This document shows, piece after piece, positions 1 through 64,000 of a DNA stretch of 64,000 nucleotides (within the stretch, counting starts at the first letter, position 1; the number at the start of each line of letters is the position of its first letter). Both the position numbers and the translations under genes were made by a program. The stretch is taken from the NCBI RefSeq assembly GCF_000315625.1, contig NW_005434612.1:1-64000 (forward strand). Direction: 5' to 3'. This DNA comes from Guillardia theta CCMP2712 (taxonomy: Eukaryota > Protista > Cryptophyta). The notes under the pieces are model-generated. The model ran no database searches and was not told the DNA's origin. It worked only from the letters and a program-made list of their open reading frames with translations.

Positions 1-160
1 TCGCTCGCTTCCTCTTCCTGTGGCAGGTCGGTTTCCCCAGCTGTTCTCTAGCTGCTGACCTGGAGCAGGAGATCGCACGAGCTCCTCTTGCCGCGAACGT
101 TGTCGACATATACAGCCAAGTTCTTGAGGACGGTCAAGGTCAGACCACCGAGGCGAATAA

Positions 161-232
161 GAGGAGAGGAGAGGAGAGGAGAGGAGAGGAGAGGAGAGGA
201 GAGGAGAGGAGAGGAGAGGAGAGGAGAGGAGG
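161..232. repeat. (GAGAG)n microsatellite, probably in an intron of a gene that starts before the window
   Basis: Direct reading of the sequence. Confidence 0.85.
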
Positions 233-406
233 AGAAAGGGGAAACAACAGAGCAGGAAGAGGCAGAAACGTGAGTGACAACAATGCAGGTGATGCTCAAG
301 TATCAAATTTGTTCGGAATGACACGAGTTGAAAAGACTATTCTTTAATTAATAAACGTCTAACACCCTGAGAGCTGCTTTGCATCTCATCTCTTTTCTCA
401 ACCCAC

Positions 407-3400
407 TCACACCTTGTAGTTATTGTTCTCGTCCTCGATGCCTCCCTTTCTCTTCCACTCCTCCATGTCCGGCTTCACATCGGGGAACCAGTTGTACTTG
501 TTCATCGTCCTCACCACCACGATCTTGATGCAGTCCTGAATGAACCACCAGATAATGGAGTAGATCCACACCCACAGCGGCATCGTCTTGTACGTTCCCA
601 GCGCCAGCCCCTTCACTGGCAGCCCGTCCAACTCGCTCTCGGGCCAGAAGGAGGCGAGGAAGGTGGAGATGACGAGGGAGCAAAAGATGGCGAAGAGCAT
701 GGGCTTGCCGGGCTCCACGGTCCAGAAGGGAGAGTCGAGGGCGCGGCAGGAGAAGAGCGTCAAGAAGTCCGCGAGCGCCACGTTGAGGTAGAGCATGGTG
801 ATGATCTTGCCGTACTCCATGGGAGGGATGCCGAGACCAGCGAAGGCTCCGGTGGGGTTGTTGGAGTCAAGCGCCGCCCAGAGGAGGAGGAGCGACGAGG
901 CCGTCGCAATGAGAGCAAGGAGGCCCGAGACGACGAAGAGTCTGGTAAGGTTCCACTGCTCGGGGGTGGTGGAGGGGCTGACCTTGTCGTAGCCGATGGA
1001 GATGAGGGAACCATCGTTGAGCAGGGTGATGAGCATGAGAAGGAGAACAGGAAGCTTGAAGAACTCCGGCCACTCGACGCACGTCTGGGTGCTGCCTGAC
1101 CCGCTGCAGATAGGGAGGACGATGGAGCAACCAGTGTCGAACATCTCTGGGTGGTCGAAGTAGGTTGCGTTCAAGGTGATGCCTTTAGACTGCAAGAAGC
1201 TGTCTGCGGGCCCAGCATATCCCCTCGGGCAATATCCAGTCTGTCGAGGAACGCCCATGTAAACGTTGGAGTAGTTTCCAGTACCGGGGAAGCCGCTGGC
1301 CTTGTAGTACTTGTAGGGAGGGAAGGAGAAGACAGCGATGAAGAAGAAGATGAGGAGCTGAAGGGTGGCCGCGATACGGTAAAGAAGGAAATTCTTCAAC
1401 CTTCCAAAGATCTCTCGGCTGACGATAATGCCGTCCACGACCACGCTCAGTCCCTCTCCCGTCAGCACAATGTCTGCCGCTGCTCTTGCCGCATCTGTAG
1501 CGCCCTGCACAGCAATCCCAACGTCCGCGCGCTTCAAGGCTGGCGCGTCGTTCACTCCGTCTCCCGTCATCCCGACCCTGAAGCCAGCCTTCCTCAGAGT
1601 CTCCACGATGAGGTACTTGTGCTCCGGAAACACTGAGGCAAAGCCGTCCGCGGGACAGATCTTGGTGCCGTACTGCTCAACAAGATCGTCGGGTACTGAC
1701 CCTCCCTCTCCGAGCACTGGAAGACCATCAGCTCCAAAGATTGACGAGCCCATTCCGAGCACGCGTGCAGTCTCCTTCGCGATCACCTGTACACACATGT
1801 CACCATCCCCCCCTGATCCTTCCTCCTCCTCGCTCTCACCAGGTGATCTCCAGTGATCATCTTCACGTACACTCCGTACTTGTTGCACATCTCGATGGTG
1901 TGCTTAGTGTCGGGGCGAGGGGGATCCAGGAAGGTCAAGATCCCAAGCATCCTCCACTTCCCATCCTCGTCGTCCATCCTCGCCAACGCCAGGGATCGGA
2001 TGCCTCGGGTTCCGAGCTCGTGCACCTTGGCGTCTACAAGAGGCTTGATCTCATCCTTGTTGTGGCACATGTTGAGGATCACGTGCGGGGCTCCCTTAGT
2101 CACCCGAAAGATCTTTCCGTCAGGGCCTTGAAGCTTCCCCTCAGTCCTCTTCGTTCGCGGATCGAAGGGAGTGAACTCCAGCTGGGTGTAGGCGTCGCAC
2201 TTGGACAGATCCTGCCCTGACGTCTTCAGTACCATCGTGTCCAGCGCATCGCGAGGAGGCTCCTTCCACTTCGCCGCAAGCGCCGCCTGGAATAGCACCG
2301 TCTCGTACGTCTCCCCGGGGCTGTACGTCGGACAGTCCTCTTGGATCACCATCTACCATAGCACCGTCAGCCACTCGCACTCGCAACCTCGCACAAAGCT
2401 CACCTTGTTCAGCGTCAGCGTTCCGGTCTTGTCCGAGCAGAGCATGTCCATGCCCGCCATCTCCTCGATCGATCCAAGACGAGTCACGATGGCACCGCGA
2501 GCCGACAACTGCCTCGAGCCAAGAGCGAGAGTGGTGGTGGTCACGATCTCAATCGCCAGGGGGATGGAAGCAACCAGAACCACCACGGCAAAGCTCAGCG
2601 ATTGACGAACAATCTCGCCCTGAGAGATTTGGTGTTGCGGAATCTTGGCAGCATTCTTCTTCTTTCCTTCCACAACAAGGTAGATGAAGGCAATGATACA
2701 GAGCGTCAGGGAGAGCACCACAAGAATCAACATGATCCTCATGAGCAGGATCTGAAGGCTTCCAGACTCGTTGCCAACAGACTGAAGCATCTGAGCAGTC
2801 TTGCCGAAGAAAGTGTTCTGACCCGTCGACTCCACGGTGCCCTCAACTTCTCCTCTCACAACGTTGGAGCCGAGCTTGCAAACCTCTCCACGACGGAACT
2901 TCACAGGGAGAGACTCTCCAGTCATCGCAGACTGATCAACCTCGATAACTCCTTCGTTCACATAGCAATCGGCGGGAACGGCAGAGCCAGCAGCGAGAAG
3001 AACGAGGTCGCCGGGGACGAGGAGGGTTGCATCGATGTCTTGCCACTTACCATCTCGTTTAGCAGTTGCAACAGGCTTCAACGAGTCCTTGAGGACCTTG
3101 ACAGCGTCACCAGCCTTGGTGGTCTCGTAGAAGGAGATGCCAGCGTTGGTAAACTGGATGAAGAGGAGGATCGCCATATCAGGATAGTTCCCAATGATGA
3201 GCTCGACCAATGCGGCGATCCAGAGCATGATAGGCATGGGACCAGACAACAGCCTGAGCAGAATCAACCACTTGGGAGTTGTCTTCTCAGTGAGTTCGTT
3301 CTTGCCCCACTTCTTGAGCAGTTCTTCAGCTTCATGGGTAGTCAAGCCATCCTTGGGAGCGGGGGTGAAGTCAACTTTCTCTCCTTCCTCCTCCTCTTCC

Positions 3401-3699
3401 TTAGTTTCCTCCTTGGCAGCTTCGCGAGCTGCATCCTTGGATCGTTTCCGCTGCACCTCCATAGAAATGCGCTGAATGTCCATGGACACTCTCTTGGCAT
3501 GCTGGGCCCTTTCCTCATCATGCTCATGTTCAATACCTCCGAGCTCCACGTCCTTGGGCCGGTCGGTAGAAGGGCGAGAACCTCGGGACCTCCTTCCTGG
3601 TTCGATGGAGCGACGAGAAAACTCCAGAGATTTCCTGGCAAGTTGAAGGATGCCTGGTTCCTCTTCCTTGAAATCACTACCACTGTTGATGAATGGCAT
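407..3699 (-). CDS. PMA1: P-type (P3A) plasma-membrane H+-ATPase, 3 exons (introns about 2353-2403 and 1789-1842)
   Basis: Joined ORFs give TGES, ASIPLAI, CSDKTGTLT (phospho-Asp), KGAP, DPPRPD, MITGD, GMTGDGVNDAPALKRADVGIAV and TM6 LLNDG; the frames are joined by two short GT-AG introns. Confidence 0.95.
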
Positions 3700-4119
3700 T
3701 TTGAAACTTTTCACGAAAGTTTGTTGGTTTAGTCCAACTTCACCTGGGCTCGATTGGGCGGCAAAACAGGATCAGGCCGCTGTTAGGTCTAGGAGACCCG
3801 AGGAAAAAGGAAGAAGACAACGGTGAAATGAAAATAGGCCTTCGAGCAGCAAAGCGCACGAAGGTCAACCAGAGGGTCCCAAACCGCTTGCTCAGAACTG
3901 AAGCAAGGCTGGACAACTTTCGAACCGAACTCCGGGAGGAGGTGGGCGACACGAAGGTCAATCAGAAGGAGAAGAAAGCTAGGGACGAGGGGAAAGGGGT
4001 GACAGTGAAGGAAAGGAGAAGCAGAGAATAGGAGGAGGTGGAGCGGAAGGCTGAGAAGGGAACGGAAGAGGGATGGGACGATGGCTCTGCTTCGGCGGCT
4101 GCGAGCAGGACGATAATCT

Positions 4120-6250
4120 ATTCCCTTTCCCTCTCCACCCCCTCACCCCCTTCTTACCAGTTTTGCACCCCTATCTCCTGTACCACCCCCATGCTTGCGC
4201 GTGCCCCTGATTTCACCCTACCCCCTCTTTCCCTCCGCTTTTTCACCCCCACCTACTCCATCAGTGGACCCCCTGGTTGCTCCTCCCGACTACACCCCTA
4301 TTTTTCATGTTGAATGCACCCGTGACTGTATCACCCTACCCAGTCGGGGCGAGCCTATCTATTGCACTTCCTTGGCCTACCACCCCATACATCAGCATAC
4401 CCCTATCTACCTATCAGCAAACCAGAGCAACCCCACCCCTGTCACCTCACCCATCAAGACTACCCCCCGACAAGTTCAGCCCGACCCACCGAATGACCGA
4501 TCCGCCTCTTGAGCAGGAAGCTACCAACAGGGAGAAATCGGTCATACATTTCCGAATGGGGGTGTTGCGGAAGTTTGTCCTGTCAAATAGCCCTTTGTTC
4601 ATGAAAATTATAGTGATATTTTCTTATGTAAGTTCAATATTTTTCTTTCATATATGAAATTTATACAAGAATTTGTATACTTGTCTGGCCCATCACGAAG
4701 TTTTGCATTGTGCGACTGTCCACTACCCCTGTCACCATGGAAAAACATATGAAATTATGGGGTACTGAGTGTGGGGTCATGCTTTGAGGGGGACCTGACA
4801 TGTGTCACGTTACCTTGAAAGGGGGTCACTACCCTACCCCACTAAAAGCTTATGCTCAGCCACCCCACCCCCTAGCTTCTCCCTGCACGAGCACTTCCCT
4901 CTCGTATTCCCCCTACTACCCCCCCAATTCCTGCAGTGATTCCTCAAATCATACTATCCCAATTCATTCCACCCCTACTATTGATGTGTACATCCCCTCA
5001 AGCCGTCCTCGCACCCCCAACTATACTACCCCACCCCCTTTCATGTGTTCCCCGGACCCTCATCTTGTGGCTGTTCAAAAAGTACCCTACATGAATTAGT
5101 GATTAGAAGGCCATAAGTAGACAGGGGTGCAATTCTCCATGGGGTTCGATTACCCCCCTTTTTTACCCAATCTTTCTTATCTCCCGTCCTTGTCCCCAAA
5201 GCTCCCCCGCCCCTGGTACCTTTCCACGGACTCACAATGATACATTTGCTGATTGGGCAATAATCCAATACAAAAGTCGTGTACTACCCCATTTTGACAA
5301 GTCATAATAAGGGGTAGTATATCAAAAATGAACAAAGGATGACCCTCCAGTGAAACTGCTTTTTTAGTGGAGGCATACACTTCTCACGTCCCCGGTTTAA
5401 TGGGTACTTATGAGTACCCCCACCCCTTATTTGACTATTCTATACCCTAGCCATGCATGCCTTTCAGAAATGGAAAATGACCATCATCACCCCAGGAGAA
5501 CAACGATTTCTGGAGTCTTCCATAGGGTGGGGTGATTGTACCCCACCAACTAGTAGAATCAGGGGTCCCAGTAGCGGTGGTTTGACTACCCCCTGTCGCC
5601 CACATCCCTCGACGATTTCCGCTGGCTCGGATGCCGTACTGTACTGAGGTCTCCCCGTCTGTATCCACACCCACCCTACCAAATACAACCCACCTGTGTC
5701 TGCTGCAAAAGGTCCGACGCCACCCACCCACTACACAACTCACTGGGCCCTACGCCTCCGCACTGAGTGAGACCACCCAACCCAATTCCCTTTTCAATGT
5801 ACGACCCACCCCTATCTGGATATGTTCTGTAAGTACCCCCTCGTTTTCTTCACCAGATACTGCGGCCGCCCGCCCTCGCTCCCATCGACCCACAGCTACC
5901 TTATCTATATGTGAGCGAAAAGCGCCACAATCACACGCCCCTCGAGCGTCTTCCAAGAGGACCTTTCAAGGTACCCCACCACCTTCTCAAAATAGTACCC
6001 TGCTGGATATATGACCCACCCCTGTCCCCCTCTTGTTCAACCACCAACGGCACCTGGCCACGTTCTTTGACGTGCTACCCCACCCACACTTTTCCAGTCA
6101 CGACCCCTATCGCCGTATTGCTGTAGTTTAGCAAACTCAAGATCAGGAAGCTATAATTTTTTTGGGTACCAGAAGGCCTAAAAATGGAAACATTTGTCCC
6201 ATGCCAATATTCTTTGAGGAAGAAAAGATGATAAATATAGCAAAGAAGTC
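4120..6250. other. GGGT/ACCC-rich non-coding block (possible degenerate repeat or TE remnant)
   Basis: No credible ORF; dense TACCC/GGGTA words; same texture at about 9500-9790, 15380-15730, 20400-22070, 48130-48470 and 61260-61400. Confidence 0.55.
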
Positions 6251-7101
6251 CTAAAAACAAACAAAAACAAAAACAAGGCGAAAGATCTTATCTTGACCGA
6301 CGGTCAGCAGCAATCACAGCGACTCAGAGATACGAGTCACATGGGATACCCCCGTGACCGTCCGGTGACCCGGTCGGACCGGACTGAGACGGGGCGGAGT
6401 CCGACTCACAAGTAGGTCAGACCGTCGTGATAGTACCGGGCCATGCCAACTGACAGTGACTCCCGGTAATGCAACGAGTCCGCCCGGTACGGTAGGTCCA
6501 TCTCGCCTTTTACTCACTTGAAGTTAAGTTAAAGATCACTGTACTACGAGCGTGTCGAGTCCATAATGACCGAGTCAGCCTGCGGCAGCACGGTGTGAGC
6601 CCGCGGCCCCGGCCCGCCGGCCGGGCGGCCGGCGGCGAGCCGCGGCACCCGGACTCACCTGAGTCGGACCGTCGACTTGAACCCGGGCCGTTCAACGCTA
6701 ACTGAGTTGCGCAGTGCAGCCTGAGGCCCCCGCTTAAATTGGCCTGCCAATAACCGGGCCGGGACTCGGCCCGGCCCGTACAAACTGGATTCAACGAGTC
6801 AAACCGTCCCCGCCGGGCCCCGGGCCCGCGGCCCACGTCGCGCTCACTGCCGCACGGTGTCCGCCGGGCCGCACTGATCGGAACCGTCCGAACGGACGGG
6901 CCCTCCCGGCGATCAGTCTGTGATCTGACAGTGCCAGCCTCGGACGCCGGCCCGCGTAGGGCCGCCCGGAGTCTCACGGTGCCAGGAGACGCTGAGGCGG
7001 ACTCTCGGAAACCTGCGGCCTGCTCGGAGCGCGCCATTTTCTGCTAGCAGTGGGAGGAAAGGGCAGGGGTCATCGGGGGTCACTTGATAGTAGCAGTCGC
7101 C

Positions 7102-8183
7102 ATGGATGCAGAGAGACTGAAAGGCGAACTTGAAGGCACATCCATCGAAGCCTCGCAGAGCAAGGATAATGAGAGTGTAGCTACCTCACATGACGCAAGA
7201 CTAGAGAAGAAAATAGAAGAGGAGAAACGAAGGAAGCGTAAAGAACTAGCTCGACAACTGCTGAGAGACGAGAAGTTGTTTGCAGGGTGTGCCCTCTCTC
7301 CCATCACTGCCTCCACAAAATCTCACTTCAACCTTGACAAAGAGAATCTTCGCAATGATAGGTTGACATCCGAACAAGTCCGGAACCAACGATCCTCGCC
7401 GAGGCTGAACAAATGCTCTCAACTTCGGATGAGGTCAGCTGAGAGTTTTATTCACAAGTTGGATCAAGCGGAGAAGATCAGGAACGGAGCTGATGAACAA
7501 GAGAGAGAGATGAGCATAGGCTGGACAATAGACGATCAAGGGAGACACATGCCCATCCCTGACTGGCATGAGAAGAGGAAGAAAAAAGATCCCTCACGTG
7601 GAGGAGGGACGAGGGAGCAAAAGAAGAAATCTCCTCCCTGCAAGCCCAGTGAGATTGAGCATGGCTGCAACTCAGACATGGATTGTCGGACAGACAGCAG
7701 AACATCCCAGGCGACCACTCTACAGAGCAAGATGCCTCCAGCCGAAACTTCATATATGGCAGGATCCCAGCATGCAGCAGCAATATTTCACGATCTCGAT
7801 CATGATAGCGATCAGCTGTACCTCACACCCACCAACAGGGTTCTGACTGTTGAGGACTTGGCAGAGCAACAGTATTACAAGTATCTGAGCTCAAGCAAAA
7901 TGCAGCAGGCAAATCAAAAGCTATCTGATAAACAAGTCTTGAACGAAGTGAATCGCAAGTTCTTTTTTGATGGCGACACAGTATGTGATTGTTTCTCACC
8001 TCGATTTGCGATTTTTCTCAAATGCAATCATGCAGAGCGGGACGAGTGCAGTGGATAATGACAGCAGTCGGGCCTCAAGGTCAATGCATTGCTTCCGAAC
8101 GTAACAGAGATGTCAATGCAAAGAAGCCTTATCTAACCCTTCAGCAGGTGTATCAAACTAATGCGGCGCAGACGAAATCTTGA
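7102..8183 (+). CDS. Hypothetical hydrophilic/coiled-coil protein
   Basis: Long ORF of normal composition (MDAERLKGELEG...), with a probable short intron near 7981-8035; no recognisable domain. Confidence 0.6.
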
Positions 8184-8395
8184 TGACGAGCTTTTCGAGT
8201 ACATGTGAGTACTTTACTTGTTGGATGTGATGTTACACTAACTAAGCGTTCAGAATGTCTGAACTCGGCATCGGCCAGGTTTAGGAATTCGGCAATTTTC
8301 TGTGTGATTTCTTTGCATTGTCAACTTTATAGGATTATTCACATATACACAATCATGTTACAGACAGCAGAAAACGGGAACAGCGGGAAAGTAGA

Positions 8396-9152
8396 TCAGA
8401 AGAATCCGACTCGATTCTTCTTCCCAAAGGAAAACTGTGAAGTAGAGGGAGTCTCGATTGCCACAGGCATAACGGGACTCTGAGACTCCTTGCAGGGTGT
8501 AATGGGGGTCTTCATTTCCCTACAGCCTTCATCAGCCACTGTGACATCGATGGGACGATGTTGTATACTCGAACGATGGACACAACAAACTCACCAGTTA
8601 TCACTCATGAACAAGTCGTACGCTCGTCTGGCGTCTTCATCCCCGAGGACCTTGTCATCAGTGTGAGCAACGCCACGGCATGTTGCATGACGATCAACAA
8701 CTGACCTCCCAGGCCTCCCGAACTTCGATGAACCTCTCAGCCTTAAACTTTGACTCCTCGTTGGACACGTTCTCGTTGCATTCTCCCTCACTCTCTTGTG
8801 AGCTGCTCACTCTTGCTGATCTGTATGGCCGTCACTCTTGACTGCAACCAAACCATGGAAGACCACCGGTCTGGATGATACGCGAGCACGAGCGCCTTGT
8901 ACGCTTCCCTGATCTGTATACCTGTGATAAGAACAAGATGACCAGCAGAATGTCCAAAATCACCTCTTCCATGCTTGCATTCGATCCAACACCAAGATCG
9001 CCATAATAGTCAGGTGTCTTGATCTTTGTCAGCACAACGTGACTGACGCAAGATGAGAAACCTTTGACGTCAAAAGCCATGGATACAAGCTTGGATGAAT
9101 CTTCCCTCCCCTCAGTCTCAACACGCCGCCCAACTATTGGAACGATCATCAT
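8396..9152 (-). CDS. J-domain (DnaJ-type) co-chaperone, multi-exon
   Basis: Spliced pieces read PDYYGDLGVGSNASMEE / IREAYKALVLAYHPDR / RFIEVREAWE / VLGDEDARRAYD, a canonical J-domain with HPD; start and stop approximate. Confidence 0.88.
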
Positions 9153-11049
9153 GCACTCGTTGATTCTAAACAAGACAGCATACTGTTGGTTGTTGGGAAT
9201 AATGAGCCGGCGCGCTGCAAACAGAACTATCAATCAAACAAATCTATCAATCAACAGGACATGTGGTGGAAATACACCAGAGTTGCAGCATTAATGAATC
9301 AATAAAGAAACCAGGAAGGTCAACTCACCCTTTTTCTTCTCACCTCAAACTCTCAAACGTCCTATCTATCACTATCTCCTCTTTGCTGTCCTTTTTCTCT
9401 TCTCTTTTTGTTGTTTCTCTCTCCTCCTTTCTTTTCTTCTGCTCTCCTCCTCACTATTCCTCCTCTTCTCTTACCTGGACATCGAAATTGCCAACATCGC
9501 GATCAAGAGCAGTCCCCGCATGTTCACCTTGTATCAAACTACCCTACCCTGTCGTACTATATCACCCCACCCCACTTACTTCATAAATGGACCCCACAAT
9601 TTGACTGTGTATCTACCCCTGTCATCCTAATAATTGTTGATGTACCCACCTATGGCAAATGACTACCCCCGTGATCCCCTTCCCTAGCACGACCTCCAAA
9701 GCACATCAAATTCTGTATTCCATTTGAAATTATTCATCTAAATTTTCAGATATAGATAAACTTTTTCAAATATTTAGCCAATTTGTGGGGTACCTGTAAA
9801 CGTCAGCCTGCAAACAAGCGAAAAAGACTCGAACGTGGCACGGCGCTGCCCCGCGTTGTTTTAATTTCATCACTGGCCATGCCGGGCGGCGGCGGCCGCC
9901 CCGGCGCCGGTCCGCCGGGTCGGGTCGCCCGGCGGCCTGCTGGCGTTCCGAAGTTGCGGCGCCGCCGGCGCATCCGACTCGTTGGAGTTCCGAACTCGAG
10001 TCGGACTGAGTCCACTGTTCAATGTAACGAGTCAAAGCCTCCGTCCGAACGTCACTGGCCAAACGGCGAGAAGAGAAAAGACAGCGAGAACCAAACCTAT
10101 TCCTGCCAACTGCTGTCCCCCAAACTTAACTGATACCTTCACTGGCTGAGTCAGTTGAGTAACGAAGTTAGAACTTGAGTGGGGGTTAGAGTGGCGGGCC
10201 CGCCCGGCCCCGGGCCACTTGACTCAGCCAAAAAAAAAACTTCCCGGGGTAAAGAGGGGGTGGCGATAGAAGGTGGGTTGACGGGGTCATAGAGAGTGGG
10301 AGTCAAGTTTGATGCACTGATAATGCCAAAGTTAGTTAGGAGGGAGGGGGGAGAGGGAGAGACAGAGGGAGAGGAAGAGGAAGAGAGAGACCCTGGGAGA
10401 GGAAGATGAAGAGAGAGACCCTGGGAGAGGAAGAGGAAGAGAGAGACCCTGGGAGAGGGGGAGGGTGAGGGGAGAGGGAGAACCGTGGGAGAGACGAGAG
10501 GGAGAGGGAGAGGGAGGAGGGAGAGGGAGAGGGAGAAAAATAAAAGGGCAGACAGGGGTAGATGTACGGGAGAGGCAGAGGCAGAGGCAGAGGCAGAGGG
10601 AGAGAGAGAGAGAGAGACAGAGGGAGAGGGAGAGGGAGAGGAAGAGGAAGAGGAAGAGGAAGAGGAAGAGGAAGAGGGAGAGACGGAGGGAGAGGGAGAG
10701 GAAGGGGGAGAGGGATAAAAGGGCAGACAGGGGTAGATGGACAGAAACTGAGCCGTTGAGATGACTCAATGGGGGAGTATAGACAGCCTGATAGCCACTG
10801 GGAGGGGGAGAGAGAGTGCTGGAAGGTTGGAGAGGAAAGGGGGTAAAGGCAGGGACAGCAACTAGAAAGAAAGACTGTGAACATACTGTTCGGAGCAGAA
10901 CGTCGTAAGAGGGAACGGTTAGGGAGAGGAGGGGAACGAAGGGGCAGTGCGGGTGTGATTGAAAAATATACGGGATGGAATAATGAGCAAATGAATGTGA
11001 GGGAGCAAGAGGAGGTGACTACGGTGTCAAGGCCTGTGGTTGTTACATG

Positions 11050-13822
11050 CCATGCGCAGATGCAGGCAGATCAGAAGTGGAAACTCCGTCAAATCTGGTC
11101 CAACCTGGATGGCAAAGGCAACGGACAGCTCAGTCAGGACGAATTCATCAGGTGGGCTCAGACTCTTGTGATACTGCAAGCGCTGATCTTCGCCACGTTC
11201 ATACCAGTGGGGTCGAGGACCTGATGCAGAGATGCTTTCATGGTCATGTAGCGGAGGCGGGGAAGGTAGTTGTTGAGGCGAGGAGGAGAGGGAGGGAAGG
11301 GTGAAGAGGCGAAGAGGAGGGAGGAGGAGGAGGAGAAGAGAATGTAAGTGATTCTGCTGATGGAAAGGTGCAATTCGTGTTCGAGGAGATGGACGCGGAT
11401 AGAGATGGTCTGATCGATTATGAACATTTCATCAGGTCAGTTGCTGTGCGAGGAGGAGATGATGGGAGGGTGTGAGCATGAACCTTGGCAGGGCGGTGGA
11501 GAAGGACGAGACTCTTTTGTCTCTCCTCGGGATTTCTCTCGCCAATTACGACAACAACCTGTTCGTCAGGAGAGCCTCGGACTCCTCCTCCCGTCCTCTC
11601 TCTGTCGAGCTTTCAGGGTCTATCAAGGAGGAGGAAGAGGAAGAGGAGGCGGAGGAGGCGGAGGAGGACCAGTTCCATGCTCAGCTCGTGAAGGAAATTG
11701 AGCTCTCTTCGCAGAGGAGGAGAAGGAGGCACACGGGCGAACAGAAAACTACTGAACATGCTCCTGATCGGTTCAAGAGACCAGAGGCTTCCGGTGAACC
11801 GCGGGAGAGGAAGAGGGAGGAGGAGAAGGTCAGGGTCAGCTCCGCTCCTAACTCCCCCCATGGCGCCCGGCCGACCATGGCGCACGTGTACGCTAGCAGC
11901 GCAATGACTCCACTGCGAGACTTGACGTACAAGGGAAGAGGAGGAGACAGAAGGAGAGGGGGCTGGACCCCTCTGCAGCGTAAGAGAATAGCAAGACTGA
12001 TGCTTTCGCATCCTCCTCCTCTCCATGCCCCTCGTCTTGTCTCTCTCCTCCTCGCTCCTCCTTCCTCTTCCTCTTTCCTCTCTCCCATCCCTCCCCTCTT
12101 CATCCCCCTCCCCTCTCTTCTCACCTCCTCTCCACCTCTTGCCCTCACCTCCTTGCAAGTCTTCCCGGCGTCTCGCCCTCTCTTACTCACTCTCCTTTGC
12201 TAGTTCGCGCTGGAGAGAGGAGCGCAATGATATCCTCTCCTGATTCTGCCTGCGCGTCCTTCAACTTCCAGCTGGACAAGATCAGGTGAGAAGAGAGGGA
12301 GGAGGAGGAAGGTTGGGATGCTTGACTCCCTGTGCTACTTCAGGCGAGAACGTAGGATAGTCAATGCGGCCTCGAATAGTCTTGCAAGAGAGCATGCAGG
12401 TAACAAGAAGGGAGGGGAGGAGGAGGGGAAGAAGAAAGAGGAAGACCGGAAAGAAGAAGGGAGAGGCCAAGGGGAAGAAAGCGAGAGGGGGGGAGGAGAT
12501 AGAGGAGGAAGCAGAGCAGGAGAGAGGAGACGAGGAGGGGAAGGTTGCAAGAGCTAGAAGCGTTTCTGGCTGACACAGCCACGGCAGGGGGCGTGCTGGG
12601 GTTGAAGAGGTCAGAATCGCCCAGCACCTACGTCAGGTGATTCCCTTCATCGCACTCGCTTCCTCCTCAACGCCCCCTCCTTTCCCTTCCAGGTTCGGCG
12701 TACCCGAAGCTCACCTGGCTGAACTTTGCGGCCAACTCCCAGCTCCCAGCCCAGCTCCTCCTCCTGCTTTTCGTTTCCTTCAACCCCCTGCTCCCTCCCC
12801 TCTCCGTGTCCCAGCAGCGCTTGGAGCTCCTCCCGCCGCCGAGCCAACTCGACGAGGAGGAGTCGGGATGCTGCTGGACTGGGACAACAAGGTTGACTGA
12901 TCCTGGGGAATGAAGACAAGGGAGGATGGAGAGAGCAAGGGGAGGGGGAAGGGAAGAAGACGGAGGGGGAGAGTTTGGAGGAGAACTGACAGGATGACAA
13001 GGGGACGTTCACCGTGAAGGACCTCGTGAGAGGACACGCAGCAAGCAAGCAGGGGAGCATCGCAAGAGGAGACGAGCTCGTCGCTGTGGACGGAAAGCCG
13101 ATCATGGTGAAGACGGGAGGAGGAGAAGGCAAAAGAGCTGAAAGGAGGAGAGGGAGGGGAAACGAATGGGGATTCGTCAGAAGGAGCTTGCAGAAGACAA
13201 ATTTGAGGAGCAAGGGATAACAATGGAGGAGGAGAAGGAGGGAGAAGGGAGGAGGGAGGGAGGAGGGAGGAGGGAGGAGGGAGGAGACAGGGAGGGAGGG
13301 AGGAGGGAGGAGGAAGCTCTGATGTCTGCGGTAGGGGATGGACCTGGAGGGAGTGGCTGGCCTGCTTGGAGGAGTCGAAGGCTCAGTCGTGACGCTCTCG
13401 ATGATCTCAGCTGCTGCGAGAGCGAGCGGGTCAAAAGTTCCAGGTAGAGCCCAGCTGAGATGAGAAAAAGGGAGAGGAGAGGAGGGGAGAGGTGGGAAGA
13501 GGACAAGACAGGGAGAGGGAGAGGACAGAAACGGAAGAGCATAGCACAGCACAGCAGAGGAGGGTAAGAGGGGACGAGGTGAGCTGATCGGTATCCTAGG
13601 ATATTCCGTGCAGGTGATTCGGCAGGCGATGCCGGAGGGAGGAGGAGGACATGACAAACTCGAGCTGCGAGAGCGGGCAAGCGTCATGTGGACCATCCTC
13701 GATATCGATCGCTGCAACCTCATCTCGTCTCAAGGCTTCCAGCGGTGAAGAGGAGGGAGCAGGAGCAGGAGAAGCATGCCATGGAGGAGCAGGAAGAGCA
13801 GGAGCAGAACACTATCGATGAT

Positions 13823-13888
<66 letters not shown>

Positions 13889-13893
13889 CTAGT

Positions 13894-13926
<33 letters not shown>

Positions 13927-13990
13927 ATAGTCAGGAGCAGAGAGGAAAGAGGAAGGCCTTACTTGGGAACGTGACAGGGCAGTCTCAAGA
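11050..13990 (+). CDS. EF-hand + PDZ protein, 5' part of a highly interrupted locus
   Basis: EF-hand loops LDGKGNGQLSQDEFI (about 11105) and MDADRDGLIDYEHFI (about 11390); PDZ-like GGVGMLL...FTVKDLVRGHAASKQGSIARGDELVAVDGKPI (12855-13107). Confidence 0.7.
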
Positions 13991-14469
13991 TTAATCCCCC
14001 TAGGTGACAGAGCAGACTCTATGTCCGAGTTTTGAGGTACTCTCCTCCTCCTCCTCCCCATCCTCCTCCTCCTCCTCCTCGTTACCCTTCCTGTATCTCC
14101 CTTTCTGATCGTTTTTCCTTCAATCTCGAGTCATTTGTTCACTTTTGTCTGGCGCTCCCCCAAAAGTTTCTCCCTTGACCTCTCACTTTTGTCGTGGCGT
14201 CNNNNNNNNNNNNNNNNNNNNNNNNNNNNNNNNNNNNNNNNNNNNNNNNNNNNNNNNNNNNNNNNNNNNNNNNNNNNNNNNNNNNNNNNNNNNNNNNNNN
14301 NCATCCCACTAGCTCCCCCCCGCCCCGTTCTCCCCAACGCACCGCACCCCCTCACCACTATCATATGCAGAACTACCTTCCCGTAGATTTTTTAGTAACG
14401 GCCAGAATGAGAGGGGGGAGGGTCGTCGGGAGAGGGGGGGCGCGGAATATCTGAGGAGGAGACTGCAGG

Positions 14470-15901
14470 TCTATCCAACGCAGACCTCAAAATAACATCG
14501 CCTGCTGTTTTGAGTATCCTCGGTACCTCCCAGCTACAGCACCAGCAGCAGCACCAGCAGTACCAGCAGCAGTACCAGCAGCAGCTGCAACAACAGCACC
14601 AGCTACAGCACCAGCAGCAATATCATCATCATCATCATCATCCGCAGCACCAGCACCAGCACCAGCACCAGCACCATCCTCCTCCTCCTCTTGCTTCTCC
14701 TGGGCCCAACACTTGGAGTGTCAAACTGCTTCCTCACACAGTTGTAGGGAGAATCAAAGCAAGTGCAGGAACAGGAGAGGGAAGAGGAGGAGACGGGAGG
14801 GGAGGAGGAGGAGGAGGAGCGCAAGCAAAGAGACATATGACGAGGTGATTGACTTCATGATAGTCAGATGAGCGTCTGACAGCAGAGCTTGCAGCAGGTC
14901 AGACTCGATGAAGAGGAGAAGTAGAAAGAAGAATGAGCATCCTTTTCCTCAGGTACCTCCTCCCTTCCCCTCCCTTGTCTCCCCGCCTCCATCCCCTTGC
15001 GCTCCCGACGCCACCCCAGTCATACTCCTCATTCTCTCCCATCCCCTCCTCTCTCCTCCTTCCTCTGTCTCCCTCCCTCCCTCCCTCCCTCCCTCCCTCC
15101 CTCCCTCCCTCCCTCCCTCCCTGACCCTCTTTCTCCCTCCTAGAGGTCTCTTGCTCTCTGTGGGGTAGCCGGAGCTGGCCTTCACACGCCATTCCCAAAG
15201 CGATGTCCTTTCGCCTCATCATACGCCGTTACGAAACCGTTTTCCATGTTCAGGTGGTTGCACCGTTTCATATGTTGCGGTGTAACAGAAACGGAAACCG
15301 TTAATTCGTGCACCACCCACCGGCTGAACAATAATACCCAATTCTTCCCATTGCATTCACAGGGGTGAAGGAAAGGCAAGCTAGGACAACCCCACCTGGA
15401 GACAAACCAACAAAAATATTAGAAGGAGGGGGTACATATGATAATCATTCTACCCCCACCCCATCCCATTCATGCAGGGGTAACCAACCCAAATACTAAT
15501 TTTACAAGTAATTTTAGAGAATCATAATGTACCCCCCCGAAGAACCAAAATCTTCACCCACTTTTCATTATATCACTGTAAAATGAAATTGGTACTCTTT
15601 TGTATAGATAAAAACAATTTTCTTCGTATAAACTATTACTCAAAATTTATGTATATTCGTACGGAAAAGTGTCGAAAAAGAGGATTTTCGTAGTGGCTGT
15701 TACACAAATACCTCGATCCAGTCATGTGGNNNNNNNNNNNNNNNNNNNNNNNNNNNNNNNNNNNNNNNNNNNNNNNNNNNNNNNNNNNNNNNNNNNNNNN
15801 NNNNNNNNNNNNNNNNNNNNNNNNNNNNNTCCTCCTCCAGCTGATTCTTTCCAGGGGAAGATTTTTGTATCCGATGCCAGCAGAGTTCGATCTATTGCAG
15901 G

Positions 15902-15948
<47 letters not shown>

Positions 15949-16213
15949 AGAGGGCGATAGTTCGGGGGGACCAACTCCTTTCCATCGACGGCTGGCCAGT
16001 CGCAGGGATGGAGCTGCAAGAGATTTCTGATCTCATACGGGGAGCACGAGGTAGAGGTGGACAGAGGTGGAGGGGGAAGACGATGAGGAGGAGGAGCAGG
16101 CGGAGGAGGAGGAGCAGGACGAGCAGAGAGATGTAATGAACGAGTCTGCAGGTACCTCGACAGAGCTGATGCTACGACCTAGAGACAGGTATGAGAAACG
16201 AAGAAGGACGGGG

Positions 16214-16295
<82 letters not shown>

Positions 16296-16865
16296 AACCA
16301 ATGAAGAGGAGTTGTCACTCGTTATATTCAGGTCAGTCGGGAACTTTTCGTCGCTCGAAAGGAAGAAGAATGTACGTTACAACTCCTCCCTCCTCCCTCC
16401 TCCCTCCTCCCTCCTCACTCCTCCCTCCTCCCTCCTCACTCCTCACTCCTCCCTCCTCCCTCCTACCTAAGTTTCTGACACTCCACCTTCAACCTCACAC
16501 CTATGTTGCCTCCTGCCGTCCTCTTTCAACCCTCCCCTTCCCCCCATGTTCCTGTTTCCCCTCCTGCTCCTCCTCATCCTCCGTCTCCTCTCCCTCCCCC
16601 TCCCCCTCCCCCTCCTCCTTCTCGTCCTTCTCATCCTCCTCTGTCTCCACCACCACCACCATCTCCTCCTCCTCCTCCTCCTCTCTTTCGTTCTCGTCAA
16701 ATCTGTTCGCAGGATTACAAAGTTGTCGCACTGAGAACCGACGGGAGGGAAAAGAACTTTTCGCCAGCAGCCCAGTTTGAGGAGGAAGACGAGGAGGAGG
16801 CAGAACAAAAATGGGACGAAGAGGAGCAGGAGCAGGACGAGGAGAAGGAAGACGAGGAGGTGGAG

Positions 16866-16896
<31 letters not shown>

Positions 16897-19607
16897 GCGA
16901 GGAGGACCCTCTTGAAAGGCTGCAGGTTGTGTGAATAGGTGATCTTGAAGAAAGTGAGATGAGCGGCGCAGGCTGTGGAAGGCGAGGAGAACGAGGATTT
17001 TTTCGACCAGTGGCACGACGCGATCTGTGAAGTGAGATAAAGATGAGAGAAATGGAGAGATGGGATATGATGAGAGAGGAGGAGAGGAGAGGAGAGGAGA
17101 GGAGAGGAGAGGAGAGGAGAGTGGAGGAGAGTTGAGTGGAGGGAAAGGATGAAAAGTGCAGACCAGGTTGGAGGAAGAGGAGGAGAAAGGAGGCGCAAGG
17201 AAGAGGAGAAGAGGGAGGGAGGTAACTTGGGAAGAGCAGTGACTTGTGAATCAGGTGATGGCGAAGAAACAAGGAGCGAAGAAGATTCAGCAAGTGCTGG
17301 TAGATGGAGACGATATCATAGTGCGAGGAGGTAGAAACCTTCTCAGGAGTCTAGAGCAGAAGGTAGGGCATGCAACCTGCCTGCCGCCGCATCATCAACC
17401 GCGTGAGAACTCTCTCCTGAGTCTCGTTACAGTCTTCACCCTTCATCAATCTCAACCTGGATAATCTGCGAGGACATGTGGAGATGCTGTCAGAAGTAGG
17501 AGACTTGTTCCACACAGGTAATGAAAGCCAGTCAGCAACGATCATCGGTTGATGTTGCTGTTTGCAAGACGAGCCGGCATGCCACAGTGATCGATCGCAC
17601 TCTACGATGAATTCAGACATGTTGGGTGAGATGAGCTGATAGCTTCCCTTGCGCTCAAACTCATCGTTCCACAGCTCAACCCTACGACTCTTTCATGGAT
17701 GTTGTGCCAACTGCTCTTGACTCACGTGGAACAAGAAGTGACACGTGTTTTTCAGGTTGGTCATGATGTTGACAACCACTTGATGTATGATTACAACATC
17801 GAAGGTTCTCAATCATTGCAGCATGACAGCGCTCTTGACTGTCGTGCAGATGCCGAAGTCAGACAGGTTTTGAACACCTGGAACGAAGAACAAGCTTATG
17901 TGCGAACAAACTTTGGAGTTCCATGTGTTGCTGTGTTACAACCGTCTATTCTGTCCCTTTCAAACTGGTCATCATGACAACACCGTGTGCAAGCACACAA
18001 TCCAACATGTCAAACTTGTCAACCTGACAGCTCAGCTGACTGAGGGTTCGCTGACTCTAACGTGTTCTTCTGAAGGTGTTTCAAGAAGAACTGTTGACAA
18101 ACGACGCTGTTGGCGAGCTAATGACATACTCCTCATGGTAAGGAAGCATCAATCTCAATCTCAACCATCAGCAGTGTGCGCGTTGTCTCATGTTTGACAA
18201 GTTCACTTGTCAGGGCGGATGCAAACGACTATCACATGAGTCACAACTCTCAGCCTCTTAGTCTCCCCCCTGCCGACCTCCCCAGCTGCTCCTCTCTGGT
18301 GCTGAGACAAGGTCCTCCTCCTCCTCCTCCTCCTCCTCCTCCTCCTCCTCCGTCCTCCTCCTCCTCCTCCTCCTCCTCCTCCTCCTCCTCCTCCTCCTCC
18401 TCCTCCTCCTCCTCCTCCTCCTCCTCCTCCTCCTCCTCCTCCTCCTCCTCCTCCTCCTCCTGCTGACTCGCTCATCCTCCAGACCTCCATCACATCGTCC
18501 TCATAAGCCCCGCGATCTGCAAGGAGAGGTAACGATACAAGTTTCTGCTTCCATTTGCCCCTTCATCTCCTTACACTCCATCTCCCCTCTATATCCTCCT
18601 CCTTCCCTCCCCCCCCTCCCTCCTCCTCCTCCCTTTTTTTCTTCCTCCTCCTCCTCCTCCTCCTCTTCCGCACGCACCCTCCTCCAACCTCCTCCTCCTC
18701 CTCTTCATGTTTCTCATCATTACGGTCATTACCAACCTCACCAACGTTGCGATACCAACAAGTTCAAGTAGCTCATAGCAATCCTATCAGATCGCCTCGG
18801 AGATCGAAGCGAGGTTCCGCTTCTACGGTCCTGTTCCTCCAACCTCCTTCTCCTCCTCCTGACGCCTCCTACAGTATGCAATTACTGCTTCGTCCTGTGG
18901 AAGAAAATCGCAAGACTTCAACGGGTTCTGCGTCAGAGTGTGTTTGCAGATCAAATCGCTCGCATGCTCGGTATCAAGATCCCCGTCAATCCTGTCGCTC
19001 ATGCTTCCTTCGCAGACCAGTACGACATCAGGCGTAAGATATCCTCCTGCTTCCACAAGTGGAGCAAGGAGGCCAGTCGCCCCAGACGCATCGCGTACGT
19101 CCGCGCAGTTCCTGCTCCCTCCTCCTTGTCCTCCTCACTTGCCCGGCAGGTGGATCACGAAACTCCTCACCCTCAACGCTCGTCACGCCCTGACAGACGC
19201 TGCCTTCCTGGGCTGGCGGGCAGTCATCCACACAAACATCAGGCAGAGGAGGAGGGAGGAGGAGGGGGAACGCAGGAGGAGGGGGAGGAAGGAGGATAAG
19301 GAGGAGGAGGGGGGAGAGGGGGAACAGGAAGAAGTGCAGGAAGACAGCAAGGGGAGGATGGAAAGAGGAGGAGGAGGGCATCGAAGCCATGCAGCTGAAG
19401 AAGTCGTGCAGGCACTGGGAGGATCAGAAGAAGATTATGCTGCGAAGAATCAAAAGACGATCAATGCTTGTCTTCAACAAGTAAGTGCCCTGTGTTCCAC
19501 TGAGGAGGAGGAGGAGGAGGAGGAGAGGTTCAAGGGGAGGGGGAGGAGAAGGAGGAGTAGGGGGGGGGGGGATTGCGGGCAGAAGCTGCAAGAGCAAGCG
19601 CAGTAGC

Positions 19608-19646
<39 letters not shown>

Positions 19647-19733
19647 GTGCCATGATCGGAGGGCTCACTTACTGATCAACTTGTTTGCAGGTGGGCTGAG
19701 GCAGCTTTCGATTATCGTCGGGCAGCCAACTGA
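14470..19733 (+). CDS. PDZ-containing protein with polyQ/H and acidic tracts and C-terminal Trp-spaced helical repeats (possibly the same gene as 11050-13990)
   Basis: PDZ: AIVRGDQLLSIDGWPVAGMELQEISDLIRG / GTSTELMLRP (15950-16180); C-terminal exons SSCFHKWSKE, DAAFLGWRAV, VFNK/WAEAAFDYRRAAN*; the model crosses assembly gaps. Confidence 0.5.
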
Positions 19734-19756
19734 CTGAGAGTGACTAACTAAATGAA

Positions 19757-19974
19757 TTCGATCACTACTTGACTCAAAGGCTCATTCAGACTTCTTCGAT
19801 CACTACTTGACTCAAAGGCTCATTCAGACTTCTTCGATCACTACTTGACTCAAAGGCTCATTCAGACTTCTTCGATCACTACTTGACTCAAAGGCTCATT
19901 CAGACTTCTTCGATCACTACTTGACTCAAAGGCTCATTCAGACTTCTTCGGTCACTACTTGACTCAAAGGCTCA
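19757..19974. repeat. 38-bp tandem repeat (ttcgatcactacttgactcaaaggctcattcagacttc), 5 copies plus a partial sixth
   Basis: Near-perfect head-to-tail copies with no spacers. Confidence 0.95.
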
Positions 19975-22317
19975 CTGTCGGACGCCGCAGCCGTCAGTGA
20001 GCTGTCGAACCGTTTAACTGTGATTGCCAAACTTACCATAGTAGTACTACTCGTCCGAAGGCCCAGTACTCAAAGGAGTCGTTACTACTAGTACAGTAAA
20101 CCGTTCAAGGTTTGAAAGTTCAGTGATCGCCGAGCGGAGCGGCGGGTGCCATCACAGAGTCACTTGTGGCCCGGCGGGCCGAGGCTGCGGCCGCTCCGGG
20201 CCGGGCCCGGACTCCGGAGATCATCGGATGTTCCCCTCGGGACTCCGACTGACGGAGTTTGCTGGAGTAAACTGTTTATTGCAATCGTTGATAAAAACAG
20301 CAATAAAATACTGTCGGGTCAGCAGTAAAGCAGGAAATTAAATGGTTTTAAAATAAAATATTGACCAGAAGTAAAGTACCACAAACTTTACTCAAAGATC
20401 TATCTTGAGTTTCTAGGGGACCTGACTTTGTCCCTGTCGACACCCCTACCCCCTTATTCAAAGTAAAAGTGACGGGTCACTTGAGACGAGGCTTTCAGCC
20501 CGTGACCACTTGACCTGCACCTATGTACCCCCTCCATGTACCATAAAGGACCCACCCTATTTACGACCATGTGGTCACATCCTTCCGATTTCTTTTTTCC
20601 GCATGGGACAGCCGAGCCCACATCCCCATACTTCCAATTTCCTGGGGATGTGACAGAGATTAGAGGGGGTAGGGGTACTTGATGACCCCTATAGATCCCT
20701 TCCTCTATGTGGAATTATCTGGGTACATTAATCAAATGTGGGGTACTAAGTACTAGGTGTATCAGTCACGGGGGGGACAGGAATCGGGGACTCATTTAGG
20801 GCGCTGACCCGGGGAGTACAGTCTTTTGTGGGGTGAGGGGTCCCCTTCCAGGGGGTGGGACAATTCTAGCAGAAAACGACACCGCAAAGGTGGGGTATAA
20901 ATTAGGCAAAAGTAGGGGTCAAAGATCTAGAATGGAAACTTTCTGTGCTCCGGACCACGGGTGAGGACCAGGGGGTGATTACATGAATTTGGAGTAGAGT
21001 TGACCAGGGAATATTAGTACTAAGGGGTGGTTAGTTTCAAGAGGGAGAAGTAGGGGTGGGGGTAAAACCCTATTCTAGTCAAGATCAATAGTACCACTGA
21101 CCAGGGGAGCGATAAAAGATAGCGATTCTCGGGGTGGGGTGGTGGACTGTGACACCCATTCAAAATGTGCGATGGTGTTATGATGCAAGCAAGGTTATCA
21201 ACTACCTATTCAAGGTAGAGAATTCTTCGATAGAGACAATAATAAATTAAGGTATACCATGGTAGTTCACAGTTGCTCCATTTAAGTACCAGTGACGACA
21301 CCAAAGGGTGGGGTACGTCGATATTTGGGAGGGTGGTCAAAATCAGGAAGTCATTGGGAAGACAGGGGGGGTTAATTGACTACTCGTGATTTTCCTGGCG
21401 TTCGATTTCAGTTCCCGGTGTTTACCGAGAAGACAGGGTGGGTACTGATTTCAGACCAAGATGGGGTATAAAATGTATCATGTATAGGGGTACTTTGAAA
21501 AATCTTGCTGTTTAAGGGGGTGGGGTGGTTGTGACAAAACATGGGGACGTGGATCTGTCGACAAGGAGTCACAATGGAGGAAAGTACCACCCCTCCAATT
21601 TACTGTGATGATTTTGCAAGGGTGGGTGGGTCATGCAAATGACCAGGGACGTGAGAGTGGGGGAAAGCTGTAGACGGGAACTTTGGACTACTGGGGTAGT
21701 CCTTCAACGGGGGTACGTGAGGGGGGGGTGTTACAAGCCATGGGTGGATGGAGATTACGAAGGGCTTCAAAGAAGGTAGTAACAATGCATGCGAGATTTT
21801 TCTATATGTACACTAGATAAAAGTCTTGACTAGGACCTGCTTTGTTTTGATTTCAAAAATACAGTAACACCCCTACCACCCAAATGTACCATCCGACAAC
21901 AAGTACCCACCAATTCCCTTTCTCGTACCCCTCCTGAGATGCCGAGGTGACCGTATCGTGTACACCACATGCTGACTCCCTTGGTGTAAGTACCCCACCA
22001 AATAACCAACGATCTGTGGTTGAAAATACCGGTACTGAAATACCCACCCTCGCTTCCACGTCGGGGTCTGAATTCCCTCCGCCTACATAGTTCGCTGCCA
22101 CAGGATTCGTGCTCCAACCTCGTCGTTGCTCGTCCATTTGATCGCTGTTACTCCCTCCCTCCCTCCTTCTCCTTCTCTCCTCCTTGTCTTTCCTGTCGCG
22201 TCGTCCATCTTCCGCCTTCCTTCTTCTTGATTCCCTCCCCCTTGCTACTTCTGCCTCCGAAGCACGGTCTCTTTCGAATCGTTGGATTTCGACTGGACAA
22301 CAGAATCACCACATCAG

Positions 22318-23109
22318 ATGCTTGCAATCGATCATGTGCCCGCAGTGATGGTGAGGCACCAGCACTTCGCCTCTAGTGCATCCAGCTCACTCTTCGACGA
22401 GGCTTTGGAGTACATGGAACAGAGCAACCTCACAGGGTCTCACTCGCGCTTTCACAGCCCTCTGCCACGTTCTTGCTCCTCATGCAGCGCAACAAGCGGG
22501 ACAAGCTCCGACAGTTCGAATGCTCAGGAGCAAGACCTTGTCTCTGCGCTTCTTGAACTCTCGGGAAATAGCAAGGTGGCTAACCCCTCAGATTCCTGCT
22601 CGGCGCATGCTCTGGAAGACGTGAAACCGCAGTTCCTTCCTTGGAGCTTGGTCGCGTTGATGCCCCCGGGAAGCAAGCACGTCTTTCCGTCAAACTTTAC
22701 GTACCCCTTGATGGAAAATAGAACGCGCTCGCCGGATTTCTCGGACGATTCTAACATGCACTTGTTTAGCTCGATGTATGCAGGTCAGTTTGCCGTCGAG
22801 CCCTGATGTTCTGTATCTTGACATGTGTGCTTCACAGGATCCAAAGCTCATCCCAGCAAATTAAAGAGGAAGCATCATTCGCAAGAATCAGTAGCTGTCC
22901 TCCAGGTCTGTCCAATGTGGCTGTGCACGAAAGTTTTGCTGACTTGGGGTCACCAGGAATGGCTGTTCGCGAACATGTCAAAGCCATTTCCAACTAACTA
23001 CGAGAAGAAGGAGTTGGCCATGAAGAGTGGGTTGAGTCAAGCTCAAATAGTTCATTGGTTCAACAACGCAAGAAAGCGAATCTGTAGAGTCCTAAACAAA
23101 GCAAACTAG
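22318..23109 (+). CDS. TALE-class (KN-type) homeodomain transcription factor, 3 exons
   Basis: Spliced C-terminus KRKHHSQESVAVLQ/EWLFANMSKPFPTNYEKKELAMKSGLSQAQIVHWFNNARKR, with a PYP-like PFP turn and a WFxN helix 3; two short GT-AG introns. Confidence 0.9.
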
Positions 23110-23848
23110 ACTAAATTAAACACGAGCTTCGTGGTTTTCCTTTCTAAGGACTGCCTTGATATCCTCCGCCTTCTCCGTGTGTCATAGTCGTCTGGTGGAT
23201 AGACGAGATGATATTTGGTGGTGTTTACTTTTACTGTAAGAATTCTAATTTTTCAGGGAGGGAGCGGAAACCTCAATAACTTTTTGTTGGCTCCTGCATA
23301 CTTACTTTGACGTTGCTGTTTGTAGAGATGTAAGTTTTTTTATTCAACCTCCCTTTCGTGCACGTTGCTTGCAAGTAGACCTCGTCATGTTGTCTTACAC
23401 ATCACATTTGCTAGGTTACATAACCAGTCCGAACATTTCCACATTCCGATCAATGTACATGAGAAGCAGATACAGAGAGGCAGAGAGAAACCAATGTGAA
23501 CAAGAGGCAAAAGCGATCATAGAGGTGAAATGTGAGTGAGTCAAGCTGAAACAACCACCTTTATCATCACAACCACGTTCATACTGATTACTTGCAAGAC
23601 CTTCATTTTACCCCCTCCCAACTTCCAACCTGTCGACTCTTCCTCATCTCAAATATTCTGATCTTTCTCTCACATTCGCAAAGGAAACACGGACACTTGC
23701 TACAGCTCTCTATCCTCCAACAGCTCTGAAGCCATCAAACATACATTACACCTGCTGGATCGTCGCATCTGTGTTACAGCTCGCCTCAGTATTGAGTTAG
23801 GTGAACTTTAAAGGCAGTAGTTTAAAAAGGCTCAATCGCTCTAGTACG

Positions 23849-24404
23849 ATGCCGCTGTCCACAAGGAGGAGGTGGTGGCGAGGAGACACAGACTGTGACG
23901 AGGGGAGGAGGAGGAGGAGGAGGAGAAGGAGAAGGAGCACAAGAAGAGACAGAGGAGGAGGAGGAGGAGGAGGAGGAGGAGGAGGAACGACAGGGGAGAA
24001 GGAGGAGGAACGGTGGCTGGGAGCCAAGGGACACAACCAGAGACAGCAGGATGCAGCAGCCGCCAGCGAGCAGCGGGACGGCAAGTTTGCGTCCTGTATG
24101 GAAGAGGAAGACCTCGAACTGGTCCATCGTATTTGTTGTTGTCCAATACATCGCCATCCTCGTCGCTTTCATCTTGTTTGCAGCGCATGAGAGCGGCGAA
24201 ATGAAGAAGGACGTGAGGAAAGCAGGACCCCCTGACTCGCTCTCGGTCATGAAGGTTGCCAGCAAGGAGGAGCCGAGAGAGCTGCACTCGAAGCCGGTGA
24301 TGAGGAAGCGAAACATGGTGGAGGAGCACAGGAGCAACCGATCCCTGAATACGAAGAAGGCTCTGTCCCGGATATCCCAGGGGGGCAAGGGGAGAGGAGA
24401 CTGA
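23849..24404 (+). CDS. Small hypothetical protein with one transmembrane helix
   Basis: NWSIVFVVVQYIAILVAFILFAA hydrophobic segment followed by a coding-like hydrophilic tail; 5' structure unclear. Confidence 0.45.
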
Positions 24405-24497
24405 GAGATGAGGTGGGGGAAGGGGTAGCAGGAGGAGTTAAGTTTGATGCAGAGCTCGTTGCGATTCAGCACATGTGATAAACAACATGTACAACTT

Positions 24498-26484
24498 TTA
24501 CTCTGTGAGCACAGAGCGGAGGAGGCGCGCGAGGTTCTTGTACTGGTGGAGCAGGTCTTGTACCTGAGCGCAGCGAACAAGTGAGTAAGAATGCCGATCG
24601 GCAGCATGTGGAGATTTTAGACCTGACTGATCGGTATCTCCTCCGCCTCCTTCCCCTCGTAGCAGAAGGCAGGATGTGCCTCCAGCCTTCCAGCTGCTGC
24701 GAGGAGCCGCAGCTCGCTGCGAGCAGGGTGAGAAGACCCCAGCGAGCCTGAGGGCATAGTCCTTACCTCACTTCCAGCGCCTCCGGCACATGATCCCTCG
24801 CTCGCTCCCCGTCCCCGTCCTCTCCCTCCCCTCCCCCCTCCTCTTCCTCCCCCTCTTCCTCCCCCTCTCCTTCCTCCTTCCACCTCTCCTCGCCCGTGGT
24901 GTTGGTATCAAACATCCTGTCGTCCCACGAACCGAACCCGTCATCCTCCATCCCCCGATCTTGACCCCCGTGCGTCTCCCCTTCCACCCCCTTGGCGTCC
25001 ACCTCCTCTCCCGCCCCCGCGTCCTCCCTGCAGTTCGCGTGCTGCAGCTGCTGCAGCCTCGCCTGGAAGTGCGAGCGGAACTCCTCCTGCTCAATGGAAA
25101 GCGCGCCAGAGTGCGTGAGCTGACCCTCATTGGAGCAGACCTGCAGGGGAGTGAACGAGACAAGGAGGGGGCGGCAGAGGAGGAAGAGGAGGAGGAGCAC
25201 GGTGGGGGAGGAGGAGGAGACGGAGGGTGAGGGCAACGAGGAGGAGGAGGAGAAGGGGTGGGAGGAAGCAAGCACCTGCAGCAAGAAAGTCTCGGCAGAC
25301 ATGATGTTGGTGAGGCAGTATCCTTGCTCGCCGAGCAAGCGCGAGGGATGGCGGTAGTGGTAGATGAACTGCAGGTTTGAGTGAAGAGAAGGAGGGTTGG
25401 AGAGGATGATGATGTAGATCAAGAGTGGAAGAAGCTCGTCGGCTCCTGTCGCACTCTCGCTGCTCGTTGTCGCTAGCAGTTGGCTTGCAACCTTGCAGCA
25501 GTTGTACAGGCACACCAGCTTGTCCTTGGGCGACTTGTACGCGTTCATCCGCTGCAGCTCCAACTTTGCAACCTCTAGAGATTTCCCTCCTCGCTCGATG
25601 CAGTCATTGCTGATGTCAAGGTGGCAGGGCTGAAGAAACTGTAGGCAAAAGATCCTCGTCTGCAGCTCCTGGTCTAGCAGCTTGTCTTGCTCGACCACAG
25701 CGAACAGCTTGTGGTACAGCTTCACAGTCACAAGCTTCTCCACAGCTTCACTTGCTGCCTCTATCTCTTCCCTCCCTGCTCCCCTCCACGACGGATGCTC
25801 GCGCACGTACCCCTCCAGCTCCTCCAGGATTGAGATCAAAATTGCCGAGTCAAGGTGCAGCCGCTTCGACCTCCGCTCTGCGAGCACGCGGGACTGCAGG
25901 AGCTTCTTGAGGTCCCTGCAGCCGTTGAGCTTCTCCAGGAAGCTCTGGAAAGAGGAAGTTCTCTTGTCGCTGCTCGTCATGCTGCTCTCCTGCTGCGATA
26001 CGTTGAACCCTGCTGCTGCTGCTTCTCCTCCTCCCCCCCCTCCCCCTCCCCCTCCCCCTCCCCCTCCCCCTCCTGCAGCCGCCATCGCTCCTTCTCCTTT
26101 ACACAATCTTGGTATCTGCGCGTTCTCTTCGTCTATCGGCATCTTCTCCTTCCCCTGCATTCTCGTCACTGGATGTAGACTTTGCTTGTGAAACTAGTTC
26201 ACCTCAGCAGTCGCCGCACCGCTTACGCCCTTCACGCTATCACTGCCTGCTCTCTTGGATGGATTGTGATCGGCTGCATGCTCCGCTAGCTGGTTGGCAT
26301 GTGAACCTCCGAACCATGGGAGCGACAAGGACGTGGGAAGAAGAGACGACAACGAAGTCTTAGAAAGTTTCTCCTCACTCTTCGCGCTTTTCGCTTCCTT
26401 GTCTCCTGCATTTCTCTTCTCCTCCTCGACATGCCCATGGCTTGCTTCCTCACTTGTGAGTTCTCGAGCTGCTTCACTTCTCAT
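24498..26484 (-). CDS. VPS9: VPS9-domain Rab5 guanine nucleotide exchange factor (Rabex-5/VPS9a-like)
   Basis: ELQRMNAYKSPKDKLVCLYNCC...GADELLPLLIYIII...LHSNLQFIYHYR...GEQGYCLTN; last exons EIPISQ/VQDLLHQYKNL resemble the VPS9a-type C-terminal helix. Confidence 0.9.
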
Positions 26485-26757
26485 ATCCTTGCAATCTCAA
26501 TATCTGTTCGGAAGAATTTAGAGAACAATCAGCAAAGATTGGGTTTTACACAAGTTTCGATTCCCTCCCACCTCTCACCCCTACACTTTATGTTGCTCTC
26601 TTCGCCCTTCCATATCATCATCGTCATCAACATCATATCATGATCCTCCTGCTCCTGCTCCTGCTCCTCCTGCTCCTCCTCCTCCTCCTCCGGCTCCTCC
26701 TCCTCCTCCTCCTCCTCCTCCTCCTCCTCCTCCTCCTCCTCCTCCTCCTTGCTCCAT

Positions 26758-27366
26758 CTCCATCTTCCTCACTTGTTTGTTCCCATCTCTGCCTGCCTCC
26801 ATTCGTTATATGAAAGGCGAGGCGGACTGGCCAATGTTGACTTAAAAAAGGCAGAAAGGATACGAAGGATTTACTTAGTCAGTCCATTAGAGACAAGCTG
26901 AAAGACAGCAAATTCTGCCAGGCTGCTCTGCCAGGATCATGTGCTCTGCCCTGCCCTGCCTGCCATGCCCTGCCCTGCCCTGCCCTGCCCTGCTCTGTGC
27001 TCCTGCTCTGTGCTCCTGCTCCTGCTGCTCCTGCTGCTCCTGCTGCTCCTGCTCCTGCTCCTGCTCCTGCCGCGCTCCTGCTCCTGCTCCTGCTCCTGCT
27101 CCTCCTGCTCCTGCTCCTGCTCCTCCTCCTGCTCCTCCTCCTCCTCCTCCTCCTCCTCCTCCTCCTCCTCCATCTTCCTCACTTGTTTGTTCCCATCTGC
27201 GTGTGGAGTTGTATTTCTGCCTGCCTCCATTCGTTATATGAAAGGCGAGGCGGACTGGCCAATGTTGACCTTAAAAAAGGCAGAAAGGATACGAAGGATT
27301 TACTTAGTCAGTCCATTAGAGACAAGCTGAAAGACAGCAAATTCTGCCAGGCTGCTCTGCCAGGAT
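26758..27366. repeat. Local direct duplication of about 180 bp (26758-26937 and 27168-27366) embedded in CCT/CTGCTC/CTGCC microsatellites
   Basis: Near-identical ...attcgttatatgaaaggcgaggcggactggccaatgttgac...ctgccaggat; the second copy has a short extra insert. Confidence 0.9.
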
Positions 27367-28220
27367 GCTCTGCCAGGATGCTCTGCCAGGATGCTCTGCC
27401 CTGCTCTGCTCTGCTCTGCCATGCCCTGCCATGCCCTGCCCTGCCCTGCCCTGCCCTGCTCTGCTCTGCTGCATTTCACAGATGTTAACTTATAATCGAG
27501 AACGATGAATATTTCTCAGAAAATTCGTTTTCGAGAGAAAGAGAAACTATTCTCTGTCCCTGTTTCTCTGTCCCTTGATATCGAGAAAGAATGTTCAGAG
27601 CAGCATTGATGTCACGAAACACAATGCGAGTTTTGAAACATTATTGGTGGAGTCACATCATTTCAACCCTCGCACCACCCAGCTCCTGAGATGACATACA
27701 CCACCCCTGAAAGTTGGAAAGGAGAGAAACGAGGAAAGTTGAAATGGAGGAGAAGGAAGTAAAAGGAGGAGGAGGAGGAATAGAGGAGGAGAGGAGGAGA
27801 AAAAGGAGGAGGAATAGAGGAGGAGAGGAGGGGGGAAAAGAGAGAAGAAGGAGGAAAAAAAAGAAGGAGGAAGAATGGAGGAGGAGGAAAGAAGGAAAGG
27901 AGGAGGAGGAGGAGGAAAGAAGGAAAGGAGGAGGAGGAGGGGGAGGAGAGAGATGACAGGAGGAGGAGGAGGAGGAGGAGAAGGAGGAGGAGGAGGAGGA
28001 GGAGGAGGAGGAGGAGGAATTGACAAGTATAAAGAAGGAAGGATCTGAGGAGGAGCAGAGGAGGAATGGACAAGAATAAGGAGGAGNNNNNNNNNNNNNN
28101 NNNNNNNNNNNNNNNNNNNNNNNNNNNNNNNNNNNNNNNNNNNNNNNNNNNNNNNNNNNNNNNNNNNNNNNNNNNNNNNNNNNNNNGGGTGGTTGTGGAG
28201 GAGGAGGAGGAGGAAGACTA

Positions 28221-28607
<387 letters not shown>

Positions 28608-28840
28608 TCAGCGTCGATTCTGATTTTCTTTCTCAATTTCCTTTGTCTTTGACATTTGGTCAACTACAGTTGATCAGCAAGTTACGATCTCGGTCAACAA
28701 CAAACAGCAAGCATTCGCCCGCTCCTTCTTCTCTCCGGAGGCTTGTTGAGCAGCCTGTGCCATCGCCCGTCCTGCTTCTCCTTGCCATCGGCAGCGGCGT
28801 TCGAGCTTCGACCAAGACAGGCCTCATCCACCGTAAAGGT

Positions 28841-30959
28841 ATGGCAGCAGCAGCAGATCTGAGAAGTAAAGTACACGGGCAGATGTCAAACGCGGTCAAG
28901 TCAGTTTCTGCTCTCGGGTTTCCATTCAAAACTCCAGACCCATTTCTCTTCTGTGTCTACCACAAGGTGACCTCCTGTTTCCCCATCTTGCTCCCACTGC
29001 CCTTCTCTCCCCCTGCTCCACTCACTCTCTTCCCCTCCTCGCCTCTCACGGGGGGATGGTCTAGGACAACTATCCAGCAGGAGACGAGAAGATGCAGGCG
29101 CCAAGAATGGGCAACGGTGAAGAATGCAATCTCCTGTTCATGATGTTCGTGAGTAAGAGTCGCAGGAGCTGACTTCGACTGGAACCAGCCTTATCGCATG
29201 TCCGACTGTTAGTCTGACCTTGCTTCGGAGGATGATGCTCATTGCAGGTACCACGGAGATCGCATCCCTGGCTTTCCGCAGCATCCTCATCGGTCTCGCT
29301 CCCTTCCTCACCCTCCCCCTCCTCTCCTTCCTCCCCCTCCTCCCCTCCCTCCTCTCCCTCTCCGTCCTCCTCTCCCTGTTCCTCCTCCACCTCACCTCGT
29401 ACCCCAGCGGCTTCGAGACCTTGACGGCAACTCTTGAGGGCCTCGTCGATCACTCAGACTCGTCGGGATGCGCCGGTCGCTACGGTAGGCCCGAGGGTGG
29501 AGGAGGAGGGAGGCTGTGATACCTTGGAGCAGGACAAGGAGATTTGCAGTGGATGACAGCAGGAAGGGGAGTCGTGCATGGAGAAATGTTCCCCCTGGTG
29601 AACAAGGACAAGCCCAACACCCTGAGGTCAAGGAGCAGCAGAGTCGACACCGCCATGGCGCTCGTTGCTCACACTGCCCCAGGCTCTTCCAGATCTGGCT
29701 GAACCTGCCGGCCAAGGACAAGATGGTATGAGGGTGGAGAGGGGGAGCTGGGGTGAGCGAGTGCGCGCAGGTGCCGCCAGCCTTTGTCATGCACTGGGCC
29801 GAGCAAGTCCCAAAGGTTGGGGGGGGGGAGAGAGGGAGGGGGGACGTGACCTTGACGCGCCAAAAGTTGACAAGGGACGGAGTCAATCTTATCGTCTTTG
29901 CTGGAGAGTTCGAGGACAAGAAGTAAGCTGGGGCGAGCTGGCGGTAACAGCCGCTGAGCCTCCTCCCTCCCTCCAGGGGCCTCCCTCCTCCACAACACTC
30001 TTGGGCCTCCAACGCAGCCAACGACGTGACAGTGTGGCTGATCGGTAAGGAGGGAGGGAGAAGGTCAGGTGTCGACTGACTAGCGGAAAGAACTCGAGCC
30101 AGGCTCCTCCTTCGTCATCCCCCCGTCTAAGATCGGTCCCCCGTCCTATCTGTCCCTCAGCTTTCTGATCGTCAAGTCACAGGGTCAGAAGCCAATCGAG
30201 CTCTTTACTTCGTGGAAGGTGAGCGTGAGAAGAAGTGCTGAGAAATTCTCGAGCCCTCGCCCTCCTCGTTGTCTCTTTCCTCGCGACCTCTTCCTCTTCC
30301 TCGCCCTGACCCTCTCGCAGGAACCTCCATAGATGTTTGCGGCAAGTCCGTGACAGCTAAGTCCACAATCATGCTCGATGCATCTAAGGAAGCAAGCTTG
30401 AAGGTAAAGTGATATCCCTTCCCTTCCCCGTTCTCCTTCTCCTCCCCTCCCCCTCCCCCTCCCCCTCCCTCTCCCTCTCCTGCCCTTTCCTCGCTTTCCT
30501 AGCGGCACCGCTGACCTCCAAAAGAACACTGCCAACGCGGGCAAGGCGGAGTTTCTTCTCCTACAGGTTCAGCAGCCTCGTAGCAGCGAGAGCTGACGGG
30601 GCGGCAGGGTCGACCCATCGGAGAGCCTGTGGTGCAGCACGGGCCCTTCGTCATGAACACGCAGGCAGGGGGAGGGAGGGTAGTCGACGGGAGCTGAAAG
30701 AGCAGCAGGCGGAGATCCAGCAAGCCTTCATGGACTACCGCAAGACGGAGTTCGGGGGATGGCCGTGGCCTCAGGTGAGACAGGAGGAGGAGAGGCAGGT
30801 TGGGGTGACGCGTGCTGGGGCAGGACGCCATGGTGTTCCCGCGAGACAAGGTTGGCAGGAATCGAAGGTCGACATGGTTGCTGACCCTCAATACAGGGAA
30901 GGTTCGCGCTCTTCAAGGACAAGGAGGAGACTCCTCCGTCTCAGTGCTCGTCGAGCTAG
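28841..30959 (+). CDS. Pirin-family bicupin protein, many small exons
   Basis: [31 protein letters not shown]...[70 protein letters not shown]. Confidence 0.93.
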
Positions 30960-31041
30960 TCAAACTGCCGAAGCCCTAACGACCTTGGGCCTCTTCCTCT
31001 TCTGATTTACTTTGTGACGGCCAGGCGTGACTGCCTATGCC

Positions 31042-32576
31042 TTAAGCTTTTGCATGAATTTTGTTTTCAAAGCTCCGGCCACCTTGAAGCATCTTCGCCT
31101 GTCAGACATGTCACAACTGACATCTCAAGTCTCCCATCCTCTTCCCCCCTCCTCCTGCTCGCACGCGCTGGCTTACAATGCGAGCGCTCTTGTCCTCGTG
31201 GTCAGCTGCCGGCTGAGTTGCCGTCACCTTCGCCGGTCCTTCGGTCTTGGGCTGCACACGAGCAGCTGCTGGTTGACGAGCAGGTTGACGAGCAGGCAGC
31301 CTGCCACCCTCTCGTCAGGAGCTGAGAAACCAGACGATTGCTCTACAGCACCTGATGCTCTGAGCATCTCGCAGCTTCTGCGACGCATCCTTCACCATGG
31401 GCACGTTGGAGATCTGCTTTCGCACAGTCACTGGCCAATCGCCACTTGCTCCTCGTACCCTGGGCTGCTGCTCCTTCAGCTCCTTCTCAACCTTGGTGAC
31501 TTTCGGGTGCTTCCGCTCCACCACGAGGAGGCTGAGCAAGCAGTGAGTCGATTCGAGTGAGGAGGAAGTGAGCATACGGGGAGGTGCGAACTTCTCTCTC
31601 CTGCTCCACCAGATGATGGAATCTCTCGTCTTTCCTCTTGAGTTGGAGACGCTCAGCATCTAAAATCCCTTGCATTCCTCCTCGAAGAACCACCTGCAAC
31701 AACGCCCGTCAGTCATGCCGGGCAGGAAAGGCGGCGGCTCCCGATCTTGAGCTCACAGCTTCAGCTGACTTCTGGTTGTCGTCCTCCTCCTTCTTGGCGA
31801 TCTGAGATTCCTTCAAGCTCAACTTTCGCTCCACATTATGCTGGAGGGGCCCAGTCAGCCTTCTACAGGTACCACAGCAGCATGCAGACCTCAGGCAGAA
31901 CGGCATCAGCTCTGCGCTCGTCCTCGCTGATCTCCTGCTGCCGCATCGCTGCTCTTGACATATGCTTGCCTTCGACCGCATGCTCGGGCAGCACTCGCTC
32001 TGCGTGTCGCTCGTCGGAGGAGATCTCTTCCTTCCTGATCTCCCTCGCCGACTTATGCGGTCGCTCCTCGACGTGCTCGGGCATGACGTAGGCCACGTCC
32101 TCATCGTTGTCGCTGATCTCGTCCTTGAGCTGATCCGCCAGCTTCTTCACAGGGTGCTGCTTGGCTCGGGTGCCCGCGACGCCCTGCTGTCGCGCGTAGA
32201 TCGCGTTGCTCCTAGACAGCATCTCATGCACGTTTGGCTGGGGGAGAAGGAGGAACGTCAGCCGTTGCTTCACGCCTGCCTGGAAGTCCTACCTGCTTGC
32301 TACTTGCAGAAGCTTGTCCTGCATGCTGTGCGTCGTTGCTGTAAACGAATCAGTTGCGTCGGATGAAAAGCACGGCAAGCACCTCTGAAGAGAGCTGGTA
32401 TGCCCTGAGTGCTGTACGGCAAGGAAGCAGAGCAGAGCCAAACCAGTGGCAGCCGATATTGCGATTCGAAAGTTTCTCCTCTTCCGAGATGATTCAGAGT
32501 TGACGACAACGACAATGGGGCTGAAAGGCGGGATAAGTGACGAACGCAACCTCTTGCTTTTCGTCTCGGCTTTCAT
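31042..32576 (-). CDS. Hypothetical membrane-anchored or secreted protein, multi-exon
   Basis: N-terminal hydrophobic IAISAATGLALLCFLAV; charged exons with the internal repeat EISSDERHAERVLPE / EISEDERRADAVLPE; 3' end approximate. Confidence 0.55.
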
Positions 32577-32784
32577 GAAACATTGCTCTGGTCTCTATCA
32601 ACAACGTCCTCCTCTCCATCTTTTCCCTGCGCCCTGCCTCCTCTCTCCGAGGCTCCTACTTGCCGACCAACTACTGGCAGTCCAACCATCAGCCTATCGA
32701 CTCTTTCCTCTCCCTCCGAGGCTCCGTCTCCTCAAGCCCAATCTACCGTATCCCTCAAGATCTTGGCATGGCAACCCACGAGCC

Positions 32785-33190
32785 TCCTTCCCTTCTCTCC
32801 CTCCTTCCCTCCCGTCCCTTCTCTCCCTCCTTCCCTCCCGTCCCTTCTCTCCCTCCTTCCCTCCCGTCCCTTCTCTCCCTCCTTCCCTCCCGTCCCTTCT
32901 CTCCCTCCTTCCCTCCCGTCCCTTCTCTCCCTCCTTCCCTCCCGTCCCTTCTCTCCCTCCTTCCCTCCCGTCCCTTCTCTCCCTCCTTCCCTCCCGTCTC
33001 TTCTCTCCCTCCTTCCCTCCCGTCTCTTCTCTCTTCCTCGCTCGTCTCTTCTCTCCCTCCTTCCCTCCCGTCTCTTCTCTCTTCCTCGCTCGTCTCTTCT
33101 CTCCCTCCTTCCCTCCCGTCTCTTCTCTCTTCCTCGCTCGTCTCTTCTCTCCCTCCATCCCTCCCGTCTCTTCTCTCTTCCTCGCTCGTC
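32785..33190. repeat. Pyrimidine-rich minisatellite: a 26-bp unit changing into a 48-bp unit
   Basis: ccttctctccctccttccctcccgtc repeated, later extended by tcttctctcttcctcgctcgtc. Confidence 0.9.
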
Positions 33191-33711
33191 CGCCATTGCC
33201 TCTCTCAGGCTTACTCACCTCGGTCTCAGTTCGCCTGCCGCCATCTCGGTTGTGTGTCCGGAAATAGGGCCAGAGGACCCACCCAGGTACCATACTGCTT
33301 TCTGTCCTACCGACCACCGGGTACTCGAGGTCCGTGTCAGGTACTAGTAGTATCTTTTCTGCCAGTAGTGCTTACAAGCCTTATCACTTCAGTGCCCGGC
33401 CCCGGCCCCGGCCCGGCACTCAGTCACTCCGGAGGAGTCCTGCCCAACATCGACACGGATAATCCTCCTCGACTCCCCTGATTGTCCTCGTACTGATTTT
33501 TAACTGCAGTACTAGTACGGTTAGCGGGCTAACTTCAGGCTTCGGTGACAACGAGCCTGAACTTCGGAACCCACCTCAAAGATGAAAAGAGTCGACTCGC
33601 CCCCGTGCTAACAAACACTTTCCTCCTCTGCTCGAAAACTTGAGAGGGCTGACGGAAGTGCTCGGAGGCAGCATGGAGACAAAGCATGCTCAGGATAGGC
33701 GGAATGGATAG

Positions 33712-34534
33712 ATGGAGCAGGTGATAAGAGACGTGCAAGAGAAGTTGCGAGAACATCAACAAGAGTTGCAAGAGGTAAGGCAGTCATCGCTATGAGCGTC
33801 ACAAAAGCTTGAACAGTTGCTGCAAGAAGTCAAAATGATGCGAAAGACCGTGCAAGATAACACGCTAGGCATCATAGGGAAGTTGGATCTGCTGCTACAA
33901 CGAGCTATGCTGCAGCACTCGAGGATGTTCAAGAATTTGAGGGTGACGCCGGTGAGAGCCACGTCAAGACCGAGCGCAACAAAACTGAGGGTGAGGTATC
34001 GCCAGAAGAGCAGTCGGAGCCTCAAGAACAAGACGAGCGATATGACTCCCTGTTCGATGATGTAGGGACTGAAAGTAAAGACGAGGTGTCTGAAAGAGAG
34101 GCTGGTTACAAGAGAAGAAGTCATTATGAGCCTCAGGCAGGTAGTTCATGTCTCCTTTCTTATATGCAGCTGATTCACTCGTTCCTTGCAACAACAGGAG
34201 ATGAAAGAGCTTGTCGTGTCTCCAGCTCATCGAGGATTTTAGCACAGCCGGCAGCAGGGACAGGAGCTGTGGCCACAAGAGTTTGCTCTTTAACATCAAA
34301 GTACATGCAAGATCAGACAAAGGCAGTGAGGTTGAAAGAGGAAAACAGGCATCAGCATACGCTGCGGTTCTGACCTCCGCCATCCCAGAAGAGCACATCA
34401 CCGACTGCGGGAGCAGCAGCGAGGGCCTGGACCCAACGGGAGCGCAAGAGGGAGAAGTGTGGGGCTGGGAGGAGGACGAGTGTCCGCTTGAGGCGGGGTG
34501 GATCGAGTGGTACATGAGGTCGGAAGAGGACTAG
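33712..34534 (+). CDS. Hypothetical coiled-coil protein whose 3' end overlaps a copy of the RWP-RK gene tail
   Basis: MEQVIRDVQEKLREHQQELQE/LLQEVKMMRKTVQDN exons with short introns; 34350-34596 matches 36072-36318. Confidence 0.45.
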
Positions 34535-34782
34535 GAGAGAGAAGGGGTCTGTCATACTTGCTGGTGCTTGGTGCACGTCGGTCGATCATGGTCTACGGGC
34601 TTCTTGTCGGAACCCAGAAGCATGTACAACGCGGCGCTTTCTTCTTCGAATAAAACATCAAACTCGATTAGCTGTGGCAAAAATGAGTGAAGGCTACGCA
34701 TGAAAGCATCCACCCACGTTTGAGGCTAGGCTGTTTTCCAAAGGATTGCTTCGGCTTGATGAGAAACACGAGGGCGGGAGAA

Positions 34783-35015
34783 GAGCGAAACAACTTACTC
34801 TGAGCGAAACAACTTACTCTGAGCGAAACAACTTACTCTGAGCGAAACAACTTACTCTGAGCGAAACAACTTACTCTGAGCGAAACAACTTACTCTGAGC
34901 GAAACAACTTACTCTGAGCGAAACAACTTACTCTGAGCGAAACAACTTACTCTGAGCGAAACAACTTACTCTGAGCGAAACAACTTACTCTGAGCGAAAC
35001 AACTTACTCTGAGCG
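34783..35015. repeat. 19-bp perfect tandem repeat (gagcgaaacaacttactct) x12
   Basis: 228 bp = 12 x 19 identical units, no spacers. Confidence 0.95.
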
Positions 35016-35836
35016 TGGAATGTCAACGATCACAAGCATACCAAAGCCAACTTTTGTAGCAGTAGCAGCAACACCACCACCAGCATCCTCAAATCATAGT
35101 CTGCACTTCCGTGCTCCTCGTGCTGATTCACTTCTCTCAAGGTGCTTAAGGAGTGAAGAGACCTTATTCTTTCCTGCATCAGCTAACCCTCTTATCTTGT
35201 CTTCGTCTCTACCCTCCCCTACAACTCACTGGCATCAGGGATCACAATGGGTGGGTCTCTCTTCAAGTCTACTACAGCTTCGCGTCATCATATGTAGACA
35301 CAGAGGAGGCTGTCTGCTATCAGGCCTGTACTGATCTTTAACTTAACTTTGAGTAAACGAGTACTTGTTCGTCTATCTTCGCAGGCCTTTACTCAAAGTT
35401 AAGTTAAAATCAGTACGAGTTTATCAGTCGCTTGCACCAGGTTTTTAGACGTGACTGGGGGTCTTTTAGTTTGAGGGGTTTAGCTCAATGCATTTGATCC
35501 TGCCGGCACTGATCGCGACTCCTTGGTTGACCGTCGTATCTGGTACAATATTTTACTCAAATGAATGACTGAGATGTACTTCTTTGCGGAGCTATCCGTA
35601 TATGGTACTAGGTACAAGGTGCTAGGAAGACTAGGACCTGATATGATCGGATCGGAATCTGCCCGATTAAACCTCCCTCGCTCCCCTTCATCCCTCCACC
35701 ACTCCAAGACCACTAGCAGTTCCACGCTAGCTCATACTCCTTCACTTCTTCTTCTCCCCCTCCTCCCTCTCCCTCCCCTCTCCCCTCCTCCTCAATCCCT
35801 TACGCGTCCTCTTCTACTCCTTCCCTGCTTGGAATC

Positions 35837-36256
35837 ATGCACAACTCTTCCACTGCGGCAACTCCCAAGAAGAACAGAGCCATCCGTAAGAACTGCATCA
35901 TCATCCATCCCTCCAAGCTCCAGACCCTCTTCTGCTACAAGGAGAGCGAGGCTGCTAAGATGCTCGGTATCTCTCTCACCGCCATGAAGAACGTATGCAG
36001 ACGCGCGGGTATCACGAAATGGCCCTACTCGAGGTCTCGACAAGCGACGACCCCGCCGCCAACCTCCCCGCCATCAGCATACGCTGCGGTTCTGACCTCC
36101 GCCATCCCAGAAGAGCACATCACCGACTGCGGGAGCAGCAGCGAGGGCCTGGACCCAACGGGAGCGCAAGAGGGAGAAGCGTGGGGCTGGGAGGAGGACG
36201 AGTGTCCGCTTGAGGCGGGGTGGATCGAGTGGTACATGAGGTCGGAAGAGGACTAG
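35837..36256 (+). CDS. RWP-RK domain transcription factor (small, intronless)
   Basis: LQTLFCYKESEAAKMLGISLTAMKNVCRRAGITKWPYSR matches the RWP-RK consensus (AAxxLGxxxTxLKxxCRxxGIxRWP). Confidence 0.88.
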   Translation: MHNSSTAATPKKNRAIRKNCIIIHPSKLQTLFCYKESEAAKMLGISLTAMKNVCRRAGITKWPYSRSRQATTPPPTSPPSAYAAVLTSAIPEEHITDCGSSSEGLDPTGAQEGEAWGWEEDECPLEAGWIEWYMRSEED

Positions 36257-36628
36257 GAGAGAGCAAGGGTCTGTCATACTTGCTGGTGCTCGGTGCACGT
36301 CGGTCGATCATGGTCTACAGGGATAGAGTCAAGTAAGGACATAGAGCGTGATGTTTCATTCAAACAAAGATAAAAACAATATCAAGTGATTGAAACCACT
36401 CATTCAAACAAAGACAACCACAATATCAAATGATTCAAAGCACTCTTCAAATGAACATGAAGCTTGATATCCTTTATCATCATGCAATGTACAGGCATCG
36501 ACAAGTGGTGCAGCAGATTCAAGTCAGAAGGTCACGCACAAATTTAGTTTTGACTGGCAGTCCGGCCCGAAAAGTTGCGTTTCGTTCTTTACTACTAGGC
36601 TCAGTGACTCGTATTGACCACTGCGCAA

Positions 36629-37052
36629 TCTCGCTGTCTTTTCTCTTCTCGCCGTTATCCTGATAATCCGCCGATTCAACGGTCCTCGTACGGTACTGAT
36701 TTTTAACTCAACTTTGAGTAAACTGTGTCGGACCGGACCGGACCGTAGAGACCCCAGGCCGCGGCGCGGCGCCTCCGATTGACTGGCAGCCCGGCCCGAA
36801 AAGTTGCGTTTCGGTCTTTACTACTAGGCTACAAACCGTTGAACCAGCATTTGCATCTTGAACAAACAAGAGCGAGCTCTTTCCTCAAAGTTAAGTTAAA
36901 AATCAGTACGAGGAGAATAAGGAGAGTCGAGGAGGCTTGACCCTGACACTGTCGCACAGGCCAAACGGCGTCAAGAAGAGAGAAGACAGCGAGAACCAAA
37001 CTTCCTAATCCTGCCAACAGTGCTGTCCCACAAACTTAACTGATACCTTCAC
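36629..37052. mobile_element. Foldback/MITE-like element with long imperfect inverted arms; dispersed family
   Basis: Nested inverted pairs 36629-36656/36964-36994 and 36693-36720/36884-36909; related pieces at 6508-6550, 10057-10143, 33464-33505 and 35328-35416. Confidence 0.55.
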
Positions 37053-37639
37053 TTAACTGCGCGCAGGACGATTCCCCCGGCCGCCGCCCGCCGCGCCATG
37101 CCAGCCGCGCGACTCGAGTCGCTGTGGCCGCATACCGTACCGGAATGCACCCGCGAACCATACATCATGATCAACTGGAGTCGGCCCGGCGCGGCGCGGC
37201 CCGGGAGACATCCCGGTTTACACCAATTTTTTATCCATCTTTCAGGGGGCAGGCCGCCGCAGCTCCGCCGGATCCGACTGTGAGGCCGGCGGCAGCGGGG
37301 GCCCGGCTCACTGACCCCTCCGTGACTCGCCGAGTAACTCACTGCGGCCCCGCCCGGCGCCCGCCGCGGCGGCGCCGCCGGGCGGGCCGGGCGGGCCGGT
37401 CCGGACTCCGGGACTCGAGAATTCGATAAGATCATTTCGCATTCCCCTACTGGGGGCTGCGAGCCAGGCTGGCGAGCGCGATGAGACCAGGATCCTGATG
37501 AGGAGGACAAGGAGGAGAACAAGAGAGAACAGGGATACGACGATGACACAAGGAACAGGACAGGACAGGACAGGACAGGACAGGACAGGAGAGAAGGAGG
37601 ACAAGGTGGAAGCAACTCTCACTGATCAATGAATGCGCA

Positions 37640-38480
37640 GAATGGTTTAGCACTTGGCAACTTGAAGGAAGAATCAGTGCCGCATGAGCTAGTAGGCACT
37701 TTTTCCCTATCCTTCACCGTCCTTGTCTATAGAAGCTCCAAGAGTTTGATCCACCAACCTTGCTATACAACAGGGCTCACATGAGTTTCGAGGAGAACAT
37801 GTGAGTTTTCATGTATTTCGATGATCAGTATAGCTCGCCCTGACATCAAAATGGAACCCAGGAGGCGATACTTCACTCGGACATTCTTGGTCTTCTTCAA
37901 GATCAGTGAGTTCACCTACAGGCCTCTCTTCCCCTAACGCAAGTGTTTCCCCCCAGTCATGATCTTACAAGTCAACGGCTTGCCGCCTTCCATTCAGTGC
38001 AGCGATTCTGTAGAAGACATGCCGGTATCCGCATCCTCCCCTTCCCCGGCCTTGCTGAGGGTTGTGAAGCTCGCCAGCATCTACGCGAGGCAGTCGGAGA
38101 CTGGGAGGAGCCACCTCAACCTCATCAACCAGCGAGGAAGCGGGTGGAAACGTTACCCTGCCCCCTTAGCTCCCTCACACTTTCTCTTCAGCTACAGTCG
38201 CCCGCAGCACAGCAACACCCTTCGACATCCGTCATGGCATGACTTGAAGTTCATCGCGGAGGTTGAAAGAATTCTGCGTTTCTTGTCAGGGTTCTGACCT
38301 GCTCTTCTCCAAGTCTTACGCCGAACAGTTCGAATTACATCGAGAGCTGGGTGAGAGGCAGGGCAGGATGTGATGAAGATGATTACAACACAGGAGATCC
38401 TTCGAAAGTGAGACGGACCAAGGTTGGGATGGTTGCGAAGAAGGATGTGGATGTCAAGGTTTCTGGTCCCTTCACGTCCA
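37640..38480 (+). CDS. Possible small multi-exon hypothetical gene
   Basis: Regularly spaced short GT...AG segments separate coding-like stretches; frame and strand not secure. Confidence 0.25.
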
Positions 38481-38726
38481 AGATGCAAGGAGGCAATGAA
38501 GGTGACACAGAGAGCTTGTGACTGTTGTTGTTCGTACTGCCTTGGATGTTTTCTTTCCTTCTCCGCCTTTATCCTCCCGATTATTGTTAAGTAATTCCAT
38601 GTTCATGGCTGATAGCATGAAAGATAGCTCCTTGTGCTCTTTTTCTCCTTCCTTCCCCCTCTCCTCCTCCTGACCTTGTTTCATCGTCATGAGCCTTTGT
38701 TTCAGGAAAAGGGGACACCGACGAAC

Positions 38727-40160
38727 ATGCTAACGTCTCAGTCGTGCAGACTCTCGGTGAGGGGGTAGCGAATCTTTCTACGGGATGTGATAATGTCGCA
38801 GGTGCAGAGGAAGCGAACGATGCTGCAGCAGTCGGCTGCCTCGGTCTCCCTTGGATCGCGTCCCCATTCGTCGAGCTGGTGACTTTATCGCTCTTGCCGC
38901 CTCTTCTCACCCGCCGCCCAGTGGCGGAGGGTCTGCAAGAGAAACTCCCCGAGGAACAAGGTGAAGCGGCACCTCCACGACGAAGTCACCTACAGGGAAA
39001 ACACGTTCCCCAAGGTCTCTTCCTCCTCCCCCCCGCCTTGCACTCATTCGCATGCGCAGGCCAAGCGATACTCCTCGGGCGACTGGATCCACATCCTCTT
39101 CACCTGGCCGCGTTCCACTGTCCTCCACAGGATCAGATCTCCAGTACTGGTGACCACCTGCTGGACGTTTCTCCTTGCCCTGCTGGACCTCTGGTCGGAC
39201 AAGGTAGCCAAAGTCAGGATCCTGAAGAACTTTAGCAAGAGTCCTCACTCCATCGTGGGATCCGCAATGTCCCTGCTCCTCGTCTTCCGCACTAACGCGG
39301 CCTACACGAGATTCTGGGAGGGAAGATGCTTGTGGGAGACGCTGACGAACAAGGCGAGGGACCTCACGAGAATGCTGGTGGCATACAGGCCCGTCATAGG
39401 AGAGAAGACGTGTGAGAGGATGGCGGACCTGATCTGTACCTTTCCTGTCGCCCTCAAGCATCACCTTGAGGGTTTCATGGGGCCTGACCAGGAGGAAGAG
39501 CTCGCACGCCTTCTCAACCCCCTCGATCGGCCTGGTGTGCTGCAAGCGGTCAACCGGCCCCTCTACATCGTGCAGGCCATGTCGTCCGTCATCACCAACG
39601 ACGTCCCTTACCAGTCTGACCGCTGGACCTCGAGGGAACGCCTGGCAGTGCTCGGCATGATTAACGAGCTCGGCAAGTGCGTCGGAGGCTGCGAGCGGAT
39701 CGTCCAGACGCCAATCCCGTTGCACTACGCGAGGCACACGGGCAGGTTCATGGGACTCTTCTGCCTCACCCTCCCTCTGGTCTTCATCGGGGAAATGGGC
39801 CTCCTTGCCGTCCCTGCCGTCGCCTGTGTAGTCTGGTGCCTCTACGGAGTTCAGGTCTTCCTCCTCCCGCCTCTCCTTCTCCCTCCTCTCCCTCCCTCCC
39901 TCCTCCTTGCGCTGAGATCATGAGCAGGAGATCGGTCTGCTCATCGAGAACCCCTTCTCTCGCTCCACCGAGGTGATGCCCTTGCTGCTGCCCAGCTCAA
40001 GTTGACGAGGCTACAGGGGACGTGGGCCCTCCCGCTGTCGGTCATCGCAGAATCGATCCGCTGTGACGTGTGGGAAGCGATGGATGCGGCACCGGCGCCG
40101 CTGACGATGCAGAATGAGAGTGACGCAGGGGAGGAGGGGGAGGCGACTGGAGGGAGGTGA
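38727..40160 (+). CDS. Bestrophin-like UPF0187 anion channel (VCCN/BST type)
   Basis: YSSGDW...PRSTVLHRI, PHSIVGSAMSLLLVFRTNAAYTRFWEGRCLW, GGCERIVQTPIPLHYARHTGRF, EIGLLIENPF. Confidence 0.92.
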
Positions 40161-40794
40161 GACAGTTTTTGATCAATCAAGGGGGAAGGAATGTGCTCCT
40201 GCTGGTTCCCCTCTGATCTAGCCCACGTCCTCCGCATGCAGACATGCGAGGAAAGATCTCAAGTCAGCACCAGATAGGAGACGAGAGTAAAGTACGATGT
40301 GGTAGGAGGAGACGTGGAAGTAGGAGTGGTCAGGGTCAAGCCTTCTCGGTGAGAGTAGGAGTAGTGGAAGTAGTGAAGTTGATGAAAATACTCGTTCATG
40401 AAGAATGTTGCAATAAAGATTCTTAAACCTCACTTGGTAAGTCTAAAGAACGACCACAACCACAGAGCTTCTAAAATGTGTAGAGAGAAATCATATACAA
40501 AAACATACAATCACCACTGAAAGAAATCAATAACGTAGGCATGCCTTGAATTTGTTCTCAAAGATACAGGCCTTGACCAACACCTTCCATGCGTCTTGAA
40601 TCCATGGAAATGCAACAGGAAGCTTAATCGACGGCATATTGACTTCCCATGACAAATATTACATCACATCCGCACAGCCATCACCAACTCGTGACCCCAT
40701 CCTTACTTGAGGTTCAACGTCACTGCAAGACTCGCCTCCCTCGTATCGTTTGCCTTTCCTTTCCTCTCATGGCCCTCAATTCTCCTCGCTGAAT

Positions 40795-43700
40795 TCAATG
40801 TCTACTCTCACGAAAGAGCTTGCGAGGCCTCAACTCGTCCTCCCCGTCTTCCTGTCGCTGCTGGCATGGCCGTCAGATCTCTCGACTATGACCTCCAGTC
40901 TCACCTCTTGATTTTTCACTCGCTTCCTCCTGGTCAAACGGGTGCTCTGACTATCCTCCTCCTCCTCAAGCTCCTGGCAGTTCTTGATGATCTCCTGCCA
41001 AAGGCACACTCGTGACTACGAGGTAGCAGGAGGTCAGGAGGCCTACCTTGAGCTCCTTGTCGATGGAGTCAAGCTCATCTCTCTGCCGTTGCAGCTCCTT
41101 ATATGCTTTGGCTCTCCAGTACTCGACGATGCCCATCCTTGCACACCTCACTTGCTTGTCCAGCAGCGTCTGGCTCCCGTCCCATGAAATGACCTTGTTC
41201 GGTCGGTCCAGTCCCACCACCATCTCGCCTCGAAGCATGGAGCGCGTGCGGTAGCGGATGGCATCATCCGACTGCTCGAAGACGACGAGCCTCCTGAAGA
41301 ATCGCTCGGCGAAGGAGAGCAGCTTCCTGTCTGTCTCTGCATCACGAGACTTGTTGAGGACGATGAAGCTGTCGGCTCGTCCCAGGGCCCCGCGAGACTC
41401 CTCGACGTCCTCGGGCAACCTGTCCTGCTCTACCAGGCAAGCGCTCTTGACTCGACACTTGGACTGACGGCAGATGCCGTCCATCTGCTCATCCAAGTCT
41501 CCATCGCTCTGAAAGATGACGGAGTTGAGGTCCTCGCCGAAAGCTGTCGACAAGGCCGTCTGAATGTCTGCTGCCCGAGGATGGTCGATGGAGAACAAGG
41601 AGGAAATACACCCTAAAGCGTCCTTGCAGCTCGCAGGAATCTTGACATCTGTGACCTCCGTCTTGTACTGAAGATCGTCATACTTGTTCTTGAAGTCCTT
41701 GAACCGCTCGGTCAGCTCTGCATTGTGATTCCTGATGCCTGTTTGAAACCTCTCACAGTCTCGCTTCAGCTTCCCCAAGTCCGAAGTTGCTGCGATATCG
41801 ACGTAGTAAGATTGGATAGCAGGAGAGACACCCTCTCGCTTGAGGAGCCTTGCAATAGCGTTCTCGATGTTTTGATGGCATATGGATGTTTGTACCTCGA
41901 CCCTGAGCTTCTCCTCTTCTTCTGTGTCGTCTTCGATAATCACCGGCTGTTCCTCGAAGGCGATGTTGGCTCTGCTCGCCTCCTGCACCTCCTCGTTCTC
42001 GTTGTCATTGATTGCAGTGTCATCGTGCACGCCAGCAGATGCAGCAGGAAGCGTCACGTTCATCGTTCGCTGATCCAACGACCTTATGGCAATGTTGCTC
42101 TGCACGTTAAACACAAGCGTACAAGCGCATAACTCCTGCTGCTCTTGTCTCTGAGGCACGAGCGTGAAGGTTCCTTTGACCGTGGGATGACGAGCGTTGA
42201 GGGTTACCGCATTGGTCTCTATCCGGACGAGATGGTCCTCCAGCACCCGTGCCACCACTGTAGCCTCCCACTCGCTCGTGGGATGATAGTTTGTCTTTCG
42301 AGACGCCCGGTCACATGCAGCGAGCGTGAAGCCACACTGAAGAGGGTCGTCAGTCGCAGGAGCATGAAGCTGCAAGTCCAGCTGCTCTACAGGTCCTGTA
42401 GCAATGGCGTGAGATACAAGCGGACAATCATGTCAAGCAGACAGTGTCTCTTACCTGACTTCACCTCCACGTTACAAGGCTTGGAAGCGATCGGAGGTCC
42501 TGCATACGAGGGTCTCGAGTCGACAAACTCAGCCGAGACCTGATGACTCCCGATCTCGCTGAGAGAGAAGGTGACGTGTACGCAGTTGCCGTCGAAGTTC
42601 TTGTACGACATGGGTATCATCTGCTTTTCACGGTACAGCCTCACATCCGGCATGGTACTCGTAGACCAGTCGTCGAGCTTTCTTTGGTCTTCGGTGTGGA
42701 GTTGGATCAAAGCTTCGAAGTCTGCTGCTGCAAGAGCTGAGCCTTGTGCGTACTCAAGATGTTTCTGTCGGTCTTTCACCGTCATCGCGATCTGAATGAC
42801 GGAGTTCCTAGCAGTTGCGATGACATTGAAGGTGAACATCTGTACTCGTTTTGACAAGATTTTAGGAAAATACTCTCCTGCTGGAAGGGCTGGAATTGTG
42901 CTGAGCTTGAAAGCATCCCCCCTTGACTCATCTGATACTTTCTCAAGCTCCCTGCTCTGTTTGCCTACCTGCAGCATCAGCGGCTGATCCCATGCAGCTG
43001 ACAAGTTGTTGTCCACACTGTCTGTAACGATGAACCTGATGTCACATTCGTACTCCGCCATGCTGGGGACTGAGAGGTTGACGAACGCTTGGCAGTCTGG
43101 CTGTACGCATATCTTGCACGGATCACCAGCTATCAGGTCCAAGTCCAGCTCGATGGGCTTCAAGTTGTAAGACTTTGTGCCACCTATACCTGTTTTCACG
43201 TTGAGCTTCAGCCCAAGCTTGAGAGTGCCCTTGGAGGGTTTACAGCGAATGAAAGCATTCCTTACAGTGATCTTAGAGCCTTTGATCGTGATGTTCCCAA
43301 GGGCATCTTTGCCTTCTACCACTTTGCGGTAGTTGTCATATAAAGTGACCGGAACCTCAAACCCATCTTCGCACGTGAAACTGAAGGCAAACTCATCATC
43401 CAAAGAAGGTTGGATGGGCGGGAAAACCACATATCCATCTCGATCCACTATGACTCCTTCCAACGTGAACAAGTCTCCTGCTTTGATATCAGAGATGCCT
43501 TGTGGTAGAGAAATCTTCAGCTTCTCAGGCTCTCCGGGGGTCACCAGGACATCAAGTTGGTACTGAAACAGTCGCGTCTCCTCTTTCTTCGTCTGCTTCG
43601 AGCCTGCACAGGAGAAGACCGAGATGGTCTGCTTGGAATTAGATCGTACGTACAACGGAGGCAGCGCAAAGACTTGATCCCGACCGGCTTCATAGACTGG

Positions 43701-46700
43701 CAGCTGTGCATTCATCCAGCTCATTTCTACTTTCAAGTTTGACCTGCCGTCCGCAAAGTGCTGGCAGGGCTGGTTTGTCTCGTCAGCAGCCACAAGGTAC
43801 AAGTCTGAGATCTTGTCGTTGTGCCGTGCGTTGAACGACACTGCTGCATTGTTGAGAGCCAACTCGACTCCTGATTGGAAGAGCTTCATGCGCCTCGGAG
43901 TTCCGCTCGGCTTCAGGGGACGTGAGAACCTCTGATGCAAGATCGTCGTCTCGGTCTCGTGGATGACATCTAAAGTCGCTTGAAGGCTCCGGGGAAACTC
44001 GTCGGAGTTGCAGAAGAACACATTGTCTGCCATCACATCAAGATCCAAAGTGTGCCTGAGGGAATCGTGAAACACAAGGCAACGACCCGAGATGTCTGAC
44101 AGCTTGACGAGATCACCGGCCACTGAATCCATTTGTAAAAGTAAGCGAGGATGATCACTGGTCTCCGAGAAATATTCAACCAAGATTCCAGTTTCATGTA
44201 CATGATTGAGAATAGACTTGACCCTTCCGAATTTTCTAACCTTCTGCCGCGATCGTCGGGAATCTCCTACTGAAATTTCTGCACCAGAATTCAAAATGAC
44301 ACAATCTCCTGTTTGGAAAAAGCCATGCTCCCTGTGAAATACCCCGACCGGTGCGCCTTGCTTGAGTATCATTTCTCTCCATCGACCCATGTCTGCTTCA
44401 CTAACTACCGTCTGAGCTGTTGCCGTATCATTCGAGAACAAAGAGCTCGCACACGAGCAGGTCAGGCGACATCTCCCTTTCCGTATCTTGTTTTCATCCG
44501 ACTGGCTATCGCCGTGAAGCAGGAGGTCCGGGCTCATCACCACGAGCTTGCCTTGGTTTCCGTCGCACATGTTTCCGCTCGCGTCTTGAATGCTGACGTC
44601 GACTGGCCCGAGCTGTTGGTAGTTGATATACTCCTCCCAGTCAGCGTCGCACTGTATACACGATGGCTGCCCATGCTGGACTTTGATCGAGATATTGTGC
44701 TCAACGACCTTCTGCTGATGAATGTCTGTGATGACTATGCGAGCAGGATACGTCCCGACGCCCCCATGAAGCACGCAGAGGTCTTGGATCCTGATGCTCC
44801 CAGCGTACTCAGGCGTGAAGGATAGCGAGACATCTAGAGCCCGAGCCTCGTCTACCAGAATGTCAAGCGTGTGGACGCCGAGTTGGAGATCGATGCTATT
44901 GTTGTATTTGTCGTGCACCTGTACTTCTAAGGAGGTCGTTTGCCCGAGCTCACATTGGATGATCGGAGTGTCTGGTCTGAGCGATACCTTGTGCATCTCT
45001 GCTGGGGTGATGTAGAACGTCGCGGGCTCGCACGTGAGCGGCGTCTGACCTGCAGCTGGCTCAAGGGATATCGTATACCGGCCTGCGACAGTCGCGAGCT
45101 TCTTCACTATCTTATCAGGATACGACAGATGCCCATTGGACACTTCGAAGCTTTCTGAGCAATCTTGTGACGCCACTGTGACCTTGAAGATCGGGATGTT
45201 TGTTTGAATGACTTCGTTGTTTGAGTTCTTGCAGACAACCCTTGTAAGCGGTAACATGCCAGCCTTCACGATGTGGTTGCGGAACTCGATAGCGACTGAT
45301 CTGACTATCTGCTTCTCATTCTTTGCTCTGGTAGCCTCGAACTCTTTGTTGCTGAGGGGCCTCATGGAGTAGTTTTGTATTCTGAAGCGATTATGCTTCG
45401 TCATGCTGTTGTCTGAAGCCAATAGAAGAAGCTCGACCTCCCCTGACGGCAAGTTCAAGTCAAAGTGCTTATCTTGCAAGAACCTCTCGATCCTTCCTAT
45501 ATGACTTTCAATCTTTGCTCTCTCCTTTGTTTCTTTGTACAGCTCGACAAATTCACCCACCTTATACTCATTGTCGCAGAATATGATCTTGTCGTGCTGA
45601 GACATTCCTTCAGCATCTATGTACTTTGGGTTTTCGTCTTCGAAGGAGACCTCTGCATCAAACTTGAGGTGACATTCTTTGAGCCAGAAATCGTATGCTT
45701 TTGCAAGGTCCTTCGAGTCAAGTGCATCTTGTAATTTTCTCATTTTGGTTTTGCCCATGTTGAATGACCATTTGCTTGCCTCTGGCTCGATCCCTCGGTC
45801 TACAAAGAGAATGCCGAAAGTCCTTGCATAGCATCGCTGCGGAGCAAGCGTCTTCTCTTCCTCACGGTATCTCATGAAGCCAGGAACATACTGCTCCCCT
45901 GGAAGCCATCGTCCCATCCAGAACACCATGAAGCGGCGATCCAACGAGGTTGAGTGCCCATGCAGCTCGTCAACGTACGGGACTGTGTCCTTGTTGCCCT
46001 GGTTCGGGAAATAGAATATCGCCCCCGTCGCGATCGAGCGCTTGGTGGGGTCTGCATGGTCGGGGATCTCGACGTAGATGGGGAAGCAGTCCTTGGCGTC
46101 GTCGCTCAGCACTCGGTCAAGGCAGCACGTCGAGTCTGCAAGTCGATGCGGAGGGGCCGAGCTAGCAGAGCCTTGATGGATCACCTCGAACTCCAGGTCA
46201 ATCTGCTCCGACATAGAGCCAGACTGGTCTCTACATTGCTTCAGCAACTTCTTCAAGCGGCTCATATCTTCATGAAACCTGTGTTCCCTCTGTGGTTTAC
46301 GACCCGTTCGCTTCCCATCTACAATCGGCTGATCTATCAGCCTCAGCACCTGGTCTACAAACCTCTTCGCGCCTGCCTGCTCTCCTTCAAGGTACATGTA
46401 GTACATCGCTCGGATGTTGCTCAGGCAGTGCCTGAGAGCTGCCGCAGAGAAAGCTCCATCGCTGGTAAAGAAATCAATCTTGAAGCCTTCTATGTCGATC
46501 TTGCAGAAGCTCGACGCGACGTCTTCGCCCTCCTGGAGAGACCTGATGCATCTAATTGCTTTCCAAGCCGATAAGGTTGAGTCTTCCACTACTTGCACAG
46601 TTCTGCTGTCTCGCGTCTTACTGCTCACAACATGTCTTGTCCCAAGGGCATTACAAGCATTTTTGGCCCCCACGCCATATCGAGAGAAGGTACCGCTCAG

Positions 46701-47437
46701 ATATCTCCTGAACGATGTGCAACCCTCGTCGTACAGCTCCTGCGTAGATGCTCGCTTTGACCCATACTGAAGCATTTCCTTGGGGTCTGAGCAGCCTATT
46801 CCATTGTCCACAAGATGAAAAGTGCCCCTTTGGAAGTTGAGTGTAACTCTGATAGTTTTGTTCTTGTCGTATTGGTTGCAGAGTACATGTTGTATCGAGT
46901 TATCAAAAAGCTCCCCGATCGCTGTCAAGAAAGAGTAATTACTGGTCGAACTTTCTAACATGCGCCCTTTATCAGGTGTGGTATCTTCCACTGTGACACA
47001 CTTGAAGGTAGAGAGGGTGTCTGCCAATGATCACATCAGTTCTTGACATGTCTCAGCTCCGGCATTCACCTTTAGCGGGCAGCAGCAGAAGTTTGTACGG
47101 TCCGGCATTGGAGTCAAACTGGAGCGAAGAGACTTCCATGAGGGTAATAGCATTGTAAAGCTTGAGGCCCTGGTACAGGACATGCTTGTCAGTTGAGATA
47201 GCGCATCATGGAAGGATGCGACACCTTGACCGACAGGTTGAGCTCGTCAGTCAAGTGCTTTACGAGGCTCTCTACGGCTTGGAAGGTGTTGATCTCTTGG
47301 ATGCTCAGGCGGGTGGGAGGTCTGGGGCCACGTGGTCAGGTAAATCAAACATCAGCATACTTCTGTTACCTTGCGGTTCCATCGGTGGTAGGAGGTAATA
47401 CTTTATCATCGATGTGTATCTCAACAGGCTCAGCCAT
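40795..47437 (-). CDS. SMCHD1/GMI1-like protein (GHKL ATPase - transducer - BAH-like - beta-rich linker with extra BAH - coiled coil - SMC hinge), about 2,100 aa, about 7 exons
   Basis: GHKL motifs AIGELFDNS, LVDNGIG, FSRYGVGAKNA, VVSSK; SMCHD1-like transducer words FMVFWMGRWLP, RCYARTFGILF, FWLKECHLKFDAEVSF; hinge-like ALGCISSLFSID...ALSTAFGEDLNSVI and LVVFEQSDDAIRYR; a short intron at about 42388-42454 joins the 1546-aa and 469-aa ORFs. Confidence 0.85.
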
Positions 47438-47711
47438 CTGTTGACGGTTCAGCTCTTTTTCCTCATCCTCTGTGTATTGATAGATGCGTTGATGAAAAGA
47501 AGGAGAAGCGCGAGCCGAGGGGGAAGGGAAGGTGGATAGGAATGAAGAATGTGAGGGGAGCGAGGGGAGGGAGAAGAGAGGAGAAGAATCCGCAAGCGGA
47601 AGGGAGGGAGAAGAATGGAAGGTTCCAGGATGAAGAAGTTTTTTGTGGCGGGCGGGAGGGAGGAAAGCTAAAAGTTGAGATAATGACAGTAGAGGGAGAA
47701 AGAAATGGAGA

Positions 47712-48021
47712 GAGGAGCGGGGAGGAGCGGGGAGGAGCGGGTAGGAGCGGGGAGGAGCGGGGAGGAGCAGGGAGGAGCGGGGAGGAGCGGGGAGGAGCGG
47801 GGAGGAGCAGGGAGGAGCGGGGAGGAGTAGGGAGGAGCGGGGAGGAGCGGGGAGGAGCAGGGAGGAGTGGGGAGGAGCGGGGAGGAGCGGGGAGGAGCGG
47901 GGAGGAGCGGGGAGGAGCGGGGAGGAGCGGGGAGGAGCGGGGAGGAGCGGGGAGGAGCGGGGAGGAGCGGGGAGGAGCGGGGAGGAGCGGGGAGGAGCGG
48001 GGAGGAGCGGGGAGGAGCGGG
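47712..48021. repeat. 10-bp G-rich tandem repeat (ggaggagcgg)n upstream of the SMCHD1-like gene
   Basis: About 30 units with occasional single-base variants. Confidence 0.92.
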
Positions 48022-48948
48022 GTAAGTGGAGCAGGCTCAGTGGGGAGAGAGGTGAGCTCGAGGGGGTTAAGAGAAGCAAGAAGGACTGAGCAGGCTCGCC
48101 TCAGAACTTTCTCCTATTTAACTAATAGTTAATCCTATTTGACTAATAATTTCTCCTATTCGCCCGTTACACGGACAGACCCACCTGCAGACCCACAAAC
48201 TGAGGTTGGACTGAGTGGGGACGAGGGGTCACTCCTTGCTGGGTTGTGGGGGGGATGAGGGACGAAAGTTGGAGGTCGGCATGGAAGTTGGCACCCAGTG
48301 TTGGTACCGGCCGCAGGTAACCCCCACCCCCTTCGAAATAACCCCCTGTCATAATTCTGCATGTGACCCCTATCTAAAAAGTTAAATTCATAGTACCCCC
48401 ATGGGTATTTTGGAGCATTCCCGTTGACTACCCCCGTCTATAACACCCCTACCCCCTATTCAAGAATTCGCAACAGAAACCGCCCAAGAATGTTGTCTTT
48501 CGCTCCCGCTGCTCTCGCATGCTTGCCATCGCGATCATAATTTCTCCTCTCCCTTGTCCTTTCTTCTCAGCCGACCCAATCTTTCCCGTCCTTGCATATC
48601 TGCTTCCTTGATCCTACTTCTCTACCTTCCCCAACGACTCGACTCGCCCTCATCCCTCAAATTTCAATCCCTTGCTACCAGCCCCCCAGTCTTGTCCATT
48701 GCTCGTCCTTGTACTTGTTTAACTCTTTATTTCTATTGCTAATCTCTCCTGTCCTCCCCCCTATCTGCCCTTGCATCTGTTGGAGAGCACTGAGCACTGA
48801 ACCTGCTCCACGAGCCTTATCCGGCATTTCCGTCCCCTGCTTTACCCTCAATCAACTCACAATTGTTGCCTCCTACTTTTCTTTCCCTGCCTCTTCACCT
48901 GATCCTCCTGTTGACAACTTGTTCCCCTCGGGCTGAAGTTTTGTTCAG

Positions 48949-50339
48949 ATGGGATGCTCATCTTCTTCGAACGCGAAGGCTGTACAGGAGCCTGTGAAAC
49001 CTCCTGTAGCAGATGCAAAACCCGCGCAGACAAGCAGCGCACCACCAAAGAAGGAGGAAACTCCCACGCCTGTTGAGAAACCTGTGGAGGAGCAACCAAA
49101 GGTGGTGGAAGCATTGGAGAAGAAAGAGAAGGAGGAGGAGAAGGAGAAGGAGAAGGAGAAGGAAGAGAAAAGGAGCAGGAGAAGGAGAAGGAGGAGAAAG
49201 AGAAGGAGACGCAAGGGAACGCGAAGAATGAATTCGAGCCATTGCCAGTTCCAACTGAGGAGGTGACGGAGCATCGAGAGCGTCCCAACCTGGTGTGGGC
49301 AAAGAATCCCATGGCTGAAGGTGAGGAGGAGAAAGAACAAACGGGAGGCGAAGCTCCTGCCGAAGGGGAGAAAATGATCAGTTTCAACCCCATCCTCCTT
49401 CCCGTTCCACCTGCGGAAGGAGGATCAGCAGTACAGCTCTACTGCCCTCTCACCTCTGTTGAGGAGCTGTCCGGATTGAGCGTCCTCGTGCTTTTGAGGG
49501 AGAATAAGATCCCGCACGACTTGAAGAAGGAAAGCATCGCTGAACCTGAGGTAAGGAAAGGAGAGGAGAGGAGAGGAGAGGAGAGGAGAGGAGAGGAGAG
49601 GAGAGTCTTGCTGAGCGCATGGAGCAGAGAAAGATGCCCGTCTACCTCGATGACGGAGGGCTTCACTTGTGGTGCTTCCGTCTCTCCCCTTTCCGCCTCC
49701 TCCTCCTGACTTGCTTTCCTCAGGGAAGCCAACGCTGCTCTGCGCTACATCTGCACCAAGGAGGAGCTGACTGGCTGGTACCCTGCCGATGTCCAGAAGA
49801 GAGCGATCTGCGACAATGCGCTCGAGTTCAACGGGAACGTGCTGATGCCAATGATGGCAGCTGCGCTGGAGAGCTACAAGAAGGGAGAAGAGCGGGCGGC
49901 AGAAGCTGTGAAGCAGGACGAAGAAAAGTTCCTCAGCGACGTGTGGCCTGCATTGAATCATCTGATCCAGAGTGGGGAAGGACCCCTGCTGGTACGTTCT
50001 CCCACCTTCCACCTCCCTCCCTCCTCGCTGCTCCTCGCTGCTCCTCCTGCTCCTGCTCCTCCTCCCTCCTCCCTCATCATCGCTCCTCATCGCTCCTCCC
50101 TCCTCCCTCCTCCCCCCTCCCCCCTCCTTCCTCGTCTCCCCCTCTTCCTCCTCTCAATTCAACTTCCCTCACTGACTCGGGCCGCGCAGGGCGGTGCGGC
50201 ACCCAGCATCGCCGACCTCGCCGTCTTCCCGCACATGCTCGTCGTTACCCGCAAACTACCAGAGCACTTCGTGTCGCAGCACGAGGGAGTGAAGAGCTAC
50301 CTCGAGGCTCTGCACGCAGCCCTCCCCTCCTTGGGATGA
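48949..50339 (+). CDS. Glutathione S-transferase-like protein with an N-terminal MGC acylation motif and a charged linker
   Basis: MGCSSSS start; GST-N-like KMPVYLDDGGLHLW/EANAALRYI, WYPADVQKRA; GST-C N-cap GGAAPSIADL. Confidence 0.78.
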
Positions 50340-50668
50340 AAACCCATGAAGGAGGCTGAGAGCTGGGTGTAGGGAGGAGTATGATCTTAAATTTTCCATT
50401 CGAATAAATAATTGTTTTGCTGTCAGTCGTCCTTGAATCCCCTTGGTGNNNNNNNNNNNNNNNNNNNNNNNNNNNNNNNNNNNNNNNNNNNNNNNNNNNN
50501 NNNNNNNNNNNNNNNNNNNNNNNNNNNNNNNNNNNNNNNNNNNNNNNNTTCGTCTCCTCTCTGGTATGCCTTCCCCCGTCCTTTCTTCCTCTCCACCTGA
50601 GTTTTTTCCGTCCCATCCTCCTCCTCCTCCACCTCCTCCTCCTCCTCCTCCTCCTCCTCCTCCTCCTG

Positions 50669-53600
50669 TCATCTCTCTCCTCCCCTCAATCTTCCCTCAG
50701 CCTCTTCGAGCTTCTCCCAGGAGACGCGCCAGTCTCGGAGGTTCGTCGAACGGGACCTGCGCCTTGTCAAAGCCCCTCCAACCTCTCCCTCCCTTGCCTC
50801 CCACACCTCTCCGATTAACTTGTGGAAGTCTTCCCACCATTCCAGCATCAGCGGCAAGTAACAAACTCTATCCACTGGATCTTCTCGTCCTGCAACGTCG
50901 TGAGTTTTCTTCCCCTCTCCTGTCTGTCCTCCTCCTCCCCCTCCTCCCCCTCCTCCCCCTCCTCCCCTTCCTCTCCCTCCCCGCCTGCCTCTTTCTATCG
51001 TCCTAACATAACAAATGTTCGGTCCCATACACTGTCTCTTCTTTCTCATCTCAGACTTACTCAGCCATCCCTCCTGCCATGGCTTCGGCAATCCGGTGAA
51101 GTCAAACCCTGCAACCTTGAAATCCGTCCAAACCTGATTGCATGCATGAGGGAAGGAGCAGAAGGGAGAGGTAGCCAATCCAAGAGTGGAGGGGGCAGAG
51201 AAAGGCAAGGGAATCGTGGGAAGGCTTCCTTCCCCAACCTCCTTCCTATCCGCCTTGTAGAGAAGGAGAGGAAAGAAGAGAGGAGAGGAGAGGAGAGGAG
51301 ATTCGAGTAAACTTATGGTCCAACCATCTTGAAGCGCGAAACAGTTCTCTTCCAGGAAATCTGCATGCCCGTCAAACTGCATCAGTTTGATTCTCCCATC
51401 CTCCTTCCCTCCTTCCCCTTCTGTCCTTCCACTCGCTGTGCTGTCCTCCTCCCAATGCAATTCTCTCCCATCCGCCCCCTCGCCTCGCTCACCAGGCTCG
51501 GATGGTACAGGAGATGATCAGGAAACAGCGACAGGAGCAAACCCGCTGAACAGATTGACCAGTCAGACCTTGATAGACGACGAGTTGCCTCGCCTCCTCC
51601 CCTTCCTCTCAATTCCACAAAGTTTTGCATCGTCTCTCTCCCGAAACCTCCTCCCTATCCGCCTTTCCCATTCTCTCCTCTCCCTCTCCCTCTCCCATTT
51701 CAACCTCCCTCGTCTTCCTCCCCGCTCATCCTCGCTTCCTTCTTCAAAGTGCCTCACCGTCACTCCCGTCGTACGAAGGAAGACCCATCGCCCTCTGTCA
51801 AACTCGTCAGAATGGAAGCGACGAGGCGAGCCTGACCTCAACAAGATCCTCGAACTTGTGCTCAGCCGGAAGGCACAGGAAGACACAGGACATGATCCTA
51901 ACAAGACTGAAACCCTTGTTAACACCTGCTCTCTCGTCCCCTGTCTCTCCCTCCCTCCCTCCCTCCATCCATCCATCCATCCATCCATCCATCCATCCAT
52001 CCATCCATCCCTCCATCCCTCCATCCCTCCCTCCCTCCCTCCAATTCGCTCTCTTTCAAATCTTTTCTCCGCTCCTCCTCAATCTTCTTATACAAGTCTC
52101 TCTTCATCGTTCCGTCAGAAGTTCTTCGCCACTTGGTCGCGTATGGATAAGCTCCTGACATCCCTAGCAGTCAAGGCGGCATAATGTAGAATTGAAGGAG
52201 AGAGATCAAATATTCCTCTCACACTCGGACAACAATCATCATTCTCGGATCTTGCCATCTCGAGACACTGTTTCAAAGACAAGAATCTAATGGTCTCACC
52301 CAAACTGAATCGCTCATGAGAGAAAGCTTGATTGGGACAACTGAAGAGGAAGGTGTCTGCATCGAGATACACAACCTGCGTTCCCATCACATGCGCACCA
52401 CCTGACTTCCACTCTCAGCAACCACATCTTCTATCTCATACAAAATATCTTTTCTCACACAACCCTGTTCAATCCTACTCTTTCTGACTCTCTTCAACCG
52501 CTTTAAATTAGGTTGTTCTTGCTCACCCTGTCCCACCGCCCTTTCCTCTTCCCCTCCCCTCTCCTTCCTCCTCCTCTTACCTTCTCATACTCCGTCAGGT
52601 TCCATACATGCAACTTGCTGTAGCCGGCACGCAAGCTCTCTCTGCAACCGTTGAGGAAAGAAGAATCTCGTTACTGCCTTCATCCCTCCTTCCATCCCCC
52701 CGCCTTCTCTTTGCTGAAACGCAAACCTTCCTCCTCCTCCTCCTCCTCCCATCTCCCTGCCTTCTCTTTGCTGACTGCGCTGCTTCCTCCTCCCCCCCAT
52801 CTCTTGCTGGTCACCTGACGACTTCGTTGTACGGAGAGTAAATCGGATCAATCAACTTCACTTTGACGTCTGCAGGAAGAGTAGAAATTAGGCGTTTGAG
52901 CTTAGCAAGGGCCAAGTTCGTTTTCACCGTACTGCTGCAACATTGTCCTGAGATTCAGAAGCTCCCCAATGTGATTTGCAAGCAAGATCAGGACATCTCT
53001 TGCCTCCTTCAACTCAATCTCAGTTGATGCTGCATGAAAACAGCATTCTCTCGTACATCATCTTTGCACACTGTCCGAATTGCTCGTACAAGCGTAAGAG
53101 CTCCGAAGATGTAATCTTCGCTAAATACGATGGTCACCCAAGCAGATTTTCTCTCTTGGGATATCACGGCAGGAGTTTCGCTACGTCCGTGTCTTGCTTC
53201 ATCTGGGCACCTTGAAAACCTATCAGACATCTTCGACTTCAAAAAACTCTTTCACGTTTCATCGGCCGCGAGCTTGACCTCCAGCTCGTGCTCCTCCCCG
53301 ACTCTGTGAGAGATCCAGTCTTGGACCAAGTCGCCATTCTTGATCGCATTCAGCTCGACAAGAGAGAAGGTGAACTTCCGCAAGGATGAACTTCTCCCGA
53401 CATCCTCACACATGAACTTCTCGGTATCATTCAGCACAAGGACAGGCTGATCGTCAAACCCTTCTACTACAAGATATGCTTCACGAGGGACTTGCATGAC
53501 GTCAACCGTTGAAATCTTGTCTCTCATTACATGCTTCACTTCAAAGACCCTTCATCTTACCTGGACTCGAGCGCAACTCAGATTGAAATTTTCTCCTACG

Positions 53601-54455
53601 CTTTTCTCCGCTTCATCATGCACATACGGGGCACGTCTAGAAATCCGTACGAGAATCTTAAGAAGGTCTTATGCTTCCATCTCAACAACATGCTCAAGTT
53701 TTCACCTGGAGATTGTTTGCAGGAGAAATACTCGATATGCACCTACACATGTCTATTCATTGCGATTGCAGTAGGGTGTGATATTCACCGATGTTTGATG
53801 TTCTTGGAAGCAAATCCATTACATACAACATCCATAGGCATGTAGTTGTATTCAAAATCTAAAGGTAGTGAAGTCAGGAACGATCGTCGATGAGCTCAAT
53901 CAGGAAAGTATTCATCAACCCTCCTCCCATGCGTGCTCAGAGCTTCAGCATGCAAATCTCACCGGTCTCATAGATCGGTTCCGAAGAAACAGTGAACGTT
54001 GTCATCAATCTCTGCAAAAGCTCCTCCTCCTCTTCACCATGGAGGCTCCCTGATGGCGCGAGCATGTCGACTGTCAGAACATGGTTCCCGGGCTCTGCCT
54101 TGACCTTGTGCTCCCTCCATGTGCTGCTCCCCACATACTGCACGCCAACTTCTACCATCTCCTCTCCATCAAGTTGGAATCGCAGGTAGCTTCCTTGCAG
54201 CGGCTTCTCGATGCCGTAGGACAAGACAAAGTGCCCATCAGGGCACGTGCTTCCTTCCAAAGGAGAGAACAAGGTGACTCTCGTGCTCGGGTAGCTCGGG
54301 TTCACATAGCGTCCTCCTACTGGGAGCCACCACAGCATGTGCAACTCAGCATCATGCTGAGCTCTCGAGTGGATCGTGTCGTGCGCTGAAGTAGAAGCGC
54401 TCGGCAGGGATTGAGCGAGCAGAATGAGCACATGTACAGGGATGGAACGTGACAT
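50669..54455 (-). CDS. Secreted GT8-family (glycogenin-like) glycosyltransferase with a long N-terminal extension, multi-exon
   Basis: Signal-like N-terminus; [23 protein letters not shown] (GT8 start), VVYLDADT (DxD), DFTGLPKPW (the HxxGxxKPW position). Confidence 0.72.
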
Positions 54456-55119
54456 GGTCGACTTGTCTCAGTCAGACTTTCTCATCAGTCCTGACAGATC
54501 TCCCCCTCCCATCTCCTCCTCTCATCTCATCGCTCCATCTCCTCCTCCCATCTTCTCTCATCGTCTCTCCCCATCCTCCTCCCAGGGCAGGATCACCCAT
54601 GAGAAACCATGATCCGCATCTAACGAGCCTTCACTGGGATTTCTCTAGGGATTTCTTTGGCAGGGAAAATTGAGCGGGGATGAGGTTGACCGGCGCATGG
54701 AGACCCCTGCAACCCAGCATGGCGGCAGCGGTAGCGCAGAGATCATGAAGGAGGAGGAGGAAGTGAGGGAGAAGAGAGGGGTAGAGGATGAGGTAGAGGT
54801 GAGGAAAGGTAATATTGAGCAGTGAAGGAGGGAGGGATCAAGGCTTGTATGATACCATGAGTTCAACCGTGTTTGCTCAGCGTTCAGTTAATGATGTGTA
54901 GTTGCGCATGTCTGTTTTTCGGCACTTTTTGTCCATCTAGAAGATCTATAACTCTGCAGGAGTGACTGTCTACAATTGGTGTGAGTGCTTTTTTTTGATG
55001 TCATCAAAAATATGTTCTAGATTATTGTGATCATTTTGGAAAGATATACCTTGAAACCTTTCATGGACGTACATTGAATATTAAGTCGTTGGTTGATTCT
55101 GTTGCAGAACTAAGAAACC

Positions 55120-56016
55120 ATGTTCGCCAATAAAGCCATTCCAACGCCTTCAAAATCAGGGGAAAATAAAGGTATCTTCAAAAAGATGAACTCAACAGGA
55201 CAAGCTGGCAGCAACAGCCAAGACGGTTCGAGCCGTAGCTTGACTCATGGATCGGATCTGGACATCTTCAAAGCAGCGTCTGCTGGCTCCTTGAACCTGC
55301 TCAAGGACCTCATTGCTGCTGGCCAGCCCATCGATGCTACGGACGAGTCTCGGAGAACAGCTCTTCATCATGGTTCACGAGGAGGCTATTATGAGCTGGT
55401 TGAGTACCTCCTGGCAGCCAAGGCAGACCCCAAGGCAAAGACCAAGGAGAACGGGTGGACCCCTCTGCATGAAGCGAGCTCAGGTGAAGTGGCGGAGCTA
55501 CTTATCCTATCCAAAGCAGAAGTCAACGATTTTGATGCCTGGGGGATGTCCCCCCTTCACATCGCCGCGAAGGAGGGCAACGTTGACGTGGTGCGATGTC
55601 TGGTGCAGTACAAGGCTCTCCTGAACCCGAAAGACGGCCTGGGTCGAACTCCCCTCCACCTCGCCTCGCAGAATGGACACCTCGAAGTCGTCCAGGAGCT
55701 GGCGTCCGACGGCGCAAACTTGCACTCTCTTGACAACAAGCACAGGACCGCGAGGGACAATGCGATGAGTTACGGGCATCGAGAAATCACCAAGGAGTTC
55801 GAGAAGATCGAGGAGCTTCTCGGTACCATGGGCGTCGGAGGAGAATCCCTGCGAGCGCTGCCGGCAGGATCTCCGGCCAGGCTCGCGAAAGGACCGAACA
55901 ACAGCCCGATCGTGCGCCCCAAGACAGCAGATCGCGTCTTCGATGATACGGATGAAGGAGCAGCAGCGGGAGGAGGGAAACCGAATGAAAGCCAAGTATT
56001 GAAGTTTGATGATTGA
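55120..56016 (+). CDS. Ankyrin-repeat protein
   Basis: RTALHHGS, GWTPLHEA, GMSPLHIAA, GRTPLHLAS repeats in an intronless 298-aa ORF. Confidence 0.93.
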   Translation: MFANKAIPTPSKSGENKGIFKKMNSTGQAGSNSQDGSSRSLTHGSDLDIFKAASAGSLNLLKDLIAAGQPIDATDESRRTALHHGSRGGYYELVEYLLAAKADPKAKTKENGWTPLHEASSGEVAELLILSKAEVNDFDAWGMSPLHIAAKEGNVDVVRCLVQYKALLNPKDGLGRTPLHLASQNGHLEVVQELASDGANLHSLDNKHRTARDNAMSYGHREITKEFEKIEELLGTMGVGGESLRALPAGSPARLAKGPNNSPIVRPKTADRVFDDTDEGAAAGGGKPNESQVLKFDD

Positions 56017-56498
56017 CGTTTGTTGCTTCTGTTTTCTTGATCTGACAATTGCTTCGCCCTCATGCTTATTCACATGTTTTGTGTTGGTTTTCTTATAGAC
56101 TCAACAAAGTTCAAAGGTTTCAAAATAAAAGATCGCATGTCGACCGTCTCTGACACTCGCGGATCAGTTGATGGTTGATAAAGACTTGAAGCAGGCTACA
56201 TGCCGTTCACTAAGGGCCGCAATTTACTGAGCGAATTCAAGTCGTAACGAGGACCACCAGAAGAGGCGATCAAGAGGCTTGACCCTGATTTCAAAGTGCG
56301 AGTCTGATCAGAGCAAATTTAACTAAAACATTAGTACCTACGCTACGCAATGCACTCGGAGCTTCCATATTGAAGACCTCTACCTCACCAGCCGAGGCTC
56401 ACACCGACTCACTGTCAGCCAATGCTAAGGCCCGGGATGAGGGAAAAGACACTCGGACATAACCTTGAAAGCTCCTTGAGGAACAAGCCTGTAGATCC

Positions 56499-57957
56499 GA
56501 TGGAACGTATGCCAGCCGTGCCAGTCAGATAGCGCCGAGTTAACAAAAACTCTCCTGTAAACCAAGACGACTTACGTGGCAGGCGGCAATGTAGTACATG
56601 TGACGAAGAGGAGGCCTTCCTAGCCGTCTTGCTAAGGTCCCCTCATGTCTGGATGCTTGGGTTTCACATCCTAGTATACAGTCTATCTCTCATGTGCTCC
56701 TCAATTCTGGTTTCGTGTGCATTAAACTCGGTCTTGAGCAAAAACTGTCTTGTTGAGATTAAGGTCGATGTGATATCTGCGTGACTTTGGACTAGTACAA
56801 GTCTAACAAACTTGTATTCCGTCGGTTATGAGCCTCGATTACATGCTCAATCATGTTGATCTTATATTTGGTTAGTTGAATCTTTTCAGTACTGGAGTTT
56901 TTTCTTTCTTGGTATCGTTTCGTTACTGTCGAAAATTCATGCAATTCAAGCCTTACAAATTCGGATGACTCCTCTCTTCAATCAGGCTCTCTCTCTAGCC
57001 GCAAGTTGTTTAGGCCTCTCATCTCAGCCTCAATTTGTTTGATTGATCTTCGAATTGGAAAAACAAGCCTTTCCCCAGCCAGATTGGTCGGTCGAATATC
57101 TGCTTAACCGTGTGGAAACGCACTTGAAGCTGATTCGATTTTAATCTTCTTGATCTTTGAGTAGGATCAAATGGAACTACCAGGAGATCTGGCGGAAGTT
57201 TTCATGTCATGGAGCTAGGCTGTGGCATGCATAACTGGAGCTACTTCTGGATCGGCGAACAAGGTACAACTGCACAACAACAATCTTCGAATGCCTTGAA
57301 ACGGATGTTCCATCTCGCGGCAGCAATCTCTGGTCACAAGTTCTTTACGGTTCAAAATTTATCTTTTGGTCTTCAAATGCCGGCGGGCACGCTCTCTCTC
57401 TCTCTCTCTCTGTTATCTGAACTCCGAAGTTCTCTCCTCAGACTCTCTTATCTTATCCTCCTTCTCTCGTCATTGCATCAGCTCGCCAGGCATCTCCCTT
57501 ATCTCTGCACTGCACATCTAATAGCCCTGCATGAAAATATTCTTCAGAATGGACAATCCTTGAATGGTTATTGCCCGCTCAGCTTGACTGTGAACTTGAC
57601 GTTGTATCATCGTATCTTGACTTGGATCTGCTGACATTCTTGTTTGTGTGACTTTCAGACGTCCGATGTAACGTACTATTTCAGAAACTCGGGGGGAGGA
57701 TGGAACGTATGCCAGCCGTGCCAGTCAGATAGCGCCGAGTTAACAAAAACTCTCCTGTAAACCAAGACGACTTACGTGTTTGCGAGGCGGCCAATGTAGC
57801 GTGTGTGGACGAAGAGGGGGCTTTCCTAGCCGTCTTGCTAAGGTCCCCTCATGTCTGGATGCTTGGGTTTCACATCCTAGTATACAGTCTATCTCTCATG
57901 TGCTCCTCAATTCTGGTTTCTTGGACTAGTACAAGTCTAACAAACTTGTATTCCGTC
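56499..57957. repeat. Direct repeat pair, about 56499-56823 and 57699-57957 (the second lacks about 70 bp)
   Basis: Shared gatggaacgtatgccagccgtgccagtcagatagcg...ttggactagtacaagtctaacaaacttgtattccgtc. Confidence 0.9.
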
Positions 57958-58551
57958 AAGATCAGTGCACGGTCGAAGGATCCAGGACTGGACCATCCTT
58001 TCCTCCAAGTCAAGACCATCCTCAAGACCATCCTGTGATCCGCCGCAGTGCCAGACCGTCGCAGGCTCCAACAGGCGGGCCCGCGGCTGTGACCTGGCCG
58101 CCGGGCCCCGCGGGGGCAGCCGCCGGGGGGGCGGGTGACGGTGGGCTGGGTGGGGGGGGGGGGCGGCAGGCCCGCGACCCCGGGCCCGGGTCCGCCGGCT
58201 GCAACATAAGCTTCACAGGACCATATCCGGCAGTTTGGCGGCAAGGTGCAGCGCCCGGCGGAGCGAATCGTGAAGGGGAGGGCGAACAAGGAGGGAAGGG
58301 GGGGGGACGATGAGACTGAGTCAGAGAGAAGAGATATACATAAAGGTAGACAGGTGAAGGGTAGATGAGTCTCATTGCATCAGTAGTTCGGAGTACCTAA
58401 GACGAAGGGCTTGTACGGATGGAGTAACTCGCAGTCTGATTGCTTTGGTTGCAGACTCCTGTGTACTGGGCGCTACTTTGTTGTCTGCAGCAGCATGCTA
58501 TCGGACTTTGTCACGGAGTTGAGGCGAGCAGTTTCTTCATAGCCTTCACTG

Positions 58552-60869
58552 ATGCAACGCTGGTCTCCATACGTCTGGTTTCTGGTTTTCCTATGTCTGA
58601 ATGACAACACCTGGTCTTCAGTTAGCACTTTCCGTGCTCCAAATCCGCGAGCTGGAACGATACGTGTCACTCTGCATGTCTTATCGAGAGTGAGGTTCAA
58701 ACCTTTGAGGATCAGGGGAGGAAATGTGAAGGAAGAAAGCCAACAGGTCAAGTGCACAGCATGCGGCAATCTCGCTGTGAAGAGGTATGGCTCCTTACCT
58801 ACTCCCCTGCATCTGAATTTGCTGCCAGGACTGTGAACAAAGCTGGTCCAAACAAAGGAAGGCAGTTCTTCACCTGCACGTCAAGTCAACCGACTTGTCG
58901 GAAATTCTTCAAATGGGATGATGGAAATGTGGGAGGGGCAGATGAGAGAACGCAAGGTGGCGCGCAGTCCGGCAGCTTGAACGGATCTCCGTTCTCTCGT
59001 GTTGGAGTGTCACCACCAACTATCGTTCAGAGAGTTGCACAACAAGACGGTGATGATTTGAACACATATCGCATCTCGACAAAGTTTGATAACATCCTCA
59101 GGTTCTGTTATTCTACGTAATGCAAGCACGGGGACCTTCTTGGCAAGGTCTCCACATGGAGTTATGATGAACATGACTGAAGATGCTGTAATACTTTCTT
59201 GCCGCATTCATGCAGTCGGTGTAATCATTGGAACAGATGCGAAATAGAAGATTGGAGGAGGATAGCAGGCATGACTGGCCAAGGACAGAGCAAACGCCTC
59301 TGCTTTCTCCACGCCATGCTACCACTCTTTCGGGAACACCTTTCCGCCCGAGACACTATGGTGGTGATCAAAACAGATTACAAGACCCGCAGACCCCTAG
59401 AATAGATTTCTCTAACCTGTTTTCTTCACTTAGAGAAGACTCGATCGAGTCACCCCATGGCAAAAGGCATTCGCCAGGATTTGGTGCTGCCCATGAGAAC
59501 CCTTCGCCCGGTGGCTTTGGATTAGCCAGCATGTCCTTGCCGGGTCGTTTGCCCGCAGGTGCTACGGGGTTTCGATCAGCTTCTGGATTCAAACCCCCAA
59601 GGCCTGCAAACCTTCAAAATCAGGAAAATTTTGGTCAAGAATGCCCTGGGGCATTTCGCACGTTTGCTGTTGGAGTTGGAGAAGCAAGTTTGCGACCTCT
59701 CGAGAAAAGAAGAGGCCCGATCTTGTTGGGAAATGGAAGCTCAGGAGAGTTTTCGTCTGTGGAATTCTATCGCTCGTCATCTGGTCCTGCACAGGTAAAA
59801 ACGCGAAATCCATCATCTGACAGTGATGCGCAACCTGATGCAGAGTAACCTTCATGTCATAAATGCTCAATGGCAGTTCCATGGATGCAACATTTTATGC
59901 CAGGGAGGGATTGCACTGATGTGCGTGAAGGTGCAGAGAAGATGGAACGGAAACAAAGGGTTTGATTCGCATTGCCCAGGCTGCAGAGGTTGCCTTAGAT
60001 CGATGCAAAATCGGTGGAATATCGGGTGAGGACCCAGCCAGCTGGTCTTCGGATGGGTTGGTAGCCATGGCCGATACCACTTGCTCCCTGGAGGTCGAGA
60101 AAATTCATTTTTCGTGCGTGACACTGACGATGTTTCATCCAGGAATGTGTCGTAGAAAACAACGGCAACGTTGGCGTGCTATCTCATGTAGGTTCTTCAG
60201 AAGTGACGGTTTTGAATTGTACCATGAGGAACAACTTCATTGCAACTGTGAGTTGGAATGTGCTCATTGATCTACTGCTCTGAATCTCCCTGCAGGGTGT
60301 CGATGATTCCTCCTCGTTGACTATCCAATTTTGTCATCTCTATGGCAATCAACACGGCGCAGTTTTTATCGGAGGGTCTGCGCAACGTGCTGAGGTCAGC
60401 TGAGTTGGGGGCATTGTCAAGCGCTCTGTCATTTGCAGTTGCGCGATCTGAACTTTTCTGCAAGGTTGAGGTAACGAATAGCAGCATCGACGGGTTTGTT
60501 TGGTTGGGTCGAAAGGAAATATTGTGCAAAGTCGTCTTCGAAGGCAACACTTGTTCAAACCAGACGGATCTTGCGTCGGAGGCATCCGAACTCAGTAGAA
60601 TGTCTCCTGGAAGGTCAGTTGGGGAGCTTCAGTTAATCCTTCCCTGACACGGGCAGTGCAGCTACACCTGGAGATCGGTCGAGGAGGCTGCTTCCAACAA
60701 ACCCACATCTGTGTCCCCCAGTGTTCGTCTCTGCAGCCTACAGGTAGCGAATATTTCTCAGTCAGTTGGAATCCATGAGCCCATTGAACATTTACAGAAT
60801 GCGGAGGAGAGCGTGGAGGAAGCGATCTCGCACCGCGAGGCCCTGGATGCCGTTCGCTGCATTCTGTAA
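58552..60869 (+). CDS. GRF zinc-finger protein with probable C-terminal parallel beta-helix repeats, multi-exon
   Basis: VKCTACGNLAVKR/TVNKAGPNKGRQFFTC...CRKFFKWDD is a zf-GRF; later exons WQFHGCNILCQGG, VALDRCKIGG, ECVVENNGNVGV...LNCTMRNN look like beta-helix repeats. Confidence 0.68.
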
Positions 60870-61604
60870 GCCGTAGATCGATTTGTGGAGTTTCACGACT
60901 TTAGAAAAATGTTGGTGATTGATGTAAATGTCTGGTAACTTAAATAGCCATGAGTCCCCCGGCTGGGTGACAGATGGTAGCCTGGTGGTTTACTAACTAA
61001 GTTAGTGCAAAAAAAAACTGCCGCCGGGCGGCCTTGCCCAGTATAGCCTAGTAGCAGAAACCCTTCAGTGTATCTCCAGCCGGGCCGGGTCACGCCCGGC
61101 GGCCGGGTGATAAGGTTTAGGTTCAGGTTTTGGTTCAGATGTGATTGTCCTGAGGCGGCCCGTGATTTGCATGATGATTCCTACAAACTCATCAGTATTG
61201 GTAGCTTGATCCCTGACAGGGATCCAGCGAGGTGTCTACCAAAGTACTAGTCCTAGACTTAATAAATCTATCATGTGGGGTGGGGTGGAGGATAAAGTAA
61301 CTTGCCAGGCTAGTTCCTGGCTAAAAACTTGACCACCCCCATTTTCCCCTTCTACTACCCTACCTTGACATGCCTAGAGCTAGGAATCCCGCTCGATAAA
61401 TCCTTGGCCTTGCTCCCGCTTCCTACCTTCCGCTACCTCCGCACCCGCCGCATCTCTTCCTTCCTCTCTCAACCTGATCCGATCTCTGCTTCTCCTCTCC
61501 ATCTCCTCACTCTCTGTCCCTCTGTCTGCCTCACTCTGATTGAAGTGAAGGAGCTTCCCTCTTCCTTTCCATAGCCCTCCCGTTCTCCCTTAGAAAATCT
61601 CAGG

Positions 61605-64000
61605 ATGGATCGCCAAATGACTCAAATTGATATCTTGTTTCCGACCATCGATAATGATGAATCTTGCAAAACCCTAAGGTAACAGAAGTATGCTGATGTT
61701 TGATTTATCTGACCACATGGCCCCAGACCTCCCACCCGCCTGAGCATCCAAGAGATCAACACCTTCCAAGACGTAGAGAGCCTCGTAAAGCACTTGACAG
61801 ACGAGCTCAACCTGTCGGTCAAGGTGTCGCATCCTTCCATGATGCGCTATCTCAACTGACAAGCATGTCCTGTACCAGGGCCTCAAGCTTTACAATGCTA
61901 TTACCCTCATGGAAGTCTCTTCGCTCCAGTTTGACTCCGATGCCGGACCGTACAAACTTCTGCTGCTGCCCGCTGAAGGTAAATGCCGGAGCTGAGACAT
62001 GTCAAGAACTGATGTGATCATTGGCAGACACCCTCTCTACCTTCAAGTGTGTCACAGTGGAAGATACCACACCTGATAAAGGGCGCATGTTAGAAAGTTC
62101 GATCAGTAATTACTCTTTCTTGACAGCGATCGGGGAGCTTTTTGATAACTCGATACAACATGTACTCTGCAACCAATATGACAAGAACAAAACTATCAAA
62201 GTTACACTCGACTTCCAAAGGGGCACTTTTCATCTTGTGGACAATGGAATAGGCTGCTCAGACCCCAAGGAAATGCTTCAGTATGGGTCAAAGCGCGCAT
62301 CTACGCAGGAGCTGTACGACGAGGGTTGCACATCGTTCAGGAGATATCTGAGCGGTACCTTCTCTCGATATGGCGTGGGGGCCAAAAATGCTTGTAATGC
62401 CCTTGGGACAAGACATGTTGTGAGCAGTAAGACGCGAGACAGCAGAACTGTGCAAGTAGTGGAAGACTCAACCTTATCGGCTTGGAAAGCAATTAGATGC
62501 ATCAGGTCTCTCCAGGAGGGCGAAGACGTCGCGTCGAGCTTCTGCAAGATCGACATAGAAGGCTTCAAGATTGATTTCTTTATCAGCGATGGAGCTTTCT
62601 CTGCGGCAGCTCTCAGGCACTGCCTGAGCAACATCCGAGCGATGTACTACATGTACCTTGAAGGAGAGCAGGCAGGCGCGAAGAGGTTTGTAGACCAGGT
62701 GCTGAGGCTGATAGATCAGCCAAATGCAGAGATGAGACGACGCGGACGGATCGCAAACGCAAAAAAATTTTATCAACACGACCTGAGCTGCTTGAGGACG
62801 ATGCTGAACAAATATCTTGTTGAGTCTGGCTCTATGTCGGAGCAGATTGACCTGGAGTTCGAGGTGATCCATCAAGACTCTGCTAGCTCGGCCCCTCCGC
62901 ATCGACTAGCAGACTCGATGTGCTGCCTTGACCGAGTGCTGAGCGACGACGCCAGGGACTGCTTCCCCATCTACGTCGAGATCCCCGACCATGCAGACCC
63001 CACCAAGCGCTCGATCGCTACGGGGGCGATATTCTACTTTCCGAACCAGGGCAACAAGGACACAGTCCCGTACGTTGACGAGCTGCATGGGCACTCAAGC
63101 TCATTGGATCGCCGCTTCATGGTGTTCTGGATGGGACGATGGCTTCCTGAAGAAGATTTCGTACCAGGTTTCATGAGATACCGTGAGGGGGATAAGCCGC
63201 TTGCCCCGCAGCGATGCTATGCAAGGACTTTCGGCATTCTTTTTGTAGACCGAGGGATCGAGCCAGAGGCAAACAAGCTGGCCCTGAGCAAGTCTGCTCC
63301 AAATGTAAAGAAGATGAAGGAGGCGATTGACTCGAAGGACCTTGCAAAAGCATATGATTACTGGCTCAAAGAATGTCACCTCAAGTTTGATGCAGAGGTC
63401 TCCTTCGAAGACGAAAACCCAAAGTACATAGATGCTGAAGGAATGTCTCAGCACGACAAGATCATATTCTGCGACAATGTGTATAAGGTGGGTGAATTCG
63501 TCGAGCTGTACAAAGAGTCAAAGGAGAAAGCAAAGATTGAAAGTCATATAGGAAGGATCGAGAGGTTCTTGCAAGATAAGCACTTTGACCTGCACTTGCC
63601 AACAGGGGAGGTCGAGCTTCTTCTATTGGCTTCAGACAACAGCATGACGAAGCATAATCGCTTCAGAATACAAAACTATTCCATGAGGCCCCTCAGCAAC
63701 AAAGAGTTCGAGGCTACCAGAGCAAAGAATGAGAAGCAGATAGTCAGATCAGTCGCTATCGAGTTCCGCAACCACATCGTGAAGGCTGGCATGTTACCGC
63801 TTACAAGGGTTGTCTGCAAGAACTCAAACAACGAAGTCATTCAGACAAACATCCCGATCTTCAAGGTCACAGTGGCGTCACAAGATTGCTTGGAAAGCTT
63901 CGAAGTGTCTAATGGGCTTCTGTCTTCTCCTGAAAAGATAGTGCCCAATGGGCATCTGTCTTTTCCTGACAAGATAGTGAAGAAGCTCGCGACTGTCGCA
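61605..64000 (+). CDS. Second SMCHD1/GMI1-like paralog (5' part; runs off the window end)
   Basis: 61677-64000 is a near-identical reverse complement of about 47372-45089, including three introns; no stop seen in the stretches I translated from about 62027; the first exon differs (MDRQMTQIDILFPTIDNDESCKTLR). Confidence 0.85.

What the first reader, a model, noticed from the sequence alone, without database searches (positions are those of the whole stretch)
40795..47437. Full-length SMCHD1/GMI1-like GHKL-ATPase/SMC-hinge protein in an algal (probably cryptophyte) genome
Seen: once short introns are removed, one gene of about 2,100 aa has a short N-terminal domain, all GHKL motifs (ELFDNS, DNGIG, SRYGVGAK), the transducer words FWMGRWLP / CYARTFGILF / WLKECHLKFD, about 1,000 aa of beta-rich linker, a coiled coil and a C-terminal hinge-like domain. 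Known: this GHKL+SMC-hinge architecture defines animal SMCHD1 (epigenetic silencing, X inactivation) and plant GMI1 (recombinational repair). Inference: a microbial eukaryote has an SMCHD1-type chromatin silencing or repair system, which would imply deep ancestry. The ORF track splits it into two anonymous proteins, so automated annotation could miss it.
Basis: partly seen in the sequence, partly recalled or inferred. Interest (0 to 1): 0.85.

Follow-up and report, generated by a model that had tools for sequence, protein, structure and literature searches.

The report
Full-length SMCHD1/GMI1 homologue in Guillardia
The alga Guillardia theta has an expressed gene of about 2,111 residues built like animal SMCHD1 and plant GMI1. 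The public annotation splits it into two truncated anonymous proteins, but the family and its old age in eukaryotes were already known.

Summary
On the minus strand, 47437-40795, seven exons separated by six GT..AG introns of 44-59 nt encode 2,111 aa. Transcript contigs from three runs skip introns 1-4 exactly, and these include the intron that joins the two large ORFs. The window is Guillardia theta CCMP2712 scaffold JH993026.1. There the gene is annotated as two hypothetical proteins of 611 and 576 aa; the first has the ATP-binding motifs spliced out, and 2.2 kb in the middle is unannotated.

Domain order:
- a beta-grasp (ubiquitin-like) N-terminal domain
- a GHKL ATPase with every catalytic motif
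- an SMCHD1-type S5 transducer (Pfam PF22899, 51 bits)
- a linker homologous to the animal SMCHD1 linker (hhalign 99%, E 4e-19)
- a coiled coil and an SMC-hinge fold (Z 12 to SMC hinges, 8.3 to the mouse SMCHD1 hinge)

An exhaustive profile search finds named SMCHD1 and GMI1 proteins, plus homologues in Naegleria, diplonemids, Amoebozoa, a malawimonad, a choanoflagellate and a glaucophyte.

Novelty is modest. Three full-length Guillardia paralogues already carry the automatic UniRef name "SMCHD1 ribosomal S5 d…" (cut short in the search output). Iyer et al. 2008 already called this fusion an ancient eukaryotic lineage. New here are the corrected gene model and the cryptophyte paralogue expansion.

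The parts
40795..47437 (-). Whole gene. Seven exons: 47437-47370, 47321-47225, 47169-47070, 47020-42455, 42395-41047, 40994-40905, 40860-40795 (stop TGA 40797-40795). The product has 2,111 aa. The introns are 48, 55, 49, 59, 52 and 44 nt, all GT..CAG.
   Evidence: assembly and translation, no internal stop. (introns 1-4 skipped in transcript contigs). (Guillardia paralogue P0003 aligns collinearly with model residues 94-2073).
47070..47437 (-). N-terminal domain of 88 aa on exons 1-3, with a beta-grasp (ubiquitin-like) fold.
   Evidence: AlphaFold2 model of P0020:1-88, which is identical to model aa 1-88: pLDDT 82.3. All 50 best Foldseek PDB matches are ubiquitin-like or beta-grasp domains, but they are weak (best E 0.011, TM 0.5-0.6). 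It shows no sequence similarity to the N-termini of non-cryptophyte relatives.
46584..46937 (-). Core of the GHKL (Bergerat) ATP-binding domain. N-box GELFDNS (Glu codon 46913-46911), G1 box DNGIG (46808-46794), G2 box SRYGVGAK (46685-46662).
   Evidence: Pfam HATPase_c_3 at 26.8 bits against a cut-off of 25. The motif residues D, N, D-G-G and G-G are invariant across animal SMCHD1, plant GMI1 and protist homologues.
45666..46103 (-). SMCHD1-type ribosomal-S5-fold transducer, with the conserved lysine at 45773-45771.
   Evidence: Pfam PF22899 SMCHD1_S5, E 2e-13, 51 bits against a cut-off of 27. phmmer against PDB finds only the SMCHD1 N-terminal module 6mw7 (E 7.5e-4). The lysine is invariant.
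42654..45521 (-). Beta-rich linker of about 950 aa, homologous along most of its length to the linker of animal SMCHD1.
   Evidence: hhalign of cryptophyte linkers against animal and choanoflagellate SMCHD1 linkers: probability 99.15%, E 3.9e-19, 739 aligned columns. Pfam finds no family in it.
43971..44444 (-). Insert of about 155 aa in the linker (GVFHREHGFFQTGDCV...) that has no counterpart in animal SMCHD1. Its fold was not determined.
   Evidence: In one search this stretch has no counterpart in the animal profile (no conserved columns are marked), while it is strongly conserved among the cryptophyte paralogues. Pfam and the Atlas gave nothing.
42055..42375 (-). Last Ig-like beta-sandwich of the linker.
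   Evidence: The AlphaFold2 model has strands over residues 1-107 of ORF2. VIA-align gives Z 6-8 to assorted beta-sandwich domains.
41671..41931 (-). Incoming coiled-coil helices, preceded by an acidic disordered stretch (42042-41935).
   Evidence: Helices 149-175 and 200-235 of ORF2; pLDDT is below 50 for residues 112-147.
41152..41619 (-). SMC-hinge domain.
   Evidence: Foldseek PDB: 55 matches at E<=0.001, and the 50 best listed are all SMC-type hinges (best 3.8e-7). VIA-align: T. maritima SMC hinge Z 12.3 (rmsd 3.3 A over 148 residues), Arabidopsis DMS3 Z 11.9, mouse SMCHD1 hinge 6n64 Z 8.3 (rmsd 4.6 A over 141). Pfam SMC_hinge scores only 17.6 bits, below its cut-off of 22.5. hhalign to the animal SMCHD1 C-terminus: 94.6%, E 7e-8.
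40795..41130 (-). Outgoing helix, then a basic tail (TRRKRVKNQE...RPRKLFRESRH) across introns 5 and 6. The tail may be a nuclear localisation signal; that is inference.
   Evidence: Helix 416-456. Tail alignment with the paralogues.
61725..64000 (+). Second, divergently oriented paralogue, cut off by the end of the window. It is not part of this gene but belongs to the same family.
   Evidence: tblastn: 86% amino-acid identity over 676 aa. blastn: 94.4% over 2,285 nt, introns included.

Best explanation
This is an expressed nuclear gene of Guillardia theta. It encodes a full-length member of the SMCHD1/GMI1 family, the non-canonical SMC proteins that carry a GHKL ATPase in place of a Walker ATPase. 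What is shown: the gene structure, transcription and splicing, and the domain order (beta-grasp domain, GHKL ATPase with all catalytic residues, SMCHD1-type S5 transducer, homologous beta-rich linker, coiled coil, SMC hinge). What is inferred from mouse and human SMCHD1: the protein dimerises through its C-terminal hinge, which also binds nucleic acid. ATP binding brings the two N-terminal GHKL-S5 modules together, and the N-terminal beta-grasp domain stabilises them. The dimer would then clamp or bridge chromatin and release on hydrolysis. The biological role is most likely heterochromatin or repeat silencing, DNA double-strand-break repair, or both. This protein has no signal peptide and has a basic tail, so it would act in the host nucleus and not in the nucleomorph compartment. 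Guillardia has at least five paralogues in three subfamilies shared with Hanusia, so the role may be divided among them.
For: Gene model and splicing. Organism and public annotation. GHKL and SMCHD1_S5. An exhaustive profile search gave 1,404 hits at E<=0.001, most of the best about 2,000 aa long; those I could name include SMCHD1 (animals), GMI1 (an angiosperm) and 'SMC hinge domain-containing protein' (Naegleria). Linker homology. Hinge fold and profile match. The hinge is detectable by Pfam in 32 of 74 C-termini of the family. Beta-grasp N-terminus. In the tree the cryptophyte clade (SH-aLRT 99) sits on the Cyanophora plus plant GMI1 side (92), opposite Holozoa, Amoebozoa, Discoba and the malawimonad (92). 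That split is the one expected if the gene was inherited vertically (inference from published eukaryote phylogenies). Mechanism of SMCHD1: PMC4628070 (hinge-mediated homodimer, ATPase), and PMC7458401 with PMC6620310 (UBL and ATP-dependent dimerisation).
Against: No functional data exist for any cryptophyte member. The hinge is very divergent in sequence: it falls below the Pfam cut-off, a cryptophyte hinge HMM does not find SMCHD1 or GMI1 hinges, and a profile search of PDB sequences found nothing significant. In the model the hinge is closer to canonical SMC and DMS3 hinges than to the mouse SMCHD1 hinge. The N-terminal fold matches are all weak (E >= 0.01). Only 4 raw reads were laid from the one true raw RNA-seq run, of which about 6% was read, so expression may be low. 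No MORC outgroup was in the tree, so the placement against MORC rests on Pfam and on the ranking of search hits. Introns 5 and 6 have no read support.
Confidence: 0.9

Rival explanations
1. There are two separate genes, as in the public annotation: a 611-aa S5-domain protein (47437-44834) and a 576-aa C-terminal protein (42611-40703), with non-coding DNA between them.
For: This is how GCA_000315625.1 is annotated. No single transcript contig spans the whole 6.6 kb.
Against: One uninterrupted ORF of 1,546 aa runs straight through the 'intergenic' 2.2 kb. That stretch is conserved and collinear with paralogues from Guillardia and with transcript-derived proteins from Hanusia, and it is homologous to the animal SMCHD1 linker. 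Transcript contigs lie inside the unannotated stretch, and one bridges intron 4. The public 611-aa model skips model residues 89-163 and 199-281, which hold the N-box, the DNGIG motif and the G2 box. No joint was reported there, and transcript contigs cross nearly all of the two skipped stretches uninterrupted. Those contigs differ from this copy by about 3%, so they may come from the paralogue.
Confidence: 0.03
2. It is a MORC or paraMORC-type GHKL ATPase that gained a hinge-like C-terminus independently. On this view it is an analogue of SMCHD1/GMI1 and not an orthologue.
For: HATPase_c_3 is shared by MORC, MutL and SMCHD1. The hinge shows little sequence similarity to SMCHD1 and GMI1 hinges. 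My tree has no MORC outgroup.
Against: The S5 domain matches the SMCHD1-specific Pfam model at 51 bits, and no MORC S5 family appears at E<=0.1. The roughly 950-aa linker, which MORCs lack, is homologous to the animal SMCHD1 linker at E 3.9e-19. The C-terminus matches the animal SMCHD1 C-terminus at 94.6%. Total length and domain order are the same as in named SMCHD1 and GMI1 proteins.
Confidence: 0.04
3. It is a decaying or catalytically dead paralogue, one redundant copy of an expanded family with no ATPase function of its own.
For: There are at least five paralogues in the genome, and a near-identical neighbour lies 14 kb away. Raw-read coverage is low.
Against: The 6.3-kb reading frame is intact with no stop. 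Every family-invariant GHKL and S5 residue is kept. Splicing is correct in three independent runs. Hanusia has co-orthologues, so the copy predates the split of the two genera.
Confidence: 0.03

Closest known systems
Animal SMCHD1 (structural maintenance of chromosomes flexible hinge domain-containing protein 1; structures 6mw7 and 6n64)
   Same: About 2,000 aa. Same domain order: N-terminal beta-grasp domain, GHKL ATPase, SMCHD1-type S5 transducer, long beta-rich linker, short coiled coil, C-terminal SMC hinge. All catalytic residues are shared. Linker and C-terminus are homologous at profile level.
   Different: Only about 21-22% identity in the ATPase module. The N-terminal domain has no detectable sequence similarity. 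A 155-aa insert in the linker is absent from animals. The modelled hinge resembles canonical SMC hinges (Z about 12) more than the mouse SMCHD1 hinge (Z 8.3). None of the known partners or targets of animal SMCHD1 was looked for in Guillardia.
[quoted passage not shown]
   Same: GHKL, SMCHD1-type S5 and C-terminal hinge. In the tree, plant GMI1 and the glaucophyte homologue are on the same side as the cryptophyte clade (SH-aLRT 92).
   Different: The angiosperm proteins are shorter (about 1,500-1,650 aa). The catalytic Glu position reads Asp in the two plant sequences aligned. The C-terminal profile match is weak (64.9%, E 6e-5).
Guillardia theta paralogues GUITHDRAFT_121490, _141368 and _141135, and the Hanusia phi transcripts
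   Same: Same architecture, 30-42% identity over the whole length, collinear. All are cryptophyte and form one clade.
   Different: Those three Guillardia genes are annotated full length. This one is split and truncated in the public record.
MORC ATPases and Arabidopsis DMS3
   Same: MORCs share the GHKL+S5 module. DMS3 shares the hinge fold (Z 11.9).
   Different: MORCs lack the long linker and the hinge (established knowledge; PMC5651269), and no MORC S5 family matched at E<=0.1. DMS3 lacks the ATPase (PMC5651269).

Membership tests
SMCHD1/GMI1 family | GHKL (Bergerat-fold) ATPase with N-box Glu/Asn, DxGxG and the G2-box glycines | tested here: met
   HATPase_c_3 scores above its cut-off. 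The motif residues are invariant in an alignment with named SMCHD1 and GMI1 proteins. Enzymatic activity was not tested.
SMCHD1/GMI1 family | SMCHD1-type S5-fold transducer with the conserved lysine, directly after the GHKL domain | tested here: met
   PF22899 at 51 bits against a cut-off of 27. 6mw7 is the only PDB sequence hit. The lysine is invariant.
SMCHD1/GMI1 family | C-terminal SMC-hinge domain flanked by short coiled coils | tested here: met
   Fold: (Z 12 to SMC hinges, 8.3 to 6n64). Profile match to the animal SMCHD1 C-terminus at 94.6%. By sequence alone it falls below the Pfam cut-off (17.6 against 22.5 bits).
SMCHD1/GMI1 family | Long beta-rich linker between ATPase module and hinge, homologous across the family | tested here: met
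   hhalign 99.15%, E 3.9e-19, 739 columns against animal SMCHD1 linkers.
SMCHD1/GMI1 family | N-terminal ubiquitin-like domain before the ATPase (described for human SMCHD1, PMC6620310) | tested here: inconclusive
   The model is confident (pLDDT 82.3) and all 50 best fold matches are beta-grasp or ubiquitin-like, but at E 0.01-0.09. There is no sequence similarity to other lineages' N-termini. 73 relatives have an N-terminal extension of 70-150 aa in the same place.
SMCHD1/GMI1 family | Groups with SMCHD1/GMI1 and not with MORC in a phylogeny of the ATPase module | tested here: inconclusive
   In the tree the cryptophytes lie among SMCHD1 and GMI1 homologues from six eukaryotic groups, but no MORC sequences were available as an outgroup. 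Pfam and the hit ranking favour SMCHD1.
SMCHD1/GMI1 family | Hinge-mediated homodimerisation, nucleic-acid binding, ATP hydrolysis | not testable with these tools
   These are biochemical properties shown for mouse and human SMCHD1 (PMC4628070).
MORC family | GHKL plus MORC-type S5, usually with CW or coiled-coil C-terminus, 600-1,000 aa | tested here: not met
   No MORC S5 Pfam hit at E<=0.1. The protein has 2,111 aa with a hinge.

The most novel reading that the evidence does not exclude
Cryptophytes have turned the usually single-copy SMCHD1 into a multi-paralogue system. Guillardia has at least five genes in three subfamilies that predate the Guillardia/Hanusia split, one head-to-head pair is being homogenised, and there is a lineage-specific 155-aa linker insert. 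The paralogues may pair through their hinges as heterodimers, in the way canonical eukaryotic SMCs do, and divide chromatin tasks between them. That would make this the first non-canonical SMC family seen to make the step from homodimer to heterodimer.
Probability: 0.15. Interest if true: 0.6.

Novelty: new member of a known kind. Interest (0 to 1): 0.4.

Why it matters
It corrects a public gene model. The deposited Guillardia annotation cuts this gene in two and removes its ATP-binding motifs, so searches by domain architecture miss it.

My side survey found the full GHKL-S5-linker-hinge design in Cryptista, Archaeplastida, Discoba, Amoebozoa, a malawimonad and Holozoa. That gives concrete support to the 2008 suggestion that this fusion is an ancient eukaryotic lineage.

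If a way to manipulate cryptophyte genes becomes available, an alga could be used to ask what SMCHD1-type proteins did before X inactivation or plant-type repair existed. This adds to existing knowledge and does not overturn any of it.

Tried and rejected
- A profile of the cryptophyte C-termini against PDB sequences gave nothing significant, and phmmer with ORF2 alone gave only noise.
- A cryptophyte hinge HMM did not find the hinges of named SMCHD1 or GMI1 proteins.
- The word-indexed homologue search with a full-length alignment reached only cryptophytes and a few repetitive bacterial proteins, whose matches I treat as repeat or compositional similarity.
- Pfam found no family in the linker of this protein, of an animal SMCHD1 or of GMI1.
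- The Atlas gave no lead for the linker insert.
- A 74-sequence alignment of N-terminal extensions was too poor to use (9% column identity), so the N-terminal domain was folded with five cryptophyte sequences only.
- The public end at 40703 lies in a different frame from both.
- Six literature searches for SMCHD1 in protists found no paper that links them. The GMI1 paper (Bohmdorfer 2011) is not held.
Full report
**What is in the sequence.** The feature lies on the minus strand. Between them is a 59-nt GT..AG intron (42454-42396) whose removal keeps the frame, giving ...VEVKS-G-PVEQLDLQ.... Upstream, three short exons (47437-47370, 47321-47225, 47169-47070) add 88 residues. Downstream, a 52-nt intron (41046-40995) and a 44-nt intron (40904-40861) lead to a stop at 40797-40795. 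I first read through the last intron to a stop at 40830. The final model has seven exons, introns of 48, 55, 49, 59, 52 and 44 nt that all end in CAG, and 2,111 aa.

**Transcript evidence.** Contigs of three runs listed as probable RNA skip exactly introns 1-4. The 59-nt intron that joins the two ORFs is skipped in all three runs, and one contig of run X3 has 559 and 413 nt on its two sides with under 1% differences. Genomic DNA would not lack these stretches, so these are spliced transcripts. Introns 5 and 6 lay outside the 6,000 bases I was allowed to lay and are not confirmed by reads. From the one true raw RNA-seq run, 4 reads were laid after about 6% of it was read. That says little either way about expression level.

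**Organism and public annotation.** A neighbouring ORF is found letter for letter in JGI, UniRef and MMETSP records. A database fragment, P0020, is 99.4% identical to part of my model. Its genomic record is GCA_000315625.1, Guillardia theta CCMP2712, scaffold JH993026.1, and positions 34834-57437 of that scaffold match the same window coordinates at 100%. In the public annotation the locus holds two genes: a 611-aa product over 47437-44834 and a 576-aa product over 42611-40703, with nothing annotated between them. The 611-aa model uses my exons 1-3 but then skips model residues 89-163 and 199-281. These are the stretches that hold the N-box, DNGIG and the G2 box. That explains why its precomputed Pfam hit is SMCHD1_S5 alone. 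Transcript contigs run through nearly all of those two 'introns' without a joint. They differ from this copy by about 3% and may come from the paralogue described below.

**N-terminal ATPase module.** Pfam gives SMCHD1_S5 (PF22899) at E 2e-13 and 51 bits against a cut-off of 27. It gives HATPase_c_3 just above its cut-off, and no MORC S5 family at E<=0.1. The only PDB sequence hit is the SMCHD1 N-terminal module 6mw7. I aligned the module with proteins that their sources name SMCHD1 (animals) and GMI1 (an angiosperm), and with homologues from Naegleria, Diplonema, a dictyostelid, a malawimonad, a liverwort and Cyanophora. The invariant columns are the Asp-Asn of the N-box, D-G-G of DxGxG, the two G2-box glycines and the S5 lysine. 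The catalytic Glu is present here (GELFDNS).

**N-terminal 88 residues.** Folded with four cryptophyte homologues, they give a confident model (pLDDT 82.3) with a strand-strand-helix-strand-strand order. All 50 best Foldseek matches are ubiquitin-like or beta-grasp domains (CIDE-N, SUMO, UBL, UBX, Ras-binding), but none is better than E 0.011. This fits the UBL described for human SMCHD1 (PMC6620310). I rate it as likely, not proven. There is no sequence similarity to the N-termini of other lineages, although 73 relatives have an extension of 70-150 aa in the same position.

**Linker.** Pfam finds nothing in it, nor in the linkers of an animal SMCHD1 or of GMI1. A profile of seven cryptophyte linkers matches a profile of ten animal and choanoflagellate SMCHD1 linkers at 99.15% probability, E 3.9e-19, over 739 columns. 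So the proteins are homologous along their length and not only at the ends. The match breaks over about 155 cryptophyte residues (window 44444-43971) that have no animal counterpart but are strongly conserved among the paralogues. This is the stretch that another first-stage note calls BAH-like. I did not determine its fold.

**C-terminus.** Pfam SMC_hinge scores 17.6 bits, below its cut-off, and profile searches of PDB sequences are empty. The AlphaFold2 model (pLDDT 70.8 overall, about 80-89 in the domain) shows, in order, a last Ig-like sandwich, an acidic disordered stretch, two long helices, an alpha/beta domain over residues 253-408 of ORF2, and a returning helix. Foldseek finds 55 matches at E<=0.001, and the 50 best listed are all hinges of SMC-type proteins or DMS3. 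VIA-align gives Z 12.3 (rmsd 3.3 A over 148 residues) to the T. maritima SMC hinge, 11.9 to DMS3 and 8.3 (rmsd 4.6 A over 141) to the mouse SMCHD1 hinge. Profile against profile, the cryptophyte C-terminus matches the animal SMCHD1 C-terminus at 94.6% (E 7e-8) and plant GMI1 at 64.9%.

**Family and distribution.**
- An exhaustive HMMER search with the ATPase-module profile found 1,404 proteins at E<=0.001 and 64 at E<=1e-30, most of the best about 2,000 aa long.
- Twenty were looked up by exact sequence. They include SMCHD1 and SMCHD1-like proteins of animals, GMI1 of Tasmannia, and proteins of Riccia, Cyanophora, Naegleria ('SMC hinge domain-containing protein'), Diplonema and another diplonemid, Protostelium, Synstelium, the choanoflagellate Didymoeca and the malawimonad Gefionella.
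- 32 of 74 C-termini of the family hit Pfam SMC_hinge.
- In an IQ-TREE tree of 81 modules the cryptophyte proteins form one clade (SH-aLRT 99). It has three subfamilies, each containing Hanusia, and two of them an annotated Guillardia protein; this gene groups with two Hanusia transcripts (92).
- The clade sits with Cyanophora and plant GMI1 (92), opposite Discoba, Amoebozoa, the malawimonad and Holozoa (92). This split is what I would expect from vertical inheritance, judged against published eukaryote phylogenies (inference). The tree is unrooted and has no MORC outgroup.

**Likely mechanism.** By analogy with mouse and human SMCHD1 (PMC4628070, PMC7458401), the protein should dimerise through the hinge, bind nucleic acid there, and close its two GHKL-S5 heads on ATP. 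It would act as a clamp or bridge on chromatin. It has no signal peptide and ends in a basic tail, so I expect it in the host nucleus. Silencing, repair or both remain open, and nothing here tests function.

**Novelty.** Three full-length Guillardia paralogues are already in NCBI as hypothetical proteins, and UniRef names them automatically; the search output cuts the name short at 'SMCHD1 ribosomal S5 d'. [quoted passage not shown] Six searches found no paper that links SMCHD1 to cryptophytes or other protists. New here are:
- the corrected gene model;
- the homology of the linker;
- the cryptophyte expansion to at least five genes, including a head-to-head pair in this window;
- a named list of protist lineages that hold the family.

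I class it as a new member of a known kind, with an interest score of 0.4.

**Limits.** Read evidence covers 41451-47450 only. Names are known for 20 of the 150 listed hits.

Noticed in passing
window 61725-64000 (+): A second SMCHD1-like gene faces away from this one, about 14 kb off, and is cut by the end of the window. It is 86% identical in protein and 94.4% in DNA over 2,285 nt, introns included. That suggests a recent duplication or gene conversion.
   Followed up: partly
window 43971-44444 (-): A stretch of about 155 aa inside the linker (GVFHREHGFFQTGDCV...GRVKSI...) is conserved in all cryptophyte paralogues but has no counterpart in animal SMCHD1. Its fold is unknown. Another first-stage note calls it BAH-like.
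   Followed up: partly
window 45400-45560 (-), just after the S5 domain: The segment ...YKVGEFVELYKE...HIGRIERFLQD... aligns with ...GTIxRFLLxG... at the start of the animal SMCHD1 linker, in roughly the position where others reported a weak BAH-like region in SMCHD1 (PMC4628070).
   Followed up: partly
window 47540-48080: A tandem repeat lies upstream of the start codon. In one frame it reads (SSPLLPAPPR)n and on the other strand (GEERGGAGRS)n. It lies in the likely promoter or 5' UTR region, and nothing here suggests that it codes for protein.
   Followed up: no
window 50449-50548: A run of 100 N, an assembly gap, lies between the two paralogues in the public scaffold.
   Followed up: no
window 38961-39923 (+): The neighbouring gene downstream is annotated with Pfam Bestrophin_2. 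A further neighbour (L001 21182-21601, about window 35837-36256) carries RWP-RK.
   Followed up: no
loci of P0001-P0007 and P0019 (Hanusia phi and Guillardia theta proteins): The cryptophyte SMCHD1-like proteins fall into three subfamilies that each contain Hanusia (two also an annotated Guillardia protein), so the expansion predates the split of these genera. Two environmental proteins (P0008, P0021) are the sister group.
   Followed up: partly
Read-laying table 7, window 46958: Contigs of runs X1 and X2 match up to 46958 and then continue with unrelated letters, with about 3% differences along the matched part. They are probably transcripts of the paralogue or a chimeric assembly of the two copies.
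   Followed up: no

Follow-up and report, generated by a model that had tools for sequence, protein, structure and literature searches.

Two oppositely oriented SMCHD1-like genes of Guillardia theta carry divergence of two different ages

Guillardia theta CCMP2712 carries two complete and oppositely oriented copies, A and B, of a large gene for an SMCHD1-like chromatin ATPase. These are probably old paralogues whose likeness is maintained by gene conversion in which three copies take part, short islands of sequence having escaped. This reading builds on the anatomy of the two genes, their intact reading frames, a mosaic of ages at neutral sites, a three-way discordance that includes a further copy (C), and the absence from the assembly of donors for the five islands searched. 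The window is the whole stretch of 64,000 nucleotides that was analysed (C62:1-64000), and the sequence of scaffold C62 was extended past the end of the window for copy B. The main features are the following.

40795-47437, minus strand: copy A, complete SMCHD1-like gene, 7 exons, 2,111 codons plus stop
47437-47370, 47321-47225, 47169-47070, 47020-42455, 42395-41047, 40994-40905, 40860-40795, minus strand: exons of copy A, from in-phase exon translation
61605-64000, plus strand: 5' part of copy B inside the window; full gene C62:61605-68298, 7 exons, 2,128 codons plus stop
61605-61678, 61727-61823, 61879-61978, 62028-66635, 66695-68043, 68096-68188, 68233-68298, plus strand: exons of copy B, coordinates mapped via the A/B alignment
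40788-47378, no strand: left arm of the inverted repeat (homology with copy B), from BLAST and boundary alignments
61670-64000, no strand: part of the right arm inside the window, the rest running to C62:68305, from repeat finder and BLAST
47379-61669, no strand: unique spacer of 14,291 nt, with other genes inside
50449-50548, no strand: assembly gap, intergenic, between the A-bearing and B-bearing contigs
55120-56013, plus strand: ankyrin repeats (Pfam E = 8e-41)
58752-59117, plus strand: GRF zinc finger (Pfam E = 1.4e-9)

Exon-by-exon translation in phase gave GT-AG boundaries at all six introns of both genes and zero internal stops; frames were checked in this way throughout, while searches and structure predictions used single exons. 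The splices of exons 1-3 of copy A match the public model GUITHDRAFT_142215, those exons of copy B are supported by the gene model P0011 encoded in the window, and on the extended contig copy B has open reading frames of 1,560 and 467 amino acids. Copy B is not truncated and comprises all of its seven exons in an intact frame. Protein database searches returned genome-derived, truncated models alone and thus no RNA support for A or B, and an exact search of metagenome contigs for the exon 2-3 splice junction found no match. The public annotation, which records A, B and C as fragments of 611, 625 and 475 residues, is corrected accordingly, A and B being complete and encoding about 2,100 residues.

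Each of the two products contains a GHKL ATPase, an SMCHD1-type S5 domain, a BAH fold and an SMC-hinge fold. The ATPase, encoded in exon 4, is recognised by Pfam HATPase_c_3 (26.8 bits, cut-off 25) and has the N-box (E..DN), the DxGxG motif and the glycine-rich lid of the GHKL type, with the motifs ELFDNSIQH, DNGIGC and YGVGAKNA identical across A, B and C. The S5 transducer domain follows it in the same exon (Pfam SMCHD1_S5, 51 bits, cut-off 27), and the structure of mouse SMCHD1 (6MW7) is matched at E = 8.4e-5 by a single sequence and at E = 9.9e-21 by the family profile. The hinge is encoded by the fifth exon:

41047-42395, minus strand: exon 5 of copy A, coiled coil, SMC hinge, coiled coil, from AlphaFold and Foldseek

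By sequence, this exon scores 17.6 bits for Pfam SMC_hinge, under the cut-off of 22.5, and finds no match in the PDB. Its AlphaFold model is of moderate confidence (pLDDT 60 overall, 70-85 in the hinge core), and the best Foldseek matches of the model are the SMC hinges 4RSI, 5H69 and 1GXL/1GXJ, with E down to 4e-8 and a TM score of up to 0.69 (to 1GXJ). It is fold comparison alone that settled the hinge, and on this basis a C-terminal SMC hinge flanked by coiled coil is predicted for both proteins, which differ at 12 of the 449 residues of the exon. The BAH region was modelled with a pLDDT of 76, and all of its best Foldseek matches are BAH domains (SHL, EBS, BAHCC1, DNMT1 and TNRC18; E from 2e-5). 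In other proteins, the BAH fold is a reader of histone marks. Mammalian SMCHD1 dimerises via its hinge and hydrolyses ATP, and weak BAH homology has been noted in it (PMC4628070). By analogy, heterodimers of A and B formed through the hinge are plausible.

The two genes had been described as an inverted pair with arms about 14 kb apart, which is borne out, the orientation depending on scaffolding. Within the window, an inverted repeat finder detected 4 collinear inverted arm pairs (45084-47378 vs 61670-64000, 91-98% complementarity) separated by 14,291 nt. The mirror that had been noticed between 61677-64000 and 47372-45089 is confirmed as well and proves longer once the contig is extended, as self-BLAST of the extended C62 gives a single inverted match of 94.2% over 6,656 columns (40788-47378 vs 68305-61670), that is, a repeat of 6.6 kb or about three times what was visible within the window. 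The copies are transcribed away from each other across the 14.3-kb spacer. According to boundary alignments, A-B homology sets in 9 nt 5' of the exon-1 donor and ends 7-8 nt past the stop codon, and it is confined to the gene body. The first exons and upstream DNA, which had been called clearly different, are indeed unalignable, both flanks of A are unalignable with those of B, and intron 1 differs between the copies at exactly 2 positions, the same two that were quoted on the first pass. Ancient homology of the first exons and flanks was considered as an argument for an old duplication and was dropped, since local alignments were not significant against shuffles (p = 0.09, 0.15, 0.20 and 0.95). 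In particular, the residual likeness of the two first exons (p = 0.09, shuffle test) is not significant, and the flanks thus give no positive sign of an old duplication.

The gap at 50449-50548 separates the contigs of A and B, so that the head-to-head orientation and the 14.3-kb spacing rest on scaffolding. It is itself intergenic and affects neither arm, since stops occur in all three plus-strand frames at most 45 nt 5' of it and the nearest minus-strand open reading frame (50669-51460) terminates to the right of the gap, with a stop codon at 50669-50671. The flanks of the gap have no common 12-mer. Copy A lies in the gap-free block 28187-50448, and copy B in the gap-free block 50549-74078. 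Within the spacer, no arm-to-arm homology was found beyond CT/AG low-complexity matches. Four genes had been proposed to lie there: those with ankyrin repeats and a GRF zinc finger are present, while no Pfam match to GST or GT8 was obtained among the 20 ORFs tried.

Along their length, A and B are a mosaic of two ages. Outside the islands, they are about 98% alike, with a background dS of 0.040 and dN of 0.014; in about 10 short and sharply bounded islands, dS is 0.81 and dN 0.34 (dN/dS ~0.4). Neutral divergence thus differs about 20-fold, being low through most of the gene and high in the islands. The introns belong to the former class, as their 8 differences (~2.6%) are comparable to background synonymous sites. 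Homogenised tracts, introns included, thus stand beside old tracts, and such heterogeneous divergence at neutral sites along a gene is what characterises concerted evolution. The islands were defined by amino-acid differences alone, and 4-fold sites were then counted in codons with identical residues: between A and B, 12 of 48 such sites differ inside the islands vs 21 of 554 outside (Fisher p = 1.7e-6), and the outcome is the same for A-C and B-C. This 6-7-fold excess indicates that the islands are older, a different selection regime being insufficient as an explanation. Five of the six islands have a dN/dS of 0.14-0.63, and the islands have evolved as coding sequence under purifying selection. 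The longest tract identical between A and B is only 286 nt, so that conversion has not been very recent. The islands, mostly length-conserved and differing at about 50% of their nucleotides, are listed here with the insertion found in B; the odd copy is the one that differs from the other two.

46212-46340, minus strand: Island 1, linker cassette of ~34-43 codons between GHKL and S5, odd copy B (B 62728-62832); A-B amino-acid identity 0.37, dS 0.47, dN/dS ~1
45837-45914, minus strand: Island 2, odd copy B; dS 0.88, dN/dS 0.14
45708-45788, minus strand: Island 3, odd copy B (B ~63262-63332); dS ~2.2, dN/dS 0.18
63909-63944, plus strand: B-specific 36-nt in-frame insertion, a diverged tandem copy of the following 12 codons
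44079-44321, minus strand: Island 4, the largest, 81 codons within the BAH-fold domain, odd copy A, B = C; A-B amino-acid identity 0.56, dS ~1.0, dN/dS 0.37
43374-43445, minus strand: Island 5, odd copy A; dS 1.15, dN/dS 0.45
42825-42869, minus strand: Island 6, odd copy B; dS 0.52
40909-40976, minus strand: Island 7 in exon 6, C-terminal tail, A vs B comparison only

Differences of this size weigh on the question of whether B is a gene of its own. The scaffold gap between the arms, the many gaps of a draft assembly and a stray A-identical fragment on scaffold C53 would all be in keeping with an artefact in which B is a misplaced allele of A, or A was collapsed or duplicated during assembly. 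Such an artefact is nevertheless very improbable, as each copy sits in its gap-free block with different neighbours on both sides, flanks and first exons cannot be aligned, the divergence of the islands together with the 36-nt insertion of B is far above allelic variation, and a third copy with its own flanks is present.

This third copy, C, is partial, consisting of the long exon only, and is located 35 kb further along than B, in the same orientation as A. It is without a hinge, and a caspase-like ORF lies upstream of it on the same strand. Its homology, as traced by self-BLAST, extends almost to the end of intron 4, and the abrupt end suggests, for C at any rate, a breakpoint of rather recent origin. 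Four islands towards the 5' end and one towards the 3' end have B as the odd copy, and the two middle ones have A; copy C carries the A version where B is odd and the B version where A is odd. However the islands arose, this sharing requires recombination or conversion. Longest-run permutation tests gave p <= 1e-4 for all three pairs (A-B, A-C and B-C), and the phylogeny of A, B and C is discordant from segment to segment, as in concerted evolution. It can scarcely be true, then, that no exchange took place and that local hypermutation or strong diversifying selection turned the islands of three young copies into hypervariable cassettes. The dN/dS of about 1 in the linker island and the sharp bounds and mostly conserved lengths of the islands would suit such a process; the 4-fold sites of unchanged codons, dN/dS in the islands other than the linker and the presence in C of the A version in some islands and the B version in others speak against it, and island sharing and 4-fold sites largely refute it. 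Since copy C, in direct orientation, joins the exchange, the inverted geometry is not its driver. The first-pass annotation had offered either a palindrome-like arrangement maintained by arm-to-arm conversion or a recent duplication: conversion is favoured by the data (dS 0.04 vs ~0.8), but a palindrome with arm-to-arm exchange is too narrow a description, in view of C as a partner, arms of 94%, no intergenic DNA in the repeat and a gene-bearing spacer.

In this genome, the SMCHD1-like family has at least 8 members, so that the contrast drawn earlier with the single-copy SMCHD1 of mammals stands. The other five paralogues have 33-43% protein identity and 64-80% DNA identity over short stretches. 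No orthologue of the A/B/C clade turned up in a sister species; the transcripts of Hanusia phi match other paralogue lineages alone.

A donor of island sequence would be expected somewhere in the genome if the islands had been imported. DNA searches of the whole 87-Mb assembly yielded none for five islands: there is no second occurrence in the assembly of the B version of Islands 1, 3 and 7, nor of Island 5, and the A version of Island 4 recurs in just one 216-nt A-identical fragment at a gap edge on scaffold C53. The hunt also extended, by local BLAST, to the loci of the five distant paralogues and to the C53 and C29 fragments. The fragment on C53 is one of two things, the chimeric end of a contig or the margin of a copy that was left unassembled, and its position at a gap edge means that an unassembled copy may have donated islands. 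Import is central to the account in which the gene body underwent a recent segmental duplication (dS ~0.04), was inverted 14 kb away and fortuitously acquired a new first exon and promoter, the islands being pasted in later by short-tract conversion from divergent members of the family. Homology that ends sharply on both sides with no significant likeness beyond, a background divergence that is uniformly low with introns included, a copy C that resembles a partial duplicate with a breakpoint inside intron 4, and the hint of unassembled copies given by the C53 fragment are all consistent with it. Nonetheless, we regard this account as unlikely: the donors it requires are missing for five islands, the remaining five paralogues are distant, and a chance breakpoint just past the stop codon is improbable. 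Moreover, at least 7 separate imports into A and B would have been needed, all from genes that are now missing and, as the island dN/dS of ~0.4 demands, were functional.

Old paralogues under repeated exchange thus remain the preferred reading. Interlocus gene conversion, a repeated non-reciprocal exchange in which copy C is also a partner, probably keeps the old duplicates A and B alike, resetting the gene body and its introns to about 2-4% neutral divergence and halting at the limits of homology, a little way into exon 1 and shortly after the stop codon. About 10 short islands would have escaped homogenisation and, constrained by purifying selection, retained their old divergence; the largest falls within the BAH domain, and the ATPase-S5 linker and C-terminal tail hold others. 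The islands would accordingly be old residues and not imports, and selection probably maintains them. In that case A and B, with almost the same ATPase and hinge, could recognise different chromatin marks. A more elaborate version is quite doubtful: selection would shield the islands and so give A and B distinct targeting surfaces (the BAH reader, the ATPase-S5 linker and the tails) on an interchangeable ATPase core and hinge, homo- and heterodimeric SMCHD1-like clamps would read combinations of marks, and the same ATPase body would be supplied to the caspase-linked copy C.

The mosaic has consequences for how these genes are used. Unless the islands are treated on their own, gene trees of the family will make the A/B/C split look far too young. 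Those islands pick out the few stretches of a very large protein in which the paralogues are kept different, and the BAH domain, as the main one among them, is the natural place to seek functional specialisation. In addition, SMCHD1-type proteins emerge as a family of at least 8 members in a cryptophyte; the literature searched contained no functional study of such proteins in cryptophytes and no mention of a family of this size in one.

Compared with known GHKL-ATPase/SMC-hinge chromatin proteins, A and B resemble mammalian SMCHD1 and plant GMI1 in their length of about 2,000 residues and in an N-terminal GHKL ATPase followed by an SMCHD1-type S5 domain, and they resemble SMCHD1 in a BAH-like module in the middle of the protein and a C-terminal hinge flanked by coiled coil. 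They differ from mammalian SMCHD1 in their low sequence identity and in a hinge that falls below the Pfam threshold and has no PDB sequence match. Mammals have one gene whereas Guillardia theta has at least 8 members, and one of these, C, is hinge-less and adjoins a caspase-like ORF.

As for the mode of evolution, Drosophila Hsp70Aa/Ab is a divergently oriented gene pair homogenised by conversion, and Y-type palindromes have arms that are >99.9% identical, intergenic DNA included, around a short spacer. Inverted partners and non-reciprocal exchange are common to Hsp70Aa/Ab, sex-chromosome palindromes and the present pair. Unlike Y-type palindromes, its arms are 94% alike, comprise the gene body only and are separated by 14.3 kb that hold unrelated genes, and a palindrome of the sex-chromosome type was rejected, given arms of 94.2% that end at the gene-body limits and a gene-bearing spacer of 14,291 nt. 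A close parallel is provided by GOT1p1/GOT1p2 of Tigriopus californicus, in which interlocus conversion coexists with persisting divergent islands (PMC3728101). There too, near-identical and sharply bounded diverged stretches alternate in neighbouring paralogues, introns are homogenised as well, and the islands are interpreted as protected from conversion by selection. The present case differs in its three partners, one of them partial and in another gene context, in its very long genes (6.6 kb) and in being drawn from a single genome. Concerted evolution with islands of divergence is a well-known phenomenon, and the SMCHD1-like genes of Guillardia theta are probably a clear but ordinary case of it.

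The inverted repeat finder returned four collinear arm pairs in the window (45084-47378 versus 61670-64000; 91-98% identity), lying 14,291 nt apart. As the right arm leaves the window, which is the first 64 kb of the 481-kb scaffold C62 in an assembly of 87.1 Mb and 669 scaffolds, the next 56 kb of C62 were added. Self-BLAST of the extended sequence then gave a single inverted match (40788-47378 versus 68305-61670; 6,656 columns, 94.2%). Both searches bear out the inverted pair about 14 kb apart described in the first-pass annotation, and the pair is a real, well-delimited feature. The genes concerned, with a third copy on the same scaffold, are:

47437 to 40795, minus strand: copy A, seven exons, 2,111 codons
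61605 to 68298, plus strand: copy B, counterpart of A, seven exons, 2,128 codons
C62:99038-103601, same orientation as A: copy C, matching only A 42401-46958, at 94% (self-BLAST)

Reading frames were checked one exon at a time; in-phase translation met no internal stop in any exon of A or B, and the six introns of each copy (44-59 nt) are all GT-AG. Exon 4 (4.6 kb) encodes the Pfam domains HATPase_c_3 and SMCHD1_S5 and matches 6MW7, the mouse SMCHD1 ATPase structure, at E = 8e-5, or 1e-20 with a family profile. Exon 5 scores under the Pfam threshold for SMC_hinge and its sequence has no match in the PDB; its AlphaFold model (pLDDT 60) consists of a coiled coil, an alpha/beta core and a coiled coil, and the best Foldseek matches of this model are SMC hinges (E down to 4e-8, TM 0.69 to 1GXJ). 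A mid-protein segment is modelled (pLDDT 76) as a BAH fold, its best matches being all BAH domains (SHL, EBS, BAHCC1, DNMT1, TNRC18, ORC1). The domains, the 6MW7 match and the two folds justify the name 'SMCHD1-like', which the first pass had already used. The public models, GUITHDRAFT_142215 (A, 611 residues), the window-encoded model (B, 625) and GUITHDRAFT_142229 (C, 475), are fragments with the ATPase motifs spliced out, ending about one third of the way in, whereas A and B are in fact genes of about 2,100 codons. A minisatellite without counterpart in B (window 47709-48022; about 31 copies of the 10-nt unit CCGCTCCTCC, gene strand) lies some 270 nt upstream of the A start codon, and the presumed 5' leader of A holds a small upstream reading frame (47464-47447, minus strand; ATG and four codons, then TGA) 27 nt before the main ATG.

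A lies in the gap-free block 28187-50448 and B in the gap-free block 50549-74078, hence on separate contigs, so that their relative orientation and spacing rest on scaffolding. The assembly gap at 50449-50548 falls between a plus-strand ORF (stop 50337-50339) and a minus-strand ORF (stop 50669-50671); all three plus frames are stopped within 45 nt before it, its flanks share no 12-mer, and it leaves both arms and all recognisable coding sequence intact. Two alleles placed apart by mis-assembly could also yield such a pair, but inside these blocks the neighbours on each side of A are not those of B, the flanks of the two copies are unalignable, and the copies differ by a 36-nt insertion and by about 50% of nucleotides in short divergent patches, termed islands here; mis-assembled alleles are thus unlikely, and an assembly artefact is very improbable. 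Elsewhere on the scaffold, three assembly gaps lie among 160-420-nt tandem repeats, 96-100% identical (C62:77530-78927), probably an unresolved tandem array. The window also contains direct repeats unrelated to the SMCHD1-like genes, at 34350-34599 and 36072-36321 (250 nt, 98%) and at 56499-56717 and 57699-57923 (220 nt, 94%).

A six-frame search of the genome recovered A, B and C, five more full-length paralogues (on scaffolds C231, C54, C41, C52 and C38; 33-43% protein identity) and two small fragments; the distant paralogues on other scaffolds include GUITHDRAFT_121490, GUITHDRAFT_141368 and GUITHDRAFT_141135. The tree unites A, B and C in a tight clade whose tips measure 0.03-0.05 and whose stem is long (0.45), while the Hanusia phi transcripts are placed with the other paralogues and include no orthologue of this clade. 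A literature search found no mention of SMCHD1-type genes in Guillardia. At the copy C locus (C62:98943-107103), copy C has 1,588 open codons, and no hinge ORF was found downstream of it. Upstream of C on the same strand is a Peptidase_C14 (caspase) ORF (C62:105355-107103, minus strand) with a weak 'HisKin-conflict' match as well. Direct repeats of 0.5-1.2 kb (93-97%) flank and follow this locus (C62:97256-98469 and 107987-109157; also 107362-107968, 110995-111453 and 113071-113679), and their ORFs contain no Pfam domains.

Sliding-window identity is uneven, staying near 98% but dropping over short distances to 70-85%. Compared site by site, the three copies differ in sharply bounded patches, with two copies alike and the third odd in each patch (A coordinates unless stated):

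46340-46212, 45914-45837, 45788-45708 and 42869-42825: B odd
B 63909-63944: 36-nt insertion, B odd
44321-44079 (BAH island) and 43445-43374: A odd
a few sparser patches: C odd
exon 6: an additional A/B patch

In the B-odd islands the version found in C is that of A, and in the A-odd ones it is that of B. No one tree fits the whole gene, and Sawyer-type longest-run permutation tests gave p <= 1e-4 for all three pairs; exchange between copies, non-reciprocal or reciprocal, is needed under any scenario. Between A and B, dS is 0.81 and dN 0.34 in the islands (249 codons), versus 0.040 and 0.014 in the background (1,294 codons; Nei-Gojobori). As a guard against circularity, islands were set by amino-acid differences alone and four-fold sites were counted in residue-unchanged codons: between A and B, 12 of 48 differ in islands and 21 of 554 in the remainder (p = 1.7e-6), and the A-C and B-C comparisons gave similar results. 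At neutral sites, then, the islands are older, beyond what a mere difference in selection can explain. Taken one by one, they have a dS of 0.5-2.2 and, the linker cassette between the ATPase and S5 domains excepted (about 1), a dN/dS of 0.14-0.63; thus, both versions of every island have a long history as coding sequence. That the patches are purely hypervariable is given hardly any weight. The introns differ at eight positions (about 2.6%), comparable to background synonymous sites, with the two in intron 1 that had been claimed; homogenisation does reach the introns.

Collectively, A and B are probably old paralogues in concerted evolution from which the islands have escaped. A recent duplication, with islands imported from donors now missing, is a good deal less probable. 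In its favour, exon 1 and upstream DNA gave no alignment, in agreement with the first pass, and neither exon 1 nor the flanks showed significant residual A/B homology (p = 0.09 to 0.95), which counts against old residues; moreover, C's homology to A extends nearly to the end of intron 4, where it looks like a fairly recent breakpoint. However, five islands, including the three largest, found only themselves in the whole assembly, and the distant paralogues are excluded as donors, being far too different. The one exception is 216 nt at C53:292551-292766, 100% identical to A 43961-44176, which starts exactly at a 100-N gap and gives way to unrelated GA-rich DNA; it is the rim of a fourth copy missing from the assembly or else a chimeric contig end. 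In addition, A/B homology ends 9 nt upstream of the exon-1 donor and 7-8 nt downstream of the stop codon, limits unlikely for random duplication breakpoints and expected if exchange continues only in sequence kept similar by selection. Against the C231 paralogue, the B/C version of the BAH island is identical at 43 of 80 positions and the A version at 29 of 78; with B/C nearer to the other paralogues, A's BAH is the derived version. Readings other than these four retain very little credence.

Under concerted evolution, a double-strand break or nick in one copy would be repaired from another, and heteroduplex and synthesis tracts would stop at excess mismatch density, at island edges and gene-body ends, so that the copies would remain nearly identical in the ATPase, the long middle region and the hinge. 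Islands may block tracts passively or may be retained by selection if converted variants fare worse. Inverted geometry would not be essential, because a copy in direct orientation participates; were A and B to undergo a crossover, the spacer would flip. Mammalian SMCHD1 forms homodimers via its hinge (PMC4628070). Between the hinge exons of A and B, 12 of 449 residues are different, and five of these lie together immediately before the hinge core; mixed A/B dimers are plausible.

The process is already known, and the example is new, in a gene family undescribed so far in this lineage. The palindrome-like arrangement, one of two alternatives in the first pass, does not hold in the sex-chromosome sense, as A and B differ from such palindromes in arm identity, arm content and spacer. 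Drosophila Hsp70Aa/Ab is a known inverted pair kept alike by conversion. The mosaic of homogenised and diverged stretches is also shared with the Tigriopus GOT1 paralogues, where conversion is ongoing and the islands are taken as selected differences (PMC3728101).

Follow-up and report, generated by a model that had tools for sequence, protein, structure and literature searches.

Two near-identical copies of an SMCHD1-like ATPase gene, arranged as an inverted repeat in the cryptophyte Guillardia theta CCMP2712, have probably evolved in concert over a long time through gene conversion, which would have left fast-evolving segments behind as conversion-resistant islands. A 34-codon cassette within the ATPase gene is one of these islands. 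The two copies and a third recent paralog form a block mosaic; synonymous divergence inside the patches is old, silent sites around them are homogenised, and the copy 2 cassette has no donor in the assembly. We infer the mechanism by which the islands escaped homogenisation from these observations. The evidence comes from a single assembly, in which the copy 2 version of the cassette is seen in one gene copy only.

An inverted pair of SMCHD1-like genes

The window, a 64,000-nucleotide stretch of DNA, corresponds to positions 1–64,000 of scaffold C62 in the 87-Mb G. theta assembly, which consists of 669 scaffolds with gaps. It contains the large exon of copy 1 in full and the first part of that of copy 2 (Table 1). 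The two genes lie head-to-head as mirror images, and the arms that carry them are separated by 14.3 kb. With the divergent patches removed, the copies are 98.2% identical (1.8% divergence). Their introns and 5′ flanks are 96–100% identical, so that homogenisation extends to silent and non-coding positions to the same degree as to coding ones. The spacer between the arms harbors an open frame of 298 codons (55120–56016) that encodes ankyrin repeats (Ank_2, E = 8e-41). Five more long open frames, four in the spacer and one at the left-arm boundary (47366–48079), gave no Pfam match.

A third recent paralog, copy 3, occupies positions 98941–103611 of the same scaffold, 38 kb away, and its large exon is about 95% identical to those of copies 1 and 2. 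Similarity to copies 1 and 2 is limited to this exon and falls to background exactly at both of its ends. Copy 3 also contains moderately diverged stretches of its own (77–82% identity in 60-nt windows) near scaffold positions 102223 and 101062.

The product of copy 1 is an SMCHD1-like GHKL ATPase followed by an S5/transducer domain and a long linker. The Pfam profile HATPase_c_3 (GHKL ATPase) matches copy 1 with 26.8 bits (cut-off 25), and the sequence GELFDNSIQ, which corresponds to motif I (E-x-x-D-N), is common to all three copies. The profile SMCHD1_S5 (PF22899) scores 51 bits (cut-off 27) and places an SMCHD1-type S5/transducer domain after the ATPase. Searches with phmmer also match 6MW7, the solved ATPase module of human SMCHD1, and a family profile aligns to this module over residues 88–559 (E = 1.1e-53). 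Matches to the SMC hinge in the profile comparison stem from full-length homologues in the alignment and not from copy 1 or copy 2. An AlphaFold (AF2) model of the first 560 residues of copy 2 has a pLDDT of 82 and a pTM of 0.82; the best four Foldseek matches to this model are chains of 6MW7 (E = 4e-17 to 5e-16). Human SMCHD1, in which the GHKL domain is annotated at residues 111–365 and the transducer at residues 396–578 (PMC6620310), has both the GHKL/Bergerat core and the S5/transducer fold in common with the algal proteins, and the E..DN motif and FxxFWxGR transducer segment are conserved. The human protein differs in having only about 18% sequence identity to its algal counterparts and in missing about 18 residues at the position of the algal cassette (near human residues 343–372 in the profile alignment). 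It is encoded by one gene, whereas Guillardia has a family.

An N-terminal protein search identified at least 8 full SMCHD1-like paralogs and one weak fragment in G. theta. Hanusia phi has at least 4 homologues, and three or four clades are common to both algae. Five distant Guillardia paralogs (37–47% protein identity) belong to clades with H. phi homologues, and copies 1–3 form a separate clade. The H. phi proteins found include no member of this clade and, therefore, do not show that the pair of copies 1 and 2 predates a speciation.

Divergent patches and the 34-residue cassette

Full alignment of the repeat revealed that divergence between copies 1 and 2 is distributed in blocks rather than evenly. 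The patches number at least seven, have sharp edges and include the cassette (patch A); two weaker ones lie in the 3′ part. The patches occupy 664 of 6870 aligned columns (10%) and contain 288 of the 398 differences (72%); the remaining 110 differences are spread over 6206 nt. An earlier reading of the window, made from sequence only, had described the cassette as a hypervariable stretch between otherwise near-identical paralogs. It does not stand alone and is comparable to at least six further patches. The alignment of patch C includes a −1/+1 indel pair. The 36-nt segment present only in copy 2 repeats, as a diverged tandem duplicate, the 12 codons that follow it (SNGLLSSPEKIVP preceding NGHLSFPDKIVKK).

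Table 1. Coordinates of the gene copies, repeat arms and divergent patches (window positions unless C62 is given; counterpart positions of copy 2 beyond 64,000 are scaffold positions).
Feature	Position	Strand	Counterpart	Description
Copy 1, large exon	42387–47027	−		Open frame, 1546 codons
Copy 2, large exon	62021–64000	+		Extends past the window edge; full exon C62 62021–66704, 1560 codons
Inverted repeat, left arm (copy 1)	40800–47378	−		About 6.5 kb including introns and 5′ region
Inverted repeat, right arm (copy 2)	61670–64000	+		Reaches about C62 68250, outside the window
Patch A, copy 2 version	62723–62824	+		34 codons, NAEMRRRGRIAN...LNKYLVE
Patch A, copy 1 version	46224–46325	−		34 codons, IVDGKRTGRKPQ...KQCRDQ; shared by copy 3 (96% nt identity)
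Patch A2	63148–63169 (copy 2)	+	Copy 1, 45879–45900	50% nt identity; differences mostly synonymous
Patch B	63273–63326 (copy 2)	+	Copy 1, 45722–45775	43% nt identity, 3/19 residues identical; copy 3 has the copy 1 version
Insertion, copy 2 only	63909–63944	+		36 nt, in frame
Patch C	44087–44319 (copy 1)	−	Copy 2, 64765–65003	65% nt identity; copy 1 odd, copy 2 = copy 3
Patch D	43386–43431 (copy 1)	−	Copy 2, 65659–65704	35% nt identity; copy 1 odd, copy 2 = copy 3
Patch E	42837–42857 (copy 1)	−	Copy 2, 66233–66253	38% nt identity; copy 2 odd, copy 1 = copy 3

As the sequence-only reading had described, copies 1 and 2 each carry an in-frame cassette of 34 residues between identical flanks, DQP and SGSMSE. 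The ends given there lie 1–2 nt off the exact codon limits. The two versions agree in only 7 of 34 residues and 56% of bases, compared with 98–100% identity in the flanks, and both are basic (11 K+R vs 5 D+E in copy 1; 8 vs 3 in copy 2). Both edges are abrupt: about 220 bases are identical on the upstream side and 58 on the downstream side. The 102 nt of patch A contain 45 differences; when the differences were permuted along the repeat, an interval of this length had 13.9 on average and never more than 22.

Local alignment of the two cassette DNAs gives a score of 25, compared with 9.2 ± 1.8 for shuffled sequences (about 8.8 shuffle SDs). Origin by inversion was rejected, as the reverse-complement alignment scores at shuffle level; origin by compensated frameshift was rejected as well, owing to stops in the other reading frames. 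The cassettes are thus diverged descendants of one segment rather than filler. Both retain residues typical of the family (GR, D-M/L-x-x-L, and ML-x-K-Y/F). At positions 46245–46260, within the cassette, copy 3 reads KTML, copy 1 KKLL, and copy 2 RTML. These two codons of copy 2 type in an otherwise copy 1-type cassette reflect either micro-conversion or a change specific to copy 1.

In the predicted structure of copy 2, residues 235–245 form a low-confidence loop (pLDDT <50 at residues 236–243) that precedes a helix (residues 246–268) whose end falls on the boundary of the cassette; next comes the first strand of the transducer (residues 276–283). The model, with a disordered basic loop plus a helix between the GHKL core and the transducer, fits the putative surface loop that had been expected there. 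Across the family, the cassette region retains only a hydrophobic pattern (D-M/L-x-x-L ... M/L-L ... Y/F) together with a basic loop. No other region varies as much within the family; part of it is missing in human SMCHD1, and a Naegleria homologue contains an acidic insert at this position. The cassette may have a role in specificity.

Mosaic structure, age and the search for a donor

Copy 3 carries the copy 1 version at patches A, A2, B, and E and the copy 2 version at patches C and D. When stretches of agreeing variable sites were compared in a Sawyer-type test, the longest spanned 36 sites for copies 1 and 3 and 33 for copies 2 and 3, whereas permutations reached at most 13 (p ≤ 0.0005). 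The three copies thus form a significant block mosaic.

Outside the patches, copies 1 and 2 differ with a dS of 0.05 and a dN of 0.02. For all patches pooled, dS is about 1.1 (pS 0.58) and dN 0.44 (ω about 0.4); synonymous sites have changed in a larger proportion than nonsynonymous ones (Fisher p = 2e-6). Patch A alone has a dS of 0.6 and a dN of 0.68 (pS 0.415, pN 0.448), which corresponds to an ω of about 1.1 based on 8.5 synonymous and 36.5 nonsynonymous changes; ω in its flanks is about 0.3. In patch B, synonymous sites are saturated. The contrast in dS between patches and surroundings, combined with the pooled ω, indicates that the patches are old DNA whose constraint is ordinary or relaxed, and not the product of a recent adaptive burst. 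With synonymous divergence about 20 times that of the flanks and a mosaic of three copies, the proposal that the cassette is an old, divergent stretch spared by gene conversion is supported. The accompanying proposal that selection protected this segment is not borne out by the ω values of the cassette and of the pooled patches or by the mostly synonymous differences in patch A2. Positive selection on the cassette was not detected in that dN/dS is not clearly above 1, and an ω of about 1 fits drift and diversifying selection alike.

A comparison of relative rates points in the same direction as the synonymous sites. Pairs of family members whose cassettes are 17–25% identical are only 49–61% identical across the rest of the N-terminal region, compared with 96% for copies 1 and 2. 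Differences between copies 1 and 2 favour columns of low family-wide conservation (0.22 vs 0.36, p = 1.5e-8), yet many poorly conserved stretches are nonetheless identical between them. Low constraint consequently predicts the location of islands only in part and was rejected as a sufficient predictor.

The sequence-only reading had offered donation by a third paralog as an alternative origin of the cassette and a genome search for further variants as a way to examine it. Copy 3 carries the copy 1 version, and a whole-genome DNA search with the copy 2 cassette finds only the cassette itself. Compared codon by codon with the five distant paralogs, the copy 2 cassette shows 31–46% nucleotide identity, which is no better than chance and below its identity to copy 1. 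The flanks of these paralogs are only 52–59% identical, too low for the role of donor. Word-based protein searches for cassette variants elsewhere returned only Guillardia gene models and H. phi homologues at 35–50% identity. An array of silent donors of the VSG or chicken immunoglobulin type was likewise not seen: the genome search found no silent cassette copies, and no paralog found has the cassette of copy 2. A 216-nt piece on scaffold C53 (about 292551–292766) is 100% identical to copy 1 (window positions 43961–44176, a match to its patch C). It lies directly after a 100-N gap within GA-rich low-complexity DNA; we rejected it as a further paralog and read it as most likely a misplacement in the assembly.

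Explanations for the islands and comparison with known systems

The explanation we favor, concerted evolution with conversion-resistant islands, suggests a model in which copies 1 and 2 are an old inverted pair. Non-reciprocal recombination would have kept about 90% of the 6.5 kb near-identical, introns included, and the large exon of copy 3 would have joined in the exchange. Some short segments would have escaped homogenisation early and then continued to diverge, producing sharp islands such as the 34-codon cassette. Once a fast-evolving stretch has accumulated more heterology than recombination can accommodate, tracts of conversion may stop there or restore it, and the island would then persist with or without selection. 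The longest identical run between copies 1 and 2 outside the patches is 286 nt, consistent with a uniform divergence of 1.8%; runs of this length do not directly reveal conversion that is ongoing or very recent, and one homogenising event fits as well.

A rather unlikely rival holds that selection maintains the cassette difference because the cassette determines specificity (for DNA, chromatin, a partner, or the choice of dimer) and conversions that erase the difference are purged. This account overlaps with the favored one and differs solely in the reason why the island persists. Such selection would produce a peak of divergence like that at exon 5 of the primate opsin genes. In its favor, cassette length, basic charge, and the hydrophobic positions of the helix are retained while other positions differ; ω is higher in patch A than in its flanks; the predicted flexible loop and helix sit at the GHKL/transducer junction; and the family is an expanded one, with at least 8 paralogs. 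However, an ω of about 1 is expected from relaxed constraint and is derived here from few changes, the value over all patches is well below 1, and the region varies most in the family and is partly missing in the human protein. Patch A2, with its mostly synonymous differences, argues further against selection since islands can evidently form without divergence at the protein level. We regard as quite improbable a different history, in which the genes duplicated recently (dS about 0.05) and then received short foreign patches through ectopic gene conversion from one or more diverged paralogs that are now lost or not assembled. Such a history would be consistent with the finding that only one of three copies is odd at every patch, with the uniform background divergence outside the patches, and with the gaps and numerous scaffolds of the assembly. 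It is opposed by the lack of a second genomic match to the copy 2 cassette and by the low identity of the distant paralogs in both cassette and flanks. Moreover, a suitable donor would need near-identical flanks around divergent patches, which leads back to concerted evolution. That a chimeric or misassembled read underlies one version of the cassette is least likely of all and barely credible. The fragment on scaffold C53 shows that small misplacements occur in the assembly, but both versions of the cassette are in frame, equal in length, and endowed with family-typical residues. Copy 3 independently supports the copy 1 version at patches A and B and the copy 2 version at patches C and D, and seven patches of like properties are improbable as errors.

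Concerted evolution with islands as the preferred reading leaves room for a bolder idea, which we consider unlikely: the islands may be functional specificity modules kept different by selection in an expanded, possibly conflict-related SMCHD1-like family. If so, each copy would have its own target, or heterodimers between near-identical paralogs would be prevented, and gene palindromes of Guillardia would pair a conserved engine with exchangeable recognition patches. Whatever their cause, the patches mark segments of an SMCHD1-type ATPase that can, or must, differ from one paralog to the next, and they are natural places to look for an influence on target choice or dimer-partner choice. The locus displays gene conversion and divergence coexisting within one gene in an unusually clean manner.

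Primate Y-chromosome ampliconic palindromes consist of gene-bearing inverted arms that intrachromosomal conversion keeps near-identical. Copies 1 and 2 resemble them in the inverted, gene-carrying arms held near-identical; they differ in that the arms measure only 6.5 kb, internal islands persist, and a third, non-palindromic copy exchanges sequence with them. Peaks of divergence in duplicates that undergo gene conversion are a described signature, known from opsins, RHD/RHCE, and protocadherins (PMC3924837) and treated by Teshima and Innan (2008), whose work is reviewed in the same article. With these systems, in which the opsin example is exon 5 of the red and green genes in primates and the protocadherins are gene clusters, the present case shares near-identical coding and non-coding DNA, short divergent regions, and a mosaic phylogeny. 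Unlike those cases, copies 1 and 2 contain seven or more islands whose edges are very sharp and whose synonymous sites are nearly saturated, and they form an inverted pair 14 kb apart in a cryptophyte alga, with selection on the islands only a candidate. The pair is a clean new example of a known process and not a new mechanism.
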